Positions 1-64,000 are shown, numbered from the stretch's first letter. The stretch: DNA of 64,000 bases from Salinispira sp. (GCA_965602015.1 OZ271918.1:2240001-2304000); one strand, 5' to 3'. The notes: generated from the letters alone by a model not told the origin. Numbers and translations are program-made.

Positions 1-752
1 GGGTTGCCGACGCCTACCGCAAAGTGAAAAACCTCGAGCGTTCCCAGTCCATTTATCTTTCGGTCCTCGATATGGAGCGAAATAACGCCTACGCCCTTAT
101 CGGTTTGGGTCATCTGCATTACGATTTTAAGAATTTCGATACCGCCCTGGGTTACTGGATGCGAATGTACGACATCCAGGGCGAGAGGGTCGATATCAGG
201 GTGCTCACCAGCATCGGGAACTGCCACCGCAAGCTGAAGCAGTTTGACATGGGCGTCGAGTTTTTTAGCCAGGCACTGGAGCGGGAGCCTCAGAATTTCT
301 ACGCCCTCTTCGGCCTGGCTGACTGCTACCGGGGTATGAACCGCCCGGATATGAGCCTTGAATACTGGAACCGTATTCTCCAGAAGGATCCGCATAACAA
401 GGTGATCCTCACCCGAGCGGGGGACGCCTACCGGCGACAGGATTTGCTCGATGAAGCCGAGGGCTGCTACCACCGAGCCCTGAACATCGAGTACGACAGC
501 TACGCAGTTTTAGGCCTTGCGTCTATCAACAAAATCAAAAAACGCTACGAGGAGGCGGCCCAAAGCCTCGAAGGCTTACTAAAAAATGAGGGCAGGATTT
601 ACAGGGTGTACCCCGAACTTATGGAATGCTACGTTAATCTGCGCAACAAGCATGCGGGCCGGGACCTGTGGATGAAATTCGAGCGGCTTCGGGGCATACA
701 GCCCCCCGTCCAACGGCAAATGAAGGATCTCAAAAGCAAACTCGGGGTATAA
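1..752 (+). CDS. Tetratricopeptide-repeat protein (5'-partial; frame is open from the window edge)
   Basis: Repeated TPR-like units (NAYALIGLGHLHY, NFYALFGLADCYR, NKVILTRAGDAYR). The frame upstream of 24 reads VADAYRK with no stop. Confidence 0.85.
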   Translation, partial: VADAYRKVKNLERSQSIYLSVLDMERNNAYALIGLGHLHYDFKNFDTALGYWMRMYDIQGERVDIRVLTSIGNCHRKLKQFDMGVEFFSQALEREPQNFYALFGLADCYRGMNRPDMSLEYWNRILQKDPHNKVILTRAGDAYRRQDLLDEAEGCYHRALNIEYDSYAVLGLASINKIKKRYEEAAQSLEGLLKNEGRIYRVYPELMECYVNLRNKHAGRDLWMKFERLRGIQPPVQRQMKDLKSKLGV

Positions 753-775
753 GCCCTGATGATTTCTTTAAATAC

Positions 776-805
776 GCGCCGGTTAGCATCGGCGCTTTTT
801 TTTTT
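776..805 (+). terminator. Intrinsic terminator after TPR gene
   Basis: GCGCCG...CGGCGC stem followed by T10. Confidence 0.75.
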
Positions 806-860
806 GCTCGGAAAAAGCCCCTGTCTTTTTTCCCGGCTTAGCTTAGAATAATAGTCATCT

Positions 861-2060
861 ATGATCAGTAAAAAACACCATGGGCGAATTCTCGACACCC
901 TGATTCAGAGCGATCTATTCTCCGGCAACAGCCGGGAAGAACTGGAAACCCTGGCGCCATATTTTACGCGGCAGCGCTATGAATCCGGGGACACGGTGCT
1001 CGAAGAATGCTCGCCGGAACGCACCATACTGCTTTTTTTATCCGGCTCGGTAGGCATTTACAAAAGCAGCGAGGGCTGCAGCGCCGAGGAGCCGGAGGGA
1101 CCTGGAGGAAACGAAAGTTCCTTTCTCATAGCCAGCCTCGGCCCCGGCGAGGTGCTGGGAGAAATGTCATTCCTCGAAGCGGGCCAGGGGCGCTCGGCTT
1201 CGGTGCGGGCCCTGGAGAGCTGCGAGCTGCTGGCTCTTTCATACGGGGAATTTTCCCGCTTCCAGAACAAAAACAGCAGAGCGGGGTTTTTCATAGTCAG
1301 CCGGCTGGCTTCGAGAATCAGCCAGCGCCTCCGGGCCCTGAATCAGGAGAAGGTGGAACAGCTTGAGCACCAACTCGAGGAGTCCCGCAGCCGGACCATG
1401 ATGGCCAGAATGATCAGTTATGTGATCCTGCTGCTGTTCGGCTATAACCTGAGTCTGCAGATCACCATGGAGTTGTCCCGCCAGACCTTTTATGCGAACA
1501 GCATCAGCTTCGCCATCGTGGCGATATTCGGCATCATGCTTCTGGTGCTGGCCCGCAGTACGGGGTACGGCTGGGAGGAGTACGGGCTGAGCACAAAGGG
1601 CTGGAGAGCGTCACTAGGTGAATCGGCGGTCTGGAGCCTGGCTGTTATGGCAGTCCTGACTATAGTAAAAATCGTGCTCATCGCCGCGGTGCCCCGGTAT
1701 GCCGACCTGCCCCTCTTCGGTCCCTTTGACGGGACCAGTTGGCTGCTGCCGGCCCTGTTTTATACCCTGCTCTCGCCGGTTCAGGAGTTCATCGCCAGGG
1801 GAGTGCTCCAGAGCAGCTTCGAGCGATTTTACGGTGAGAAAAACAGGGTATTTCTGTCGATTCTGATTTCCAACGCCTTGTTCAGCGCAGCCCATGTACA
1901 CCTGTCGTCGCTGTTCGCCGCGACGGTGTTTATCCCGGGTTTTTTATGGGGATATCTGTACCACCGGCATCGGACCATCATTGGCGTAAGCTTCTCCCAC
2001 ATCGTTATTGGCTTGTATGCGGTGTACGTACTGCGCTTTGTCATGATGGCTAACATGTAA
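861..2060 (+). CDS. Cyclic-nucleotide-binding domain fused to CPBP (Abi/CAAX type II) intramembrane metalloprotease domain
   Basis: N-terminal LGPGEVLGEMSFL...RSASVRALE (cNMP fold). C-terminal TM helices carry QEFIARG, FSAAH and SHIVIG motifs. Confidence 0.8.
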   Translation: MISKKHHGRILDTLIQSDLFSGNSREELETLAPYFTRQRYESGDTVLEECSPERTILLFLSGSVGIYKSSEGCSAEEPEGPGGNESSFLIASLGPGEVLGEMSFLEAGQGRSASVRALESCELLALSYGEFSRFQNKNSRAGFFIVSRLASRISQRLRALNQEKVEQLEHQLEESRSRTMMARMISYVILLLFGYNLSLQITMELSRQTFYANSISFAIVAIFGIMLLVLARSTGYGWEEYGLSTKGWRASLGESAVWSLAVMAVLTIVKIVLIAAVPRYADLPLFGPFDGTSWLLPALFYTLLSPVQEFIARGVLQSSFERFYGEKNRVFLSILISNALFSAAHVHLSSLFAATVFIPGFLWGYLYHRHRTIIGVSFSHIVIGLYAVYVLRFVMMANM

Positions 2061-2069
2061 ATCAGGGGT

Positions 2070-3062
2070 TCACCTCCTGCCCTGAGGATACTCATATCGT
2101 TCCCAATACCCTATAACCCGATCTGCGGAATCGAACACGCCGGTCATATAGATTCTCTTTTCCGGCTTGTTTGAGTAGCAGACCTCCTTTTCACCGGCCT
2201 CCAAGCGGGCAAAAATTTCGAGCATGGCTGCCTTGGACTGGGGGTTGTGGCATTCAAAAATCGAGCGGCCGACTAAGTCTCCTCTGTCTTCCCAGTATTC
2301 CCTGGCCGGCCGATTGACGTAGCGGATTATATGCTGGCAATCAACGAATACCACCGGATCGGGAAAACTCTCAAGAATTCCCGCAAGCACAGGACTATCC
2401 GGCATATTTTTGCCAGCAGCGGCGGATTCCCGGTTTTCATCTCCCTCTGCAGCGCTGGTTTTTGCCGGAGACTCGGGGAAACCCGCAATGGACTCATCGA
2501 TCAGATCGGCGGTAATAAGAAGCTCATTGCCAAACGGATCGGTAAGAGCGGCGAACAGGAGAGGGACATACATAATCTCCTCGCTGGGCTCCGGGCCGGA
2601 GGCGCCGGCATCAATAAAGGCCTGTCGCAGTGCCAGGGCTTCTGATCGGCTTTTCATGTGGAACTGAAGCTCAACGCGCCTGCACGCCAACGAACTGCCC
2701 GAGGCGTTGTTTCCCGATCCGCCGGCAGTTCCGCCTGTGCTGGCAACTTCGGCGGCTTTAGCGGCCGGGGCCGCGGTTTGGGCTTCACCGCCTGCACCGG
2801 CATCGGCCTGCGGACCGGCTGCGCCGGCAGCTTCGGCAGCTTCGGCAGCTTCTGCGGGAAACAGGGTTAACCATGTGGGACCGATTTTCCAGCCGCGGGT
2901 AAAGCGTCCCTCAACGTACTGGGGAGGCCCCAGTGCCCGGGAATAAAACTCCAGGGCTTTTGGATAGTCCGGAGTATACAGGGCGGCGCTTAATCCCCGG
3001 ACAAACTGATAGCGGGGTTTGCTCTCGGTGAAATACTCATTTTTATACTCTTCATAGGTCAC
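2070..3062 (-). CDS. VOC/glyoxalase-like domain fused to a C-terminal PAS domain, with Ala/Gly-rich insert
   Basis: DYPKALEFYSRALG and LTDPFGNELLI (VOC); ILESFPDPVVFVDCQHIIRYVN...LVGRSIFECH (PAS). Confidence 0.65.
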   Translation of the reverse strand: MTYEEYKNEYFTESKPRYQFVRGLSAALYTPDYPKALEFYSRALGPPQYVEGRFTRGWKIGPTWLTLFPAEAAEAAEAAGAAGPQADAGAGGEAQTAAPAAKAAEVASTGGTAGGSGNNASGSSLACRRVELQFHMKSRSEALALRQAFIDAGASGPEPSEEIMYVPLLFAALTDPFGNELLITADLIDESIAGFPESPAKTSAAEGDENRESAAAGKNMPDSPVLAGILESFPDPVVFVDCQHIIRYVNRPAREYWEDRGDLVGRSIFECHNPQSKAAMLEIFARLEAGEKEVCYSNKPEKRIYMTGVFDSADRVIGYWERYEYPQGRR

Positions 3063-3210
3063 GGTGCTGCCTCCCGGTTAAAAAAAAATCGCTGGTTATC
3101 ACAATTTTACCCAATTTTATGAATATATGATACGCTCCTGTGGTACTGCCACTGTTTCCCGCCGGTTGCCGCAAGGCTATGGGCAAGGGACAGGTTTTTA
3201 AGGAGACCAC

Positions 3211-3849
3211 ATGTTTGCACTGCCGTTTTTTATCACCGCCAGCATAATCGGGGTCGGGGTCACCCTGATCGATATTATGTTTGATTTCAGCGAAAATGAC
3301 TCGGAGGCTGACGGCGGGGGCGATGCTGACGGCGCTGGTGATGTCGACGCGGTTGATGCCGACGCCGGGGATCCCGACGGTCTTTCCGATGATTCGGGTG
3401 ACGACCCGTCGCTCATCGGGCACGACCGAAGAAGCGGCGGTGCGTTCATCCGCCTGGTCTCCGCCGCCCGGCATCTGGTGTACTTCTTCCTGGGTTTTGG
3501 TCCGGTGGGAATCGCCGCTACCCTCAGCGGCCTCGGCGGCTCCGCATTAATCCTCTGGCCACTGGCTGCGGGAATAGGGGCCGACGTCATTGGCATTTCC
3601 CTTCGCGGCCTGATGAAAAAAGAGCTGAATTCCAGTTTTACCCGGGCCGACCTGATTATGTGCAATGCCACCGTTTTGGTATCCATCATGCCCGGAGAGC
3701 TGGGCAAGGTGCGGGTGAAGGTCGGGGGAGCCTATTCTGACCGCTATGCTAAATTTAAAGACGATTCGGCATCGGCCAAACCGGGGGATGTGCTCCTGGT
3801 GGTGGATGTGGATGATGAATATTTGATCTGCGAAAAGGAGGACGCATGA
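3211..3849 (+). CDS. NfeD-like (YqiJ/YuaF-type) membrane protein
   Basis: TM helices, Asp-rich linker and C-terminal OB-like GKVRVKVGG...VLLVVDVD. AAGGAG RBS; overlaps the flotillin start. Confidence 0.7.
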   Translation: MFALPFFITASIIGVGVTLIDIMFDFSENDSEADGGGDADGAGDVDAVDADAGDPDGLSDDSGDDPSLIGHDRRSGGAFIRLVSAARHLVYFFLGFGPVGIAATLSGLGGSALILWPLAAGIGADVIGISLRGLMKKELNSSFTRADLIMCNATVLVSIMPGELGKVRVKVGGAYSDRYAKFKDDSASAKPGDVLLVVDVDDEYLICEKEDA

Positions 3850-5165
3850 TTTACGTGGGATCGCTGCCCTTGTCGAGTATTTTGTACGGCGTCGGGGGCA
3901 TCATTGGTTTTTTCCTGCTTGTGGGAATTCTCTCGGCCATCTTAAAGGTCGAACTGCCCAACAAGCTGATGGTAATCACCGGCCGGAAGAGCAAACTGGG
4001 TGAAAAGACCTTCGGCTTTTCTGTTCAACGGGGTCGCACCGCGGTGGTTCCCTATCTGCAAAGCAAGGGCACCCTCGATATGGAGATCATCCCGATAAAT
4101 GTCCGGGTAGACGGGGTGAACAGCGCCAACGGAATTTCCGTGGGAGCCGACGCCACGGCATGCGTGTGCATCGATGATGACGATGAAGGCATGATTTACG
4201 CCAGCGTCGAACGGCTCATGGGCAAGAGCACCGAACAAATCAAGGAACAGGTCAAGCAAACTCTCATTGGCAACTTTCGGGGCGCATTGAACAAGGCCAC
4301 TCCCCTTGAGGCTATCGGCATGACCGAGACAAACATCGAAACCGATGCCTCCCAGGCCATAGACCAGGGCGAGCGGGCCCAATTCCGCGCGGAACTGGTG
4401 GACGACATCAACTCAGACCTCTCGAGTTTTGGCATGAAGGTGGTATCGGTCTCCCTGCAAAAGATTTGGGACGGATCGAATTACATCGGCAACCTGGCGC
4501 AGAAAACCCTGGCTTCCAAGCGAAAGGAAGTGGAAATTCGTGAAGCAGAGCTTCGGGCCGATGCGGAAAAAGCCGAAAGCGACAGCGCCAAGCGCATCGA
4601 AGTGGCAAAAAGCGAAGCAGACCGGAAAATCGTCGCAGCCCAGGAAGCCCTTGAAGTATACCGGAGGGAAGCCGAGGCCCTGATCGACCGGACCAAACGG
4701 GAGGCGGTTCAACGGGTGGCCACCAGCGAAAACCGCGGGCAGACCCAGGTTCAAAAGGTGAAGAACGAACTGCAGAAGCTCCTAAACCAGTCGAAGGTAA
4801 CCCTGGAAGAAAGCGCCCGGCAAAAAGCGGCTGAAATCATCGCATCGGGCGAACAGGAGGCGGTGGCAATAAAGGAAGGAGCCCGTAACCGCATCCTTAG
4901 CCAGAAAGCGGAAATTCTCAAGAAAATGGGAACCGGCGCCAAGGCGGTGCTCTTTATTCAGCAGCAGCTTCCCCACCTCTACAAGGCGTATCAGGATTAT
5001 GCAAAACAGATGGGTATAAGCAATTACCTGATTCTGGACGACGAGGACGGATTCAACAAAGCGGTGAATAGGGGCCCCAAGGCCTTCGCCGACTTTGTGT
5101 CTGAATTCGAGCGGGTGATGGGCATGCGCATAAAGGACTATCTCTCATCAGGAGCAGATTCATGA
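3846..5165 (+). CDS. SPFH/flotillin-family protein 1
   Basis: N-terminal TM, SPFH region (LMVITGR, TLIGNFRG, DLSSFGMKVVSVSLQKI) and Ala/Glu coiled coil. Confidence 0.85.
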   Translation: MIYVGSLPLSSILYGVGGIIGFFLLVGILSAILKVELPNKLMVITGRKSKLGEKTFGFSVQRGRTAVVPYLQSKGTLDMEIIPINVRVDGVNSANGISVGADATACVCIDDDDEGMIYASVERLMGKSTEQIKEQVKQTLIGNFRGALNKATPLEAIGMTETNIETDASQAIDQGERAQFRAELVDDINSDLSSFGMKVVSVSLQKIWDGSNYIGNLAQKTLASKRKEVEIREAELRADAEKAESDSAKRIEVAKSEADRKIVAAQEALEVYRREAEALIDRTKREAVQRVATSENRGQTQVQKVKNELQKLLNQSKVTLEESARQKAAEIIASGEQEAVAIKEGARNRILSQKAEILKKMGTGAKAVLFIQQQLPHLYKAYQDYAKQMGISNYLILDDEDGFNKAVNRGPKAFADFVSEFERVMGMRIKDYLSSGADS

Positions 5166-6499
5166 TCATATTTACCATCGTATTATTCGGCCTCATAGCC
5201 TTGACGGTGATCTATCAGCTTATCACCAAGATGAAGATTGTCGGGGGAAACCAGCTCGGCGTCATTTCAGGCGCAGGCGACAAGGGATTTCGTTTTTTAT
5301 CAGGTGGCCGGGCATTTATTATCCCCCTGCTGAACAAGTTCGACACCCTCGACCTCACCCCCTACACCATCGAAGTACGGGTTGAAAGCGCCATCGCGGC
5401 GGGAGTGGTGCCGCTTAATGTCACGGCGACGGTGAGTTTCGCCATAGCCACCAATGAAGCCGGCCGGCGCCGGGCCTTGACCCGTATTCTCAAAATGGCC
5501 AAGAACTGGGAGCGGCTTAAGTCGGTGGCAAACGACATCATCGAAGGCCATTTGAGGGACTCCATCGCCTCCATTACCCCGGAGCAGGTAATGAAGGACA
5601 AAGACACGTTAGTGGCGAAAATGATAAACGCCTGCAAAAGCGACCTGGAGAACATCGGCCTTTCCATAACCACCATGAACATCGCAGATGTCGACGATCA
5701 CCGATTGGAGGGAGTGGAAGAGCCGGATCTCTACATCGCCCTTTTGAAACGGGTAATGACCGCCAGCGCCGAGACCAAGGCCAGAACAGCCATAGCGGAA
5801 GCCGATGCCGCCGCTGCGGAAGAGCGGGAGACCCGCAGGGCCGAAGTACAGGTTCGCAGCCTCGAGAACGAGCTCGAAAAATTAAAGGCCCAGACCGAAC
5901 TGCTCGTTGCCCGGGAACTGCAAAACGAAATCGTCGGCGTAAAACAGGCCGAACAGCAGGCCCAGGCCGAAGCTGCAGGATACGAGCAAAACGTTCTGGC
6001 GGAAAAGGAAAACATTGCCCGGCTTGCCACCCAGTACGAGGCGGAAATCGTCACCCCGGCGCTCGCCGAAAAAGAGAAAACCATCCTTGAAGCCCGGGCG
6101 GAAGCCAGCGGCTACAGCGCGAAGGCCCAGGGAGAGCTGGATCAGATGGCCGAAACGCTGAAGATCATCGAGCAAAGCGGGCGGGCGGGAAGCGACGCAT
6201 TTATCATCGAAAACTTCGAAAAGCTCATTACCCCCTTCGCCGATACCATGGCCATGTTCCCCGTTGAGAATCTCTCGGTAATCAGCGGCGCCGAGGGCCG
6301 GAGGGAGCCCATAGGCCCCTTTCATCCCCATGCCCTGGAAATGGGTAAAAACGATATTCTGGCGGCAGCCCTGGCCCAGGCCGGCGCAGGTCACCCGGGT
6401 GTAGCCCCCCAATCCACCGTCGGCGCAACGGCACACAACGCGGCAGACAATGCCGAAGGCTCAGCGCCGGCGGAAACTAAAGGAAAGACCAATGATTAA
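5162..6499 (+). CDS. SPFH/flotillin-family protein 2
   Basis: GGRAFIIP, IIEGHLRDSIASITPEQ, DLENIGLSITTMNIADV and EA-rich coiled coil. ATGA overlap with the previous gene. Confidence 0.85.
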   Translation: MIIFTIVLFGLIALTVIYQLITKMKIVGGNQLGVISGAGDKGFRFLSGGRAFIIPLLNKFDTLDLTPYTIEVRVESAIAAGVVPLNVTATVSFAIATNEAGRRRALTRILKMAKNWERLKSVANDIIEGHLRDSIASITPEQVMKDKDTLVAKMINACKSDLENIGLSITTMNIADVDDHRLEGVEEPDLYIALLKRVMTASAETKARTAIAEADAAAAEERETRRAEVQVRSLENELEKLKAQTELLVARELQNEIVGVKQAEQQAQAEAAGYEQNVLAEKENIARLATQYEAEIVTPALAEKEKTILEARAEASGYSAKAQGELDQMAETLKIIEQSGRAGSDAFIIENFEKLITPFADTMAMFPVENLSVISGAEGRREPIGPFHPHALEMGKNDILAAALAQAGAGHPGVAPQSTVGATAHNAADNAEGSAPAETKGKTND

Positions 6500-6968
6500 C
6501 AGCACTGCCCGGCGACTCGTCTGCGTTCTCGCGCTTTTTATTCTGGCCGCCTCATTTGCTGCAGCCCAGAGCAATCCGGAAACGGGCTCCCAGCGATTTG
6601 CCCTTACCCCGTACGCCGGGCTCTACGCCACTGTGTTCACCACCGAGCCGTCGCTGGTAGATGGTCTCGGCCTGGCCGCCGGAGTCAAGGCGGATTACAG
6701 GATCTGGAAAAGCCTGCGCCTGGGCGCCGGGCTTGGTGTAGCGGCGATGCTCGACCAGGCCGAGGTCAGGCCCCTTGCTCTGTATTCGCTCCTCGTGGGC
6801 CTGGAACTGGGAACAGACACGGTGATAGGTCTGGAGCTCGGATTTTTGCCGGGGCTGTCGCTCAGCCTCGGCACCCATCACTTCGGTCTGTCGCTTTTGC
6901 CAATCTACATGACAAGCGGCGGCAGTACGGCGCTTATTATCAGCTACGGGTACCGGTTCTTTTTGTAG
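6492..6968 (+). CDS. Secreted hypothetical protein, possible small outer-membrane beta-barrel
   Basis: ATG at 6492 overlaps the flotillin stop. Signal peptide (FAAAQ), alternating hydrophobic strands and aromatic C-terminus YGYRFFL. Confidence 0.5.
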   Translation: MINSTARRLVCVLALFILAASFAAAQSNPETGSQRFALTPYAGLYATVFTTEPSLVDGLGLAAGVKADYRIWKSLRLGAGLGVAAMLDQAEVRPLALYSLLVGLELGTDTVIGLELGFLPGLSLSLGTHHFGLSLLPIYMTSGGSTALIISYGYRFFL

Positions 6969-7022
6969 GAACCGACCCGGGTTTCTGCAGACAGACGCCG
7001 CCGACGGGCGTATAGTAAAGGG

Positions 7023-7223
7023 ATGGACAAAGGCGCAGTTCGCGAAACCTACGACCATCTCGCTCCTCAGCTGATTCCCTGGCTCATGGATTCCGATCCA
7101 TGGGTCAGGTACAATTGCCGGCGGCATCTGCTCGAAGCTGATCCCCAGATTGATGACATAATTCGGGATGTCTCTTCCTATACCGACGGTGCTTTGTTTA
7201 CGATGGAGCAGCTAATCAGATGA
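7023..7223 (+). pseudogene. Short ORF, probable gene relic
   Basis: 66 aa. LIPWLMDSDPWVRY resembles the N-terminus of prenyltransferase/squalene-cyclase-like proteins, but the ORF stops early. Confidence 0.3.
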
Positions 7224-8470
7224 AAAATTCCAAAAGCATCCAGGGGGTATACCTGAGCCTCACCCTGTTTTCAACCCTGGCAACCTCGTTTATTTGGGGG
7301 ATAAATACTCTGTTCCTCCTGGATGCCGGTTTATCAAACGCCGAGGCCTTCGCGGCTAATGCGTTTTTTACCCTGGGAATGGTCATTTTCGAAATCCCCA
7401 CGGGCGTTGTGGCAGACCTCTGGGGACGCAAGGCCTCGTTTCTCCTGGGAACCATAATTCTGCTCTTATCGACTGTTCTCTATTTGTTTATGTGGCAGAT
7501 TCAGGCCGGCCTATGGGGCTGGGCTCTCAGCTCGGCGATCCTCGGGCTGGGGTTTACATTTTTCTCCGGAGCCACCGAAGCCTGGCTGGTCGACGCCCTG
7601 GCATTCACGGGTTTTGCGGGAAATCTTGAAGACGTGTTCGCCCGGGGGCAGATTGTCAACGGCAGCGCCATGCTCGTCGGATCCGTTGCCGGAGGCTACA
7701 TAGCACAGCTAACACACATCGGCGTCCCCTACATTATGAGAGCCGGAACCCTCGGCATTACCTTCATCATCGCCCTGTTTTTTATGAAGGATCTGGGTTT
7801 TACTCCCGAAAAAGGCGTGCGGCCTTTGGTCAAGATGCGTCGAATTCTATCGGCGTCCCTCGATGGGGGAATAAGGAACCGGCCCGTGCGCTGGGTTATG
7901 CTTATGGGTCCGTTCACCATGGGCGTGGGCATGTTTGCGTTCTACGCCATGCAGCCCTATTTGCTTGAACTGTACGGCCGTGGTCAGGCGTACGGAATAG
8001 CCGGTCTGGCAGCTGCGATAATCGCCGGTTCGCAAATCGCCGGCGGGTTCCTTTCCAGCCTGATCCGCCGCGTGTTCTCGCGCAGGACGACGGCGATTAT
8101 TGCCATCACAATAATAAGCAGCATTTCTCTCATCGTCATCGGACTGGCGGGTAATTTCTGGGCCGCCCTGGGAATGCTCGTTGTCTGGGCCATGTGCGCC
8201 GCCGCCATACGTCCGGTGCGCCAAACCTACCTCAACGGACTAATTTCCTCCGCCGAGCGGGCGACGGTGCTGTCTTTCGATTCTCTTATTTCATCGACCG
8301 GGGGCGTGGTCAGCCAGCCCGTCCTGGGACGGGTGGCGGATCTATACGGGTATTCGGCCTCCTATGTGGTCACCGGTCTGATTCAAATTCTCGCATTGCC
8401 CTTCGGGATCCTGGCCCGTCGGGAAAATCCCTCCTCGGACCGCATTAGCCGAAGCCCTCGAAGCACATAG
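7220..8470 (+). CDS. MFS transporter
   Basis: About 12 TM helices; FEIPTGVVADLWGRK (motif A), ERATVLSFDSL. Confidence 0.9.
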   Translation: MKNSKSIQGVYLSLTLFSTLATSFIWGINTLFLLDAGLSNAEAFAANAFFTLGMVIFEIPTGVVADLWGRKASFLLGTIILLLSTVLYLFMWQIQAGLWGWALSSAILGLGFTFFSGATEAWLVDALAFTGFAGNLEDVFARGQIVNGSAMLVGSVAGGYIAQLTHIGVPYIMRAGTLGITFIIALFFMKDLGFTPEKGVRPLVKMRRILSASLDGGIRNRPVRWVMLMGPFTMGVGMFAFYAMQPYLLELYGRGQAYGIAGLAAAIIAGSQIAGGFLSSLIRRVFSRRTTAIIAITIISSISLIVIGLAGNFWAALGMLVVWAMCAAAIRPVRQTYLNGLISSAERATVLSFDSLISSTGGVVSQPVLGRVADLYGYSASYVVTGLIQILALPFGILARRENPSSDRISRSPRST

Positions 8471-8544
8471 GTCCCTGCCGTCGCGGCTGACCGCCGGCCG
8501 GCGGCTTCCTGTCCCGCGGTAAAAAAAAGACGTATACTGTTAGA

Positions 8545-10851
8545 GTGAAAACCCTTGAAAAAACCCTTACGAAACTTGCGGAAGGCGCTTCATATTTCGA
8601 AACCTCCGACGAACAGGACGGCTACCTGGAAGAGGTAATCGCGAGCATCATGGCAGAAGCCGAGGCAGATATGGTGGCGGTTTTTCTCCATGAAGACGAA
8701 ACCAACGACCTGGTGTTCAGGGCAGGCATTGATTCTTCGGGCATTTGGGACCAGGAGGAACTGCACAAGCGAAAGGAGCCCCCCCGGATTTCCCCGGTGA
8801 ATAATGAGCTGGGCGACGCATTTGTGAAAAACCGGGTAGTCAGGGTTTCCTACGGTGCAGAAGACCGGGACCACCCCTTCAAGTCCAAGCTTATAATACC
8901 CATCGCGAAGGGACCGCTTCAGATCGGCATAGTAATTATCGCCTTCGTCGAGCCATTCGCCCACGACAACCTGGATGAGAATAACCTGCTCAGCCTTGCT
9001 TCCGAGCTTGGAGAAACTATTGAAGACGCCTCGGTTTTTATCGAACATCCCGAGCACCTGCGCATTTCAGATGACAGCGATCTGGTAATCAAGGGGCGCA
9101 AGGCATCTGACGGCATGGTTGAAGGCCTCTCCCTCCCCTTTTGGGACGACCTGGAAAGCATCGCCAAGAAAATCCCCCGGAGCAAAAGTAAAAAAGCGGA
9201 ACTTCAGCGTTTCGACAGGGCGTTGAAGGAATCGATCGATCAGCTCGAGGCGCTGCAGGGTTCACAGATGCTTCAAGTGTCCGAGATGGGTTCGATGATT
9301 TTTATGGCCCACAGCCTGATGCTCAAGGACGACGGCTTTACCGGCCGCATGCGGAAGAAAATCGAAGGGGGCGATTCTGCGGTTAAGGCAATTCTCACCC
9401 TTGTCGACAGCTACGCCGCCCGCTTTGCGGCCATTTCGGAAGTACGCATCGCAGAAAAGGCTCAGGACGTTCGCGACCTGGGGTACCGTCTCATCCGCAA
9501 TCTCGATGCCTCCCTGGCCAACGATTTCTCGTATGACGGCAGGATAGCCCTAGCGCGTCACATCTATCCGTCGGACCTCCTGCGGCTGTCGGTTCAGGGG
9601 ATTTCGGGAATTGTTCTGCTCGGCGCCGGGGTGACTGCGCATATCTCAATCCTCGCCAAGTCCCTGAATGTACCGGTACTGATAACCGACGACAAAGCCC
9701 TTCTAAAAATTAAGGAAGGCACGCCGGTTTTTCTCAATGCGACCAAAGCTGAACTGCTGATCAACCCCTCCAAGGAGCGGCTGAGGGCCATACAGGACGT
9801 TGCCCGTCTGGAAGCCCAAATGCCGCTGAAGTACACCCTTCGGGGGCACACCGCCGATAACCAGAGCGTTCAGGTAATGGCCAACGTCAATATTCTCAAA
9901 GATGCCGAGGAAGCCCGCAGGCAGGGCGCAGAGGGAATCGGGCTTTACCGTTCTGAGTTTCCCTTCATCCTTAAAAATGACTTCCTCACCGAAGAACAGC
10001 AGTACCAGATCTATCGGTCCATCGCCCGGTATCAGCCCGACAAGCCGGTAATATTCCGAACCGCGGACATCGGCGGCGACAAAATCATGCAGGGCCGCGG
10101 CAAGGCCGAGGAAAATCCTTTCCTCGGCGTGCGGGGAATCCGCTTCTCCCTCGCCAACCGGGAAATGTTCGGCGATCAGCTCAGGGCAATGCTCCGGGCG
10201 GGTCACGGGGTGGACTTGGGCATTATGCTGCCCATGGTATCGAGCGTCGAAGAAGTGCTGGAAGCGAAGGAGGAAATCGCCGAAGCCATACGCCAGCTTC
10301 AGGCCCGCGGCGCCGAGCACAACTCGTCTCCGAAAATCGGAGCCATGGTTGAACTGCCCTCAGCCGCCCTGGCGGTGGACGAGCTTGCGGCGGAAACCGA
10401 TTTTTTGTCCATCGGAACCAACGACCTCACCATGTACCTGTTGGCGGTTGACCGGACCAATGAAAATCTCAGCCACTTGTACCGAAGCCATCACCCGTCA
10501 GTGCTGGGTATTTTGCGGGATATCGCCTCGGGCTCGGCGCGTTACCCGACGGATATTTCCGTCTGCGGCGACGTAGCCCAGGACCCCTACCTGATTCCCT
10601 TCTTTGTTGGAATCGGCATAAGGAAGTTAAGCGTCCCTCCCGCATCGGTGGAAAAGGTAAAGCGGCGGCTCAAGTCCTTCACCCTTGAAAAGGCCCGGGC
10701 AATTGCAGATGAAATGCTTGCCATAAAACGTATTGCCGACATGGAAACATACCTATCGCAGTTCGATGAGCGTCACAATCTGGTCAGCCACTCCGACGGG
10801 GAGTCCCGGCTGTTTGGCCGGCTGGCCGGGAGTATAAGCCCGGCTGATTAG
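8545..10851 (+). CDS. ptsP: Phosphoenolpyruvate-protein phosphotransferase (Enzyme I) with N-terminal GAF-like domain
   Basis: TAHISIL phospho-His, GIGLYRSEF, EENPFLGVRGIR, SIGTNDL and SVCGD. Extra N-terminal domain of about 170 aa. Confidence 0.9.
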   Translation: MKTLEKTLTKLAEGASYFETSDEQDGYLEEVIASIMAEAEADMVAVFLHEDETNDLVFRAGIDSSGIWDQEELHKRKEPPRISPVNNELGDAFVKNRVVRVSYGAEDRDHPFKSKLIIPIAKGPLQIGIVIIAFVEPFAHDNLDENNLLSLASELGETIEDASVFIEHPEHLRISDDSDLVIKGRKASDGMVEGLSLPFWDDLESIAKKIPRSKSKKAELQRFDRALKESIDQLEALQGSQMLQVSEMGSMIFMAHSLMLKDDGFTGRMRKKIEGGDSAVKAILTLVDSYAARFAAISEVRIAEKAQDVRDLGYRLIRNLDASLANDFSYDGRIALARHIYPSDLLRLSVQGISGIVLLGAGVTAHISILAKSLNVPVLITDDKALLKIKEGTPVFLNATKAELLINPSKERLRAIQDVARLEAQMPLKYTLRGHTADNQSVQVMANVNILKDAEEARRQGAEGIGLYRSEFPFILKNDFLTEEQQYQIYRSIARYQPDKPVIFRTADIGGDKIMQGRGKAEENPFLGVRGIRFSLANREMFGDQLRAMLRAGHGVDLGIMLPMVSSVEEVLEAKEEIAEAIRQLQARGAEHNSSPKIGAMVELPSAALAVDELAAETDFLSIGTNDLTMYLLAVDRTNENLSHLYRSHHPSVLGILRDIASGSARYPTDISVCGDVAQDPYLIPFFVGIGIRKLSVPPASVEKVKRRLKSFTLEKARAIADEMLAIKRIADMETYLSQFDERHNLVSHSDGESRLFGRLAGSISPAD

Positions 10852-10859
10852 GAGGGGAA

Positions 10860-11915
10860 ATGAACTATCTTCGAGCACGTTTTTTTGCTGCCCTTGCGAG
10901 TCTGTTCCTTCTTGTTATCGTCTCATGCTCAGCAGGTGATGAAGAAGCAACTGCTCCTCGCGAAGAGAGCCCTGAGACAGTAATTGTTGGTCTCGCCCTG
11001 GGCGACAGGGGAATAGGCGATCTTGGCTTTAACGATATGCAGTATAACGGACTGGTGGAGATTTCCCGGCGCTACCCGGTGGAAATAAGCTACGGAATTC
11101 CCGACAGCTGGCAGGGGGCCGCGGTCCAATCGGTCCTGGAGGATCTGGTCAGTCAAGGTGCGAATCCGATATTCACCGGAGCCAACGCCATAGGCGACTC
11201 GATTCGCGAGTTCGCCCTGTCTCACCCCGATATCACATTCATCGTGCTCGATTTTGATCAGCCTTTGGCGGGCAATGTAATCAGCGTTCAGTTCGTGCAG
11301 GAAGAGGCGGCCTTCCTCGCCGGTTACCTGGCTTCGAGAATGACCGACCGAGGAGCCATTGGTTTCATCGGCGGGGTAGACATTCCACCGGTAGAGTTGT
11401 TCGAGTCCGGCTTTATCAACGGCGTTCTATTCGGGGATTCCACCGTGGAAATCCGAAGAGAATATCTGAGTCTCCAGCCTGACTTTTCAGGCTTCGATTC
11501 TCCGAGGGAGGCTCGCGACCTGGCAGTCGAGTGGCTATCAAACGGGGGAGTAGATATTATTTTTGCGGCAGCCGGCGGCTCGGGTTTGGGTATTATCGAG
11601 GCCATTAGGGCGGGCACCCAAGGCTATTTTATAGGAGTGGACGCCGATCAGGATTATCTCGCGGAAGGGAAAATCCTGACATCGGTCATGAAGCGCCTGG
11701 ATCAGGCGATGATTTTCCTGATGGGAGAACACATCGAGGGCAGGCTCGAAGGAGGCCGTGTACTAAAGCTCGGATTGGCGGAGGGAGGAGTCAGCCTCAG
11801 CGACTTCACATTCACCAGGCAGCTTATTGGCGAGAGCCTCATCACGGAAATCCGGGAGCTTGAAGGCCGGATTATCGACGGTGAAATCAATGTATTGGAA
11901 AGGCCGGCTAAATGA
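10860..11915 (+). CDS. BMP-family (PnrA/TmpC-like) substrate-binding lipoprotein
   Basis: Lipobox IVSC; GDLGFND, IGFIGG, DIIFAAAGGSGLG, IGVDADQ and TSVMKRLD. Confidence 0.85.
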   Translation: MNYLRARFFAALASLFLLVIVSCSAGDEEATAPREESPETVIVGLALGDRGIGDLGFNDMQYNGLVEISRRYPVEISYGIPDSWQGAAVQSVLEDLVSQGANPIFTGANAIGDSIREFALSHPDITFIVLDFDQPLAGNVISVQFVQEEAAFLAGYLASRMTDRGAIGFIGGVDIPPVELFESGFINGVLFGDSTVEIRREYLSLQPDFSGFDSPREARDLAVEWLSNGGVDIIFAAAGGSGLGIIEAIRAGTQGYFIGVDADQDYLAEGKILTSVMKRLDQAMIFLMGEHIEGRLEGGRVLKLGLAEGGVSLSDFTFTRQLIGESLITEIRELEGRIIDGEINVLERPAK

Positions 11916-13444
11916 GAATATCATTTCCCGCTCAATGGAACCTGGCGCGAAAAACAACGGCAGCGGTGGCCGGTATTTTTCTGGTTTTCTTTCTCGGTTC
12001 AGCCCTGGCACTGGTAGGAATAATAAGCGATGCTCTCGAGCGGCAATCCCGATCGAACGCCGAGCTCATCACCGAAGCCATTGCGGGTATCTCGGCTTTC
12101 CATATTTTTAATTACTCCTACTATAGTCTCGATGAGGTCACGAGGAATCTCCTGGTCAGGCAAAATGGGGAGCAGTTCATCCTCGGCGTCCTGGTTTACG
12201 ACAACGAGGGCAATGTGCTTAACCCCAGCGGTTTAGATTTCCGAAAGGAATTGGCCGGAATGGATAAAAACGATTTCATGGTGAGTTCCGGCACGGCGGT
12301 GTACACCCAAGGCATCCTTCGGGAAACCGTAGGGAGTGTGGAGATTTATTTTTCTCGAATTCCTCTGCGGTCGCAGATTCTGAGAATTGAAATCCTCCTG
12401 GGAATTTTCGCTTTGGCAGCCAGCGCTTTGCTCCTCACCTTGACGAGTCTTTTTACCAGACGAGCCATACTCGATCCCCTCAATCAGTTGAGAGCGGCCA
12501 GCGCATCGGTTACCCGGGGGAATTTTACGGTGATGCTTGATGTCGAACGCCGAGATGAACTGGGAGATTTGGCCAGAGACATCGTCGATATGGCGAGGAC
12601 ATTGGAGAAGCAGATTTCCCAGATTCAGGAAACAAACACCGGACTAGAAGAAAAAGTCCGCCTGCGGACAAGCGAATTGGTACGGGCCGAGCGAATGGCC
12701 GCGGTTACGAATCTGGTATTCGGGATGGCCCATGAAATCAATACTCCCGTAGGAAATATACTTCTCGCTGCCAGCCTTCAGCGGGACCGGATTTCCGATG
12801 TGCGCAGCCGTCTTGAAAAAGCAGGTGGAAACGACGCTTCACAGATCATCAACTCGCATCTGGATGGACTGGAATCGTCGCTCTCCATCATTCTCGACAG
12901 CACTGACAGGGCGGCCAAACTCATCGGCAGTCTCCGGTCGTTCCGCGGTCTCAATATTACCGAAGAACGGGTCGAGTTTAACATTACTGAACACAGCGAG
13001 GTGATGATCAGGGCTCTTCTCAGTGATTTCGACGCCGAGGCGGTCACCATAAATATTAGTGCTGAGGATACTATCAGCATCAGGGGCTATCCGGGGTTTT
13101 ACACCCAACTGTTCTCGGTTCTGATCTCAAATGCCCTTACCCACAGCGGATTGCCCCCGGATAAAATCAGCATCTCGGTCAGCTTATCCACATCACGCAA
13201 GCTGCTTCATATCGGGTTTTCAAACAATGGACTGCTTATTGAGGAATCGATAATTGAGCATATTTACGAACCATTTTTTACCACCGAAAGAGGCAGAGGC
13301 CACACGGGCTTGGGTCTGTATATCCTGTACAACATTATCGTCAACGATCTCAAGGGAACCATCCGGCATGAAAATATATCAGGCGGCGTACAGTGTCTGA
13401 TAGAAATCCCTGACGTCGCACCTGCGGAAGGCGTTAGGCAATAA
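11912..13444 (+). CDS. HAMP-domain sensor histidine kinase
   Basis: Two TMs, HAMP (RDELGDLA), H-box AHEINTP, N-box LISNALTH, EPFFTT and GTGLGL-like G2. Confidence 0.9.
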   Translation: MRISFPAQWNLARKTTAAVAGIFLVFFLGSALALVGIISDALERQSRSNAELITEAIAGISAFHIFNYSYYSLDEVTRNLLVRQNGEQFILGVLVYDNEGNVLNPSGLDFRKELAGMDKNDFMVSSGTAVYTQGILRETVGSVEIYFSRIPLRSQILRIEILLGIFALAASALLLTLTSLFTRRAILDPLNQLRAASASVTRGNFTVMLDVERRDELGDLARDIVDMARTLEKQISQIQETNTGLEEKVRLRTSELVRAERMAAVTNLVFGMAHEINTPVGNILLAASLQRDRISDVRSRLEKAGGNDASQIINSHLDGLESSLSIILDSTDRAAKLIGSLRSFRGLNITEERVEFNITEHSEVMIRALLSDFDAEAVTINISAEDTISIRGYPGFYTQLFSVLISNALTHSGLPPDKISISVSLSTSRKLLHIGFSNNGLLIEESIIEHIYEPFFTTERGRGHTGLGLYILYNIIVNDLKGTIRHENISGGVQCLIEIPDVAPAEGVRQ

Positions 13445-14270
13445 GCTCGCACAACTCCCGGTAGCGCCGTTGGGCGAATCCTTCGCCGCTTCGCCAGAAA
13501 GAGAATTTTCCCAGCCGGCGATGGGACTTCCCGACGAGTATTTCGCCTGCATCATCAATATTGGTTTGGAGTGCCTCCCAGGCTTCGCGGAACCGGGAAT
13601 CGCCGCGGGCCTTGGGAAAATGGGCGAGTACGTACAGGTAGTAAAAAAGGTTGTAACGCAAAAAAGGATACTCAACAGTAAAAAACTGGCTGCCAATGCC
13701 CCAATGACAAGGTCCAGTGGGCATTCGAACCTCCCAGTGTTCTAAAAGGCTTTTGACAGCCCTGTCGGCTACGGCAAAACCCATGCGGTACTCGGGAAAA
13801 AAACGCAGCACATCGAGGGCGTACAAGCTTGCGCCGGGATTGGCGAATGCGGTCTCCGGACCGCTTCCAAACTTCGTAAAATTACAGCGCAAACCGCCGC
13901 TTTTATGCTCTCTTTGAATGAGATAGGCAACCGCGGTTTTCACCGCGGCTTCGTTCTGCATGCCAAAACGACAGAGCATACGCAAAACTTCCGCGGAGTA
14001 ACAGGGGTAGTCCGGGGTCCTGGGCCCGGTAACTACCCTCCCGTCATCGCGGATCGTTTGTAGAAGCAGCTCGAGCGCTCCGGAAACTGCTTCGTGCTCC
14101 CGGGGAATAACGAGTTCATGAAGCATTCCCAGGACCGCCACAGTGCTGAAGGGATTGCCGACATAGACCTTCCCCTCGGGACCTGCCCAAAAATCCGCAC
14201 CATTTTTATGACGCAGATCGAGAAGTAAAGAAAAATCATGATCGGCGGTGTTCACAAACCCCTCCTGCAC
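13434..14270 (-). CDS. Prenyltransferase/squalene-cyclase-like repeat hypothetical protein
   Basis: RHKNGADFW, GPCHWGIGS and EYPFLRYNLFYYLYVL are typical of this uncharacterised family. Confidence 0.6.
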   Translation of the reverse strand: MQEGFVNTADHDFSLLLDLRHKNGADFWAGPEGKVYVGNPFSTVAVLGMLHELVIPREHEAVSGALELLLQTIRDDGRVVTGPRTPDYPCYSAEVLRMLCRFGMQNEAAVKTAVAYLIQREHKSGGLRCNFTKFGSGPETAFANPGASLYALDVLRFFPEYRMGFAVADRAVKSLLEHWEVRMPTGPCHWGIGSQFFTVEYPFLRYNLFYYLYVLAHFPKARGDSRFREAWEALQTNIDDAGEILVGKSHRRLGKFSFWRSGEGFAQRRYRELCELIA

Positions 14271-14288
14271 CGGGAAACAGCGCTATTC

Positions 14289-14912
14289 CTAGTCGGCGGC
14301 CTTCAAAAAAAGATAGGCGAAGGCACTTTTCTTAAATGCAACTCCAACTCCCTTGGCACGCACCTCCAGCGGATCAATATCGCTTCCGTCCTTTTTTACA
14401 AGATACTCGTCGAAATCTTCATCGCGGATTCGAAATCGGGAATCATTGCGGAGAATTATGCCGATCGGCCTGTAGCTCGGATCGGCAATGGCGAGACTTG
14501 CATCGCCGTGACTGTTATTGGCAACCAGCAATCCGCCGTCCCGAAGGTATGCTCTACAGACCTGGGATATGGATCCGGCGTAGAATGAAAACATGGCGTC
14601 ATAGTACGACCTGTAGGACTGGTCAATGACTCTGTAATCTTCTTGGGACCAGCGGAGTTGTACCGGCGCGGAATACTGCTTTTGATCATCGATGTACGCA
14701 TGGGTATCGATACTCGTGAAAAAGCGCTTCATTCGGCGGTCGCTGTCCACATAGGCGGTCTCGGGAATATAGAAAGCGGGAGTAATGTGCACGAAGCTTC
14801 CGGGGTAGATGGCGGACTTAATACCGTATCGCTCGGCCAGCATACTGAACAGCTCCCGCCGCTCGTCGCCCTTGTCGATAAAATAGCGCTCATACAGCTC
14901 TGGTGCATTCAT
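14289..14912 (-). CDS. Conserved hypothetical protein, methyltransferase-like fold
   Basis: YPGSFVHITP, YLRDGGLLVANNSHGDA. Start moved to MNAPEL (GAGG RBS). Confidence 0.55.
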   Translation of the reverse strand: MNAPELYERYFIDKGDERRELFSMLAERYGIKSAIYPGSFVHITPAFYIPETAYVDSDRRMKRFFTSIDTHAYIDDQKQYSAPVQLRWSQEDYRVIDQSYRSYYDAMFSFYAGSISQVCRAYLRDGGLLVANNSHGDASLAIADPSYRPIGIILRNDSRFRIRDEDFDEYLVKKDGSDIDPLEVRAKGVGVAFKKSAFAYLFLKAAD

Positions 14913-14998
14913 ATTGCCTCGAAGTTTATTGTATTTATCATTTATTGTATGTTTCAGCGGAGAAATCCACAAGACAGATACAATCATCCTGCGAACAC

Positions 14999-15026
14999 AA
15001 AAAACCCCGGCCGCCAGGCCGGGGTT
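14999..15026 (-). terminator. Intrinsic terminator of alaS
   Basis: AACCCCGGCC-4nt-GGCCGGGGTT stem with a T tract on the minus strand. Confidence 0.8.
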
Positions 15027-15069
15027 CGGATTCTGTTTATGAGGTAATGAGTGAAGGTCGCCGCGAGGC

Positions 15070-16860
15070 TTAGCGCTCCAGAACTGCCTTGATGCGCCGA
15101 ACTCCCTGGGAGCTGGACTGTTCTTTTTTGATGCTAAACTTTCCGAGCTGAGCGGTGTGCTCGACGTGGGGGCCGCCGCAGACTTCTTTTGAGAAATCGC
15201 CGATTGAGTACACCTTCACCACCTCCTCGTACTTGTCGCCGAACAGGGCGATGGCGCCGGAATCCCGGGCTTCCGCCAGGGTCATGGTGGTATGGCTAAC
15301 CTTGTGGTCCTTCTGAATTGCCTGATTGACAATATCTTCGACCTTTTTAATCTGCTCGGCAGTCATTTTTTCAGGATGGGAAAAGTCGAAACGCAGGCGC
15401 TCCGGGGTGATGTTTGAGCCTTTCTGAGCGACGTGGTCTCCCAGCACCATTCGCAGAGCCTGATGAAGGAGGTGGGTTGCGGTGTGAAGCGCGGTTGTAG
15501 CTTCGCCGTGATCCGCCAGGCCGCCTTTGAAGCTGCTGTTGGTATCCATCTTAGACATTTCCTGATGTTTGCGGAAGGCCTCGTCGAACCCGTCCTTGTC
15601 TACCGTCAGTCCGTGATCATCGGCCAGCTCCTGAGTCAGTTCCACCGGAAAGCCGTAGGTGTCGTACAGTTTAAATGCCAGCCGCCCGGGAATTATCTTT
15701 TTCGCGCCTTTGAGCAGGTTGGGGAGCATTTTTTCAAACTCGTGCTCACCCTTTTGCAGGGTGATGAGGAACTTTTCTTCCTCCATCAGCAATTCTTTCT
15801 GAATTCCCTCCCGTCGGTCTTCCAGCTCGGGGTAGAACTCCCGGTAGACCCGGATCACCACCGAGGAAAGTTCAGACAGGAAGGCCTTCTCCATACCGAG
15901 CTTTCGCCCGTGAAGCAGGGCCCGGCGGATGAGCCGCCGCAAGATGTAACCCTGTCCAAGATTGGAGGGAGAAACCGCCGCATCGTCTCCGAGTATAAAG
16001 GTGGCGGTGCGCACATGATCGGTAATGATCCTCACCGAACGGTCCACATCGGACTCGCTGTGACCGTAGCTCAGCCCGCTGAGCTCCTCGATTTTCGCGA
16101 TTATGGGAGTGAACAACTCGGTCTGATATACGCTCTGCTTCCCCTGCAGTACGGCTATAGTCCTCTCAACGCCCATGCCCGTGTCGACGCATTTGCGTTC
16201 CATGGGCTCGAAGCTTCCGTCTTCGTTTTTCCGGTACTGCATGAACACATCGTTCCAGATTTCAAGCCATTTTCCATCGCTCACACCGGGCCGGCTGTTT
16301 TCATCGCCGGGGATACCGGTGTCTATGAACATTTCAGTGTCCGGGCCGCAGGGTCCGGTTTGCCCGGGAGGCCCCCACCAGTTATCACTTTTGGGAAGAT
16401 AGAAAATCCGGTCTTCAGGCACCCCGAGTTTCTTCCATAGTGTTGCGCTTTCTTCGTCCCGGGGAGCATCATCATCTCCCTGAAAAACCGTAACCGCGAG
16501 TTTCGAGGGATCGAGCCCCAGGTATTTCTTGCTGGTGAGAAACTCCCAGCTCATACTGATGGCTTCTTCTTTGAAGTAATCCCCAAGGCTCCAGTTGCCG
16601 AGCATTTCAAAGAATGTAAGGTGGGATGAATCACCGACCTCGTCGATGTCGCCGGTGCGGATGCATTTCTGAATATCTGTCAGCCGACTGCCGGCAGGAT
16701 GCTCCTCTCCCAGGATGTACGGCACCAGGGGATGCATGCCGGCGGTGGTAAAGAGGACGGTGGGGTCGTTCTCCGGAACGAGGCTCTTCCCGGATATTTC
16801 CGCGTGATTGTGGTCTTTAAAAAACTGAATATACTTTTGTCTGAGTTCTTTAGCAGTCAT
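15070..16860 (-). CDS. alaS: Alanine--tRNA ligase (short form lacking C-Ala domain)
   Basis: DPTVLFTTAGM, HLTFFEMLGNWS, VDTGMG; editing motifs HTATH and CGGPH; ends GVRRIKA. Confidence 0.97.
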   Translation of the reverse strand: MTAKELRQKYIQFFKDHNHAEISGKSLVPENDPTVLFTTAGMHPLVPYILGEEHPAGSRLTDIQKCIRTGDIDEVGDSSHLTFFEMLGNWSLGDYFKEEAISMSWEFLTSKKYLGLDPSKLAVTVFQGDDDAPRDEESATLWKKLGVPEDRIFYLPKSDNWWGPPGQTGPCGPDTEMFIDTGIPGDENSRPGVSDGKWLEIWNDVFMQYRKNEDGSFEPMERKCVDTGMGVERTIAVLQGKQSVYQTELFTPIIAKIEELSGLSYGHSESDVDRSVRIITDHVRTATFILGDDAAVSPSNLGQGYILRRLIRRALLHGRKLGMEKAFLSELSSVVIRVYREFYPELEDRREGIQKELLMEEEKFLITLQKGEHEFEKMLPNLLKGAKKIIPGRLAFKLYDTYGFPVELTQELADDHGLTVDKDGFDEAFRKHQEMSKMDTNSSFKGGLADHGEATTALHTATHLLHQALRMVLGDHVAQKGSNITPERLRFDFSHPEKMTAEQIKKVEDIVNQAIQKDHKVSHTTMTLAEARDSGAIALFGDKYEEVVKVYSIGDFSKEVCGGPHVEHTAQLGKFSIKKEQSSSQGVRRIKAVLER

Positions 16861-16923
16861 AGGCGCCTATTATAATGAGATGATATTTTGTTGTACAGCA
16901 TAGCCGGGGCCAGGGTACAGGTA

Positions 16924-17460
16924 CTAGTAGAGCAGGTCCGCGCGCATGGTTTCGGTGAGAAATTCATGAAACACATACACATTGAGCCCGTTTCGCCGCT
17001 GACCGGGGGATGCGAAGCCCTTCATCACCATCTGCTCCAGTTCATCCCTCGCCTGCTGGGCCGGGACCCCGGATTCGAGGGCGAGCTGGGCCGCCGTGAG
17101 TATGCCTCCGTTTTCTTCAGCCAGGATGAACATCAGATGTTCCAGGCTTTTGGCCTCGGGTCTCTGGGCAGCCCGGGGTCCGTGGGGAGGAGCCGGGGGA
17201 GCGACGACATACTTCCGCCCGCGGTCGTACTCCTCGGAGTCGAGCTGATGTTCAATATACAGACGACGATTGGTTTCATCGACGAGCTTCGGCATTCTGA
17301 TGAGGTCGACGAGGGTGCCTATGCCTCCCCATCCCCAGGTTATCAAATAGAAAAAACCCGAAACGGGTTTACCCAAATAAAAGCGGTGGATTCCCGCGAA
17401 GCCAAGGGCGCTGGCGAGGCATAGTAGGTAGGAATCCCGCAAACTCTTTTTTTTACTCAC
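16924..17460 (-). CDS. TM2-domain (NINE) membrane protein with C-terminal winged-helix-like region
   Basis: GFAGIHRFYLGKPVSGFFYLITWG. Confidence 0.75.
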   Translation of the reverse strand: MSKKKSLRDSYLLCLASALGFAGIHRFYLGKPVSGFFYLITWGWGGIGTLVDLIRMPKLVDETNRRLYIEHQLDSEEYDRGRKYVVAPPAPPHGPRAAQRPEAKSLEHLMFILAEENGGILTAAQLALESGVPAQQARDELEQMVMKGFASPGQRRNGLNVYVFHEFLTETMRADLLY

Positions 17461-17537
17461 GTATGGTCTCCTGAAAACGGTACTGCACAGTATACTTCAA
17501 TCCCGGGGGATTATTCAATTTACAGCGGGTCCGGGGC

Positions 17538-18887
17538 TTATTCCACCATCTGCTCATCATCGCGGCTGATGATGATTTCACCCTTTTCCTCGAGATGCCG
17601 CAATCGGATAATAAAATCCCTGGTTGCCTCGTCGACTTCCTTCCTGGGAAGGGGACCCATGTAATGGTACACCTCGCTGATGGCTATGCTGCGCTGATTA
17701 CTCACGTTTCTCAGGAACCGGACCCGAATGGCCTCATCCTTGCCCTTCATCAGCAAGGCGATTTCTTCATCGCGCATTTCGGCCAGGATCTTCTGAAGAT
17801 CGGTGTCGCGGATATGCAGTACCCGTTCGATGGTAAACAATCGTTCTTTTATCTGGGCCTCGACCTCAGGGGAGCGCAGACCAAGGTCTTCGAGCAGATT
17901 GCGTTCGCTGCTGGCATCCATGCTCCGGAGAATCTCGGCCAGAACCTGGGCGCCGTCAAGATACTCGCTCTGCTGGGTTCCGATGCGCCGGATTTTTCCC
18001 TTCAGGGCTTTTGCGATGCTGTGCATCACCTCCGCCGACAGTTTGACCCGCTCGCCCATGGTCTTGATGATTTGGGGTTTTACCTCATCCGGCAGATCCT
18101 TTAATAGCCCGGCGGCAAGCTTTGGTTCCAGATGGCTGAGGATGATGCCGACGAGTCTGGGCGGTTCCTCCTTGAGAAGTACCTTCAGCTGGTTTGGCTC
18201 GAGCTCGTTGAGGAACTCGAGCTGATCGATTCCCGCAGGAGCCGCATTTCGCTCAAGAATCTCCGCAGCCCGGTGGCGGCCGAGGGAACGCTCGAGCAGT
18301 TCCTGGGCAAACTCCCTTCCGCCTCTGAGACGCTGCTGCTCTTCCGCCGCGGCAACATGGAAGCGCTCTATGATTTTTTTGCTTTCTTCCGGCTTGAGAA
18401 CCTTTATCCGGCTGATTTCCAGACTGATGGCTTCGACCAAATCGTCGGGCAAAAGGGCGAGGATTTTCGAAGCCTGGTCCTGGCCCATAAGCATGAGGAA
18501 TCCGGCGATTTCCCGAAGCGTCGGTTTCTGACCGGGTTCGGCCTGGGTGACGATTTTAATGAAGTCCGCGGGTTTGACAGCGGATTTTATAAATCCCGCA
18601 TCCGTGGGGCTTTGGGCGCGTGCTTTTGAGGACACAACGGAATCCATGGCAGATTTCGGGATACCCGACGCGCCGCTGTCAGTTTTGGCTGCCGGGGTAG
18701 CGGAACGCGGGAAATGTCCTTCGGTGCTTTTGGCCCCGGCGGCCAGGGCGTCGAGAGCCGATTTATTGGTTTTTGCCGAAGCCTTGCCGCTGGGAGAGTT
18801 GCCGCGGTCCGCTGATGCAGAACCGTCAGAAGACTTTTTTGCCTTTCCGGAATTGTACGCGTTTTGCACCCGTTTGTTCATCTTCAT
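17538..18887 (-). CDS. fliG: Flagellar motor switch protein FliG paralogue with long N-terminal extension
   Basis: GGREFAQELL, KEEPPRLVGIILSHL (EHPQ-like), IKERLFTIE, LRNVSNQR and IRLRHLEEKGEI. Confidence 0.8.
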   Translation of the reverse strand: MKMNKRVQNAYNSGKAKKSSDGSASADRGNSPSGKASAKTNKSALDALAAGAKSTEGHFPRSATPAAKTDSGASGIPKSAMDSVVSSKARAQSPTDAGFIKSAVKPADFIKIVTQAEPGQKPTLREIAGFLMLMGQDQASKILALLPDDLVEAISLEISRIKVLKPEESKKIIERFHVAAAEEQQRLRGGREFAQELLERSLGRHRAAEILERNAAPAGIDQLEFLNELEPNQLKVLLKEEPPRLVGIILSHLEPKLAAGLLKDLPDEVKPQIIKTMGERVKLSAEVMHSIAKALKGKIRRIGTQQSEYLDGAQVLAEILRSMDASSERNLLEDLGLRSPEVEAQIKERLFTIERVLHIRDTDLQKILAEMRDEEIALLMKGKDEAIRVRFLRNVSNQRSIAISEVYHYMGPLPRKEVDEATRDFIIRLRHLEEKGEIIISRDDEQMVE

Positions 18888-18995
18888 ATGCCTAGAATAG
18901 AGGCCGGCGGAATTTAGGTCAATATTAGGGGACCGGCTTTACCGGGCTTTTGCAGAACGGGCCATATTTAGACCACAACCGGTCGAACTCGCCGT

Positions 18996-19553
18996 TCAGG
19001 CGTACCACTCAGCCTCACGCAGCTCGCTTTTCGCCTGACTGGCCATTCGGTAGGCGTCGGCGGCGACACGCATGTCGGCGGTAGACGGATTGCCCGGAGC
19101 ATACGCAGCCCGGATCACCTTTTGGGCCTTCGCAAGAGTGGAACGGGGGTCTCCGGGAACTTCCGACAGGTCGGCTTTTACCGCACCGCCTACCGCATAG
19201 CTCTCGCCGTCCACTCCGGTTCTCGTGTGAAGAATAATGCCCGAAGCCGCTGCGCTACCGAGAGCATACAAATGTGCCCGCTCGTGAGCCCGAATTTCCG
19301 CGTCTCTCATGGCCGCCGAATCGCTGGTCGTAAGGACATAATCGGTGCCCGCAACCCTCAACCCTTCACGTGACATTCCGCAGGATTGAGGGGATTCCAT
19401 GTGGGATTCCCCTGCCCGCTCGCTCTCACCGGCGTTTGCCTCATCATGCAACTTGACCACCAACACCCTTTCGGTTTCGGTGTCCGTGCCGGGAGTCTTG
19501 GGATGCATGCCGGGAACCCTGGGGCCCATACCGTAATCGTAGGCGATTCTCAT
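18996..19553 (-). CDS. SprA-related (putative metalloprotease) family protein
   Basis: RDAEIRAHERAH, YAVGG and RAAYAPGNPSTADMRVAA. Start uncertain. Confidence 0.7.
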   Translation of the reverse strand: MRIAYDYGMGPRVPGMHPKTPGTDTETERVLVVKLHDEANAGESERAGESHMESPQSCGMSREGLRVAGTDYVLTTSDSAAMRDAEIRAHERAHLYALGSAAASGIILHTRTGVDGESYAVGGAVKADLSEVPGDPRSTLAKAQKVIRAAYAPGNPSTADMRVAADAYRMASQAKSELREAEWYA

Positions 19554-19650
19554 TATTACCAGAATAATAGAGAATTTGCGCTTCGGCAAATTCTCAAACC
19601 GAGGGGGCCAAAGGATATAGAATGTGACCGACCTTTTTTTTCAGCTCCGG

Positions 19651-19679
19651 TTGACAATACAGGCTCTACCGACTATAAA
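19651..19679 (+). promoter_or_regulatory. Sigma70-type promoter of tRNA-Phe
   Basis: TTGACA-17 bp-TATAAA. Confidence 0.8.
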
Positions 19680-19701
19680 TACCATCACGTGAAAACGTAA
19701 T

Positions 19702-19774
19702 GCCGCTGTAGCTCAGTCGGTAGAGCAAGGGACTGAAAATCCCTGTGTCATCAGTTCGATTCTGATCGGCGGCA
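19702..19774 (+). tRNA. tRNA-Phe (GAA), CCA not encoded
   Basis: Acceptor GCCGCTG/CGGCGGC, D arm GCTC..GAGC, anticodon arm AGGGA-CTGAAAA-TCCCT and T loop GTTCGATTC. Confidence 0.97.
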
Positions 19775-19778
19775 TGCA

Positions 19779-19814
19779 TAAAAAAGCCCGGACCTTGCGT
19801 CCGGGTTTTTTTAT
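19779..19814 (+). terminator. Terminator downstream of tRNA-Phe
   Basis: AAAAAAGCCCGGAC-CTTGC-GTCCGGGTTTTTTT. Confidence 0.85.
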
Positions 19815-19993
19815 GTAATTCGTCATTGAAGACATCACTGTTGTTCGATTCTATTATTTCGCGCACCGCAGCGGCATATGCCGATGCGAGGAGCGCGAAT
19901 ACTACCGTGCGTATCGCACATCGGGTCGGATCGTAGCCGGGGTGCGGCAAAGACCGATCCCGAAAAGCCCGAAGGGCGAGAAACGCACGGACA

Positions 19994-20029
19994 ATCGGCG
20001 GCATAGATAAAAAAGCCCGGACCTCGCGT
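19994..20029 (+). repeat. Direct repeat of tRNA-Phe 3' end plus 5' half of its terminator (att-like)
   Basis: 33/36 identical to 19765-19800. Confidence 0.85.
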
Positions 20030-20203
20030 GAGGCCACTGAAAAGGTTGCAGATTCAAATGAGTCTGTAGCGTTTTTTTCGCCTTTTGCATAGTGTTGCCA
20101 AAAGACAAAAACAACCCCACATGATTTACATTATTAAATTCGTAATTCGTTTCAGATTAACAGTAAAAAGTGTCAATGCAGCCTGCAGATTCAGATTTGT
20201 GAG
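20030..20203 (-). mobile_element. IS1182-like remnant (terminal repeat plus transposase C-terminal tail)
   Basis: GAGGCCACTGAAAAGGT starts exactly where the duplicated terminator is cut. Minus-strand LQAALTLFTVNLKRITNLIM* resembles IS1182-family transposase ends (from recall). Confidence 0.55.
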
Positions 20204-20467
20204 CATCGCGATTCCCTTCTCACTGCTGAGCACGACGGAGCTGATTGAACGAAGCAGCGAAGCATTCGCTTCGATAATCCCGGTATTTCCGATCAACTCG
20301 CCATCGATATCAAGTTCGCTCATATCATTGACGATGGCTCGTACATCCAGTTTCCGCTTGTGCGCCTGGACAAGGAGTTTGCGAAAATGGGTAGTTTTTC
20401 CCGAACCGTGAAATCCGTTTACGACTCGCGGGAATCGGCGATTTGACTCTACCGGACTGCTGTTCAT
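20204..20467 (-). pseudogene. Truncated COG0523/CobW GTPase (N-terminal fragment)
   Basis: GFHGSGKTT and IVNDMSELDIDG, then lost after about 88 aa. Confidence 0.75.
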
Positions 20468-20515
20468 TCGTTTTCACTGTTCTTCTTTTCCTCGGATGGG
20501 TATATGCCGCCAAGC

Positions 20516-20544
20516 TTGACGCAGGGGAACGCGGGTAATACTAT
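20516..20544 (+). promoter_or_regulatory. Sigma70-type promoter for the COG0523 operon
   Basis: TTGACG-17 bp-TACTAT, 11 nt before the ATG. Confidence 0.6.
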
Positions 20545-20555
20545 ATCCACCGTCT

Positions 20556-21656
20556 ATGAAACAGCCGTCGACGCTTCCAGGTAAAATCCCTGTGGTAATC
20601 ATCACCGGTTTTCTCGGATCGGGTAAAACCTCACTCATCGCCGATCAGCTCGATGGATCTCAGGATGATCTGGCCGTTATCGTTCACGATCTGGGCGAGG
20701 AAAATATCGATGTCGCATTTCTCAAGGGGGGAGAGCATGTTTCCCTTACCTCAAATACACGGATCAGATCCGTCTCATCAGGGTACCTGACTTCCTCTCA
20801 CCTCGATCAGTTGACCAGAGAAATCGATGCGCTATCGGATCTCGAACCCCGGCCGATGGCGATATTAGTTGAGACCTCCGGCGCTGCCAATGTGGTGCCG
20901 GTCATAGAAAAGCTCCGGGCTCCCGGTGAGTCCTGGGAGCTCATTTCCGTCTTGACCGTCCTGGATTCCTCGGTGATCGGTGATTACCGGGAAGACCCTT
21001 CGATCGCCCCCCTTCTGGAGACCCAGGCCTTATCGGCGTCTTTACTGATCCTCAACAAATGGGACCGGGCAAACCGAATCCAGCGGAAGCACGCCAAAAC
21101 CTTTGCCGATTATATTCGTTCGAAGAACGGGTCAGACCTGGAAACCACGAAGTTCGGCCGGATCAAACTCCGGCTTCTCCTGACCCGTCGCCTGATCCCC
21201 GGCAAAAGCTCACTACCGGAGGCCAATACCCGGGAATCAATCGAGTCGTTCCATCTGACGACACGGCGGCCGTTTCACCCCGAACGACTGGAGAGATGGC
21301 TGGACACATCCTGGACAGGCATCATCCGCGTCAAAGGCTTCGTTTGGATAGCCAGCGATATGGAGGGCATTTATGTGCTCGACGCCGCGGGCTCACAACG
21401 GGAAGTAGGCCTTGAGGGTACCTGGTACGCCAGCGTTGCCGACGACGAGCTTCGGGACGATCCGGAGGTTCAAAAACTCGTGAAGGAGCATCCCTTCGGA
21501 GACCGAAGACAAGCCCTCACCATAATCGGAAGGCCCGAGAGCATTGCTCAGGCAAAAAACGAACTCGAAGCGGCACTGCTCCGGGATGATGAAATGGCTA
21601 TAGGACCTGAGGGATGGCAATCATTCCCGGATCCCCTTACCGGAAAATTTACGTGA
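20556..21656 (+). CDS. COG0523 (CobW/YciC-like) GTPase with CobW_C domain, lacking CxCC
   Basis: GFLGSGKT, ETSG, NKWD; RPFHPERL, RVKGFVW and FGDRRQ. Confidence 0.88.
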   Translation: MKQPSTLPGKIPVVIITGFLGSGKTSLIADQLDGSQDDLAVIVHDLGEENIDVAFLKGGEHVSLTSNTRIRSVSSGYLTSSHLDQLTREIDALSDLEPRPMAILVETSGAANVVPVIEKLRAPGESWELISVLTVLDSSVIGDYREDPSIAPLLETQALSASLLILNKWDRANRIQRKHAKTFADYIRSKNGSDLETTKFGRIKLRLLLTRRLIPGKSSLPEANTRESIESFHLTTRRPFHPERLERWLDTSWTGIIRVKGFVWIASDMEGIYVLDAAGSQREVGLEGTWYASVADDELRDDPEVQKLVKEHPFGDRRQALTIIGRPESIAQAKNELEAALLRDDEMAIGPEGWQSFPDPLTGKFT

Positions 21657-21663
21657 GTCCCGA

Positions 21664-22590
21664 ATGAAGGCGATTCTGTTCGGCGGATTCCTCGCTGCAG
21701 GCAAAACCACCGCGCTGAATCAGGTTCTCGGTTTCATTCGTGGTGAAAAACCCCATGCCCGAGTGGCCCTGCTCATAAACGAATTCGGCGATCGGTCGGT
21801 GGATACCGCGATGTTTTCAACTGAGGTCTATCAGCGGGAAATCAGCGGAGGCTGCATTTGCTGTTCCTTAAGAATGGCGTTGATTGAACAGGTCCGGGAG
21901 ATTCGGCAGACGGTGAACCCGGATTTTTTACTCATCGAAGCGACGGGCCTTGGGATCCCCGAAGATATCCTGAACTCCATCGGGTCAATCGGAGCCTGCG
22001 AATCCGCCGGAATTCTCTGCGTGGATCCGGCACATGTGACACTGTATGGCCAAAGAATACCGCTTTTTTCCCGCCAGCTTGCCGGAGCGGACACGGTGCT
22101 CCTGACGAAAACAGATCTGTATCCGCCGGAGAAGAACCAATCAATTTTATCTGAACTAGAAAGCACATACCCCAACATCACGATCTACCGTTCTCCGATC
22201 AATGCGCTCAAGGGACTCATTTATCGCTCAAATTCGAGCGCTCTCGGATCGATACGTCCGGAGGAACCCGGCCAGGAAGCTCCCGGGCTGGGCATCAGTC
22301 AAAAAAGTCTGGTTCTCGAGTCACCCGTTTCATTGAGCGAGCTGGAGTCTTCCTGCCGGCGGATCAGTGATGAGTACGGATCCGCACTCCTGCGCATCAA
22401 GGGCATTATCCCCCATGATGAGCAGTGGGTGGTTTTTCAATATTACAACCAAAGCTTCCGGATGTATGAGCATAATGGAGCAAGACCGGATAGCCCGTTC
22501 ATCGTCATAATCGCCCTCGAAAAAATGATGCGGGAGGTAGAACCAACCCGATTATTCGCTACGGCGAACATCTTGAAATCGGGGACATAA
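21664..22590 (+). CDS. COG0523 GTPase with GCICC metal motif
   Basis: GFLAAGKTT, INEFG, SGGCICC, EATG, TKTD and LLRIKGI. Confidence 0.88.
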   Translation: MKAILFGGFLAAGKTTALNQVLGFIRGEKPHARVALLINEFGDRSVDTAMFSTEVYQREISGGCICCSLRMALIEQVREIRQTVNPDFLLIEATGLGIPEDILNSIGSIGACESAGILCVDPAHVTLYGQRIPLFSRQLAGADTVLLTKTDLYPPEKNQSILSELESTYPNITIYRSPINALKGLIYRSNSSALGSIRPEEPGQEAPGLGISQKSLVLESPVSLSELESSCRRISDEYGSALLRIKGIIPHDEQWVVFQYYNQSFRMYEHNGARPDSPFIVIIALEKMMREVEPTRLFATANILKSGT

Positions 22591-22609
22591 GCACCTATGG
22601 TTTGAATAT

Positions 22610-23035
22610 ATGAGCCATCCAAAGGTATCGGAAATACTCGAGAGAAGCGGTCTCAAAGTCACCCAGCAACGATTACTCCTGCTAAAGACAATTCTCGATT
22701 CGCAGGCGGTTTTTACCGCAGCATTCTTGGAAAAAGAGGTGGCCGGGAAGATGAACTCGGTCACGGTCTACCGCATACTCGCCGCATTTCAGAAACATGA
22801 CATCATCCGTGAAGTGATTTCAAGCGATGTTACCCGGTTCTATGAGTTGTCCCGCTCCGATGAACCGGCCCATCCCCATTTTCTCTGCCATGATTGCGAT
22901 CAGATCCTCTGTCTCGAACCTTTGAGCCCGGAAGATTTTGCCATGATCCGCAGCTTATCTAAGAATCATCAAATCCGCAGCGTAGCAATACAGTTCACCG
23001 GCATTTGCGAGGAATGCCGGAAAAAGCATTCTTAG
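22610..23035 (+). CDS. Fur-family regulator (probably Zur-like)
   Basis: GLKVTQQR, VTVYRIL, HPHFLCHDC and GICEEC. Confidence 0.88.
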   Translation: MSHPKVSEILERSGLKVTQQRLLLLKTILDSQAVFTAAFLEKEVAGKMNSVTVYRILAAFQKHDIIREVISSDVTRFYELSRSDEPAHPHFLCHDCDQILCLEPLSPEDFAMIRSLSKNHQIRSVAIQFTGICEECRKKHS

Positions 23036-23037
23036 TA

Positions 23038-23094
23038 TTTACAGCTTCCTGTTTAAACCGTATTCTCATTTTATATGCAACTTAGTTGCATTTA
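23038..23094 (+). promoter_or_regulatory. Promoter with overlapping 8-1-8 palindromic operator
   Basis: TTTACA-17 bp-TATTCT (23038-23066); ATGCAACT-T-AGTTGCAT at 23075-23091. Confidence 0.8.
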
Positions 23095-23131
23095 CTACAT
23101 TCATACTAATTACCTGCCTGGAGCATGATAT

Positions 23132-24280
23132 ATGGGTATTTTGAACGTTTTTTCTCATTCGTCGCCTATGTACGATGTCGCTATAGTTGGGGCCGGTCCC
23201 TCGGGAATCGGAGTAGCCGCTATTCTTAAGGACTTAGGGTGCGAGAATTACATTATTCTCGAGAGGCATCAGCCGGGCTATTCGTTTACCAAGTGGCCCG
23301 AAGAAACCAAACTTATCACCCCTTCATTTACGACGAATTTTTACGGTCAGATGGACTTAAACGCCGTCGTACAGGGCACCTCTCCGGCATACTCACTGGG
23401 CATGGAACACCCATCAGGCAGAGATTACGCCCGATACCTGAATTTGGCTGTGGAGCATTTGGATCTGCCGATCCGCGCTCCTTTCGACGTGTCCGCAGTC
23501 GAGGGGGAAGGTGGGTACTTCCGTATCAAAGCTCAGGACGGATCATCCATTGACGCAAAGTATGTCGTCTGGGCCGCCGGGGAGTTTCAGTATCCTAGGG
23601 AAGACAGTTTTCTCGGGGCAGAGCATTGCAGACACTACGCACATATTGAGCGATTCAGCGACTATTCGGGTAAAAATGCCGTGGTTATTGGAGGGTATGA
23701 AAGCGGGATCGATGCGGCGATCCATTTGAGCAGGCAGGGTAAAACGGTGAAGGTAATCGGAAAAACCCCTTTCTGGACAATAAACACCACCGATCCCAGT
23801 AATAATCTCAGCCCTTTTACCCGGGAAAGGCTCACGGAAGAAATGGCCAAAGGCCGCATTGAGCTGATCGGAGATACTCGGGTAGTGGAAGTGGAATTTG
23901 CCGATGGTATCTACCGCATTCACACGGATGCATCATCGATAGCCATTGAAAGCCCTGCTCAGCCGATTCTGGCCACCGGATTTCTGTCCAGCCTCTCCGT
24001 GGTACGTGAGCACTTCGCATTCCCGGAAGACGATTGGATTCCCAGCCTTACCCAGGAGGATGAGTCGGTTATTGCTCCCGGTTTGTTTCTCGTCGGTCCC
24101 CAGGTACGACATGATTCGATCATTTTCTGTTTTATATACAAATTTCGCCAACGCTTCGGGGTTGTGGCCCGGGCCCTGGGACATCGCTTGGGATTGGATA
24201 CCACCAAAACAGAAAAATACCGTCAGGAAGGACTTTTAATGGATGATTTATCTTGCTGCTCACAGGAGTGTTCATGTTGA
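23132..24280 (+). CDS. NAD(P)/FAD-dependent oxidoreductase (CzcO-like) with Cys-rich tail
   Basis: IVGAGPSG, VIGGYESGIDAA, LATGF and FCFIYKFRQRF; ends LSCCSQECSC. Confidence 0.85.
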   Translation: MGILNVFSHSSPMYDVAIVGAGPSGIGVAAILKDLGCENYIILERHQPGYSFTKWPEETKLITPSFTTNFYGQMDLNAVVQGTSPAYSLGMEHPSGRDYARYLNLAVEHLDLPIRAPFDVSAVEGEGGYFRIKAQDGSSIDAKYVVWAAGEFQYPREDSFLGAEHCRHYAHIERFSDYSGKNAVVIGGYESGIDAAIHLSRQGKTVKVIGKTPFWTINTTDPSNNLSPFTRERLTEEMAKGRIELIGDTRVVEVEFADGIYRIHTDASSIAIESPAQPILATGFLSSLSVVREHFAFPEDDWIPSLTQEDESVIAPGLFLVGPQVRHDSIIFCFIYKFRQRFGVVARALGHRLGLDTTKTEKYRQEGLLMDDLSCCSQECSC

Positions 24281-25935
24281 CTGCGGAACGTCAAGTGAAA
24301 AACAGTACCCAAAAGTCTACTGTGGTGATTATCGGGAAGGAGAGCACCGGGAAAACCCGTCTCATTTCATCGTTGACGGGGCACTCGGGCCATTCCACCA
24401 ATGTGAAAGGCACGACTGTCCACTGTGATCGCTATGAGGGGCATTCACACATTTTTATCGATACTCCGGGGATTATCATCGAAGAGGATACCCACACGAC
24501 GAAAAGCGCGCTGGAAGCCCTAGCTGATGCAGAGCACGTGATGCTTGTGGTCAGCGCGCTTCAAATCGATGAGGATCTGGCAGATTTGCTTCCCCTTGTT
24601 CGGGGTAAGACCGGGATGGTCGTCATAAGTTTTTGGGATAAATTCAAGGGCAATCAAAGCGCGGCGGAACAGCTCCGTACCGAGGGAATAGCTTGCATAG
24701 AAGTAGACGCCCGGAACCTCGATGAGAAAAGCATTGAGGCGATTCATGGGGAATTAGCTAAGGAGCATGATTTTACCGATAATGAATACATTTCCCAACA
24801 CTTCTGGCGCTATACCCCGGAAAAAACCCTGTTCGATCGACCCGTAGCTGGCAAGATTGCATCCTTATTATTACTGTTCCTGCCGGCAGCAGCAGCAGTG
24901 TATTCCGCCAATTCCTTGGCGGATGCCTTGTACGGCCCGCTCTATTCTTTATTTTCTCCGCTGCTTAACGCGGTCAATAGCCTTCCGGCTCCGTTGAATT
25001 ACTTCCTCGGACTGGACTACGGAATCGTTGCCATGTTTCCATTTTTACTATTGTATGCCCTGCCCACCATACTGCTATTCGCCGTTTTTCTGGGAATCTA
25101 TAAGACCAGCGGCCTTTTGGACAAAATATCAGCTTCGATCCACCCTTTATTGGCGCCATTCGGCCTTGGCGGTCGGGATCTGGTGAGAGTCGTCATGGGT
25201 TTTGGGTGTAATGTTCCCGCGGTGATTAACTCCCGGGCCTGCTCAGTCTCAACCCGTCGGGCCTGTGTACATGCAATCGGATTCGGATCGGCATGTTCAT
25301 ACCAGCTGCCGGCCACCATTGCGGTTTTCAGCGCGGCGGGCCTTGGATATCTCGCATTTCCGTTTCTTCTGCTTTTGACTGCGGCGACGCTGTTCTATTT
25401 ATTCTTGTTGCGAAAAGGCCGGAGAGAACGCGTGCGGCTCTCCCTTGTCAGCAACTCCGGGCTGCTCACCAGGCCGGGGTTCAAAGACACGATGCTCGAA
25501 GTCCGCGGGGTTATCAGACAGTTTTTCACCCTGGCCCTTCCGGTCTTTGTGCTGATCTGCCTTGTGGCCTCCCTGCTCGCCTGGACCGGATTACTCGATG
25601 CCATGACCCGGGCCGTCGCTCCGTTAATGGGCATATTCCGGCTGCCCCCGGAAGCAGCACCGGCGGTAATTCTGGGCTCGGTAAGAAAGGACGGCATCGC
25701 CATTGGTCTGCTCAATCCGGATTGGGGCTCGTTCAAGGCGGGAGTCCTTACCCCCCTTCAAACCTTAACCGCGGTATTTCTCGCGGGCACTCTTCTGCCC
25801 TGCCTGGTGACCGTATGGACGATTCGAAAAGAGTTCGGCATCAGGCGCACCGCATCCCTGGTCATGAGACAGATGGGGTTCTCGGTTATGGCCACTCTCG
25901 CCATCGCCTGGATCGGCGGCCTCCTGGTCATGTAG
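24274..25935 (+). CDS. FeoB-like GTPase/Gate-domain membrane transporter
   Basis: GKESTGKT, GTTV, DTPG; Gate motifs GFGCNVPA and LPCL. AGGAG RBS; overlaps the oxidoreductase stop. Confidence 0.85.
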   Translation: MLTAERQVKNSTQKSTVVIIGKESTGKTRLISSLTGHSGHSTNVKGTTVHCDRYEGHSHIFIDTPGIIIEEDTHTTKSALEALADAEHVMLVVSALQIDEDLADLLPLVRGKTGMVVISFWDKFKGNQSAAEQLRTEGIACIEVDARNLDEKSIEAIHGELAKEHDFTDNEYISQHFWRYTPEKTLFDRPVAGKIASLLLLFLPAAAAVYSANSLADALYGPLYSLFSPLLNAVNSLPAPLNYFLGLDYGIVAMFPFLLLYALPTILLFAVFLGIYKTSGLLDKISASIHPLLAPFGLGGRDLVRVVMGFGCNVPAVINSRACSVSTRRACVHAIGFGSACSYQLPATIAVFSAAGLGYLAFPFLLLLTAATLFYLFLLRKGRRERVRLSLVSNSGLLTRPGFKDTMLEVRGVIRQFFTLALPVFVLICLVASLLAWTGLLDAMTRAVAPLMGIFRLPPEAAPAVILGSVRKDGIAIGLLNPDWGSFKAGVLTPLQTLTAVFLAGTLLPCLVTVWTIRKEFGIRRTASLVMRQMGFSVMATLAIAWIGGLLVM

Positions 25936-26319
25936 AGGACCGGTCAAATAATCTGATCTCATGTTCCTATCCGTAGCGGAGTTGTATCCAAACATATAAC
26001 ACTTTCTCTTACACAATGCGGCTACGGCATAGCTGTCTGCTAAAGATGTGGTTTTCAATATCCCACTGATAGGAAGTAATTGTATTCACTTCAATACAGC
26101 GGTTTTTACAAGTATTCCCGTAAATATCCTTCGCGGAGACCGCGAATACGGGCATGGGGCCTTTGCGCCCGGTGTTCACCTGTACGAAGACTCAGTCTCT
26201 TACGACAATTGCCACCGGAGTCTCAGGTCGCTGCTCGTCGATCCTATTTGCCGTCGTTTCACTTATCGTCGCTTTTGGCGTCGGCCCATATCCGACCGAA
26301 CTGATTGACTGGGTGGAGC

Positions 26320-26368
26320 GTTTCCCAGACATCTTCCCGTTCAGGCTCGCAGAGAACGGCCTTTAACT
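26320..26368 (+). repeat. Imperfect direct repeat, copy 1
   Basis: About 40/49 identity to 28972-29019 (first 25 nt 23/25). Confidence 0.7.
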
Positions 26369-26445
26369 GATCGTATCTATGCTGTGACTCGGGATGTTAT
26401 CGGCTCCAAAGCAAAGGGAGTCGGGCAATACCTGAGGTTGGTAAC

Positions 26446-26492
26446 TTGAAAAACAGCACTCCAACGTTTATGATATTGTTAACAGTGTAAAC
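26446..26492 (+). promoter_or_regulatory. Promoter and candidate operator of the GbsR-like gene
   Basis: TTGAAA-17 bp-TATGAT, then imperfect palindrome GTTAACA-G-TGTAAAC. Confidence 0.6.
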
Positions 26493-26505
26493 GTATGGAG
26501 GCGTA

Positions 26506-26952
26506 ATGATCCGTGAGAATGTCATTGAAAAGATGGGGAGTCTGTTTGCCGACTTCGGGCTCAAACCGTTGATGGGACGGATATTCGGACTGCTCCTGGC
26601 TTCGGAAGAAGCACTGAGTCTCAGCCAGATAGCTGCCGATCTCGAGGTCTCGAAAGCTGCGGTAAGCATTCTGATCCGCCAGCTCGAATCCTTCGGGTAC
26701 TGCCGGAAGCTTCCGACCAAGGGTAACAGGGAACATTTTTACCTGCTCCGGGAAAACTACCTTCCCTTTACCTATGGGAGGCGAATATCCCGGGAAATGA
26801 GTCAGCTGGATATCATTCGGGAACTCGGGGATTCCGAAAGCGATGCCCCGGCCTTCATTAGGGAGCGCATTGGGGAGTTTATGGCGTTTAACGAGTTCAT
26901 CATCCGCGAACAGGGAAAGGCGCTGGAAAAATGGAAGGAGAATGTACGATGA
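26506..26952 (+). CDS. GbsR/MarR-family transcriptional regulator
   Basis: GLKPLMGRIFGLLL, LSLSQIAADLEVSKAAVS. Confidence 0.85.
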   Translation: MIRENVIEKMGSLFADFGLKPLMGRIFGLLLASEEALSLSQIAADLEVSKAAVSILIRQLESFGYCRKLPTKGNREHFYLLRENYLPFTYGRRISREMSQLDIIRELGDSESDAPAFIRERIGEFMAFNEFIIREQGKALEKWKENVR

Positions 26953-27776
26953 CCATACAGCACACGGATGGTCGGGAGACCTATTATGAGACCTTCGGTG
27001 ACTCTCAGGACCGAGCCGTGATTTTGATCCACGGACTTGGGGCAGAATCCTCATCATGGATGCACCAGAATCATTGGCTGGCAGACCGTGGCTTTTTCGT
27101 CATCGTCCCGGATATGTTCGGCCACGGGCGAAGCGGCAGGCTCGGAGATGACGGGATAAACGAATGGACCATCCAGATCGAGGCTCTCCTCGATCACTAT
27201 CAGCTCGCATCGGCAGTATTAATCGGTGTCAGCATGGGGGGTGTTATCGCCATCAATTTCAGTGTCAGCAGACCCGACCGGATTACCGCCCTGATCGTTT
27301 CGGACAGCTTTGCCGAACAAAAAACCGCCGGAGAGAAACTCCTGGGTTTCAGCCAGGTGATAGGATTCCGGGCTTTCAAATTGCTGGGCAGAAAGCTTTT
27401 CGCTCGGGGTATGGCAGCGGCATATCCTCAGGATTTCGCACAAGACGCACGGCAGTACATGTTCGAACGGAGTTTGCAGGCCGACTTCGACCAGCTAATC
27501 AAAGCCCGCAAAGCCATCAATACTGTCTCCGCATTAGATGCATTATCCCGGTTTCAGGTTCCGAGCCTGATCATCGTCGGATCTGAATTCGGAAAGAGCT
27601 TCGTAAAAATCAATCGGAAAATCGCCGATGCGATCCCCGGAGCGGAATTTGCCGTCTTGGAGCAATCAATGGATCCTTCGCCGATGGTAAATCCCCGGGA
27701 GTTCAACAGTCAGCTCTCCTCGTTCTTCGAGAGACATTTTGGAAAAGCGTCTCATTCTTCCCGGGAGATAGTCTGA
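26949..27776 (+). CDS. Alpha/beta hydrolase
   Basis: LIHGLG, DMFGHGRS and GVSMGG. ATGA overlap with the regulator. Confidence 0.85.
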   Translation: MTIQHTDGRETYYETFGDSQDRAVILIHGLGAESSSWMHQNHWLADRGFFVIVPDMFGHGRSGRLGDDGINEWTIQIEALLDHYQLASAVLIGVSMGGVIAINFSVSRPDRITALIVSDSFAEQKTAGEKLLGFSQVIGFRAFKLLGRKLFARGMAAAYPQDFAQDARQYMFERSLQADFDQLIKARKAINTVSALDALSRFQVPSLIIVGSEFGKSFVKINRKIADAIPGAEFAVLEQSMDPSPMVNPREFNSQLSSFFERHFGKASHSSREIV

Positions 27777-28897
27777 TGCCTGAATCACCCGGAATGACTC
27801 TCCGCCGGGCACTATTTCCCATTCTGTTATGGGTGGTACTGGCGGCATCCTGCACGAGCTGGTCAGCTCCGATTCCGCCAGTCGGAGCAGATGCCCCTCT
27901 CCCGCTCCGGGAAGGCCCTTCATACTTTTCTGTCGGAACGGCGACAGACCGGGCATTGGCCCAGGTTGATGATACGCAAGCTCACCGTCTGCACAGCCTC
28001 CTGGTGGGCCTGGATGGGCAAATCATCCTGGAACGCTATTTTAATCATAGGGATGAAGGCTCGATTCACGACATCCGCTCAGCGACTAAGAGTATCACGG
28101 CGATCCTGGTGGGAATCGCCATCGATCGGGGAATCATTTCAGGGGTCGATCAGCCCGTCCCGGAGATTCTCCGGGCGGCATATCCCGATATCGAAATTCC
28201 AGAGGATCTCACGATACGTCATCTGCTAACCATGTCCGCAGGGAAGGATTGCGATGATTGGGACCGACGCTCGCCGGGAAACGAGAATCGGATGTACCGG
28301 GCCCATGATTGGACGGAGTTTTTCCTTTCTCTTGATCAAGTCGCGTCACCCGGTGAGGTCGGGAGATATTGTACCGGAGGGGTTGTCGCGCTGGGAAGAA
28401 TTCTCGAGCTTTCTCTGGAGATCCCCCTGAATGATTGGGCCGATCAGGTTCTCTTCAAGCCTCTTGGTATACGCAACTACCACTGGGAGTATTACCAGGG
28501 TGAAACCAGCGTCGATACCGGCGGCCATCTTCACATAAGCTCACGGGGGCTCATGGCGCTGGGATTTATGCTGCTTCAAGAGGGTCAATGTGCCGGAGAG
28601 CGAATCGTCAGCGCTGAATGGATTGATGAAATGTGGACGCCAAGGAGCGATCTTTCCGGCCGGATGTATGGATACCTTTGGTGGCCTCAGATAGTGGACT
28701 ACGGCTCCGTACCGGTCCGGGTGCTTGTGGCCCGGGGAAACGGAGGCCAAAGCCTCTTCCTGGTTCCGTCTCTCGGTCTTTCCGCTGTGGTGACCACGGG
28801 ATGTTACAACGATCCCCGGTCGACCGTGTCCGATCAACTATTTTTTAATGCAATTCTTCCCGATGTCCTGAAAATAGGTTCGGCAACGGAAAAGTAA
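27776..28897 (+). CDS. Serine hydrolase, beta-lactamase family (lipoprotein)
   Basis: Lipobox LAASC; SATK, HLLTM, YGYLWW and ARGNGGQ. Confidence 0.85.
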   Translation: MPESPGMTLRRALFPILLWVVLAASCTSWSAPIPPVGADAPLPLREGPSYFSVGTATDRALAQVDDTQAHRLHSLLVGLDGQIILERYFNHRDEGSIHDIRSATKSITAILVGIAIDRGIISGVDQPVPEILRAAYPDIEIPEDLTIRHLLTMSAGKDCDDWDRRSPGNENRMYRAHDWTEFFLSLDQVASPGEVGRYCTGGVVALGRILELSLEIPLNDWADQVLFKPLGIRNYHWEYYQGETSVDTGGHLHISSRGLMALGFMLLQEGQCAGERIVSAEWIDEMWTPRSDLSGRMYGYLWWPQIVDYGSVPVRVLVARGNGGQSLFLVPSLGLSAVVTTGCYNDPRSTVSDQLFFNAILPDVLKIGSATEK

Positions 28898-28971
28898 TAA
28901 AAGCAAAGAGAAGGAGTGTGTTTATGAGCAATAGATCCGGTACCAATGACAGCGTTGTACTATCATCATCG

Positions 28972-29019
28972 GTTTCCCGGACATCTTTCCGTTCAGAGTC
29001 GTGGAGACGGCCTCTATCT
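28972..29019 (+). repeat. Imperfect direct repeat, copy 2
   Basis: Matches 26320-26368. Confidence 0.7.
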
Positions 29020-29186
29020 TGTAGTATTGATGTTGTTGCTCGGGTTGTTTCTACCCCTCAGGGAAATCGCCAAGGGAACCATCAGGTAACGTCGGCCAAC
29101 GCCCAACTGGTTGAAAAAGTCAATAAAAAGTGGTCCTAAAGCAATCCAAAATAGTGACGTATGATCCGGACATAAAGGAGGATACT

Positions 29187-30200
29187 GTGAAAAAGATATG
29201 CCTTGGAAACACCGGCATCGAGGTCAGCGAAATGTGCCTGGGCACAATGTATTTCGGCAGCCGCGTTGAAGAGGAAACCGCGTTTGCCCTGCTTGATGCC
29301 TACGTGGATCGAGGCGGGAACTTTGTGGATACGTCGAATAATTACTGCTTCTGGCTGGATGGTTTTACCGGCGATGAAAGTGAAATCACCCTGGGTCGAT
29401 GGATGGCCGAGAGGAAGAACCGGAATGAAGTGTATCTTGCTACAAAATGCGGCGTGCGGCCCATTAATCAGCAGGGGGACTTTGAGGGACTTTCCCGATC
29501 GGCGATTATGAATGCTGTGGAGGGTAGTCTGAAGCGCCTAAAAACTGACCATATCGATCTGTATTATATGCATGTAGACTGGCGTGCCACCCATCTCGAA
29601 GAAACCCTCGGAGCTTTTTATGAACTGATAGAACAGGGAAAGGTCGGAAATATAGCCGCAAGCAATATGAGCACATGGCGGTTGATAAAGGCGAAAGAAA
29701 TTTCCCGGCAAAACGGATGGAAGGAGATTGCTGCAATACAGCAATGGTATTCGTACCTCAGGCCGAGAGACGGCGCAGCCCTGTGGGTCCAGAAGTTTGC
29801 TGATGAGGAGTTGTTCGATTATTGTGAGGCCGAAAAGGATACCACCGTCCTGGCGTATACTTTAACCTTGGGAGGGCTTTACGGCTGGGATAGCATTTAT
29901 GAACGAAATCATCCGGCCCTGGGAACCAGATTCTTCTCAGAAGACAATGAACGGCGCTTAGAGACGGTCAAAGAGCTAAGCCGGGAAAGAGGAGTCTCCC
30001 CTTTTCAGGTGGTATTCGCCTGGCTCAGAAAACATCGAATCCCCATAATCCCGATCCTGGGAGTGAGAACCATGTCCCAGTTACAGGACAACCTCAAATC
30101 TCTTGATTGGGAGATGAGCCCGGAAGAGTTCGAGCGGATGTCGAAGGCGGCGTTCAACCACAAAGAATATGAGAAGAATGAACCAGTGAAACTGCTGTAA
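29187..30200 (+). CDS. Aldo/keto reductase
   Basis: CLGTMYFG, DTSNNY and SLKRLKTDHIDLYYMH. GTG start after AAGGAGG. Confidence 0.92.
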   Translation: MKKICLGNTGIEVSEMCLGTMYFGSRVEEETAFALLDAYVDRGGNFVDTSNNYCFWLDGFTGDESEITLGRWMAERKNRNEVYLATKCGVRPINQQGDFEGLSRSAIMNAVEGSLKRLKTDHIDLYYMHVDWRATHLEETLGAFYELIEQGKVGNIAASNMSTWRLIKAKEISRQNGWKEIAAIQQWYSYLRPRDGAALWVQKFADEELFDYCEAEKDTTVLAYTLTLGGLYGWDSIYERNHPALGTRFFSEDNERRLETVKELSRERGVSPFQVVFAWLRKHRIPIIPILGVRTMSQLQDNLKSLDWEMSPEEFERMSKAAFNHKEYEKNEPVKLL

Positions 30201-30288
30201 TGCTATTGTTACCGGACTGATTGTGGGCTCGGAGTGCCTACGGTCCGCTTCCAGGCAGCCCCCGAGTGGTGTCGGCAGGAAACGAGAT

Positions 30289-31269
30289 TTACAGCACAAG
30301 GCGCATCACGACCATGTCTTTCCCGGCAGGAGGATGCGCTGAGTCATTTATGACAAATCCTTTATGTTCAAGCCACAGCTGAGCTGGACTGTGGCGGTCT
30401 GCAACGGCGCTGAGCGAGCGATGGCCGGCTTGTCGTGCAGCTTTGGTCAGCCGGATTATGAGATCTGTTCCTATGCCCCGGTTTCGATAGGACGGATCCA
30501 CCGCAATACAGAGCACCGGCGAATGCTCATCCAGGAGTTGAGCATGGGCTTTCCCCGGGTCCGCTCTGCGAATCCAGGCCGCTGCCACCGGAGAGTTTGT
30601 ATGATCCAGGGCGATGTATCCGAAATCTCCGGGACGTCCCCAGCCTTCTTCTGCATGCGGCAAGGCAGGCGCGGGGGAGCCGGGGTCTGCGGCTTTTGAA
30701 GGAAGGAGTTCGCTCCGCAGGAGATAGCGAAGGTATGCGGCGTCCTTTCCTGTTGCAGGGCGGATGTGTACCTGTTCCCCTTCAGCCTCGGCCGGGGGGA
30801 GGGTCAGACCGGCGTAGAGAAGCTGAGCCGAGAGTCGTGTTCGTTCCACCACGAGGGTGGTGTTTTCCGGAAGACGTTCAAGAACCTCCCGGGACAGCGC
30901 CACTCCACTTCCGGCGATTTTTACCGAAAAGAATTTTTTCCGTATTGTTCCCACCTCGATGAATGAGCCCATTCTCCAGGAGGGTCTGGATTCCACCGGT
31001 CCGACCAGACGGATTTTGGTACCGAGCCACAAGTCGAAATTAAACCACAACGCCGCGATGAAGGTCGGAGGAACACCGATCCAGAGAATCCAGGACAGCT
31101 GGGAATCCGACGCAGAATCCTTGAAGATTATGAGCTGAGCCAGGAGGGCGAACACGGCGAACAGCAGCGGAACCCCCCATATGACGAGTCGGGGACCGGC
31201 CATCCTGCGCCGATCGGCTTTAGTTAGGGGGACAATGAATTTTCCCTGGTGTAGGTCGGCTTTTGCCAC
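30289..31269 (-). CDS. Membrane-anchored GNAT-family acetyltransferase
   Basis: Two N-terminal TMs; C-terminal IAVDPSYRNRGIGT. Confidence 0.7.
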   Translation of the reverse strand: MAKADLHQGKFIVPLTKADRRRMAGPRLVIWGVPLLFAVFALLAQLIIFKDSASDSQLSWILWIGVPPTFIAALWFNFDLWLGTKIRLVGPVESRPSWRMGSFIEVGTIRKKFFSVKIAGSGVALSREVLERLPENTTLVVERTRLSAQLLYAGLTLPPAEAEGEQVHIRPATGKDAAYLRYLLRSELLPSKAADPGSPAPALPHAEEGWGRPGDFGYIALDHTNSPVAAAWIRRADPGKAHAQLLDEHSPVLCIAVDPSYRNRGIGTDLIIRLTKAARQAGHRSLSAVADRHSPAQLWLEHKGFVINDSAHPPAGKDMVVMRLVL

Positions 31270-31414
31270 AATATCGCTCCTGATTGCATTCTCTCATGAT
31301 CGGGAGAGCCCGTCTATTATAGCCTTATGCACCCCCCCGGCGTACGCAATTTCAAAAACGGAGCGGATCTGATACCCTGTTATGGTACGCATATAGCTTT
31401 GAGGAGAATGAGGT

Positions 31415-32074
31415 ATGAATTTTATGTTCATCCTGGTCGTAATCGCACTTGGGCTTCTGGCATCTTTGGTTGCGGGGGTCCGCTATGCGCGGCAAAACCC
31501 CGGCCGCGATGTAAAAAAAGAAATCCGCGAGCTCGCCGCCAGCCGGGGCTGGGATTTTCGCGAACCTAAGGGCGGCGATGTAACCTATTCGGTCAATGGC
31601 GGTGCCTGGGAGCTATCCGAACTATTCTTTCGAAGCGCAAATCGGGCGACAACCTCAAGTAATTACCAGACCCGCTGGGAGGCGGAGTACAGGGGTACGG
31701 ATTCGGTAATAATCGGTCCTAAACTGCCGGCCGCCCTTGAAAAGGGTACAATCGGAAGTCCGAAATTGTATCAAATTCTTCGTCCCATATTCGGCGACAG
31801 GATTAGCCGTTTTGAGGGCACGTCAATAATCCGTGAGCTGGGAAGCTCGTCTTTCAGGTCTCAGTTCGACGTGTTCGCACACGACCGAAGCGCCGCCGAA
31901 AAGCTTATTGGAGACGGGAGTCTCTGGCTGGATTTGGAAGCCGTTCTGGCCTCCCCTCCAGTGGTAACGATTGCAGACGGATCGGTTTCCATTGTCGTTC
32001 GCGATAAAATCCACTCATCCCTCCAGGCTGAAGCTATTATACGCGCGGGAGAAGCGATGCTACGTTTGCTTTAG
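31415..32074 (+). CDS. Hypothetical protein with N-terminal TM
   Basis: 219-aa ORF with GAGG RBS. Confidence 0.6.
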   Translation: MNFMFILVVIALGLLASLVAGVRYARQNPGRDVKKEIRELAASRGWDFREPKGGDVTYSVNGGAWELSELFFRSANRATTSSNYQTRWEAEYRGTDSVIIGPKLPAALEKGTIGSPKLYQILRPIFGDRISRFEGTSIIRELGSSSFRSQFDVFAHDRSAAEKLIGDGSLWLDLEAVLASPPVVTIADGSVSIVVRDKIHSSLQAEAIIRAGEAMLRLL

Positions 32075-32255
32075 GGCTTATTGAGTTGTATCGACAATAA
32101 TTTCGGCTACAATACTACCATGAACTGACGTCCTCAAAGGTCACCTCAAGCGCCTATCCATCCTCCAATTTCTAGTATATTTTCTGACATTGTTGATCAT
32201 CTTTTTCACCTGGTATATGATAACCGGCATTAAACCCTGCAGGAGGATAGCAGCA

Positions 32256-33344
32256 GTGCAGATCGAGTCCATGCCCCCATTAGTTCGAAGTACCCAAAAA
32301 ACACCGGCCCTGGAGCTTGCCGGCGTAAGCAAAAGCTATCCCGGCGGGGTAAAGGCTGTGGACGACGTAAGCCTTACGGTGAACCAGGGGGAGATTCTCG
32401 CCCTCCTGGGCCCCAGCGGCTGTGGTAAATCGACGACTCTCAGACTGCTTGCGGGAATTGAGCGCCCGGATTCGGGAGTCATCAGCATCGACGGCCGCCC
32501 CGTTGCCGGCGGACCGGGCTTTATCGAACCCGAACATCGAAACGTTGCAATGGTGTTTCAGGATTACAGTTTGTTTCCCCACCTCAATCTCTGGCAAAAC
32601 GTCGCATTCGCCATGGGGAAGCTGCCCCGACGGGAACGGAAGGAAAAAAGCAGGGGCTATCTCGCAAAAGTTGGTCTCGAAAATGCTATGGATCGATTTC
32701 CACACCAGTTGTCCGGAGGCCAGAAGCAACGGGTGGCCCTGGCGCGGGCGCTGGCGCAGGAACCCGAACTCATTCTCCTGGACGAACCGTTTTCCAACCT
32801 CGACGCCAATCTTCGGGAACAGACACGGGAATACGTCATGAGCATCCTCAGGGAGAGCGGAATCACCACAATCCTGGTCACCCATGACAAGGAAGATGCC
32901 TTTGCCATCAGCGACCGTATGGCGGTGATGTTCGACGGGTCGATTGTTCAGACCGGCGATACCCGGGACTTGTACGCCAACCCCGCAGACCCCCGGGTCG
33001 CCCGGTTTTTAGGCGCCGGATCGGTAATCGAGGGCAGCGTACAGGGCGAGTCGGTTGTCACTTCCTTCGGCACCTTCCCCCATGACGCTGCGGACCCGGG
33101 CGACGGAGCAATCCTGCTTCACAGGGAAAATATAAAAATCGACATTCATGACTCGGGTTCGCTGGAAATCGGCGGGATGACCTTCCTGGGGAATCGGCAT
33201 CTTATTCAGCTGCTTTCCCCGGACGGTAAAAAGCTCGAAATTTCCGCCAGCGATGCCTCGAATTTATATCCGGGGCGCCGATGCGAACTTCGATGCATGG
33301 AACCGGTGCGGACCTTTACCGCAGAAAAACTAAATAATTCCTGA
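32256..33344 (+). CDS. fbpC: Fe(III)-type ABC transporter ATPase
   Basis: GPSGCGKS, LSGGQKQR and LLDEPFSNLD. GTG start after AGGAGG. Confidence 0.85.
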   Translation: MQIESMPPLVRSTQKTPALELAGVSKSYPGGVKAVDDVSLTVNQGEILALLGPSGCGKSTTLRLLAGIERPDSGVISIDGRPVAGGPGFIEPEHRNVAMVFQDYSLFPHLNLWQNVAFAMGKLPRRERKEKSRGYLAKVGLENAMDRFPHQLSGGQKQRVALARALAQEPELILLDEPFSNLDANLREQTREYVMSILRESGITTILVTHDKEDAFAISDRMAVMFDGSIVQTGDTRDLYANPADPRVARFLGAGSVIEGSVQGESVVTSFGTFPHDAADPGDGAILLHRENIKIDIHDSGSLEIGGMTFLGNRHLIQLLSPDGKKLEISASDASNLYPGRRCELRCMEPVRTFTAEKLNNS

Positions 33345-33422
33345 CTAATTTAGTAATATATATTGCGCTTTTTCTTATGATCAGTTAACTTTTTATCAAC
33401 TTACATTTTCTGGAGGCACAAC

Positions 33423-34481
33423 GTGCAGCGATTTGGCGCACTTCTACTAGTTTTTTTTCTGATTACCACCGGTCTGTTTGGCGCAGGCGGAGCGGAGAAT
33501 AACACGGGGCGGAGCGGAACCCCTGTTGTCAACCTGTACTCGGCCCGCCATTACGGTGCGGTCGAGCTGGTTATGGACCGGTTTACCCGGGAAACCGGCA
33601 TTGAAGTCCGGATATCCCAGGGCAGCACCCAGTCCATCGTAGAACGGGTGAGGGCCGAAGGCGACACCACCCCGGCGGATGCAGTAATAACCATCGATGG
33701 GGGAAGCATCGATCTGCTTGCGAATGAGGGTTTCCTGGCTGAGATTCAGTCGGAGGTTCTCAATACCGCAATTCCAGAAAATCTCAAAGATCCTTCCGGC
33801 AGGTGGTTCGGTCTATCCCAGCGGGTGAGAACCCTGGTGTACAACCCCGCTTCGGTCTCGGATGATGAAATTCCCGAGAGCTATGCAGACCTGGCGGACC
33901 CCCGCTGGAGGGGAAGACTGGCCCTGCGGCCGGCCAGCCACATTTACACCATTGCCCTGGTAGCCAGCATTATCGCCAACGAAGGTGAACAGGAAGCCGA
34001 GCGCATCGTCCGCGGCTGGGTCGCCAACAATCCGATATACATCAACAGCGACACCAGAATACTGCAAACCATAGAAGCCGGGGGCGCCGACGCTGGAATC
34101 GCCAACCACTACTACCTCGGCCGTATCCTCGACAACAGCGATCCGGATTTCCCGGTTCAGGTACAATGGGCGAATCAGAACGGAAGCGGTGTGCACCGGA
34201 ATGTTGTGGCCATGGGCATTCTGAAAACCGCCCCGAATGCGGAAAACGCGAAAATACTTCTGGAGTGGCTGGCCACCGAAGGACAAGGAGCGACGGACGA
34301 CACGATTTCCGGCGGAAATCACGAGTTTCCCGCCAATCCCGAAGCCGAAATACATCCGGTAATCGCCTCATTCGGGCCGTGGCAGGTGGACCAACTGCCC
34401 CTGTCGGAATACGGCGCGTACCAGGCAGCCGCTTTGCAGTTGCTTGAACGCACTGGTTATGGCTTTAGCGAATCGAATTAG
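33423..34481 (+). CDS. fbpA: Fe(III) ABC transporter substrate-binding protein (FbpA/FutA-like)
   Basis: VNLYSARHY, ANHYYL (iron-liganding Tyr pair) and NHEFP. Confidence 0.85.
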   Translation: MQRFGALLLVFFLITTGLFGAGGAENNTGRSGTPVVNLYSARHYGAVELVMDRFTRETGIEVRISQGSTQSIVERVRAEGDTTPADAVITIDGGSIDLLANEGFLAEIQSEVLNTAIPENLKDPSGRWFGLSQRVRTLVYNPASVSDDEIPESYADLADPRWRGRLALRPASHIYTIALVASIIANEGEQEAERIVRGWVANNPIYINSDTRILQTIEAGGADAGIANHYYLGRILDNSDPDFPVQVQWANQNGSGVHRNVVAMGILKTAPNAENAKILLEWLATEGQGATDDTISGGNHEFPANPEAEIHPVIASFGPWQVDQLPLSEYGAYQAAALQLLERTGYGFSESN

Positions 34482-34502
34482 AAAACCGGCATTCAAAATG
34501 TT

Positions 34503-34535
34503 CCGGCTCGGGGTACGCTCCGGGCCGGCTTTTTT
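34503..34535 (+). terminator. Hairpin/terminator between binding protein and permease
   Basis: CCGGCTCGG...CCGGGCCGG followed by T6. Confidence 0.55.
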
Positions 34536-34541
34536 GCGATT

Positions 34542-36185
34542 ATGATAAACGGATTCGGGCGTAAAAGCCTCGTACTGACCATCAGCGCCGTGCTGATTTT
34601 ACCCATCCTCGTAGTGCTATCTCAGCTTCTTACCCCCGACCGGGAAATCTGGTCGCACCTGCTGGCCACCGTTCTGCCCCGGATGGTACGAAACACCGTG
34701 GTGTTGCTGGTTTCAGTCGGCAGCATGAGCGCTTTTCTGGGAACCGCACTGGCCTGGCTGGTAAGCGCATTTCGCTTCCCCGGCCGGAAATTCTTTGATT
34801 GGGCGCTGATGTTGCCGATGGCGATTCCGGGATACATTCTCGCGTTTATCTTCATTGCCACCTTCGACTATGTGGGCATCGTACAGACTACCTACCGTCA
34901 GCTGTTTGGAGCCCGGGCAGCCTTTCCCTCTATCTATACCGGATTCAATGCCAGTCTGGTCATGACTTCGACCCTTTACCCCTATGTATATTTACTGATG
35001 CGCAGCGCATTCAGGAACCAATCTGCCCAGGCATTTGATGCCGCACGGACCATGGGGCACGGGCCCTGGTCCGCATTTTTCAGGGTGGCTTTGCCCCTGG
35101 CCCGCCCTTCGCTGGTTGCGGGAACCGTGTTGGTGCTCATGGAGACCCTGGGAGAGTTCGCCGCAGTGAGATTCTTTAATTACCCGACCCTGAGCGAGGG
35201 GGTTTTTCGGGTATGGGAAGGCATGATGAACCGGGCGGCGGCAATGGAGCTCGCGAGCCTTTTGGCCCTTTTTGGTTTAACCCTGGTAATCCTGGAACGC
35301 CGAACCCGGGGAAAGGCCCGCTACACCACCGGAGGGGGAAAAACCCCCGGAGTGACTCCCCGGAAGCTCACGGGATTCAAGGCCCTGGGAGCGACTGCAG
35401 TGTGCTCGCTGGTTCTCCTCGGAGGATTTTTTCTGCCGCTAATACAGCTGATTATGTGGACTTCCCGGGAGATAATTACCAATGGCCGGGGCGGAACCCT
35501 CAACGTTGCGTTCATCCGGTATCTGAGCACCACCGCAGGGTTCGCCGCCCTTGCCGCCGCAGCGGTAGTGATAATCGCACTTCTTATCAGCAGCATAAAG
35601 CGGCATGCCGGATCTAGCCTCCTGGTACGCTCAGGGGCCACATTGGCAAGCATCGGTTATGCCCTGCCCGGAGCGGTGATTGCCGTGGGCGTGCTGATCA
35701 TAACCACCAACTTCGACGGTTTTTTGCGAAATTCCGGACTCGCCAGAACGACGGTGCTCACCGGATCCATCCTGGGCCTCACCTATGCCTACGCCGTGCG
35801 GTTTATGGCAGTGGGCCACAACAGCCTGGAAGCCGGCTACGCCGCAATTTCTCAGCGCCTGGATGAAAGCGCCAAGACCATGGGAAAAAAGCCCTGGATG
35901 ATCACCGCCTACATCCACATACCCCTGCTGTTCCGCAGCCTGATTAGCGCGGCCACGCTGGTGTTCATCGATGTAATGAAGGAGCTGCCGGTAACCCTGC
36001 TTATCCGTCCCTTCGGCATGGATACCCTCGCCCTGTGGGCATATCTTCTGGCATCCGAGGGATTCTGGGAGTCGGCGGCGGTGCCCTCACTGGTAATCGT
36101 CCTGGTCGGACTGATCCCCGTAGCGATTCTGGTCCGCCTGAGCGGAAAAGGCGAAGATGTACAGGCCGCTGCGGTGATTACCTGA
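34542..36185 (+). CDS. fbpB: Fe(III) ABC transporter permease
   Basis: Duplicated permease halves; LYPYVYL, VALPLARP and KELPVTLLIRP. Confidence 0.88.
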   Translation: MINGFGRKSLVLTISAVLILPILVVLSQLLTPDREIWSHLLATVLPRMVRNTVVLLVSVGSMSAFLGTALAWLVSAFRFPGRKFFDWALMLPMAIPGYILAFIFIATFDYVGIVQTTYRQLFGARAAFPSIYTGFNASLVMTSTLYPYVYLLMRSAFRNQSAQAFDAARTMGHGPWSAFFRVALPLARPSLVAGTVLVLMETLGEFAAVRFFNYPTLSEGVFRVWEGMMNRAAAMELASLLALFGLTLVILERRTRGKARYTTGGGKTPGVTPRKLTGFKALGATAVCSLVLLGGFFLPLIQLIMWTSREIITNGRGGTLNVAFIRYLSTTAGFAALAAAAVVIIALLISSIKRHAGSSLLVRSGATLASIGYALPGAVIAVGVLIITTNFDGFLRNSGLARTTVLTGSILGLTYAYAVRFMAVGHNSLEAGYAAISQRLDESAKTMGKKPWMITAYIHIPLLFRSLISAATLVFIDVMKELPVTLLIRPFGMDTLALWAYLLASEGFWESAAVPSLVIVLVGLIPVAILVRLSGKGEDVQAAAVIT

Positions 36186-36202
36186 GATCAGGGGCACCCC
36201 AC

Positions 36203-37243
36203 TCACTTCCCGATTGCCCGCAGAATTTTTAGCATGAGCTGATACGGCCTGGCGGGATTGCTCATCTGGTTCAGGCTGCCGGCAATATACAGGTCCCGAT
36301 CGGGTTCATGGAATGCAAACGATCCGGTTGAACCCGAGTGCCCCAACAGCAGCGGCGTTGTGCGAAACATGTTGGTCCAACGGGGAAGCTGGAATTTCCA
36401 CAGGCCCAGCCCGTATTCCATGGGGAAGAACATGGGCACGAACTGTTTTATCAATTCAAAATAAGAGTCTGCGAAGAGTTCTCCGGAGAAATACCCCTGC
36501 ATAAACCGGATAAGGTCCGACACGGTCGATATGATTCCGCCGTCGGCAGCCATACTCGACAGGGCCAGGGGAAATTCCATGGGCTTATATTTGAGGTACA
36601 GGGAAAGCGGGCTCTTTTCCTTTGATTTTTGCTCCCCGTTTACGGCCACCGATGTGCTCCCGAGACTCAGGGGGGAGAAGATTCGCTTCGATAGCTGCTC
36701 TGCCAGGGAGCTGGCGCATACCGTTTCAATTACCGCGCCCAGAAGCTGATAATTGGTATCGGAATAGTACGCTTTGCCGCTGTCCGGAACTGCTGAGGCT
36801 TGCTGTGAGCGCACCGCGTCCAGCACATCCGTAAGGCCGTAGCTGCGGTCCCTGCCTTCGTAAAGCTCCTCCAGCAGCCAGCCCTCATAATAATCTGCAA
36901 TGCCGCTGGTGTGATTTAAAAGCTGACGGATGGTGATTGCCTGTGAGTAGTCCGTACCCCGAAAGACATGCATGCCCTTGAGATCAACACCGGGAAGATA
37001 CTCGCCAACCGGTGTATCCAGGTTTACCAGGCCTTCGTCGATTAGCTGGATGACAACCGTGGCGGTAAAAAGCTTTGTGATGCTCGCCACATAAAAGCGG
37101 TCCCCGGGTCCGGCTCCCGCCGAAACGCCGGAAAAATTCACCCTCCCGTCGCCGGATTTTACCCCGAGTACTAGGTCACCGGCCGAGGATTTTCTCTTTT
37201 CAGAATCAATAATTGCCTGCAGTTTTTCATCGATATTTTTCAC
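36203..37243 (-). CDS. Serine hydrolase, beta-lactamase family
   Basis: ASITK, LLNHTSG, YSDTNY and GHSG. Confidence 0.88.
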   Translation of the reverse strand: MKNIDEKLQAIIDSEKRKSSAGDLVLGVKSGDGRVNFSGVSAGAGPGDRFYVASITKLFTATVVIQLIDEGLVNLDTPVGEYLPGVDLKGMHVFRGTDYSQAITIRQLLNHTSGIADYYEGWLLEELYEGRDRSYGLTDVLDAVRSQQASAVPDSGKAYYSDTNYQLLGAVIETVCASSLAEQLSKRIFSPLSLGSTSVAVNGEQKSKEKSPLSLYLKYKPMEFPLALSSMAADGGIISTVSDLIRFMQGYFSGELFADSYFELIKQFVPMFFPMEYGLGLWKFQLPRWTNMFRTTPLLLGHSGSTGSFAFHEPDRDLYIAGSLNQMSNPARPYQLMLKILRAIGK

Positions 37244-37306
37244 GGGTCTTTCTCCTTGTCCGACACATGGCTACGATCTAGTGCCGGCATTATGGCATAT
37301 ACTGTC

Positions 37307-38038
37307 TCATTTTGCGTTTTTGCCCGCGAAATAACCGTAGGGAACTATCAGCGTCAGATAGCTCAGGGATGCGACGAATATGGGAAATGCACCGGTGAAG
37401 CCCGTCATTCGCAGCAGCATGGTGAACAGGATGATGCCGAGCCCCGCGATTTTCCCGAACTGAAATGCCTGGTATGAAGCCTGGTAGGCCTTGAGTTTTT
37501 CCGCCTCATCCATACTCGCAAAGAAATCTTTTGCAAAGGTTTTCGAAACCGGATCGCCTTTTAAACGGCTGTCGTGTTTCTGGATCCGCCGTATGGTGGT
37601 AATTTCAAACTGACCGATGACCAGTGTGATGACTAAAAACACAATGAGCTTAGTCCAAAACAGTGGTGCATCGGCATCAAAGCTCATACCGAATACCATA
37701 AGGTTCAGAATCATTGCGACATTATTCAGCCCGATGACGGTGTTGAGGAAGCGGCCGCCCCGTTTTTCCAAGTCGTCGGCAATGTGGTCTTCCGCACCGT
37801 CGGCCCGGGAAAGCACGGCCTTCCCTTTGAAGTACAGGATTGTCTCGGGGATAAAAAAGCCCAACGCAATGCCGATCATAATGTACAAACTGTTTCGCTC
37901 AAATGCCCGGAGCACCACGGGAGCGAACTGCTCTACCAGGGCTTGACGGCCCTGCAGGAGAATAAAGGCGACAACTGCGCCGATAAGCGCACTGGCAGTC
38001 ATCAATGCGGTGATTTTGGCAATGGTTCTGCTATTCAT
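37307..38038 (-). CDS. DUF3169-like membrane protein
   Basis: TMs plus KGDP...SMDEAEK..YQASYQAF; follows the XRE gene. Confidence 0.6.
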   Translation of the reverse strand: MNSRTIAKITALMTASALIGAVVAFILLQGRQALVEQFAPVVLRAFERNSLYIMIGIALGFFIPETILYFKGKAVLSRADGAEDHIADDLEKRGGRFLNTVIGLNNVAMILNLMVFGMSFDADAPLFWTKLIVFLVITLVIGQFEITTIRRIQKHDSRLKGDPVSKTFAKDFFASMDEAEKLKAYQASYQAFQFGKIAGLGIILFTMLLRMTGFTGAFPIFVASLSYLTLIVPYGYFAGKNAK

Positions 38039-38246
38039 AATACCTGTCCTCGCGATATTCAAACAATTCCTCCACCGACACGCTGAAAATCTCGGAGAGT
38101 TTAAGAGCCAGGGTAACCGAGGGGTTGTATTCCCCCCGTTCAATCGAACTGATGGTCTGGCGGGATACCCCCGCCAGCTTCCCCAGTTCCCCCTGGTTGA
38201 TGCCCAGCCGCGCCCGATGGATTTTTAAGGAATTTATCAACGGCAT
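38031..38246 (-). CDS. XRE-family HTH regulator
   Basis: QGELGKLAGVSRQTISSIERGEYNPS. Confidence 0.92.
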   Translation of the reverse strand: MPLINSLKIHRARLGINQGELGKLAGVSRQTISSIERGEYNPSVTLALKLSEIFSVSVEELFEYREDRYYE

Positions 38247-38298
38247 ATGTACTACCTCACCTTATTCCGTTGCCGACGGCTATCCGCCTTGCCCATCA

Positions 38299-39483
38299 TC
38301 ATGATTTGGCAAGTATCCGCTCACTATTATAAATCCGGCTGGTTATCCAGGTCAGCCCCATGACAATGAGCACATTCACCGAGACGGTGAGAACGAGGCT
38401 GAGCAGGGTTGCCTGACTTAACAAGATCGCCTTGATGGTAAAAATCAGGTTGAGAACCGGCACGGCGTACAGGGCCAAAGAAGCAGCGGGGTCCATGCTC
38501 ATGGTGACCACGCCGATGACGATTACCAGGAGGTAGAGAGGGCCGATATAACCCTGGGCCTCTTTCATGCTTCCGGCCATGGACCCGAGCAGGACAATGA
38601 GAGTGGCCGCAAGCCCCGCCCCGCTCAACAGGACCAAAAGCAGCGATATGACCGAAAGGGGACTGAGAATCACAGTCCCCGAGAAGGCCCCGCCCCCCAG
38701 GAGCAGGGAATTCAACCAGAAGGCCAGCAGCAATCCGGCAAAACTCATTGCGGCGTTGACCAGGGAGGAAGACACGACGAAGGCGATCTTTCCCAGGGCG
38801 ATTGAAGAACGGGAAACCTGGTTCACCAAAAGGGAGCTGAAGCTTCCCCGCTCCTTCTCTCCGGCAGTCGTGTCGATTCCCATGGACATGCTACCGGCAA
38901 AGAGGTACACGATTATCGCATAGGGTAAAAAGAGAGCCAGGAAGTTCGCCCCCTGGGATTCCACCGGGGCTGTGTCTGCCGTTACCACCCGGAGGCTCTC
39001 GAGTTCATCCATGCTCAGACCGTATTCCGCAAGCCGCCTGTCGCTGATGGTTCGGGTGTAGCGGCCAAGGGCCCGCCTGATAATTTCTGCGGCATAGCGC
39101 TGATCAGAAGAGGTGGAACTGGCATAGATTTCTACCCGGGCTTCATCACCCTGGGAAAAACCTTCAGGGAACACAACCCATATGTGATCACTTCCCAACT
39201 GCGCTGGGTCTGCTCCCGGCATGGGAGGCTGGGTCTCGGGAACGGTGAACGAGAGATTTTCCGCAAGGATGCCGGCGAACTGCTCCCCGTCGGCATTGAC
39301 AATGCCGATGGAGTACACCTGCTCTTGTAAATCGCCGGCCTGCATGTTCTCGAAAAATGAAATGGCCCCGAATATGAGCGGCATCATTATAAAGGGAAGG
39401 ATGTAGTTGGAAAAAATCGCCTTCCGGTCCTTGGCAACGTTTTCGACTTCTTTCTTGAATATGATAAATGCATCCTTAAGCAT
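38299..39483 (-). CDS. ABC-2 permease, NatB-like
   Basis: IFKKE, DTTAGEKERGS and AGSMKEAQ. Confidence 0.85.
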   Translation of the reverse strand: MLKDAFIIFKKEVENVAKDRKAIFSNYILPFIMMPLIFGAISFFENMQAGDLQEQVYSIGIVNADGEQFAGILAENLSFTVPETQPPMPGADPAQLGSDHIWVVFPEGFSQGDEARVEIYASSTSSDQRYAAEIIRRALGRYTRTISDRRLAEYGLSMDELESLRVVTADTAPVESQGANFLALFLPYAIIVYLFAGSMSMGIDTTAGEKERGSFSSLLVNQVSRSSIALGKIAFVVSSSLVNAAMSFAGLLLAFWLNSLLLGGGAFSGTVILSPLSVISLLLVLLSGAGLAATLIVLLGSMAGSMKEAQGYIGPLYLLVIVIGVVTMSMDPAASLALYAVPVLNLIFTIKAILLSQATLLSLVLTVSVNVLIVMGLTWITSRIYNSERILAKS

Positions 39484-40240
39484 ATGCTTCCTCCATAGTT
39501 GAGTCCTGTTGCTGTGCCAGGTGAAAAAAAACCTCTTCGAGATTCGGTTTCTCGTAGCGCTCCATGAGCTCTTCCCTCGCACCCTCGGCCACCAGTTTGC
39601 CGTCAAGCAGAATTCCAATGGTGTCGCAGAGTTTTTCCGCCTCGGCCATAATGTGGGTGGAGAGCATGACAGTTTTGCCCCTGAGCTTGCAATCATTCAG
39701 AAAGTCCACAACGGTCTTGGCTGCGAGAATATCCAGGCCGGAGGTGGGCTCGTCAAACATAATGACATCCGGATCATGGATGAGGCTCACGGCAATATTG
39801 GCTTTCTGCGTCATTCCGGTGGAGAGTTTCGAAACCGGTTTATCCAAAAAAGCCCGCATGTCGAGGTAGTCTGCCAGCTCGTCGATGCGGCGGGCAGATT
39901 TTTCACGCTCCATGCCATTCAAGTCGCCGAAAAAATAGAGCAATTCCCGGGGACTCAGATTTCCCGAGAGTTTCATATCTCCGGTGAGAAAGCCGATGCT
40001 GTCTCTCACCTTTCTGGGCTCGGTGCGCACATCATATCCTTCTACGGATATCTCGCCGCTGTCGGCTTTTAACAGGGTGGAAATGCAGCGCAGGGTCGTT
40101 GTCTTTCCTGCGCCATTGGGCCCCAGCAGTCCATAAATCTTTCCGGGCGACACGGAAAAACTCACGTTATCCACGGCGGTGTGCCGGTCTTTCCGTCTTT
40201 TTACGGCAAAGGTTTTCCGCAAACCGTTAACTTCAATCAT
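39476..40240 (-). CDS. ABC ATPase, NatA-like
   Basis: GPNGAGKTT, LSTGMTQK and FDEPTSGLD. Confidence 0.9.
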   Translation of the reverse strand: MIEVNGLRKTFAVKRRKDRHTAVDNVSFSVSPGKIYGLLGPNGAGKTTTLRCISTLLKADSGEISVEGYDVRTEPRKVRDSIGFLTGDMKLSGNLSPRELLYFFGDLNGMEREKSARRIDELADYLDMRAFLDKPVSKLSTGMTQKANIAVSLIHDPDVIMFDEPTSGLDILAAKTVVDFLNDCKLRGKTVMLSTHIMAEAEKLCDTIGILLDGKLVAEGAREELMERYEKPNLEEVFFHLAQQQDSTMEEAYA

Positions 40241-40260
40241 GTGAATACTCCTTTCTGCTA

Positions 40261-40333
40261 TGACAATAGTAATTGTCAATATGACAAGTATGTTTGTCAG
40301 TGATATACTAATCATGACAATTTTACTTGTCAA
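40261..40333 (-). promoter_or_regulatory. Promoter with three TGACAA-N6-TTGTCA operators
   Basis: Palindromes at 40261-40278, 40282-40299 and 40315-40332. Minus-strand TTGACA-17 bp-TAGTAT. Confidence 0.85.
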
Positions 40334-40529
40334 GTTATAGAAAAAGAATTGCGATCATTTGAATACATTATGAAGTACGGGGTACATATCTACGTGATTG
40401 ACGGCTTAGAGGCGGACTCACCTGATAACACAGTCTTTACGGATTTGTCATTTTGGGATGACCGGCCATTGACTATCAATCGATATAAATTTAACGTAAT
40501 CAAACCAGGTTAATAAAAGGAAGGCACAA

Positions 40530-40889
40530 ATGAAACGATTTATCGAGCCCATTTTGCTGGTGGCCCTGGAAATTGTCGTATTGCTTACCCTGCCGTTCGA
40601 CCTCTCGATGATGTTCCTGCTGTGGACGGTCTCGTTCGCCTACTTTTTCGTGAGAAGGGCGGTAAACCAGAATGAAGGGGTAATGAAGGCCAGAGGGCAC
40701 AAGGTACTGGCATCGAACTTCATAACCAGCCCATACGACACCCACACTCTTCAAAAGGGAATCGAGCTTGAAAGCAAGGTGAACAACGGCAACCGGGAGC
40801 CCCTGCAGGTTAAATGGATTCACCTGGGCCTGAGCCTGGCAAACGCTGGAGCGCTGGCGCTGCTGCTTTTGGGCGTTATACCGAACTAA
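40530..40889 (+). CDS. Hypothetical membrane protein
   Basis: 119 aa, hydrophobic segments, AAGGAAGG upstream. Confidence 0.6.
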   Translation: MKRFIEPILLVALEIVVLLTLPFDLSMMFLLWTVSFAYFFVRRAVNQNEGVMKARGHKVLASNFITSPYDTHTLQKGIELESKVNNGNREPLQVKWIHLGLSLANAGALALLLLGVIPN

Positions 40890-40920
40890 AGAGTCCGTCG
40901 GCCGTCGGCCGTCGGAAAGC

Positions 40921-42153
40921 ATGCTAAGCATGAGCTTTATGGTAAAAAGCACGGCGAACGAGTATTCCAAACTTCCGCTACTGTACCTCACGGTCATCGT
41001 CGTGCTGTCAAACGCCCTCATTCCCATTGCCAGGGGAGAAGCGATCGCGCCTGTTCAGTTCCTCGCAAGCGCAGCCATTGCCTTGTGCATATCCGGATAT
41101 TACCTGCTGTTTGATCAGGTCGAGGAAAGCCGGGGATTCGTCTCCACGATACATGCCTCAGTCCTGGTTATGCTATACGCTCTGTATATCTGGCAAAACC
41201 CGGTGACGGAAACTTCCTGGCTGATATCCCTGTTAATAGTCGCATACGCTGAGGAGCACATGAGGGGCTTCCTGCGGATCGCCTTTCAGGTATCGGGACT
41301 AGGGGTAATACTTACCCACTGGGTCATCCTCGAGCGCAGTTTCGAAGACGTTTTTATTTTTCTCCTGACGGTCTCAAGCGCATACATTTTCGTAATCGTG
41401 TATTTGAAGGCGGATTTACGAAGCCGCAGCCTGCGCCAAAGAGCCGAGGCCCTTTCGGAACAACTGCAGGCGGCGAATGATCAACTGACTGAGTTCAATC
41501 GGCAGGCCGAAGAGTTAGCGACGGCAAAAGAACGAACCCGTTTAGCCGCAGAACTTCATGATAGCCTCGGACATAAAATTACCGCCGCAAGTATGCAGCT
41601 CCAAACGATCAGGCGGAAACTTATGGGGTACACGCAGGTTCAAATAAACCTCTTGCCCCACATTGAGACAGCGGTAAGCCTCAACCGGGAAGCCATGGTG
41701 ATTCTCAAAAGCTCTGTCAGCCGTCTTAATCAGGACCCATTAAAGGGCAAAAATCTCCCGGATGCATTAGCTGAGTTGGCAAATCAAAGCACCGGTACGG
41801 ATATTTCTGTAAGCTTCGGCATACATGGTGACTGGATCACCCATCCGAATGGACACATCGCCCATACCTTGTACCGGATTGCCGAAGAGGGGTTAAATAA
41901 CAGCATCAAACACAGCGAAGCACGCACCGTCTCTGTAAAACTTACAGTCGAGAAATCCGGAAAAATCATTATGGAAATAAGCGATGACGGGAAGGGTTGC
42001 AAGCATGTAAGCGGAGGATTCGGTTTGAGAGGCATGCACAATCGATTACAGCAGGTCGGTGGCAAACTGGAAATAGAAACCCTTGCGGGTCAGGGTTTTA
42101 CCATCCGCGCGGAAATTCAGGGGGACTCTCATGATTCGACTGGCGATTTGTGA
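40921..42153 (+). CDS. Membrane sensor histidine kinase (HisKA_3, NarX/DesK type)
   Basis: ERTRLAAELHDSLGH, EGLNNSIKH, DDGKG and GFGLRGM. Confidence 0.9.
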   Translation: MLSMSFMVKSTANEYSKLPLLYLTVIVVLSNALIPIARGEAIAPVQFLASAAIALCISGYYLLFDQVEESRGFVSTIHASVLVMLYALYIWQNPVTETSWLISLLIVAYAEEHMRGFLRIAFQVSGLGVILTHWVILERSFEDVFIFLLTVSSAYIFVIVYLKADLRSRSLRQRAEALSEQLQAANDQLTEFNRQAEELATAKERTRLAAELHDSLGHKITAASMQLQTIRRKLMGYTQVQINLLPHIETAVSLNREAMVILKSSVSRLNQDPLKGKNLPDALAELANQSTGTDISVSFGIHGDWITHPNGHIAHTLYRIAEEGLNNSIKHSEARTVSVKLTVEKSGKIIMEISDDGKGCKHVSGGFGLRGMHNRLQQVGGKLEIETLAGQGFTIRAEIQGDSHDSTGDL

Positions 42154-42814
42154 CGATCAGGAACTCTTTCGTGTCGGGCTTTCGCAGCTGATAGAGACCT
42201 ATGAGGATTTCCACATTGTCCACAGCTGTCCAAACGGAGTCCACCTTATCGACTGTTTGGAAATCGTTATGGTAGATGCGGTGCTTCTTGATGTCCGAAT
42301 GACTCCTATGGACGGAGTCGAGTGTTGCACCATTCTACGGGAAAAATATCCCACTCTTCCGATTCTCATGCTGACGACCTTCGATAACGATGACTTAGTT
42401 TTCGACGCATTACGGGCCGGCGCCTCAGGATACCTATTGAAAGATTGCAGCGCAGATGAACTATTCTCCTCAATTTCTTCCATCCTGTCGGGCAGCAATA
42501 TTTTTTCTGCTGAGATCACGAAAAAGATATTCGCCAAGAACTCCGACGAACTTTTCGTTAATAAAATGAGTTCGGGAACAGCGGGCAGCTCGAGCTCAGC
42601 TCTGTCCATTCAGAGGGTCAAGTACCCTCTGACCAGGAGGGAGGTAGAAATAGTGAGGCTAATTTCACAGGGTATGAGTAACAAAGAAATCGGAAACCGA
42701 CTATTCCTCGCTCACGGTACGGTAAAAAACCACGTGACGAATATTTTAACAAAGCTGGATGCCAAGGATCGGGCACAGGCTGTTTCAATCGCAATCGGGA
42801 CCGGTCTAATCTGA
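42131..42814 (+). CDS. NarL/LuxR-family response regulator
   Basis: ICDDQ, LLDVRM, LTRREVE and TVKNHV. Confidence 0.93.
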   Translation: MIRLAICDDQELFRVGLSQLIETYEDFHIVHSCPNGVHLIDCLEIVMVDAVLLDVRMTPMDGVECCTILREKYPTLPILMLTTFDNDDLVFDALRAGASGYLLKDCSADELFSSISSILSGSNIFSAEITKKIFAKNSDELFVNKMSSGTAGSSSSALSIQRVKYPLTRREVEIVRLISQGMSNKEIGNRLFLAHGTVKNHVTNILTKLDAKDRAQAVSIAIGTGLI

Positions 42815-42954
42815 TTCGTCCGGCCGTTAGACCACAATAAGCAGATGTACCATTTTTAATGACCATTTCATGACCCCTATGTGACCATCGGCCTATATAT
42901 CCCATGGAGCTAATGCGATAGGTTTCCCTCAGATCAAAGAAAGGAGACCTGTTT

Positions 42955-43884
42955 ATGAATCAAATCAGGAAAACTACGGTAGAAAAACGAGCCATACTAA
43001 TCGGGGCGGCCGGAAACCTAGTAATGGCGGTCGTCGCCTGGATAACGTTCTGGTTCTCGAACTCGGAGGCTGTACTTCTGGATGGAAACTATTCGTTCAT
43101 CGTATTTCTCGGAATGATCGTTGCCCTCGCTGTCGCAAAACTCAAGGCGGTAAAAAACAGTACCTTTCCCCTCGGTCATTTTTTTTATGAATCGCTGTAC
43201 AGCCTCTTTAAGGGACTTATGATTATGGGAATCATCCTGATGGCTGTTGCCACGAGCGTTGTCAGAATACTGTTTTACTTCGGGGGATCAACGGAGAGCA
43301 TCCCCATGCTTAATCCGGGTCCGATCGTCTATTATGCCGCAACGATGGTAGTGCTCAGTTTCCTGCTTTCGGCGTATTACCGTCACTCCAACCGGCAGAT
43401 CGGCGATCAAAGCAGCATCCTGAAAACCGATGCAAAAGCATCGTTCGTAGACGGGGTATTATCGCTGGGCATTCTCGGAGGCGTGCTCGCCCTTCGCAAC
43501 GCGGGATCCGGCGGGGCGGACAGTTTCATTCCCTACCTGGCGGACTCGATAATTACGCTGATTTTATCTGTCGCCCTCATTTCCAAACCTATCCAGATAA
43601 TACGGGAATCCGTCATAGAAATCGCATTGGGGACTTTGCAGGATACAGACGAGTACGCCCGAATAAGAGAAGTGATAGAGCGTGGCTGCGCACCGGAGTT
43701 GTCAGTGGCGGACATTCATATGAGCAAGACCGGAAGCAGGTATCTCGCGCTGGTATCGGTGAAGACCTCCGATGGTTCGGATATGATGTCATCCGGCACC
43801 TTGGAGGAGAGCAAGCGCGAGATCATTCGGGAACTCGAAGGAAGCTATCCATACTTTATGATGGAACTGATCCCCAGAACGTGA
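42955..43884 (+). CDS. Cation diffusion facilitator-family transporter
   Basis: SEAVLLDG, FPLG...E, five to six TMs and C-terminal KTGSR. Confidence 0.75.
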   Translation: MNQIRKTTVEKRAILIGAAGNLVMAVVAWITFWFSNSEAVLLDGNYSFIVFLGMIVALAVAKLKAVKNSTFPLGHFFYESLYSLFKGLMIMGIILMAVATSVVRILFYFGGSTESIPMLNPGPIVYYAATMVVLSFLLSAYYRHSNRQIGDQSSILKTDAKASFVDGVLSLGILGGVLALRNAGSGGADSFIPYLADSIITLILSVALISKPIQIIRESVIEIALGTLQDTDEYARIREVIERGCAPELSVADIHMSKTGSRYLALVSVKTSDGSDMMSSGTLEESKREIIRELEGSYPYFMMELIPRT

Positions 43885-43894
43885 AGCTCCGGGA

Positions 43895-44617
43895 GTGCAT
43901 CGTATGAACCAGGGTAAAAAAACCGGCAAGGCACATCGATATGTGCCTATTGCCATATTCGTTAGCATACTGCCGCTAATCATTCTATACCTGGCAGGGC
44001 AGCACCCTTCCATTGAGCTGCATCAGCACGCAGTCGGTCATCTGGGCAGAAGCATCATCGCCGGCTGGACAGTGGTCCTGCTTTTAGCTGGCACTGCCCG
44101 TGTTCTGCCGGGAAAGAAGGTAGTAGATGTTGCCGACGAAAACAACAGTGCACGCCGCAGAGATAGCATCGTAAAAACCGCAAGCCCAGGCCAGGCAATC
44201 TCAATAATCTTCGCTCTTATCACCATCGCTAACAGCCTCATGATGATCACCGGCTTAGACACCCCGAAAAACGGAGTATTTGCTTACGTTCATTTGCTTG
44301 TCCGACTGAGTATCGTCTCGTTGTTTGTCATAGTTTTTTCATTTTCAGAAATAATTAGTAACGTACGAAAAACTCGCTTCTCTATCGACCCGGTGAAGTT
44401 TTTGTATTTGAAGCCCGACTCGCCTTCCCTTATTGTAGTATCAGGAGCCTTCACCAGGGGAACTGCGGCGTTGTGTCTTCTATCAATTGCCTTTCAGCGG
44501 CAACTCTCCCCGGCCGGCGGTGAAAAGCTGTACGCAGGACTATTGGTTTTTTGGTTAGGATTGTGGGTCATCAACAGGCTTATTCGTCTACCTAAAAAAA
44601 GAGGGGGCAACGAGTAA
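43895..44617 (+). CDS. Hypothetical membrane protein
   Basis: Multiple TM segments; start uncertain. Confidence 0.55.
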   Translation: MHRMNQGKKTGKAHRYVPIAIFVSILPLIILYLAGQHPSIELHQHAVGHLGRSIIAGWTVVLLLAGTARVLPGKKVVDVADENNSARRRDSIVKTASPGQAISIIFALITIANSLMMITGLDTPKNGVFAYVHLLVRLSIVSLFVIVFSFSEIISNVRKTRFSIDPVKFLYLKPDSPSLIVVSGAFTRGTAALCLLSIAFQRQLSPAGGEKLYAGLLVFWLGLWVINRLIRLPKKRGGNE

Positions 44618-45353
44618 CATGCCCCCCCTTCCTGGGGTTGGGGCTCTTATTATATAGAATCCCCGAAGCGCGCTATGCTGTCCAGCATCTGCGAATACCC
44701 CGGTTCTTCAATGGGAAAGTGTCCGCAGCCCTCCAGATCTATCCAGTTCTTTTTTCCTGCGTATTTTTCATAGAACGGCCGGGAATCCTCGGGTTTGGTC
44801 CAGGGATCGAGCCCCGGATGGGCCACCAGCAGCGGAATGTCCGCCTGTTCCGGTTCGGTGATAATATCAAAATCAACCAGGCTGAGCAGGAAGCCCAATT
44901 GAGCCTTTGTGCCGCCGGATATGGGATCTGCGGCGATAATTGCGCTGATAAACGGGTCGTTGGTTATCAGCTCAATAGGTGCGATCAGCGGCATCGGCAG
45001 TCTGAGCCGGTATGCCAGGGGCCTCAAAAGCCATCGAAGGCCGTAGCTAACATAGCCCAGCGCGGCCCATCGGGATGCCTTCGCAAACAGGGAAAGCCGA
45101 CGGGTATCCAGCAGGGTGGTGGCGATAATGCCCCCGACCACTTCCCGGGGGCTTCGCATGGCCGCGCCGTAGGCCAGAAGTCCGCCGAGACTCAAACCCA
45201 TAAAGAAGACTTTCCCTCTTTTGTCCCCGGCCTGGTCCCGGGCGATATCTGAAATAATATCCGCCCAGAGGTTGTAACTGATGTTTTTACCCGGCTGGCG
45301 AACTGAACCGCCCCGGCTTTACCGGAGACAAAATCTTGTGAGAGGATGGAGTC

Positions 45354-45680
45354 ATGGTAAAGAAAAACAGCAGGTTTTCTGAGGAAGTTAAGGAGCGGGC
45401 AATCCGCATGGTATTCGCCGCCAAAGGTGAATATGATTCTCAGTGGGCCGCAATTGAGTCGATAGCTGAAAAGATAGGCTGTACTGCAGAGACGTTACGG
45501 CGGTGGGTTCGCCAAGCCGAGAAAGATAATGGTAGTCGGGAGGGACTTACAACCGACGAGAAGAAGCGAATCAAGGAGCTCGAGCGGGAGAACCGGGAGC
45601 TCAAGAAAGCCAATGAGATTCTACGTCTGGCTTCCGCATATTTCGCGAAGGCGGAGCTCGACCGCCAACACAAGAAATAG
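45354..45680 (+). CDS. IS3 transposase OrfA
   Basis: IAEKIGCTAETLRRWVRQ, ELERENRELKKANEIL. Confidence 0.92.
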   Translation: MVKKNSRFSEEVKERAIRMVFAAKGEYDSQWAAIESIAEKIGCTAETLRRWVRQAEKDNGSREGLTTDEKKRIKELERENRELKKANEILRLASAYFAKAELDRQHKK

Positions 45681-46576
45681 TCTGCTTCATTGATGAACAC
45701 CGCGATGACTATGGGGTCGAGCCGATTTGTACTCAGGTGCCAATCGCTCCTTCGGTGTACTACGAACAGAAAAAGCGAGTAAAACACCCTGAAACAGCTC
45801 CCGCAAGGGTAAAGCGCGATGAAATCCTGAAGCCAGAGATCCAGAGGGTTTGGGATGAGAATTATGAGGTTTACGGCGTTCGCAAGGTCTGGCACCAGCT
45901 GAAGCGAGAAGGATTCCAGATCGCACGATGTACCGTGGCCCGTCTCATGGCTGTCATGGGGCTTAAAGGCGTCATACGAGGCCGCAAGGTGCGAACCACA
46001 GTACCGGACCCGAAAAATGAACGTCCGCTCGATTTGGTGCACAGGGAATTCAGTGCCGACCGTCCGAATCAGCTGTGGGTGGCGGATTTCACTTATTGCG
46101 CGTCTTGGGTGGGTTTTGTATATGTGGCATTTATCATCGATGTATTTTCACGAATGATCGTCGGATGGCGTGCCTCGAGGTCCATGAGCGCAGAGCTGAC
46201 GCTGGATGCTCTGGAACAAGCCCTGTGGGCAAGGCAACCTGAAAATGGGCTGATCCACCACAGTGATCGTGGGAGCCAGTATCTGTCAATCCGGTATTCT
46301 GACCGCTTAGCAGAAGAAGGCATTGCCCCATCTGTTGGGAGTGTAGGCAGCTCATATGACAACGCGCTGGCTGAAACCATAAACGGACTGTACAAATCCG
46401 AAATGATCTACCGTAAAGGACCGTGGAAAAACCTGGATGCTATTGAGGCTGCTACGCTGGAATGGGTAAGCTGGTACAACAATAAACGGATTTATGAAAT
46501 CCTGGGATATATGCCTCCGGCAGAGTTTGAGAAGGCATATTATGATCAACTGCAAGACGCAGCCAGCGGGCTGTAG
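45677..46576 (+). CDS. IS3 transposase OrfB (DDE), -1 frame relative to OrfA
   Basis: WVADFTY, HHSDRGSQY and DNALAE. Frame is open upstream of 45737 (IVCFIDEHRDDYGVEPIC). Confidence 0.92.
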   Translation: MVCFIDEHRDDYGVEPICTQVPIAPSVYYEQKKRVKHPETAPARVKRDEILKPEIQRVWDENYEVYGVRKVWHQLKREGFQIARCTVARLMAVMGLKGVIRGRKVRTTVPDPKNERPLDLVHREFSADRPNQLWVADFTYCASWVGFVYVAFIIDVFSRMIVGWRASRSMSAELTLDALEQALWARQPENGLIHHSDRGSQYLSIRYSDRLAEEGIAPSVGSVGSSYDNALAETINGLYKSEMIYRKGPWKNLDAIEAATLEWVSWYNNKRIYEILGYMPPAEFEKAYYDQLQDAASGL

Positions 46577-47028
46577 TCATACAAAACACTCTCCGGGATT
46601 CCCGGGGCGGTTCAAACTGTAAGTCCGTAGCCCGGAAGATCGGGACACACTACCCTGAATCCTGCCTTCACCAGCCCCGGGGCCAGAAACCCCACAAGCC
46701 TGCCGTTCCCGCCTCCGCCGTGGCAAAGGATCAGGGTATTTTCGGCATTTTTGTTTTCCCACACATCCAGGTGCACTTCCCAACCGCGGTAAGTCGCAAA
46801 CTGCTCGAGGGGCTCCTGTTTGCCGCTGATGCGAAAGGCTTCAGGCAGATAGCGCTCCAGGTTCCGCCACTCTATGCGGTCGCGGTAATACATTTTCTCG
46901 GAATGTGCCGTTCCGCTTTGCCAACTGTTATATTTCATCTTCCTCTCCTTTCATGCTGATAGACAAAATATAGTTCACAAGGCGCAGGTTTTTCGCATAC
47001 AGCTGTCGTCTAGATATATACTGTCTTT

Positions 47029-47616
47029 ATGGATCCACGATCAAAACGAGTCCGCAGCGAAATAGGCAAGGCCGCCCACGCCCTCTTTCTTGAAGGCGGC
47101 TTTGACAACATGACTGCCGCGGCAATCTGCAGCCGGGCGGAGGTGAGCCGGAGCGCATTTTATGCCCACTACCATAATCCCGATGACTGCCTGGCGGAGG
47201 TTCTGAAGCAGCTATTCCAGCCGATGGCTGAGGCGCTGCAGGGAAAAGCCCTGGACCCCGATACCCTCCTGCTCGATAAAAAGCCTCTCAGTTATTTTTT
47301 CTTCGCACATATCGAGGAGCACATAAAACTCTACTCAACGCTGTTTTATGATCAGCGGGGGGCGGGGGTTCTCGAAGCGGTGCGCTCGGTGGCCGAAACC
47401 ATGTCTTTCCGGATGCACGAGACATTGCGGAAGAAGTCGGCGCAATGGGACCAGAACCAGGCAGACATGGCTGCCGCCTATCTCTCTGGCGCCCTGGTGG
47501 CTACGGCGCGAAACTGGGTAAAAAACGGATGCCCCGGGGGCAGCCTGGTTATGGCCTACTGGTTTTCCTCTATGGCCGCCCCGGGATTACTTGAATCCAT
47601 GGGGCTTGAACCATAA
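47029..47616 (+). CDS. TetR-family regulator
   Basis: MDPRSKR, ICSRAEVSRSAFYAHY; divergent from the hydrolase. Confidence 0.88.
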   Translation: MDPRSKRVRSEIGKAAHALFLEGGFDNMTAAAICSRAEVSRSAFYAHYHNPDDCLAEVLKQLFQPMAEALQGKALDPDTLLLDKKPLSYFFFAHIEEHIKLYSTLFYDQRGAGVLEAVRSVAETMSFRMHETLRKKSAQWDQNQADMAAAYLSGALVATARNWVKNGCPGGSLVMAYWFSSMAAPGLLESMGLEP

Positions 47617-47627
47617 AGAGACAGACT

Positions 47628-48626
47628 TTAGGCGCTTTGGCCGAGAGCTTCGCCGGCCAGCTCTTCAACTTCCGACACCTGATCGGCGCTCAACGGCCCG
47701 AATTCCATGGCTCGGATATTTTCCTCGACCTGGGAGAGGGATTTAAAGCCAGGAATGGGAATCAAACGATCGCTTTTGCCCCAAAGCCAGGCCAGAGCGC
47801 CCTGCACCAGGCTCCGTCCGCCGGACCGCAGAATTTCCCTCACCGAATCCCGACGCCGAATAAAATCCGGGTTCGCCCGTCCCTGGCGGAACCAGCTCAG
47901 CCAGTCGGTATCGGTCGCCCTGATGTCCTTTCCGCTAATAATGCTGTCCGCATCGTACTTGTCGGAAAGCAGACCCATGGCAAGGGGCGAGCGGCAGAGG
48001 ATGCTGATATTCTCATTCTCGGCGAAATTCAGAATATCGCGGTTCCCTGTGAAAATGTTGAATGCCGATTGGGCCGAGTCGCAGTGCTCGCCCTTTGCGA
48101 ATGCCTTCACCCTCGCTGCATCGTCGGTACTCCAGCCGTAGCTGCGGATCTTGCCCTCGGCGGTCAGCTTTTCAAGGGTTTCCAGAACCTCATCGGCACG
48201 CTCGACGGGAAAACCCCCGTCGTGAAACTGATAGAGGTCGATGTAATCGGTGTTCAACCTCCGTAGACTCCCCTCGAGGGCTTTGCGAATAAATGCTTCA
48301 TCGCTCCCGGCTCCGCCGGGAATGCCCGTTGACTCGTCGAAGTCATAGCCGAATTTGCTCGCCAGGACAACCTTGTCCCGGCGGTCTGCGAAGGCCCTTC
48401 CGATTACGGTTTCCGAGTGTCCGCAGCCGTATATATTCGCCGTGTCGAAGAGATTTACTCCTAAATCGACTGCCCTGTGGAGGGCCCGGACCGAGTCCTC
48501 GTCCTTTAACTCTCCATAGCCCTGGGGGGTCCGGCCGTCGCTGGCGGTCCAGGTATTGCCGATGGGCCAGCAACCCATGCCCAGCGCACTTACTTCGATA
48601 TTGCTGTTTCCGAGACGTGTTTTCAC
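47628..48626 (-). CDS. Aldo/keto reductase
   Basis: LGMGCW, FDTANIYG and SLRRLNTDYIDLYQFH. Confidence 0.93.
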   Translation of the reverse strand: MKTRLGNSNIEVSALGMGCWPIGNTWTASDGRTPQGYGELKDEDSVRALHRAVDLGVNLFDTANIYGCGHSETVIGRAFADRRDKVVLASKFGYDFDESTGIPGGAGSDEAFIRKALEGSLRRLNTDYIDLYQFHDGGFPVERADEVLETLEKLTAEGKIRSYGWSTDDAARVKAFAKGEHCDSAQSAFNIFTGNRDILNFAENENISILCRSPLAMGLLSDKYDADSIISGKDIRATDTDWLSWFRQGRANPDFIRRRDSVREILRSGGRSLVQGALAWLWGKSDRLIPIPGFKSLSQVEENIRAMEFGPLSADQVSEVEELAGEALGQSA

Positions 48627-48731
48627 GATCTCCTCCTCGCGTTTGTTTGAATGAACAATAGCCCTTCACGTGGTTGGTTTTTAGGTCCACTTTTTGTATT
48701 ATTTTCAAACCACTTTCTTCGGAGGCCACAG

Positions 48732-50144
48732 CTGTACGGAATCGAAATCGAGGGTGCCCGATCAGAGAATCAGTATCGTCAGCTTTACCGGCAGCTTCGG
48801 GAGCGTATTCTCGAAGGAGATTTCAATCCCGGGGAACGTCTGGCGTCGACCCGTGAGCTGGCATCCTCCCTGAAACTGTCTCGCAACATTGTGCTCGAGG
48901 TCATGGATCAGCTGGCCCTTGAGGGATTTGTGGAGAGCAGGCAGGGGTCAGGGACCTTTGTTAGTTCCCATCTTGTTGTGGCGAAGCGAACCAAACCGGG
49001 TTCCCCTTCCCCTCCTCCTCTGCAGACCGGTGCCCATGCCGCCCAGAAGGATTGCATCAATCTTGTCGCCGGTTTTCCCGATCCAGAGTTGTTTCCCCGG
49101 AGGGCCTGGAGCAGGTGTTACTCTCAGGTCATCGAATACGCCGGGACGAGCACCCTCGGTTATCCGTCACCAGGGGGAGAATGGAAACTGCGGGAAGAAA
49201 TCGCCGGCTACCTGTACCGGAGCAAGGGCATCTCGGTTGACCCGTCTCAGGTTTTTATCACATCGGGTACGGCGGGGGCGATGGGCATTCTCAGCGAGCT
49301 GGCCGGCAACCATGGGGATAAACGTGCGGTACTGGAAGACCCAATGGCCCCGTTTATCCGGCCGATATTCGAATCCCGGGGGTTCGCTCTTCAATACTTC
49401 TCGGTTGATGAAGAGGGCCTGATTCCCGGATCCTGGAAAACCGGTCCGGCGGATTACCTCTACGCCTGCCCCTCACATCAGTTTCCCCTCGGCGGGGTGC
49501 TTCCTATGAAAAGGAGAAACGATCTTATCGAACAGGCCAGGGCAGCCGGGGCATACATAGTAGAAGATGATTATGACGGGGAGTTCCGCCATGAAGGACG
49601 TCCCTTGGCCCCCCTTCAAATCCTCGACCCCGAACGGGTTATTTTTATCGGTTCGTTCAGCAAAATATTCTCGCCGGCCTTCAGGCTGGGCTATATGGTA
49701 GTTCCCCCGAAGCTGTCAGCGAAAATGCTCAGGCTATCCGCCCGATGGGACCTTCTGATAAGCGCAACAGAACAGGCGACCCTGGCGTCGTTTATGCAGA
49801 GCGGCGCCCTGGAAAAACAGCTTCGGCGCAACCTCAAGCATTACCGGAATAAAAAACAGAAGATCGAGGAAATAATTGCGGGGCAATTCGATTCGGACTG
49901 CGCGGTCGGCGGCAGCGATACCGGTCTTCACCTGGTGCTGGGCTTCAAGGGAAGACGCTTTGATGAGCAGGACCACCACACACTGATGTCAGCGGGGATA
50001 CGCATAAAGCCGGTGAGCATGTACTCAATAAACTACACGCAACACTCGGATAAAATCGTTTTGGGTTACGGACAGAGTTCCCTGAATGATATCGCCCGGG
50101 GCCTGGGCATTCTGGCTTCGTATTTGACAGGAAAAACCGGATAA
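48732..50144 (+). CDS. MocR/GntR PLP-dependent regulator (probable CTG start)
   Basis: GntR wHTH (LASTRELA, QGSGTFV); PSHQFP, IVEDDYD and GSFSK. Confidence 0.88.
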   Translation: MYGIEIEGARSENQYRQLYRQLRERILEGDFNPGERLASTRELASSLKLSRNIVLEVMDQLALEGFVESRQGSGTFVSSHLVVAKRTKPGSPSPPPLQTGAHAAQKDCINLVAGFPDPELFPRRAWSRCYSQVIEYAGTSTLGYPSPGGEWKLREEIAGYLYRSKGISVDPSQVFITSGTAGAMGILSELAGNHGDKRAVLEDPMAPFIRPIFESRGFALQYFSVDEEGLIPGSWKTGPADYLYACPSHQFPLGGVLPMKRRNDLIEQARAAGAYIVEDDYDGEFRHEGRPLAPLQILDPERVIFIGSFSKIFSPAFRLGYMVVPPKLSAKMLRLSARWDLLISATEQATLASFMQSGALEKQLRRNLKHYRNKKQKIEEIIAGQFDSDCAVGGSDTGLHLVLGFKGRRFDEQDHHTLMSAGIRIKPVSMYSINYTQHSDKIVLGYGQSSLNDIARGLGILASYLTGKTG

Positions 50145-50172
50145 ACAAGTATTAAAGCAATAGATTAGGTGG

Positions 50173-51819
50173 ATGCCGATGAAATTTCGAATCGGCCGCT
50201 TTATTCCTTTCGGGATTTTAGCGACCGTGCTGACCTTAACAGTCCTGCTCGTAATCAACAATGCGGAAGACCGGCGTTACGTAGCCTCATTCCGGGATGA
50301 AAAAACCCAGGCAAGCCTCTACATCCGCTCGACGATAGAACAGGAGTTGAACTCCCGCCTGTTTATTATCAGCGGGCTATACGGTCTTGTGCGCTACAAT
50401 CCCGAGCTGACCATGGATGAGTTTCTTACCTATATCGATTCCATTCCCCAGGAGGTCGCACGGGTCCAGTCAATCCAGTTGGCTCCCGGAGGCACCATTG
50501 CCATGCTCTATCCCCTGGAAGGAAATGAGGAAGCGCTTGGTCTCGATTTATACGCTCTGGATCATGTACGGCCCATTTTGGATGAAATCCGCAGCGAGAA
50601 TCGCTTTATGGTTCAAGGTCCGATTTCCCTGGTACAAGGGGGGAACGGCATCCTCGGAAGAACACCGGTGTTTCTCCGCAATGGCGATTTCTGGGGCTAT
50701 CTGGCGGTGCTTATAAATTTCGACGATTTGATGGATTTTGTCGGGGAGCTGGCAATTCAGCGGGATCTTCTTATCGGGCTGAGAGGTTTTGACGGCAGGG
50801 GCGCGGAAGGAGACTGGTTCTACGGCGATGAGGATATGAGCGATCCGGTGGTGAGCGAAGTGCTGTTTCGCGGTGGCAGCTGGATTCTTCACGCAGCCCC
50901 GGTTTCCGGCTGGCCGCGAACCAGGCCTTCATCGCGAAGTTTTGTTATTCTGAGCGCCATTGCCGCACTCTTCATCGGCGCCGCCGCAGCCTATGTCGCC
51001 GCCATACGCGCCGGCCAAAGTCAGCGAAATGCCGAGCTGCTGGTTCTCCAGCAGCAGCTGATAAAATCCGAGCGGAGCGCCGTTTTAAACGAAACCGTGG
51101 CCGGTATTTCCCACGAGGTGACAAATCCGCTTGGGGTGGCCTACACCGCCCAATCGGTTATTTCCGATGAACTGCGAAGCCTTGCCGCAGCCATAGGTGG
51201 AGAGGGACCATACGCCGCGCAAATTGGCAAACTCCGCCAAAGCTCCGAGCTGGCACAGGGAAATCTCGAGCGGGCGAAGGAGCTGCTTTCCAGTTTTCGC
51301 AGCGTCTCCGCAGCCCAGTTCGCCGATGATCTGGACGAGTTTAACATCGTTCAAACCGTGGAGCAGTGTGTCGAATTGCTCAAGCCGGAAGCACGGAAAA
51401 ACCGGATAAGCCTGCAGTTCGAAGCCTCCGGTGAGTTTATTCCGGTTCGAAGCTATTCCGGGGCCATCTCAATAGTTGTCACTAACCTGGTGCTCAATGC
51501 CCTTCGCCACGGCTTTATCTCCGCTACACCCATTGAAAATCCCCGGGTGACCCTTTCATTGAGACCGGAGGGGGAAGAAATCGTATTAAAAGTCAGGGAC
51601 AACGGAATCGGCATCGCCGAACAAGTCCGGCCGAGCATCTTCAGACCATACTTCACCACCGCAAAAGACCGCGGAGGTACGGGTTTGGGCTTGAGCGTGG
51701 TGCACAGCCTGGTGAGTGAGAATCTCAGCGGTGACATCGACGTGGCCAGCAACCCCGGCGAGGGCAGCGAGTTTACCGTCCACTTTCCCCGCCGGATTTC
51801 AGGGGCAGAGCAGGTGTAG
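50173..51819 (+). CDS. CHASE-domain sensor histidine kinase
   Basis: YPLEGNEEALGLDL, GPISLVQGG, FWG; SHEVTNPL, GGTGLGLS. Confidence 0.88.
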   Translation: MPMKFRIGRFIPFGILATVLTLTVLLVINNAEDRRYVASFRDEKTQASLYIRSTIEQELNSRLFIISGLYGLVRYNPELTMDEFLTYIDSIPQEVARVQSIQLAPGGTIAMLYPLEGNEEALGLDLYALDHVRPILDEIRSENRFMVQGPISLVQGGNGILGRTPVFLRNGDFWGYLAVLINFDDLMDFVGELAIQRDLLIGLRGFDGRGAEGDWFYGDEDMSDPVVSEVLFRGGSWILHAAPVSGWPRTRPSSRSFVILSAIAALFIGAAAAYVAAIRAGQSQRNAELLVLQQQLIKSERSAVLNETVAGISHEVTNPLGVAYTAQSVISDELRSLAAAIGGEGPYAAQIGKLRQSSELAQGNLERAKELLSSFRSVSAAQFADDLDEFNIVQTVEQCVELLKPEARKNRISLQFEASGEFIPVRSYSGAISIVVTNLVLNALRHGFISATPIENPRVTLSLRPEGEEIVLKVRDNGIGIAEQVRPSIFRPYFTTAKDRGGTGLGLSVVHSLVSENLSGDIDVASNPGEGSEFTVHFPRRISGAEQV

Positions 51820-51825
51820 AACCGC

Positions 51826-52941
51826 CTACAAAAATCTCGGCGCAATCAGCGCAAGGGTTACTATGAGCCCGGCCAGATACCATACTTTATTCCATTTGAA
51901 CACCCTGTATCCGTCCATTCCCTCGAATGGAATAAAGGGAAGCGCCTGGTAAATGAGCACCGGGGTATACAGCGCCTGCAGTCCCTCAGCCAGGCCGGAG
52001 GGTCGCAGGAGATAGCTCGCAGCAAAAATCGCCAGGGTGGCAGCCCAGGCGGCGAGAGCCGCCCTGCCCTCATATTGCTTGAACCGGGAATAATGCCAGA
52101 TGCTCTGTTTGGGAACCCACATGCCGAAATGAGGCCACCATGCTCCAAGAAGCCCCAGAAAAACACTGTAAAAACCCCCGCCATGGGCATTCTGAAAGCC
52201 CAGTTTGCCATAGGCCCGGGCGAAGGGGAAGCTCACCAGCATCCGCACTAAAGTTGTGCCGATTATCATAGTCCCTGCCCCAAGGAGCCAGTCAGCGCCT
52301 ACACGGCCAAATCGTCCGACGCCCAGCGCGGCGATAGCGGCAATGAGCAGGCCGACGGCAATGCCCCGGACCGCTCCGGGCGGCCGGTGGGTTTGGCGGC
52401 CAACAGGGCTGGTAGTTGGGCCGGTAGTTCGGCTGGTAGTTGGGCTGGTAGTTTTGCCGTCGGGTTGCTGAATGGAATCGCTTCGCAGCCAGAGACTGTA
52501 TCCCGTATTGGCAAAAGTCATCAAAAAGAGATACAAGAATCCACCCAGGGAATACGGAAAAATGCCCCGGAAGTACGACGGGATGTAAAACCCCCGCTCT
52601 GCGAACATATTCCATGACGGCGTATTATCGTCCCTGATCAGCGCAAGCTTGTCCCCGCAGCCCGTGGCGCTCAGCTCAACCAGTCCGCGCTCCAGAAGCT
52701 GCGGTCCGAGTCCCCGGCCCCTGCCGGGTTTATCGACAAAGATAAAATCGATCATACCGGCGCTCTTCCCGATTTTTTTGAGAATTACCCCGCCGACCAT
52801 GAGCCCCGACCCATCCTGTGCGTAGACCGCCCATTTTGGTTTGGCTGGTACAATAATCCCGCTGCCGGGGCCAAAAACTTTCCGGGCCAATGCGGCGACG
52901 GCTCTCGCTTCCTCATCACTGCGGACTGCGAAGTATTCCAT
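51826..52941 (-). CDS. GNAT domain fused to multi-pass membrane domain
   Basis: FVDKPGRGRGLG; C-terminal TMs with LPFIPFEGMDG. Confidence 0.7.
   Translation of the reverse strand: MEYFAVRSDEEARAVAALARKVFGPGSGIIVPAKPKWAVYAQDGSGLMVGGVILKKIGKSAGMIDFIFVDKPGRGRGLGPQLLERGLVELSATGCGDKLALIRDDNTPSWNMFAERGFYIPSYFRGIFPYSLGGFLYLFLMTFANTGYSLWLRSDSIQQPDGKTTSPTTSRTTGPTTSPVGRQTHRPPGAVRGIAVGLLIAAIAALGVGRFGRVGADWLLGAGTMIIGTTLVRMLVSFPFARAYGKLGFQNAHGGGFYSVFLGLLGAWWPHFGMWVPKQSIWHYSRFKQYEGRAALAAWAATLAIFAASYLLRPSGLAEGLQALYTPVLIYQALPFIPFEGMDGYRVFKWNKVWYLAGLIVTLALIAPRFL
52406..52453. repeat. 4 x 12-bp tandem repeat (consensus GGGCTGGTAGTT), in-frame linker
   Basis: Encodes TTSPTTSRTTGPTTSP. Confidence 0.9.
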
Positions 52942-52954
52942 GGAGCCTCCCCAA

Positions 52955-53086
52955 TCAGCTCATTTTTTTCGGTTTACAGAGTTTTTTGCTGTTCTTTGCG
53001 CTCCGCTCGCATTTTTTGCAGATGTAGCAATCTCCGGCATGATTTTTTTCCCGGTATTCCTTTTTGCTGAGTTTGCAGCGCTTCAT
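52955..53086 (-). CDS. Small basic Cys-rich protein (43 aa), not in the ORF track
   Basis: MKRCKLSKKEYREKNHAGDCYICKKCERSAKNSKKLCKPKKMS; TATAGT lies 7 nt upstream. Confidence 0.65.
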   Translation of the reverse strand: MKRCKLSKKEYREKNHAGDCYICKKCERSAKNSKKLCKPKKMS

Positions 53087-53196
53087 GGCCTTTACTATAG
53101 TCTGCGCCACTGACGATTGCCACCGACGAACGAAAGGGATTTAACAATACGCAAACTCCGGAGTACAATGGAGCCAGGGGGACATGCCGAGCGCCG

Positions 53197-56100
53197 ATGG
53201 CGGCAGGTATTGACACAGATATGGGCCCGATAGAGGATAATCTACAATATCTCGTCAGAATTCTCGAGAAAGACACCGAAGGTTTCAGACTCCTGCTGTT
53301 GTATGCCGGCAGAGACAGCGCTGAACAGGCGGTGGATGTCGGCCGTTTTACTTCAAACAACGGCGTGCTGCGGATTTACCCCCTCGATTCTCCGGCCCGG
53401 GAACCCTATTTTCCCTTTCTGAGGATGGTCCTCGAAAGCGCCGGTCCGGTAAACATGTATCCGGCCCAGAAGGAACTGTGGGAGCAGGTCGCACAAGACA
53501 AACCGGTGAGACGGGGAGAAGAAGTTTTACCGGGGGAGCGGGAATACGAGTACGGAAAATTAATTGACACCCTCCACCACAGCCTCGCCGAAGCACTCTC
53601 CCCGGGAGAGCTGATCTTCATCCCCAACGGCCACCACCTCCGGCAGGCCAGCGTCGATGTCATTGAGGCTCTTGCGGCGGGCGAGAGCCCCATGTTTATA
53701 ATCTTGTCGATGGATCCGGCAATCTCGCCGGAACTCAGCGACCGGCTATCCCAGCTTGCCGAGACCCACGGAGCGGTTCTCGATTTGGGCGACGACATAT
53801 CCCGAAAACATCATGAGCCCCCATCCCCCTCAAACATTTTGTCGGGTTCGCCACTTCAACGGGCGTATTCGGCTTTTCACTTCATGGATTATTCCTGCGC
53901 CGAATATCTGCTGCAGCTTGCTGCGGAGGGAGAGCCTGACTCGGCTATCGAGCTCTTAAAAGGGCGTATTTTCCTTAAAAAATCCCTGGACGGTGATGCC
54001 CTGACCTCATTTCAAAACGCCCTCACCTGCGCCCAGCATGAAGGCGATGATTTAGCCGTCGCCGAGTCATATTATCAGTTGGCCCGGGTTTACTTCGATC
54101 GGGAGGACCTTTCGCAATGCGAAGCCATGGTGCGCCTCTGCGCGAAAAACGCCGGAGTTGTTTCTGACCCCCGGCTGCTGTTTTACGCGGATTTTTTTCG
54201 CTTTCTTATTGAGGACAAGCAGAGAAAGTTTTCCCCCGAGAGCTTTCGGCAGCAATACTTCAATCTGCTCTCCGCAGCCGAAAGCCTGGGCTACCACTTG
54301 AGCTATGTCTACGTCAGCGTGAACCCATTTGGGCTGTACTCGAACTACGACGCCGAAATAGAAGCGCAGCACGCCCGGGGAATCGAGCTCTGCAGGGAAC
54401 TCGGCAATGAACATCTGCTCGCCTTCGGCTTTCAGACCCTCGGTTTGGCAAATGCGGTCCAGGGCAGGTACTCGGAAGTCCTACCGTATTATGAGAAGAA
54501 TCTCGAACTGACAAAAAAACTCGGTCACCCCCTTCAGATAGCCTATTCGCGAAACGGCCTCGGCTTTTTTAACTATCTGATGGGGGAATACGATGAGGCC
54601 CAGCGGCAATACCGGCAGGCCTTATCCCTCCTGCTTAACTGCGACGACCTGCATGAGATCGGCATGACCCTCTTTAACATGGGCATGAACGCCCTGCTTG
54701 CCCGCAAGGCTGAACAAGCCATGCAGTTTTTCAAATTCTGCCTGGAGCTGCTGGAAACCCGGGGGCGGCGAAATCTGGCATACCATTCCGAACTGGGCAT
54801 CCTGGTGGCCTACGCCGTCGCCTGCTACAATGCGGGGAACTGGGCCAAAGCCTGGCAGATCGACGTGGATATTACCCGGAAAAAACTGAAACCAATACCC
54901 GATAAAAACGAAGAATATTTCCTCCTGCACATGCTGGAAGCCCGCAAACATGAACAGCACGGCGATTTTGCCGAAGCGCTGCGCTGCTTCGATGAGGCCC
55001 GGGAGTTTCTCTACCGGAAGAACGACAATATCAGCTATTTTGAGGCGTTCTTTATGTACGAAATGCAGGCATTTTACGGCCGCCGGGAGGATTCCCAGGC
55101 CCGGAATGCCCAGCTCGATGCCCTAAAGAAGTCTTTAAAGAAACGGCAGAACAGCTTTTACACCGAGCTGATCGACGGAAAAAACAGCACAGAAGACGAG
55201 TTCTGGGACATTGAAGGCACCCTCAGTTCCGTGGTTCAAAAAGCCCGGCAGGACAGGGAGCTCAACCGGATGTACGGCAAAATGCGCGAACTGCAACTGG
55301 TGAGGGATATACAGGAACTCTTCGTGCACGCCGATCAACGATCAGATTTGATCCGGCAGCTTATCGACCGCATCTTCTCGACCCTCGACGTGCGGGAGGT
55401 CGGCTTCAGAAAATCGGGGAAATCCGGCGATTATTACCTGCGCTGCATACCCGATGAACACCCCGATCCCCTGCGCCTGTTTAGTTCTGCGCTTCCGTCG
55501 GAAAACAGGGATGAAATCGTCAGGATTACCGTCCGGGGTGAAAGCGGAGAATACGGAATCCTGGCCATGCGATTCCCTGCGGAAGACAGCTCCCAGGAAG
55601 ATAGCGCCCAACTATTGCCGATCATCGCATCCCAGCTCGCCCTGGCCTTCGAGCGCATCGGTCAGCTCGAGCTCATCGAAAAGCAGAATTCCCGGCTTCA
55701 GATCAGCAACCAGGAACTGCGAAAGCGATCGCTCACCGACCCGCTCACGAATATCGGCAATCGGGCGGCGCTCCGCCAGTCCCTCAACCGGTACTGCGCG
55801 GTATACCGCCGCAGTGATACCCGGGGACTGTTCTCCCTCTTATTCATCGATCTGGATAATTTCAAAATCGTAAACGATCTGCTAGGGCATGATCAGGGTG
55901 ATGAACTGCTAAAGGCCGTGGTGAATGAAATGGGCCGTCAGGTACGAGAAAGCGATGAGCCCTTTCGCTTCGGGGGAGACGAGTTTATTTTACTATTGCC
56001 GGCAACCGACGGCGACGGTGCGGAAAAAACGGCGGAAAAGCTCATTAATTCCCTGCGGGCGGAAAACCTGATGCCGCCGGAGCAGCTCAAGCTCATACCC

Positions 56101-56259
56101 GAGAGGCGGCGCATGTCGGTCTCCATCGGGGTAGTCTGTCCCAACGACATGCCAAGCGTTCAGATACGAGCCGAGGACCTGCTGGGAATTGCGGACCAGG
56201 AAATGTATACCGCAAAAAAACAGGGGAAAAACCGCTACTCCCGCTTTCGCTCAGAATAA
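53197..56259 (+). CDS. TPR-containing diguanylate cyclase
   Basis: TDPLT, FIDLDNFK, RESD I-site and RFGGDEF; central TPRs. Confidence 0.88.
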   Translation: MAAGIDTDMGPIEDNLQYLVRILEKDTEGFRLLLLYAGRDSAEQAVDVGRFTSNNGVLRIYPLDSPAREPYFPFLRMVLESAGPVNMYPAQKELWEQVAQDKPVRRGEEVLPGEREYEYGKLIDTLHHSLAEALSPGELIFIPNGHHLRQASVDVIEALAAGESPMFIILSMDPAISPELSDRLSQLAETHGAVLDLGDDISRKHHEPPSPSNILSGSPLQRAYSAFHFMDYSCAEYLLQLAAEGEPDSAIELLKGRIFLKKSLDGDALTSFQNALTCAQHEGDDLAVAESYYQLARVYFDREDLSQCEAMVRLCAKNAGVVSDPRLLFYADFFRFLIEDKQRKFSPESFRQQYFNLLSAAESLGYHLSYVYVSVNPFGLYSNYDAEIEAQHARGIELCRELGNEHLLAFGFQTLGLANAVQGRYSEVLPYYEKNLELTKKLGHPLQIAYSRNGLGFFNYLMGEYDEAQRQYRQALSLLLNCDDLHEIGMTLFNMGMNALLARKAEQAMQFFKFCLELLETRGRRNLAYHSELGILVAYAVACYNAGNWAKAWQIDVDITRKKLKPIPDKNEEYFLLHMLEARKHEQHGDFAEALRCFDEAREFLYRKNDNISYFEAFFMYEMQAFYGRREDSQARNAQLDALKKSLKKRQNSFYTELIDGKNSTEDEFWDIEGTLSSVVQKARQDRELNRMYGKMRELQLVRDIQELFVHADQRSDLIRQLIDRIFSTLDVREVGFRKSGKSGDYYLRCIPDEHPDPLRLFSSALPSENRDEIVRITVRGESGEYGILAMRFPAEDSSQEDSAQLLPIIASQLALAFERIGQLELIEKQNSRLQISNQELRKRSLTDPLTNIGNRAALRQSLNRYCAVYRRSDTRGLFSLLFIDLDNFKIVNDLLGHDQGDELLKAVVNEMGRQVRESDEPFRFGGDEFILLLPATDGDGAEKTAEKLINSLRAENLMPPEQLKLIPERRRMSVSIGVVCPNDMPSVQIRAEDLLGIADQEMYTAKKQGKNRYSRFRSE

Positions 56260-56302
56260 GCCGAAGTGTGTGCAATCTATCATAAAAGCGGAATGAATCA
56301 AC

Positions 56303-56815
56303 TCACTCTGCCACCTGCACGGTGATTACCTCGCCGTAAATCATACTGTGATACGGCTCTCCGTCGTAAAAACCCGCAATGAGTTTTTCATCGATGATTC
56401 CCTCGGGACGAATCGCTTCCAAATATATTTTCCGGCATTCGATGCAAATATCCGCCTCCTGAAAAGAAGGCGCAGCCACCCGGGATGCCGCCACAGCATG
56501 CAATCCAGTCCTGGAAAGCTTATCGCCATCTCGTCCCGTCCATGCCCCCAAATGGCTCAGGTCCTTCCGGAATTCCCGGGGGAAGGCTGTGAGGGTAAAG
56601 CTTTCATACTCGCCGAGAAAATCGTGAGTGTAGCGGTTGGGGCGCACGGCGGCAATAAAACACGGCCGGTTCCACATGCTGCCCAAAAACCCCCACCCGA
56701 CCGTCATGCAGTTGTACTTTCCGGAGCTAAAATCCCCGGCTGTGAGCAGCATCCACCGCTGCAGCAAAAGCTCGCTTATTGATACCGTAAAATCATCGGG
56801 GTGGATTTCCCGCAT
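56303..56815 (-). CDS. Flavin reductase-family protein
   Basis: NCMTVGWG, VRPNRYT and GRDGDK. Confidence 0.85.
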   Translation of the reverse strand: MREIHPDDFTVSISELLLQRWMLLTAGDFSSGKYNCMTVGWGFLGSMWNRPCFIAAVRPNRYTHDFLGEYESFTLTAFPREFRKDLSHLGAWTGRDGDKLSRTGLHAVAASRVAAPSFQEADICIECRKIYLEAIRPEGIIDEKLIAGFYDGEPYHSMIYGEVITVQVAE

Positions 56816-56880
56816 TGCCGTCCTCCTCTATACTCCATCTGCCCGATAGTATAGCATGCATACCGAAGACCCGCTGGCTT

Positions 56881-56931
56881 TCGCACATATCGACATCGCA
56901 CATATCGACATCGCACATATCGACATCGCAC
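56881..56931. repeat. 3.4 x 15-bp perfect tandem repeat TCGCACATATCGACA
   Basis: Read directly from the sequence. Confidence 0.92.
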
Positions 56932-57290
56932 CAAACGGCATATCGTCGGCGGTTCAAATTCATAACGAGTGGCTCAATCAGATTAATAATGGCTGGGATA
57001 TTTTCATACGCCCGTTTTTCGGGTTGAATATGCCCGGCAGCCCCTTACCCGTATTTCTTGTTGTCAGCGATGAAGGCCCTGGCCTGGCTTCGAACTATCA
57101 CGCCGGAAGCTACATCGGGCTCCGTCGGGAAAAAGTAGGCTTCTATATACGGGGTAAAATGGACCTGTTCCTTGGACTTCATTTTTCAGCTGGTGTGGTT
57201 TTTTAATGCCATAGGCTGTAGTTGTGGTGTTCTGTAAACCGGGGTTATAATTACCACCTCTTTTGATAAATCGCCCAGTGACCGGATAGT

Positions 57291-59024
57291 ATGAAGAAAA
57301 TTTTTGCAACAGCATACGTAATACTTCTCTCAGGCCTATTATACGGATCGGAGGGCCTTACCGTCGCAGTTATTCATGCGCAGGATGAACTGGGCCGGTT
57401 TCAAGCCAATCTGGAGCAGCGGGTCAATCAGTTGGCTGTCAATGACGGTGTAGACCTCCGTCTTCACGATATTTTTCTCAGTCTTTCGGATTCTGGTGAA
57501 AATTCCCGGTACAGTATCCTCGAATATCTCCAGGTTCAGTTAGAAAATCTCAGTCCGGACGTTGTGGTGGCCATGCTACCTGCTGCCATATCATTCATGG
57601 CCGAAGCATCCCCGCACATTGGCTCCGAGTTTCCCCTGCTGTACGCCGTCGCCCCCATGACTTTCCGCCCTCCCTCCTCGGCGGTGAGAGCAAAATCATT
57701 TTTTTCCACCGCAACAGCGATTTCCGCCGAAAAAACCCTTGAGCTTATGCGGGAGCTGCTGCCTGAGCGGGACCGGCTGGTGGTAATCAGCGGCGCTCAT
57801 CCCAGCGATCAGGCGTATCTGGAAATGCTAAAGCCAATTGTCGCTCAGGGCGCTCTATTTGACGGCGTAGAGTACCTCATCGGCATTCCCGAGAAGGACC
57901 TGCTGGAACGTATTGCCTCCCTGGATGAACGCAATGCAATTTTGGTCAGCAGCTACTCCACCGACAGCAACGGTACGCCATATGTTCTGGCCGACATCAT
58001 CGGAAACTGGTCCTCCGCCAGTTCCGCACCGATTTTTGGTTTTTATGACGCCATAATCGATACGGGGATAGTCGGAGGCTACGTCACCCGGGTGGACGCG
58101 TATGCAGAGGAAATGTACCGTCAGCTTCTAATTCTTGCCGGAGAGACGAGAGGTTCCCTAAACCCCTCAGCCCATGAGCTGGGACTTGTGTTGAATCGCG
58201 CAGAGTTGGGACGCTGGAAGATCGACACACGAAGAGCCGCTCCTTATCTGGCAGAGGCGATTGTTCTTGAAGCCGAGGATGGAACACTGACCCCTTCTGT
58301 GTACATAGGGCTTGCGGTGCTTGCCCTCGGAGTGATTACCATTCCGGTAATGCTGATTTCTCAATCATCGCGACGCGAAGCGAAAATAAGAAGAGAACTG
58401 AAAGACGCGCGGGTCTACATTGCAGAATCCAACCACCGGGTCAAGAACAGTTTCCAGCTGATCCAATCCTACATTCAAATAAAGTACCTATCATCCGGCA
58501 AGTCCGGCGACGGTGAAATGCTCCACGAGCTTGTCAGCAAGCTGGGGATTTTCGGCCGTTTCCACTCGGAGCTCGCAGTCAACTCCGCAGACGGCTGTGC
58601 ACCGGCCATAGACTTCCTCGAGAAATTCTCCCGTGATATGGAAGCCTACGGTCGCAGTTTGATTCCCGACATATCCTTTAACTATCGTGTAGATGAAATC
58701 TGCCTGACGCCTCAGCAGATGCTCAATACCTCATTTATACTATCAGAACTTCTGACGAACTCATTAAAATACGCCTTCCCCGCGGAATACCCCGGGGAAA
58801 AAACCATCGAGCTCACCATTGAAGACAAACCCGGTGCGGCAGTTATCCAGTACCGGGACAGCGGAGTCGGAATATCGAAGGAAGCTCAAAACGAATCCGG
58901 CGGCACAGGCCGGGCGATTATTAGGGGATTGCTGAGTCAGGTAGATGGAGACCTGGAAGAATCTTATGAGAGTGGCTATCAGGTCAGAATAACCTTCCCC
59001 GTTCCCCCTGATTCGGAACGCTGA
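57291..59024 (+). CDS. Sensor histidine kinase (HisKA_2) with periplasmic binding-protein-like domain
   Basis: ESNHRVKNSFQ, ELLTNSLKYAF and DSGVG; N-terminal GIVGGY-containing domain. Confidence 0.85.
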   Translation: MKKIFATAYVILLSGLLYGSEGLTVAVIHAQDELGRFQANLEQRVNQLAVNDGVDLRLHDIFLSLSDSGENSRYSILEYLQVQLENLSPDVVVAMLPAAISFMAEASPHIGSEFPLLYAVAPMTFRPPSSAVRAKSFFSTATAISAEKTLELMRELLPERDRLVVISGAHPSDQAYLEMLKPIVAQGALFDGVEYLIGIPEKDLLERIASLDERNAILVSSYSTDSNGTPYVLADIIGNWSSASSAPIFGFYDAIIDTGIVGGYVTRVDAYAEEMYRQLLILAGETRGSLNPSAHELGLVLNRAELGRWKIDTRRAAPYLAEAIVLEAEDGTLTPSVYIGLAVLALGVITIPVMLISQSSRREAKIRRELKDARVYIAESNHRVKNSFQLIQSYIQIKYLSSGKSGDGEMLHELVSKLGIFGRFHSELAVNSADGCAPAIDFLEKFSRDMEAYGRSLIPDISFNYRVDEICLTPQQMLNTSFILSELLTNSLKYAFPAEYPGEKTIELTIEDKPGAAVIQYRDSGVGISKEAQNESGGTGRAIIRGLLSQVDGDLEESYESGYQVRITFPVPPDSER

Positions 59025-59277
59025 CGTTACCTTACGGACTACTCTGAAGATTTTTTACCACTTCAATTGCAGTTCAAGTCAGGATTGATGCTTGGCGCAG
59101 CATATCAGCTGTTTTGGGGGCATTACCTAACTGTTTTCTTGCCGGTATTCCCGATCTATTTTCTCAGGCCGCCCGATGGAGCAAATACATATTTTCTGAT
59201 ATCCTCCGGTACTCTTGCTTGTGCTGCAAAGGTGAGAGGACATGTGCAGTACCCCAAAACGAGAAGAGGAACGGTTT

Positions 59278-60384
59278 ATGATAGTCATTGTTGGTGCGGG
59301 TATATCAGGTGCGGTTATGGCCGAGCGATACGCCGCATTAGGTAAAAAAGTCACAATCATCGAGAAACGCAATCACATTGGGGGAAATTGCTATGATTAT
59401 TTCGATGATAACGGACTTTTGCTTCCACTGTACGGTCCGCATTTTTTCCACACAAACATCGAGAGGGTTTGGCAGTATCTTCAGCGCTTCAGCGAGTGGC
59501 GAAGCTACGAGCATCGGGTATTAAGCTCGGTTGACGGAAAGCTCGTGCCTGTTCCAGTGAATATCACTACTGTGAACGAAGTCTTCGGCCTTTCGATTAG
59601 CAACGAAGAGCAGATGAAACAATGGCTTGAGGAGAACACCAAATCAATTGCCCATCCAAAAAACTCGGAGGAATCGGCAATGTCCCGGGTTGGCCCGGTC
59701 CTCTACGAGAAAATGTTCAAGCATTACACAAAAAAACAGTGGGACCTGTATCCCCATGAGCTCGATGCCCAGGTCATGAACCGCATACCCGTACGGACTA
59801 ACTTTGACGATCGGTATTTTACCGATACATACCAGGCGATGCCCGCCGAGGGCTACACTTCAGTCTTCGAAAACATGCTCGATAACCCTAATATCGAGAT
59901 TATTCTCGACTGCGATTACTTCCAAAACAGGCAGGAGTTCTCCCGAGCCGAAAAACTCTTTTTTACCGGCCGGATTGATCAGTTCTTTGAGGAACAGTTT
60001 AGGGACCGGGGTGTTGAGCCCCTTCAGTACCGTTCGCTCCGTTTCGAATTCGAGACCCTTGATACCCCTCAGTTTCAGCCCTGTGCAACGATAAACTATC
60101 CCAATGAACACGACTATACGCGAATTACCGAGCCGAAACATTCCACGGGCCAGGGTGGTGATAAAACCGTCATCATCAAGGAGTATCCCAGCTGGGATGG
60201 AGAACCCTATTATCCGGTTTTTAGTCCGCGAAATCAGCAGGTGTTCTCGCTGTATCAAAAGGCCGCCGAGGAGGCGGAGAAAAACCAGGTCTACTTCGTC
60301 GGGCGCTTGGCGAATTACAAGTATTTCAACATGGACGCCGCATTTGACAATGCACTGACACTGTTTGAACAATTGGAAGGCTGA
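59278..60384 (+). CDS. glf: UDP-galactopyranose mutase
   Basis: IVGAGISG, HIGGNCYD, YGPHFFHT, YTKKQW, EPYYP and GRLANYKYFNMD. Confidence 0.95.
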   Translation: MIVIVGAGISGAVMAERYAALGKKVTIIEKRNHIGGNCYDYFDDNGLLLPLYGPHFFHTNIERVWQYLQRFSEWRSYEHRVLSSVDGKLVPVPVNITTVNEVFGLSISNEEQMKQWLEENTKSIAHPKNSEESAMSRVGPVLYEKMFKHYTKKQWDLYPHELDAQVMNRIPVRTNFDDRYFTDTYQAMPAEGYTSVFENMLDNPNIEIILDCDYFQNRQEFSRAEKLFFTGRIDQFFEEQFRDRGVEPLQYRSLRFEFETLDTPQFQPCATINYPNEHDYTRITEPKHSTGQGGDKTVIIKEYPSWDGEPYYPVFSPRNQQVFSLYQKAAEEAEKNQVYFVGRLANYKYFNMDAAFDNALTLFEQLEG

Positions 60385-60426
60385 GATGCGGCTTTCCCCA
60401 GTTACCCGCCGGGAAAAAGGGACACA

Positions 60427-62238
60427 ATGGCGATAATCAGTCTGAATGAGGTATTTCTGCGCTTTGGGGACGAATATCTTTTTTCGAATATCAATGTGCA
60501 TATTGAACAGGGTCAGCGAATTTGCCTCATAGGTCGCAACGGCAGCGGTAAGTCCACCCTCTTGAAGCTCATGGCGGGCATAATCGAGCCCGATGAAGGC
60601 AGCGCGGCACGAAATCGGGACCTGCACATTGCATATCTCGAGCAGGATTTCCCCGGGGAGTATGAAGGCACGGCCCTGGACTTTTGTCTTCATCAGGATA
60701 AAAACATACGTTTTGCCAATGAGCCGCAGGAAATTGAAGTAAACAATGCGGTGCGTCTTTTGGATCAGCTGGGAATAGACCGGGAAGCCCCGTTCTCCGG
60801 ACTCTCGGGGGGCGGCAGGCGTAAGGCAATGCTCGCCCGGGTTCTCTCTGCCGAGCCCGAGCTCCTCTTGCTCGACGAGCCCACCAATCATCTCGATATC
60901 GAAAGCATTAGCTGGCTCGAAGAGTACCTGGTGCGGGACAGACAGCGAAGCATGGTAGTCATTACCCATGACCGGAGTTTCGCGCGCGCGGTTTCTAACA
61001 GAACTGCCGAGCTGGACCGGGGAGAGCTATACGCATTTGACTGCGGGTACGGCGATTTCCTCCGCCGCCGGGATGAGCTCCTGGCAGCTGAACAGACGGC
61101 CCGCCAGCAGTTTGACAAGCGCCTTGCCGAAGAGGAAGCCTGGTTGCGCCGGGGAATCAAGGCACGAAGGACCCGGAATGAGGGCCGGGTTAAAGCGTTA
61201 ATGGCCATGAGGGAAGAGCACCGCCGTCGGCGAGAACGCCAGGGGTCGGTCAAAATGTCCCTTACGACTGACAAGCGCTCAGGCGATCTGGTAATGGAAT
61301 GCGAAGATGTATCGTTTTCCTGGACCGGCGACTCCGGGCCGCCGCTGATACGCAGTTTGAGTACCCGCATTATGCGGGGAGACCGCATCGGCATTGCCGG
61401 GCCCAACGGCGCAGGTAAAACTACTCTTATCAAGCTGTTTACCGGGGAAATTCAGCCGAAATCAGGCAAAATACGCCACGGTAGCAATCTGCAGCCCCTG
61501 TATTTCAGCCAGATGCGTGAAGACCTGGACCCGGGGAAATCACTTCTGGAGAATCTCAGCGGGGGAGATGACTCGGTCATGGTCGGGGGAAAACTCAGGC
61601 ATGTGAACGCCTACCTTCAGGATTTTCTCTTTACCCCGGACCGCATAAAAACGCCGGTGGGAATACTTTCCGGAGGAGAAAAAAACCGCCTCATGCTCGC
61701 CAAGCTCTTTACCAGGCCGGCAAACCTCCTCATCCTCGACGAGCCCACCAATGACCTGGACATGGAAACCCTCGACCTGCTGGAAGAGCTGCTTGCCGGC
61801 TTCGAGGGTACTGTCTTGTTGGTAAGTCACGACCGGGAGTTCCTGGACAACGTTGTCAGCGACCTGCTTATTCTCCCGGGGGACGGAACCGTAACAGAGT
61901 ATATCGGAAGCTACAGCGAGTGGCGTACCAGCAAGCAAAAAACCGCCGGCAGCGCCGGCTCTTCGAAGACCGGGGAGAATACTGACAAAGAGAACAGGCC
62001 TGTTCTTCGAAACCGCAAACTGAGCTTCAAGGAGAACAAGGAACTTGGGGAAATCCCCGGGAACATTGAAGCACTAGAAACCCGAATCGCCGAACTGCAT
62101 GGAGAGCTGGCGGACCCGGAGCTGTACCGCCGGGAAGGGCCCCGGGCGGCTGAATTAGGGGCCGAACTGGAGGCTGCGGAAGCCCGCCTCGCCGAGTTGT
62201 ACGAGCGGTGGAACGAACTGGAAAGTCTCTCGCCGTAA
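60427..62238 (+). CDS. uup: ABC-F ATPase, Uup-like
   Basis: Two ABC domains, GIKARRTRNEGRV linker, C-terminal KLSFKE...YERWNELE. Confidence 0.88.
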   Translation: MAIISLNEVFLRFGDEYLFSNINVHIEQGQRICLIGRNGSGKSTLLKLMAGIIEPDEGSAARNRDLHIAYLEQDFPGEYEGTALDFCLHQDKNIRFANEPQEIEVNNAVRLLDQLGIDREAPFSGLSGGGRRKAMLARVLSAEPELLLLDEPTNHLDIESISWLEEYLVRDRQRSMVVITHDRSFARAVSNRTAELDRGELYAFDCGYGDFLRRRDELLAAEQTARQQFDKRLAEEEAWLRRGIKARRTRNEGRVKALMAMREEHRRRRERQGSVKMSLTTDKRSGDLVMECEDVSFSWTGDSGPPLIRSLSTRIMRGDRIGIAGPNGAGKTTLIKLFTGEIQPKSGKIRHGSNLQPLYFSQMREDLDPGKSLLENLSGGDDSVMVGGKLRHVNAYLQDFLFTPDRIKTPVGILSGGEKNRLMLAKLFTRPANLLILDEPTNDLDMETLDLLEELLAGFEGTVLLVSHDREFLDNVVSDLLILPGDGTVTEYIGSYSEWRTSKQKTAGSAGSSKTGENTDKENRPVLRNRKLSFKENKELGEIPGNIEALETRIAELHGELADPELYRREGPRAAELGAELEAAEARLAELYERWNELESLSP

Positions 62239-62384
62239 TGCCATGACCATCGGCCAGTCCGGCTCGGTAACGATAGTGATGCTCCTAGCGTCACGCAGAC
62301 GCGGTCGAATACACGGTTCAGTTCACTGTTCGGGCCGCGGTTCAGACCTGCTAAGAAAAGGCAGAAGCACTGTTTGATCCAGAT

Positions 62385-63335
62385 TCAGCGAAGATTTAGC
62401 AGGCCGAGGTACGCATCGGCGCTGATTCCGTAGTAATCGTCAAAGAGCTCATTAAAACGGGGCCTGGTCTTGAGGTCTTCTATATATAAAAGAATCAGCT
62501 CGCCCAGGTCGATTCGCTCAGGTGATACAGCCCAGGCAATGTAATCGACCTCCCCAACGGGAAAACGCACCGCCAACCGATTATCAATCCGCCTCCGGTT
62601 AAATGCCAGCGCCTGGGTGATATCGGTAAGTGCAAAATCCGTCTCGCCCCGGGAAAGCTCAGCTAATCCAAACGACAGCTCGTCATTTGCCGTGATCTCA
62701 AACTCTAGTCCGAACTCATCCATCAGCTGCTCGGCAATTTCCATCTGGGCGCTGGCTTGCGGCAGCATGATTCTGAGTCCGTCCAGGTCTTCCAGATTTT
62801 CCACCGGACTGTCCGCCCGGACGACGACGGCATTTTGGACCGGCAGTACGGGTATCATGGTGAGTATTTGCTCTCTCCAGGGCAAGACCGTCAACGATAC
62901 CAAATACAAATCAGCCTGTGCAAACAGGTCCGGGGTATACGTCATATCGGGGTCGCTAAACAGACTCTGGGGAATCTCCCCGTCCAGTGCCAGGAACTGT
63001 ATGGGATTATCATACACCGTGATTTCCACCGGAATAGATAATTCCTCGGACATCTGCATAAGCATGTCGTAATGCAGGCCCTGAACGCTGCCGTCACCCT
63101 GTGGTTCATAAACAGCGGGAAAGGGGATGGTCGCCACCCGCAGGCCGGAATCCTGAAGCTCCCGCAGCAGCGAACGCTGGGCATCATTTAATCCGCCGAT
63201 AAACGTTTCCTCCTGCGATTCAGAGTCCAGCAACGGGACGACAGCCTCTTGAGGAGCGCGATCCGAGCAGGAAAGAAGAAAAAAGGCCAAAGCCAGCGCG
63301 AGTATAATTGACAATCCGAATCTGTTCTTATCCAT
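62385..63335 (-). CDS. Family-3-like solute-binding lipoprotein
   Basis: Lipobox LLSC; LRVAT, LTVLPWRE and LEDLDG. Confidence 0.7.
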   Translation of the reverse strand: MDKNRFGLSIILALALAFFLLSCSDRAPQEAVVPLLDSESQEETFIGGLNDAQRSLLRELQDSGLRVATIPFPAVYEPQGDGSVQGLHYDMLMQMSEELSIPVEITVYDNPIQFLALDGEIPQSLFSDPDMTYTPDLFAQADLYLVSLTVLPWREQILTMIPVLPVQNAVVVRADSPVENLEDLDGLRIMLPQASAQMEIAEQLMDEFGLEFEITANDELSFGLAELSRGETDFALTDITQALAFNRRRIDNRLAVRFPVGEVDYIAWAVSPERIDLGELILLYIEDLKTRPRFNELFDDYYGISADAYLGLLNLR

Positions 63336-63465
63336 GCCACCCCGTGATGCCTGTCTGTCCGGCAATCCTCATCATCTCAAGCATAGGGCATCCGAGGAGA
63401 AAAGTGTCCGCCTATTGAGTAATTCCCAGAAAAGATGCAAAGGACCGCACGAAGTGATTGCAGCC

Positions 63466-64000
63466 CTATGGTTCAACCGCCGGGAAGGTAAGGGCGAATT
63501 TGGTGAACTGCCGGGACCGGGATTTCACCTCGATCTTCCCGCGATGGGCCCTGGCCAGGTCCTGAATGAGAGAAAGGCCGATTCCCCTACCGGATAGTTC
63601 ATCGGCGCCTTCACTGGTGCTTAGGGACGGGTGAAATAGGTATTGGGCGATTTCTTTGGCATCAAGATTTTCAGCCTGCTCTTCCGTGAGTATTCCCTGA
63701 CTGACAAGCCGCTTGCGCACACCGGCGGCGTTTATTCCCCTACCGTCGTCCTGGAATTCCAGGCGGAACTGCTTGTCATGCCGGGCTGCGCTTATGCTTA
63801 TGAGGCCTGACTCGCTCTTGCCATGACTGCGGCGTTCCAGCCCGTCTTCGATGCCGTGGGCATACGCGTTGCGGATGAACTGAACGAGCATGTCTTTTAC
63901 CGGTTTGCGCATCGGTTCGGGTATTGCCTGATGATCAAAGGCGTCCAAGTTCAGGGTCACGGCTTTGCGGGTCTTGCGGGAGAGGTTTTCATTGAGCTGC
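63466..64000 (-). CDS. CheA-like histidine kinase ATPase domain (5'-partial), no C-terminal CheW domain
   Basis: RNAYAHGIE, DDGRG and LSGRGIGL; stop directly after the HATPase. Confidence 0.8.
   Translation of the reverse strand, partial: QLNENLSRKTRKAVTLNLDAFDHQAIPEPMRKPVKDMLVQFIRNAYAHGIEDGLERRSHGKSESGLISISAARHDKQFRLEFQDDGRGINAAGVRKRLVSQGILTEEQAENLDAKEIAQYLFHPSLSTSEGADELSGRGIGLSLIQDLARAHRGKIEVKSRSRQFTKFALTFPAVEP

Follow-up and report, generated by a model that had tools for sequence, protein, structure and literature searches.

Five adjacent genes of Salinispira sp. combine two COG0523 GTPases, a Fur-family regulator, a flavoprotein and a FeoB-like protein, and the question is what such a group does for its host. 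The genes lie in a stretch of 64,000 nucleotides, which is referred to as the window. A sequence-only reading had seen in them an acquired, self-regulated system for the uptake and delivery of zinc or another non-iron metal.

The five-gene island and its boundaries

The features of the locus are summarized in Table 1. The five co-oriented genes of the sequence-only reading were recovered at 20556-25935 on the plus strand as intact ORFs, every frame being open and full length. The ATG of the FeoB-like gene and the stop of the flavoprotein gene overlap by 7 nt.

Table 1. Features of the island and of its left flank, with positions counted in the window.
Feature	Position	Strand	Basis
tRNA-Phe (GAA)	19701..19775	+	ARAGORN; Rfam RF00005, 71.8 bits
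36-nt direct repeat pair, att-like	19765-19800 and 19994-20029	+	Repeat search, sequence
Native CxCC-less cobW-like gene remnant	20126..20467	-	Pfam cobW, 37 bits
Promoter-like site TTGACG-17-TACTAT, 5' of COG0523-A	20516..20544	+	Consensus scan
COG0523-A, 366 aa	20556..21656	+	Pfam and NCBIfam: cobW and CobW_C
COG0523-B, 308 aa	21664..22590	+	Pfam cobW and CobW_C; motif column
Fur-family regulator, 141 aa	22610..23035	+	PF01475, 49 bits
Promoter-like site TTTACA-17-TATTCT, flavoprotein/FeoB-like operon	23038..23066	+	Consensus scan
Operator ATGCAACTTAGTTGCAT	23075..23091	.	Sequence
NAD(P)/FAD flavoprotein, 382 aa	23132..24280	+	Pfam Pyr_redox_3, 292 bits; PDB 3D1C
FeoB-like GTPase-permease, 553 aa	24274..25935 (alternative TTG start 24253)	+	Pfam, NCBIfam

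Neither of the two congeners compared (one a complete genome) has DNA matching the block 20524-25943, and no close ortholog of the FeoB-like protein was found in 40 relatives, the best match being 31% identical. These comparisons support the acquisition that had been proposed: the island was probably gained by horizontal transfer and appears to be strain-specific. The tRNA integration scar of the sequence-only reading stood in part. The tRNA-Phe gene and a 36-nt repeat derived from its 3' end are present, but the module is not bracketed by the repeats, and a Pfam scan of the flanking ORFs found no integrase domain; of the marks of a tRNA-linked island, the one seen is absence from close relatives. 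The repeat pair, formed by the tRNA-Phe 3' end plus terminator in copies 92% identical, is placed upstream of the module, the copies being 229 nt apart, and is separated from it by a truncated native cobW-like gene. This remnant (20126-20467) comprises the N-terminal 113 codons, with 92% DNA identity to the full 409-aa gene of a congener, which adjoins B12 genes. Its promoter region extends to about 20523, and the island abuts the truncated gene.

Conservation of the flavoprotein/FeoB-like pair

A gene-neighborhood search across phyla, suggested by the sequence-only reading, was run on the pair formed by the last two genes and covered the best 80 loci of 493 confirmed relatives; since these are top matches that include close kin, the counts do not represent independent events. 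Co-occurrence was kept over about nine phyla, a flavoprotein homolog being found in 73/80 loci (in 65 it immediately precedes the FeoB-like gene on the same strand, and in 5 it immediately follows it). The loci belong to Verrucomicrobiota, Cyanobacteriota, Pseudoalteromonas, SAR324, Planctomycetota, Desulfobacterota, Spirochaetota, Gemmatimonadota and Acidobacteriota, and the pair is also carried by haloarchaeal and Klebsiella plasmids. The neighbors in the 80 loci were COG0523 (51), HisI (32), Fur family (15), CysRS (11), DksA (7), ThrRS (6) and SufE (6). COG0523 and the HisI, CysRS, ThrRS and DksA paralogs are hallmarks of zinc starvation and of Zur regulons. In Klebsiella plasmid islands such as NZ_CP047701.1, one mobile block contains dksA, COG0523, Fur-family repressor genes, cysS, an oxidoreductase, a FeoB-like gene, zigA and hisI. 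Compared with these, the island in the window is smaller, chromosomal and without paralog genes for zinc-dependent enzymes, and the two FeoB-like proteins are 32% identical.

The Staphylococcus grouping of the sequence-only reading could be traced to print. In staphylococci and cyanobacteria, COG0523 subgroup 14 co-localizes with ZnuA, TrxB and FeoB (Haas 2009, PMC2770081, supplement Fig. S13), and the S. aureus operon HG001_02621-24 is Zur-regulated, its protein levels rising both on mutation of zur and in response to calprotectin (NAR 2026, PMC13586535). The TrxB-FeoB-COG0523 cluster of subgroup 14 is likely the same as this operon, and the S. aureus transporter would belong to the FeoB-like family. 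The same three kinds of gene are adjacent in the Salinispira island, which adds a Fur-family regulator of its own, another COG0523 lacking CxCC and a Desulfovibrio-type operator. No paper testing the function of the grouping was found, and neither PMC2770081 nor PMC13586535 contains a functional test.

The COG0523 GTPases

The pairing of COG0523 genes was borne out by two ORFs with a cobW G3E domain plus CobW_C, one with the CxCC motif and one without it. The cobW and CobW_C scores were 87.5 and 70 bits for COG0523-A, and 100.1 and 21.4 bits for COG0523-B, the latter slightly below the cut-off of 22. COG0523-B contains a canonical CxCC motif (GCICC). COG0523-A keeps Walker A, Walker B and NKxD, has SGYLTS in place of CxCC, and is 28% identical to the 409-aa cobW-like protein of the congener. 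Unlike COG0523-A, the module-linked COG0523 proteins of other loci have CxCC in 75/79 cases. On the ZigA equivalog model NF038288 (cut-off 600), both COG0523-A (160.8) and COG0523-B (58.5) fell below; a native COG0523 at C1:886351 scored 510.1.

The operator and the regulator

The perfect operator noticed before the last two genes is ATGCAACTTAGTTGCAT, an 8-1-8 palindrome (23075-23091) with the 7-1-7 core TGCAACT-T-AGTTGCA, located upstream of the flavoprotein/FeoB-like pair, 9 nt past the promoter-like -10; the ATG of the flavoprotein gene follows after 41 nt. An arm of at least 8 was obtained in 39/5000 shuffles of the 96-nt spacer. The operator is the sole site in the 3.87-Mb genome matching above control level at up to 1-2 mismatches. 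Within 2 mismatches, there is no second copy in the window and no Zur-type box was found ahead of the COG0523-A/B-regulator operon. Self-regulation was not borne out: the operator stands ahead of the flavoprotein and FeoB-like genes alone.

In Rodionov et al. (2004, PMC545781), the Zur box ATGCAACNNNGTTGCAT is predicted upstream of znuABC-zur in Desulfovibrio, and the island operator agrees with this consensus at 14/14 specified bases. The arrangement is different, as the Desulfovibrio box is given there before znuABC-zur, whereas that of the island stands before the flavoprotein/FeoB-like operon and the operon of the regulator has none. The host's native ZigA-like-Fur-ZnuABC locus uses a different box, TGGTACT-T-AGTACCA. 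Considering the 80 metagenome loci with the exact 17-mer, within 2.5 kb there was a Fur-family gene in 34, ZnuA or ZnuB in 16, ZIP in 3 and COG0523 in 3; the 17-mer was intergenic in 51/55 loci checked for placement. It also adjoins a CDF exporter in one metagenome locus and YibE/F proteins in four.

In the 80 module loci, the box in the form ATGCAA-N5-TTGCAT was seen 6 times, while three control patterns gave 0, 0 and 0; all 6 copies had a COG0523 gene 12-286 nt downstream. Other boxes accompany the pair elsewhere. A box like TGATAAT-G-ATTATCA (7-1-7) was present upstream in 12/14 cyanobacterial pair loci, and GTTATAAC-centred palindromes upstream of the pair in 7/11 Pseudoalteromonas loci and in locus L044. 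The Pseudoalteromonas promoters also have an element AATGAATTCTCATT, Fur-like by eye, so that the pair may also be under iron control in some hosts.

The regulator has the fold of the Fur family (PF01475, 49 bits) and a structural Cys4 site, its translation containing two CxxC pairs (CHDC, CEEC) and an HPH motif. Its best NCBIfam matches are PerR and Fur models, all under their cut-offs (PerR, 49.6 bits); the E. coli-type Zur model PRK11639 gave 20.4 against a cut-off of 167, and the best PDB matches were C. jejuni Fur and B. subtilis PerR, with about 49 bits. By sequence it does not fall in a characterized Zur group, and it is 22-31% identical to the Fur proteins that adjoin the same box in metagenomes. 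The Zur-like label is thus sustained by the Fur-family fold and by a cognate Zur-type operator ahead of zinc-starvation genes, but not by typing of the protein itself, for which PerR and Fur models score better. From the box, the regulator is predicted to be a Zur of the Desulfovibrio (ZUR_D) operator type.

The flavoprotein and the FeoB-like protein

The Cys-tailed flavoprotein proved to be a Pyr_redox_3 protein (PF13738, 292.4 bits, positions 2-305 of 305) with two invariant GxGxxG dinucleotide-binding motifs (GAGPSG and GGYESG) and the C-terminus DDLSCCSQECSC, in which CCSQECSC forms a CC-x3-C-x-C tail, flexible in the fold model. FMOs are identified by the motif FxGxxxHxxxY/F. This motif is not found in the flavoprotein, where the site reads FLGAEHCRH, of the type FxGxxxCxH; the latter is present in 47/68 module flavoproteins, and the Cys-tail motif in 64/68. 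The closest structure is S. aureus 3D1C (37% identity, E 2.4e-75, TM 0.87-0.92), whose C-terminus is a Cys tail of this type. The next structural neighbors are Bdr/YpdA (PDB 7A76 and 7A7B, TM 0.70-0.84), although TIGR04018 gave 73 bits, far under the YpdA cut-off of 339.9. With Bdr, the nearest characterized structure, and with CzcO/COG2072, the island flavoprotein shares the two-Rossmann NAD(P)/FAD fold, and it differs from them by the four-cysteine C-terminal tail, FxGxxxCxH and genetic coupling to a permease.

The atypical FeoB is a 553-aa protein (670 aa in FeoB) with MMR_HSR1, FeoB_N and two Gate domains. It shares with FeoB an N-terminal G domain (PF02421 at 31.2 bits, cut-off 27) and a Gate-type permease (PF07670, 84.3 bits in two stretches), including the gate motif GFGCNVPA. 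The top Foldseek match of its model was NFeoB 3ss8 (E 3.7e-5); as phmmer against PDB found only Era, the support for a FeoB-type G domain is weak. Five cysteines are invariant (Cys312, Cys323, Cys331, Cys341 and Cys510), of which Cys323 and Cys331 are extra with respect to FeoB, and the G4 motif is T[FH]WD[KR].

Proposed function and alternatives

The reading that we favor, with a probability of roughly 0.6, is that of an acquired zinc-starvation island in which a Zur-type repressor acts at the palindrome and the pair imports Zn(II) or another thiol-loving divalent metal. The zinc link drawn in the sequence-only reading is upheld by three independent lines: the cross-phyla synteny, the identity of the Zur box with its metagenome context, and the Zur-regulated S. 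aureus operon. A shortage of zinc probably turns on expression of the island, and we infer that zinc is imported by the pair.

The mechanism would be as follows. With plentiful zinc, the Zn-loaded repressor would occupy TGCAACT-T-AGTTGCA directly past the -10 and block transcription; with scarce zinc, it would be released. The FeoB-like protein, which joins an NFeoB-like G domain to a Gate/CNT-like permease, would move the metal under nucleotide control along a path lined by the thiolates of its invariant cysteines. The flavoprotein, with a fold closest to bacillithiol disulfide reductase, would use NAD(P)H and its four-cysteine tail to keep the permease thiols reduced or, alternatively, its flexible tail may accept metal at the cytoplasmic exit. 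COG0523-B, through CxCC, may hand the metal to client proteins.

Several features run against a zinc-import reading. Zn(II) being redox-inert, its import offers no reason for a flavoprotein. The regulator is nearest to PerR/Fur, its operon lacks the box, and COG0523-A lacks CxCC. To these may be added the same box beside the CDF exporter and YibE/F genes, and the Fur-like element of the Pseudoalteromonas promoters.

An alternative is that the module responds to a lack of zinc, yet zinc is not the cargo of the pair. Either the pair would import Fe2+, Mn2+ or Co2+ for cambialistic enzymes, or the flavoprotein would be a redox enzyme that does not depend on zinc, with a thiol or sulfur compound transported by its membrane partner. 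This reading agrees with the remaining neighborhood members being mostly zinc-sparing paralogs rather than importers, with the SufE genes of 6 of the 80 loci, with the nearness of the flavoprotein fold to a low-molecular-weight thiol disulfide reductase, and with FeoB relatives being iron carriers by family name. Nevertheless, the strict coupling by stop/start overlap to a permease with five invariant cysteines, the COG0523 metallochaperone genes that often adjoin the pair, and the FeoAB already present in the genome make it unlikely.

It seems improbable that the module is an ordinary Fe(II) uptake system, in which FeoB and accessory proteins would be controlled by an iron repressor of the Fur type. 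The TIGR00437 feoB model does match residues 171-527 (E 6e-28), in line with the NFeoB top folds, and source annotations label relatives as 'ferrous iron transport protein B', but the score of 97.9 is far under the cut-off of 315.65. FeoB_C (PF07664) has no match in the protein, while the genome's own FeoB, to which it is 22% identical, has this domain, and no FeoA domain occurs among the five genes or flanking ORFs. The match of the regulator to Fur and PerR and the Pseudoalteromonas element would fit iron control; against it, the island operator is of the Zur type rather than GATAATGATnATCATTATC, the neighborhoods are of zinc rather than iron type, and the S. aureus operon is under Zur (PMC13586535). 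A canonical feoA-feoB-dtxR locus is present elsewhere in the genome, which backs the non-iron metal of the sequence-only reading.

Close homologs of the flavoprotein bear the JGI name 'putative flavoprotein involved in K+ transport', which we take to be COG2072/CzcO. COG2072 is named CzcO in PMC7570161. By analogy with the flavoprotein CzcO accompanying the zinc exporter CzcD, an efflux or detoxification pair might be imagined, and a CDF gene does adjoin the box in one metagenome locus; the position behind Zur-type boxes among zinc-scarcity genes opposes the logic of an exporter, and the partner has a FeoB-like importer fold, not that of a CDF, so this is very improbable. We give equally little credence to a decaying or silent passenger with non-functional regulator and operator, suggested by the CxCC lost from COG0523-A, the truncated native gene abutting the island and the long branch (1.28) of the FeoB-like protein, as none of the five frames is interrupted or shortened, the invariant residues of the flavoprotein and FeoB-like families are retained and the palindrome is perfect.

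Returning to the zinc-starvation island, the gene grouping is already known and in print; what is new is a member with its own regulator and operator. More tentatively, the pair could represent a new class of zinc importer, in which a nucleotide-gated permease with a thiolate-lined path would have an obligatory NAD(P)H flavoprotein partner, whose four-cysteine tail would re-reduce the gate or pass Zn to COG0523. With its own Zur and operator, it may constitute a plug-in cassette insulated from the native Zur regulon.

Gene organization and operator of the island

The island had been described, in the sequence-only reading, as five co-oriented genes with a perfect operator in front of the last two, and this description was borne out by the open reading frames and the palindrome listed in the table. 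The two COG0523 genes (A and B) are separated by 7 nt, and COG0523-B and the regulator gene by 19 nt; a spacer of 96 nt follows before the flavoprotein gene, the stop codon of which is overlapped by the ATG of the FeoB-like gene. The spacing of these five tightly packed ORFs fits two transcription units. The promoter predicted for COG0523-A has its -35 element in native DNA and its -10 element in island DNA. A search of positions 19000-27000 for RNA families, including riboswitches, matched only the tRNA.

Features of the island and its left flank, with the zinc locus located elsewhere in the same genome (window positions unless a contig is named)
Feature	Position	Strand	Remarks
tRNA-Phe	19701-19775	+	left of the island
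36-nt repeat of the tRNA-Phe 3′ end	19994-20029	+	repeat search
COG0523-A	20556-21656	+	cobW and CobW_C domains
COG0523-B	21664-22590	+	cobW and CobW_C domains
Fur-family protein (regulator), 141 aa	22610-23035	+	domain assignment
Promoter-like TTTACA-17-TATTCT	inside the 96-nt spacer	+	consensus scan
Operator ATGCAACTTAGTTGCAT	23075-23091	.	perfect 8-1-8 palindrome, 9 nt past the promoter-like element
Pyr_redox_3 flavoprotein	23132-24280	+	292 bits across the entire model; C-terminus DDLSCCSQECSC
FeoB-like protein, 553 aa	24274-25935	+	MMR_HSR1, weak FeoB_N match, two Gate repeats
Native zinc locus (outside the window)	G000:C1:886322-891374 (locus L109:6323-11374)		preceded by a unique 7-1-7 palindrome

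The operator, with the core TGCAACT-T-AGTTGCA in 7-1-7 form, occurs once in the 3.87-Mb genome, and 39 of 5000 shuffled spacers gave arms of at least 8 nt. It agrees with 14 of the 14 specified bases of the Zur box described by Rodionov et al. (PMC545781), so that the candidate island operator matches a known Zur box. The present analysis thus places the flavoprotein and FeoB-like genes under predicted control through a Zur-type box.

When the exact 17-mer was sought in metagenome contigs, at least 120 stretches matched, and 80 loci were retrieved from these. A Fur-family gene, often immediately adjacent, lay no more than 2.5 kb from the 17-mer in 34 of these 80 loci (23 detected by tblastn and 11 more by Pfam). 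Other genes near it were those for ZnuA or ZnuB (16/80), TonB-dependent receptors (6-7 of 80), ZIP transporters (3/80) and COG0523 proteins (3/80), the latter accompanied by DksA, RibA or FolE paralogs. The 17-mer was intergenic in 51 of the 55 loci examined for position. The remaining metagenome loci, with unrelated genes, are probably chance matches. In four loci (L176, L123, L135 and L161), genes for YibE/F-family membrane proteins adjoin a Fur-family gene and the ATGCAACTTAGTTGCAT box, and could possibly encode a further Zur-controlled membrane protein. Acylphosphatase genes were seen beside the fur gene in three others (L114, L157 and L168).

Acquisition of the island

The FliG protein identifies the organism as a spirochaete, its closest named homolog being that of Salinispira pacifica (61% identity). 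At the DNA level, positions 16500-30500 were set against two congeneric genomes: the flanks matched, whereas the stretch 20524-25943 had no match, which supports the proposal that the block was acquired. The best non-self match of the FeoB-like protein among 40 relatives reached 31% identity, and in the two congeners E values were 1e-6 to 3e-4 at best. In a quick tree, the FeoB-like protein stood on a long branch, weakly joined to SAR324, Uabimicrobium and Thermodesulfobacteriota (SH-aLRT 89), and this tree resolved no donor lineage for it.

The left edge of the island abuts a native-gene remnant (about 20201 to 20523, 92% identical), in which a CxCC-less cobW-like gene survives as its initial codons and its promoter region. 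The intact gene of one congener (G002) encodes 409 aa and adjoins cobalamin genes. The left junction of the island (window 20126-20523; L103:4794-7959 in G002) coincides with a point where G002 carries transposase genes in place of the island, namely an rve transposase gene and an AAA_22 gene inserted beside the intact cobW-like gene. The same junction thus holds different DNA in two congeners. Integration at the tRNA gained no support. The tRNA repeat was rejected as marking the island ends, since the native gene remnant intervenes and the repeat pair does not bracket the module, and Pfam found no integrase domain among the flanking ORFs.

Conservation of the flavoprotein and FeoB-like genes

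The FeoB-like protein represents a distinct family of about 540-570 aa, the members of which are 44-52% identical to the window protein. From 493 confirmed relatives in species-representative genomes, the 80 best loci were kept; being top matches that include close kin, their counts are not independent events. A flavoprotein homolog was present in 73 of these best 80 loci, directly upstream on the same strand in 65, directly downstream in 5 and otherwise placed in 3; of the 7 loci lacking it, 2 were cut by the contig end. Most of the 80 belong to Verrucomicrobiota, and the others include Cyanobacteriota, Pseudoalteromonas, SAR324, Planctomycetota, Desulfobacterota, Spirochaetota, Gemmatimonadota and Acidobacteriota. 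The gene-neighbourhood search across phyla that had been suggested as a check therefore yielded conserved co-occurrence: the pair formed by the flavoprotein and FeoB-like genes is a conserved unit, and their coupling was observed directly in these loci.

The FeoB-like family was also found on plasmids, in 523 records comprising 493 from Klebsiella and 20 from Escherichia, plus haloarchaea. The Halocatena marina plasmid NZ_CP110251.1 (L111:5618-8656) carries, in this order, genes for the oxidoreductase, a 61-aa ribosomal protein S14 and a FeoB-like protein 45.6% identical to that of the window, with a GTP-binding protein gene alongside. The presence of the module on a haloarchaeal plasmid means that it crosses domains of life. 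On a Klebsiella IncHI1B plasmid, the pair stands in a block of the zinc-starvation genes described below, along with two genes named 'transcriptional repressor'; portable islands carrying their own Fur-family regulator thus recur.

Genes and operators neighbouring the pair

The ORFs of the best 80 loci were clustered and Pfam was run on cluster representatives. The pair was accompanied by COG0523 in 51 loci, phosphoribosyl-AMP cyclohydrolase (HisI) in 32, the Fur family in 15, CysRS in 11, DksA in 7, and ThrRS, SufE and a CcmM-like gamma-carbonic-anhydrase protein in 6 each. Zinc-starvation regulons usually hold COG0523 along with additional copies of HisI, CysRS, ThrRS, DksA and ribosomal protein S14, and the genes around the pair point to zinc. 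MerC-like membrane proteins were encoded in 8 of the 80 loci (L036, L057, L067, L071, L083, L024, L030 and L077), and a MerC-like gene directly follows a Zur-type box in metagenome locus L144; a zinc-related use of the mercury-transporter fold is possible. Verrucomicrobial loci (e.g., L027:8323-8847, L022:8386-8973 and L024:11921-12136) also contain three conserved families of small ORFs with no Pfam match, which recur between the flavoprotein, FeoB-like and HisI genes or next to them. Their lengths are about 156-174 aa (in 11 loci), about 200 aa (in 6) and about 71 aa (in 13).

Concerning operators, GTTATAAC-centred palindromes, which we take to resemble the gamma-proteobacterial Zur box, occur upstream of the pair in 7 of 11 Pseudoalteromonas loci and in one Thermodesulfobacteriota locus. 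Of 14 cyanobacterial loci, 12 carry a 7-1-7 box of the TGATAAT-G-ATTATCA type, presumably the Anabaena Zur box, 25-60 nt ahead of the flavoprotein gene. In Anabaena, Zur is reported to bind a palindrome of 7-1-7 form (PMC3323870). The pattern ATGCAA-N5-TTGCAT had 6 copies in the 80 module loci (1.19 Mb), whereas each of three control patterns had 0, and all 6 were located 12-286 nt upstream of a COG0523 gene adjoining the pair, in Planctomycetota, Verrucomicrobiota (four loci) and Desulfosarcina. In the nearest relatives (L014, L016, L017 and L069), no comparable palindrome was seen ahead of the flavoprotein gene.

In Pseudoalteromonas, the 5-4-5 palindrome AATGAATTCTCATT is conserved alongside the Zur-like boxes, some 60-80 nt ahead of the flavoprotein gene (L025, L029, L035, L040, L041, L047-L051 and L061). 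It is Fur-box-like by eye, which hints at a possible dual iron and zinc control in this genus. The spacer of the window likewise contains ATTCTCATTT, shortly ahead of its palindrome.

The regulator and the native zinc locus

No NCBIfam model scored above its cut-off when the regulator subtype was sought with NCBIfam and PDB. The system had been proposed to be self-regulated. The box precedes the flavoprotein/FeoB-like operon, and none was found upstream of the operon of COG0523-A, COG0523-B and the regulator itself; the island thus lacks the autoregulatory arrangement usual among the metagenome loci.

The native zinc locus encodes, in order, a ZigA-like COG0523 protein (375 aa, 510 bits), a Fur-family protein (162 aa), a 129-aa ORF, ZnuA, ZnuC and ZnuB, and its box is the perfect TGGTACT-T-AGTACCA. 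The native and island boxes differ at core positions 3-4, and the two Fur-family proteins share 27% identity over 101 residues. From these differences, we infer that the genome holds two insulated regulator-operator pairs. A third Fur-family gene (G000:C1:1761438-1761863; L100:1453-1878) encodes 141 aa, with PerR models best at 77 bits, under the cut-off.

Features of the proteins

The FeoB-like protein was modelled with a pLDDT of 76.5, and its best fold matches were NFeoB G domains and, for the membrane part, concentrative nucleoside transporters. It shares GFGCNVPA with FeoB, lacks FeoB_C and is 22% identical to the genome's own FeoB, which is encoded with feoA and a DtxR-type repressor. 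Its G4 motif is T[FH]WD[KR], and Cys312, Cys323, Cys331, Cys341 and Cys510 are kept in 17-18 of 18 aligned members.

The flavoprotein model had a pLDDT of 87.8, with final residues below 50. Its closest fold was that of S. aureus Mu50 NP_373108.1 (PDB 3D1C, 'putative monooxygenase'; TM 0.87-0.92), followed by the bacillithiol disulfide reductase Bdr/YpdA, ahead of FMOs and thioredoxin reductases. FMOs carry FxGxxxH, whereas this family reads FxGxxxCxH at the same position. 3D1C ends in SCCEVSCTC, and 64 of 68 module flavoproteins have a tail of the form CC-x2-4-C-x-C; the 4 exceptions are short verrucomicrobial forms. Among 120 wider homologs, 89 have the tail, and 12 of 12 examined from the other 31 retain three cysteines.

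COG0523-B has GCICC where COG0523-A reads SGYLTS; CxCC is found in 75 of 79 module-linked COG0523 proteins elsewhere. COG0523-A shares 28% identity with the native CxCC-less protein of the congener and 22% with COG0523-B, and in the ESM Atlas it fell in generic CobW clusters alone. CxCC-less COG0523 paralogs also occur in two verrucomicrobial module neighbourhoods (L019:12959-14149 and L028:10687-11871), with GSHARE and GVHARD at the motif position.

Interpretation and significance

The similar grouping in Staphylococcus, which the sequence-only reading had cited, is in print. Haas et al. 2009 (PMC2770081, Fig. S13, Table S13) describe a COG0523 'subgroup 14' co-localised with ZnuA, TrxB and FeoB in S. 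epidermidis, S. aureus (SAOUHSC_02901), Crocosphaera and Cyanothece, and the proteins of the Zur-regulated S. aureus operon HG001_02621-24 are more abundant in a zur mutant and respond to calprotectin by induction (PMC13586535). Zinc responsiveness has been shown in S. aureus only, by others. No functional study of the pair was found in the literature on COG0523/FeoB/Zur, FeoB-like proteins and zinc, 3D1C or SAOUHSC_02900-02903, and the pair is absent from the ZigA and ZepA papers. The locus belongs to a known, uncharacterised kind.

The original observation and its zinc-starvation interpretation hold, and a zinc-starvation import module is the reading that we favour, with a probability of about 0.6. 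We infer the metal identity and the direction of transport; the flavoprotein would act as a gate reductase or a metal acceptor. The main weakness is that we know of no citable precedent for a redox partner acting on a redox-inert metal. For this reason, the strongest alternative is that what the pair handles when zinc is short is another metal or a thiol compound, although we consider it rather unlikely.

If the pair does import zinc, it would be a route outside the importer kinds of these neighbourhoods (ZnuABC, ZIP, TonB-dependent receptors) and the first example of a redox enzyme coupled to the uptake of a redox-inert metal. Since the pair is widespread, in marine Verrucomicrobiota, cyanobacteria, haloarchaeal plasmids and the Klebsiella plasmid records, with the published S. 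aureus operon extending its reach to staphylococci, a functional answer would be relevant both to marine zinc limitation and to nutritional immunity. The window offers a compact natural test case, with a single regulator, a single perfect operator and a single target operon, and its particular value lies in this private cassette standing next to a native Zur system with another box.
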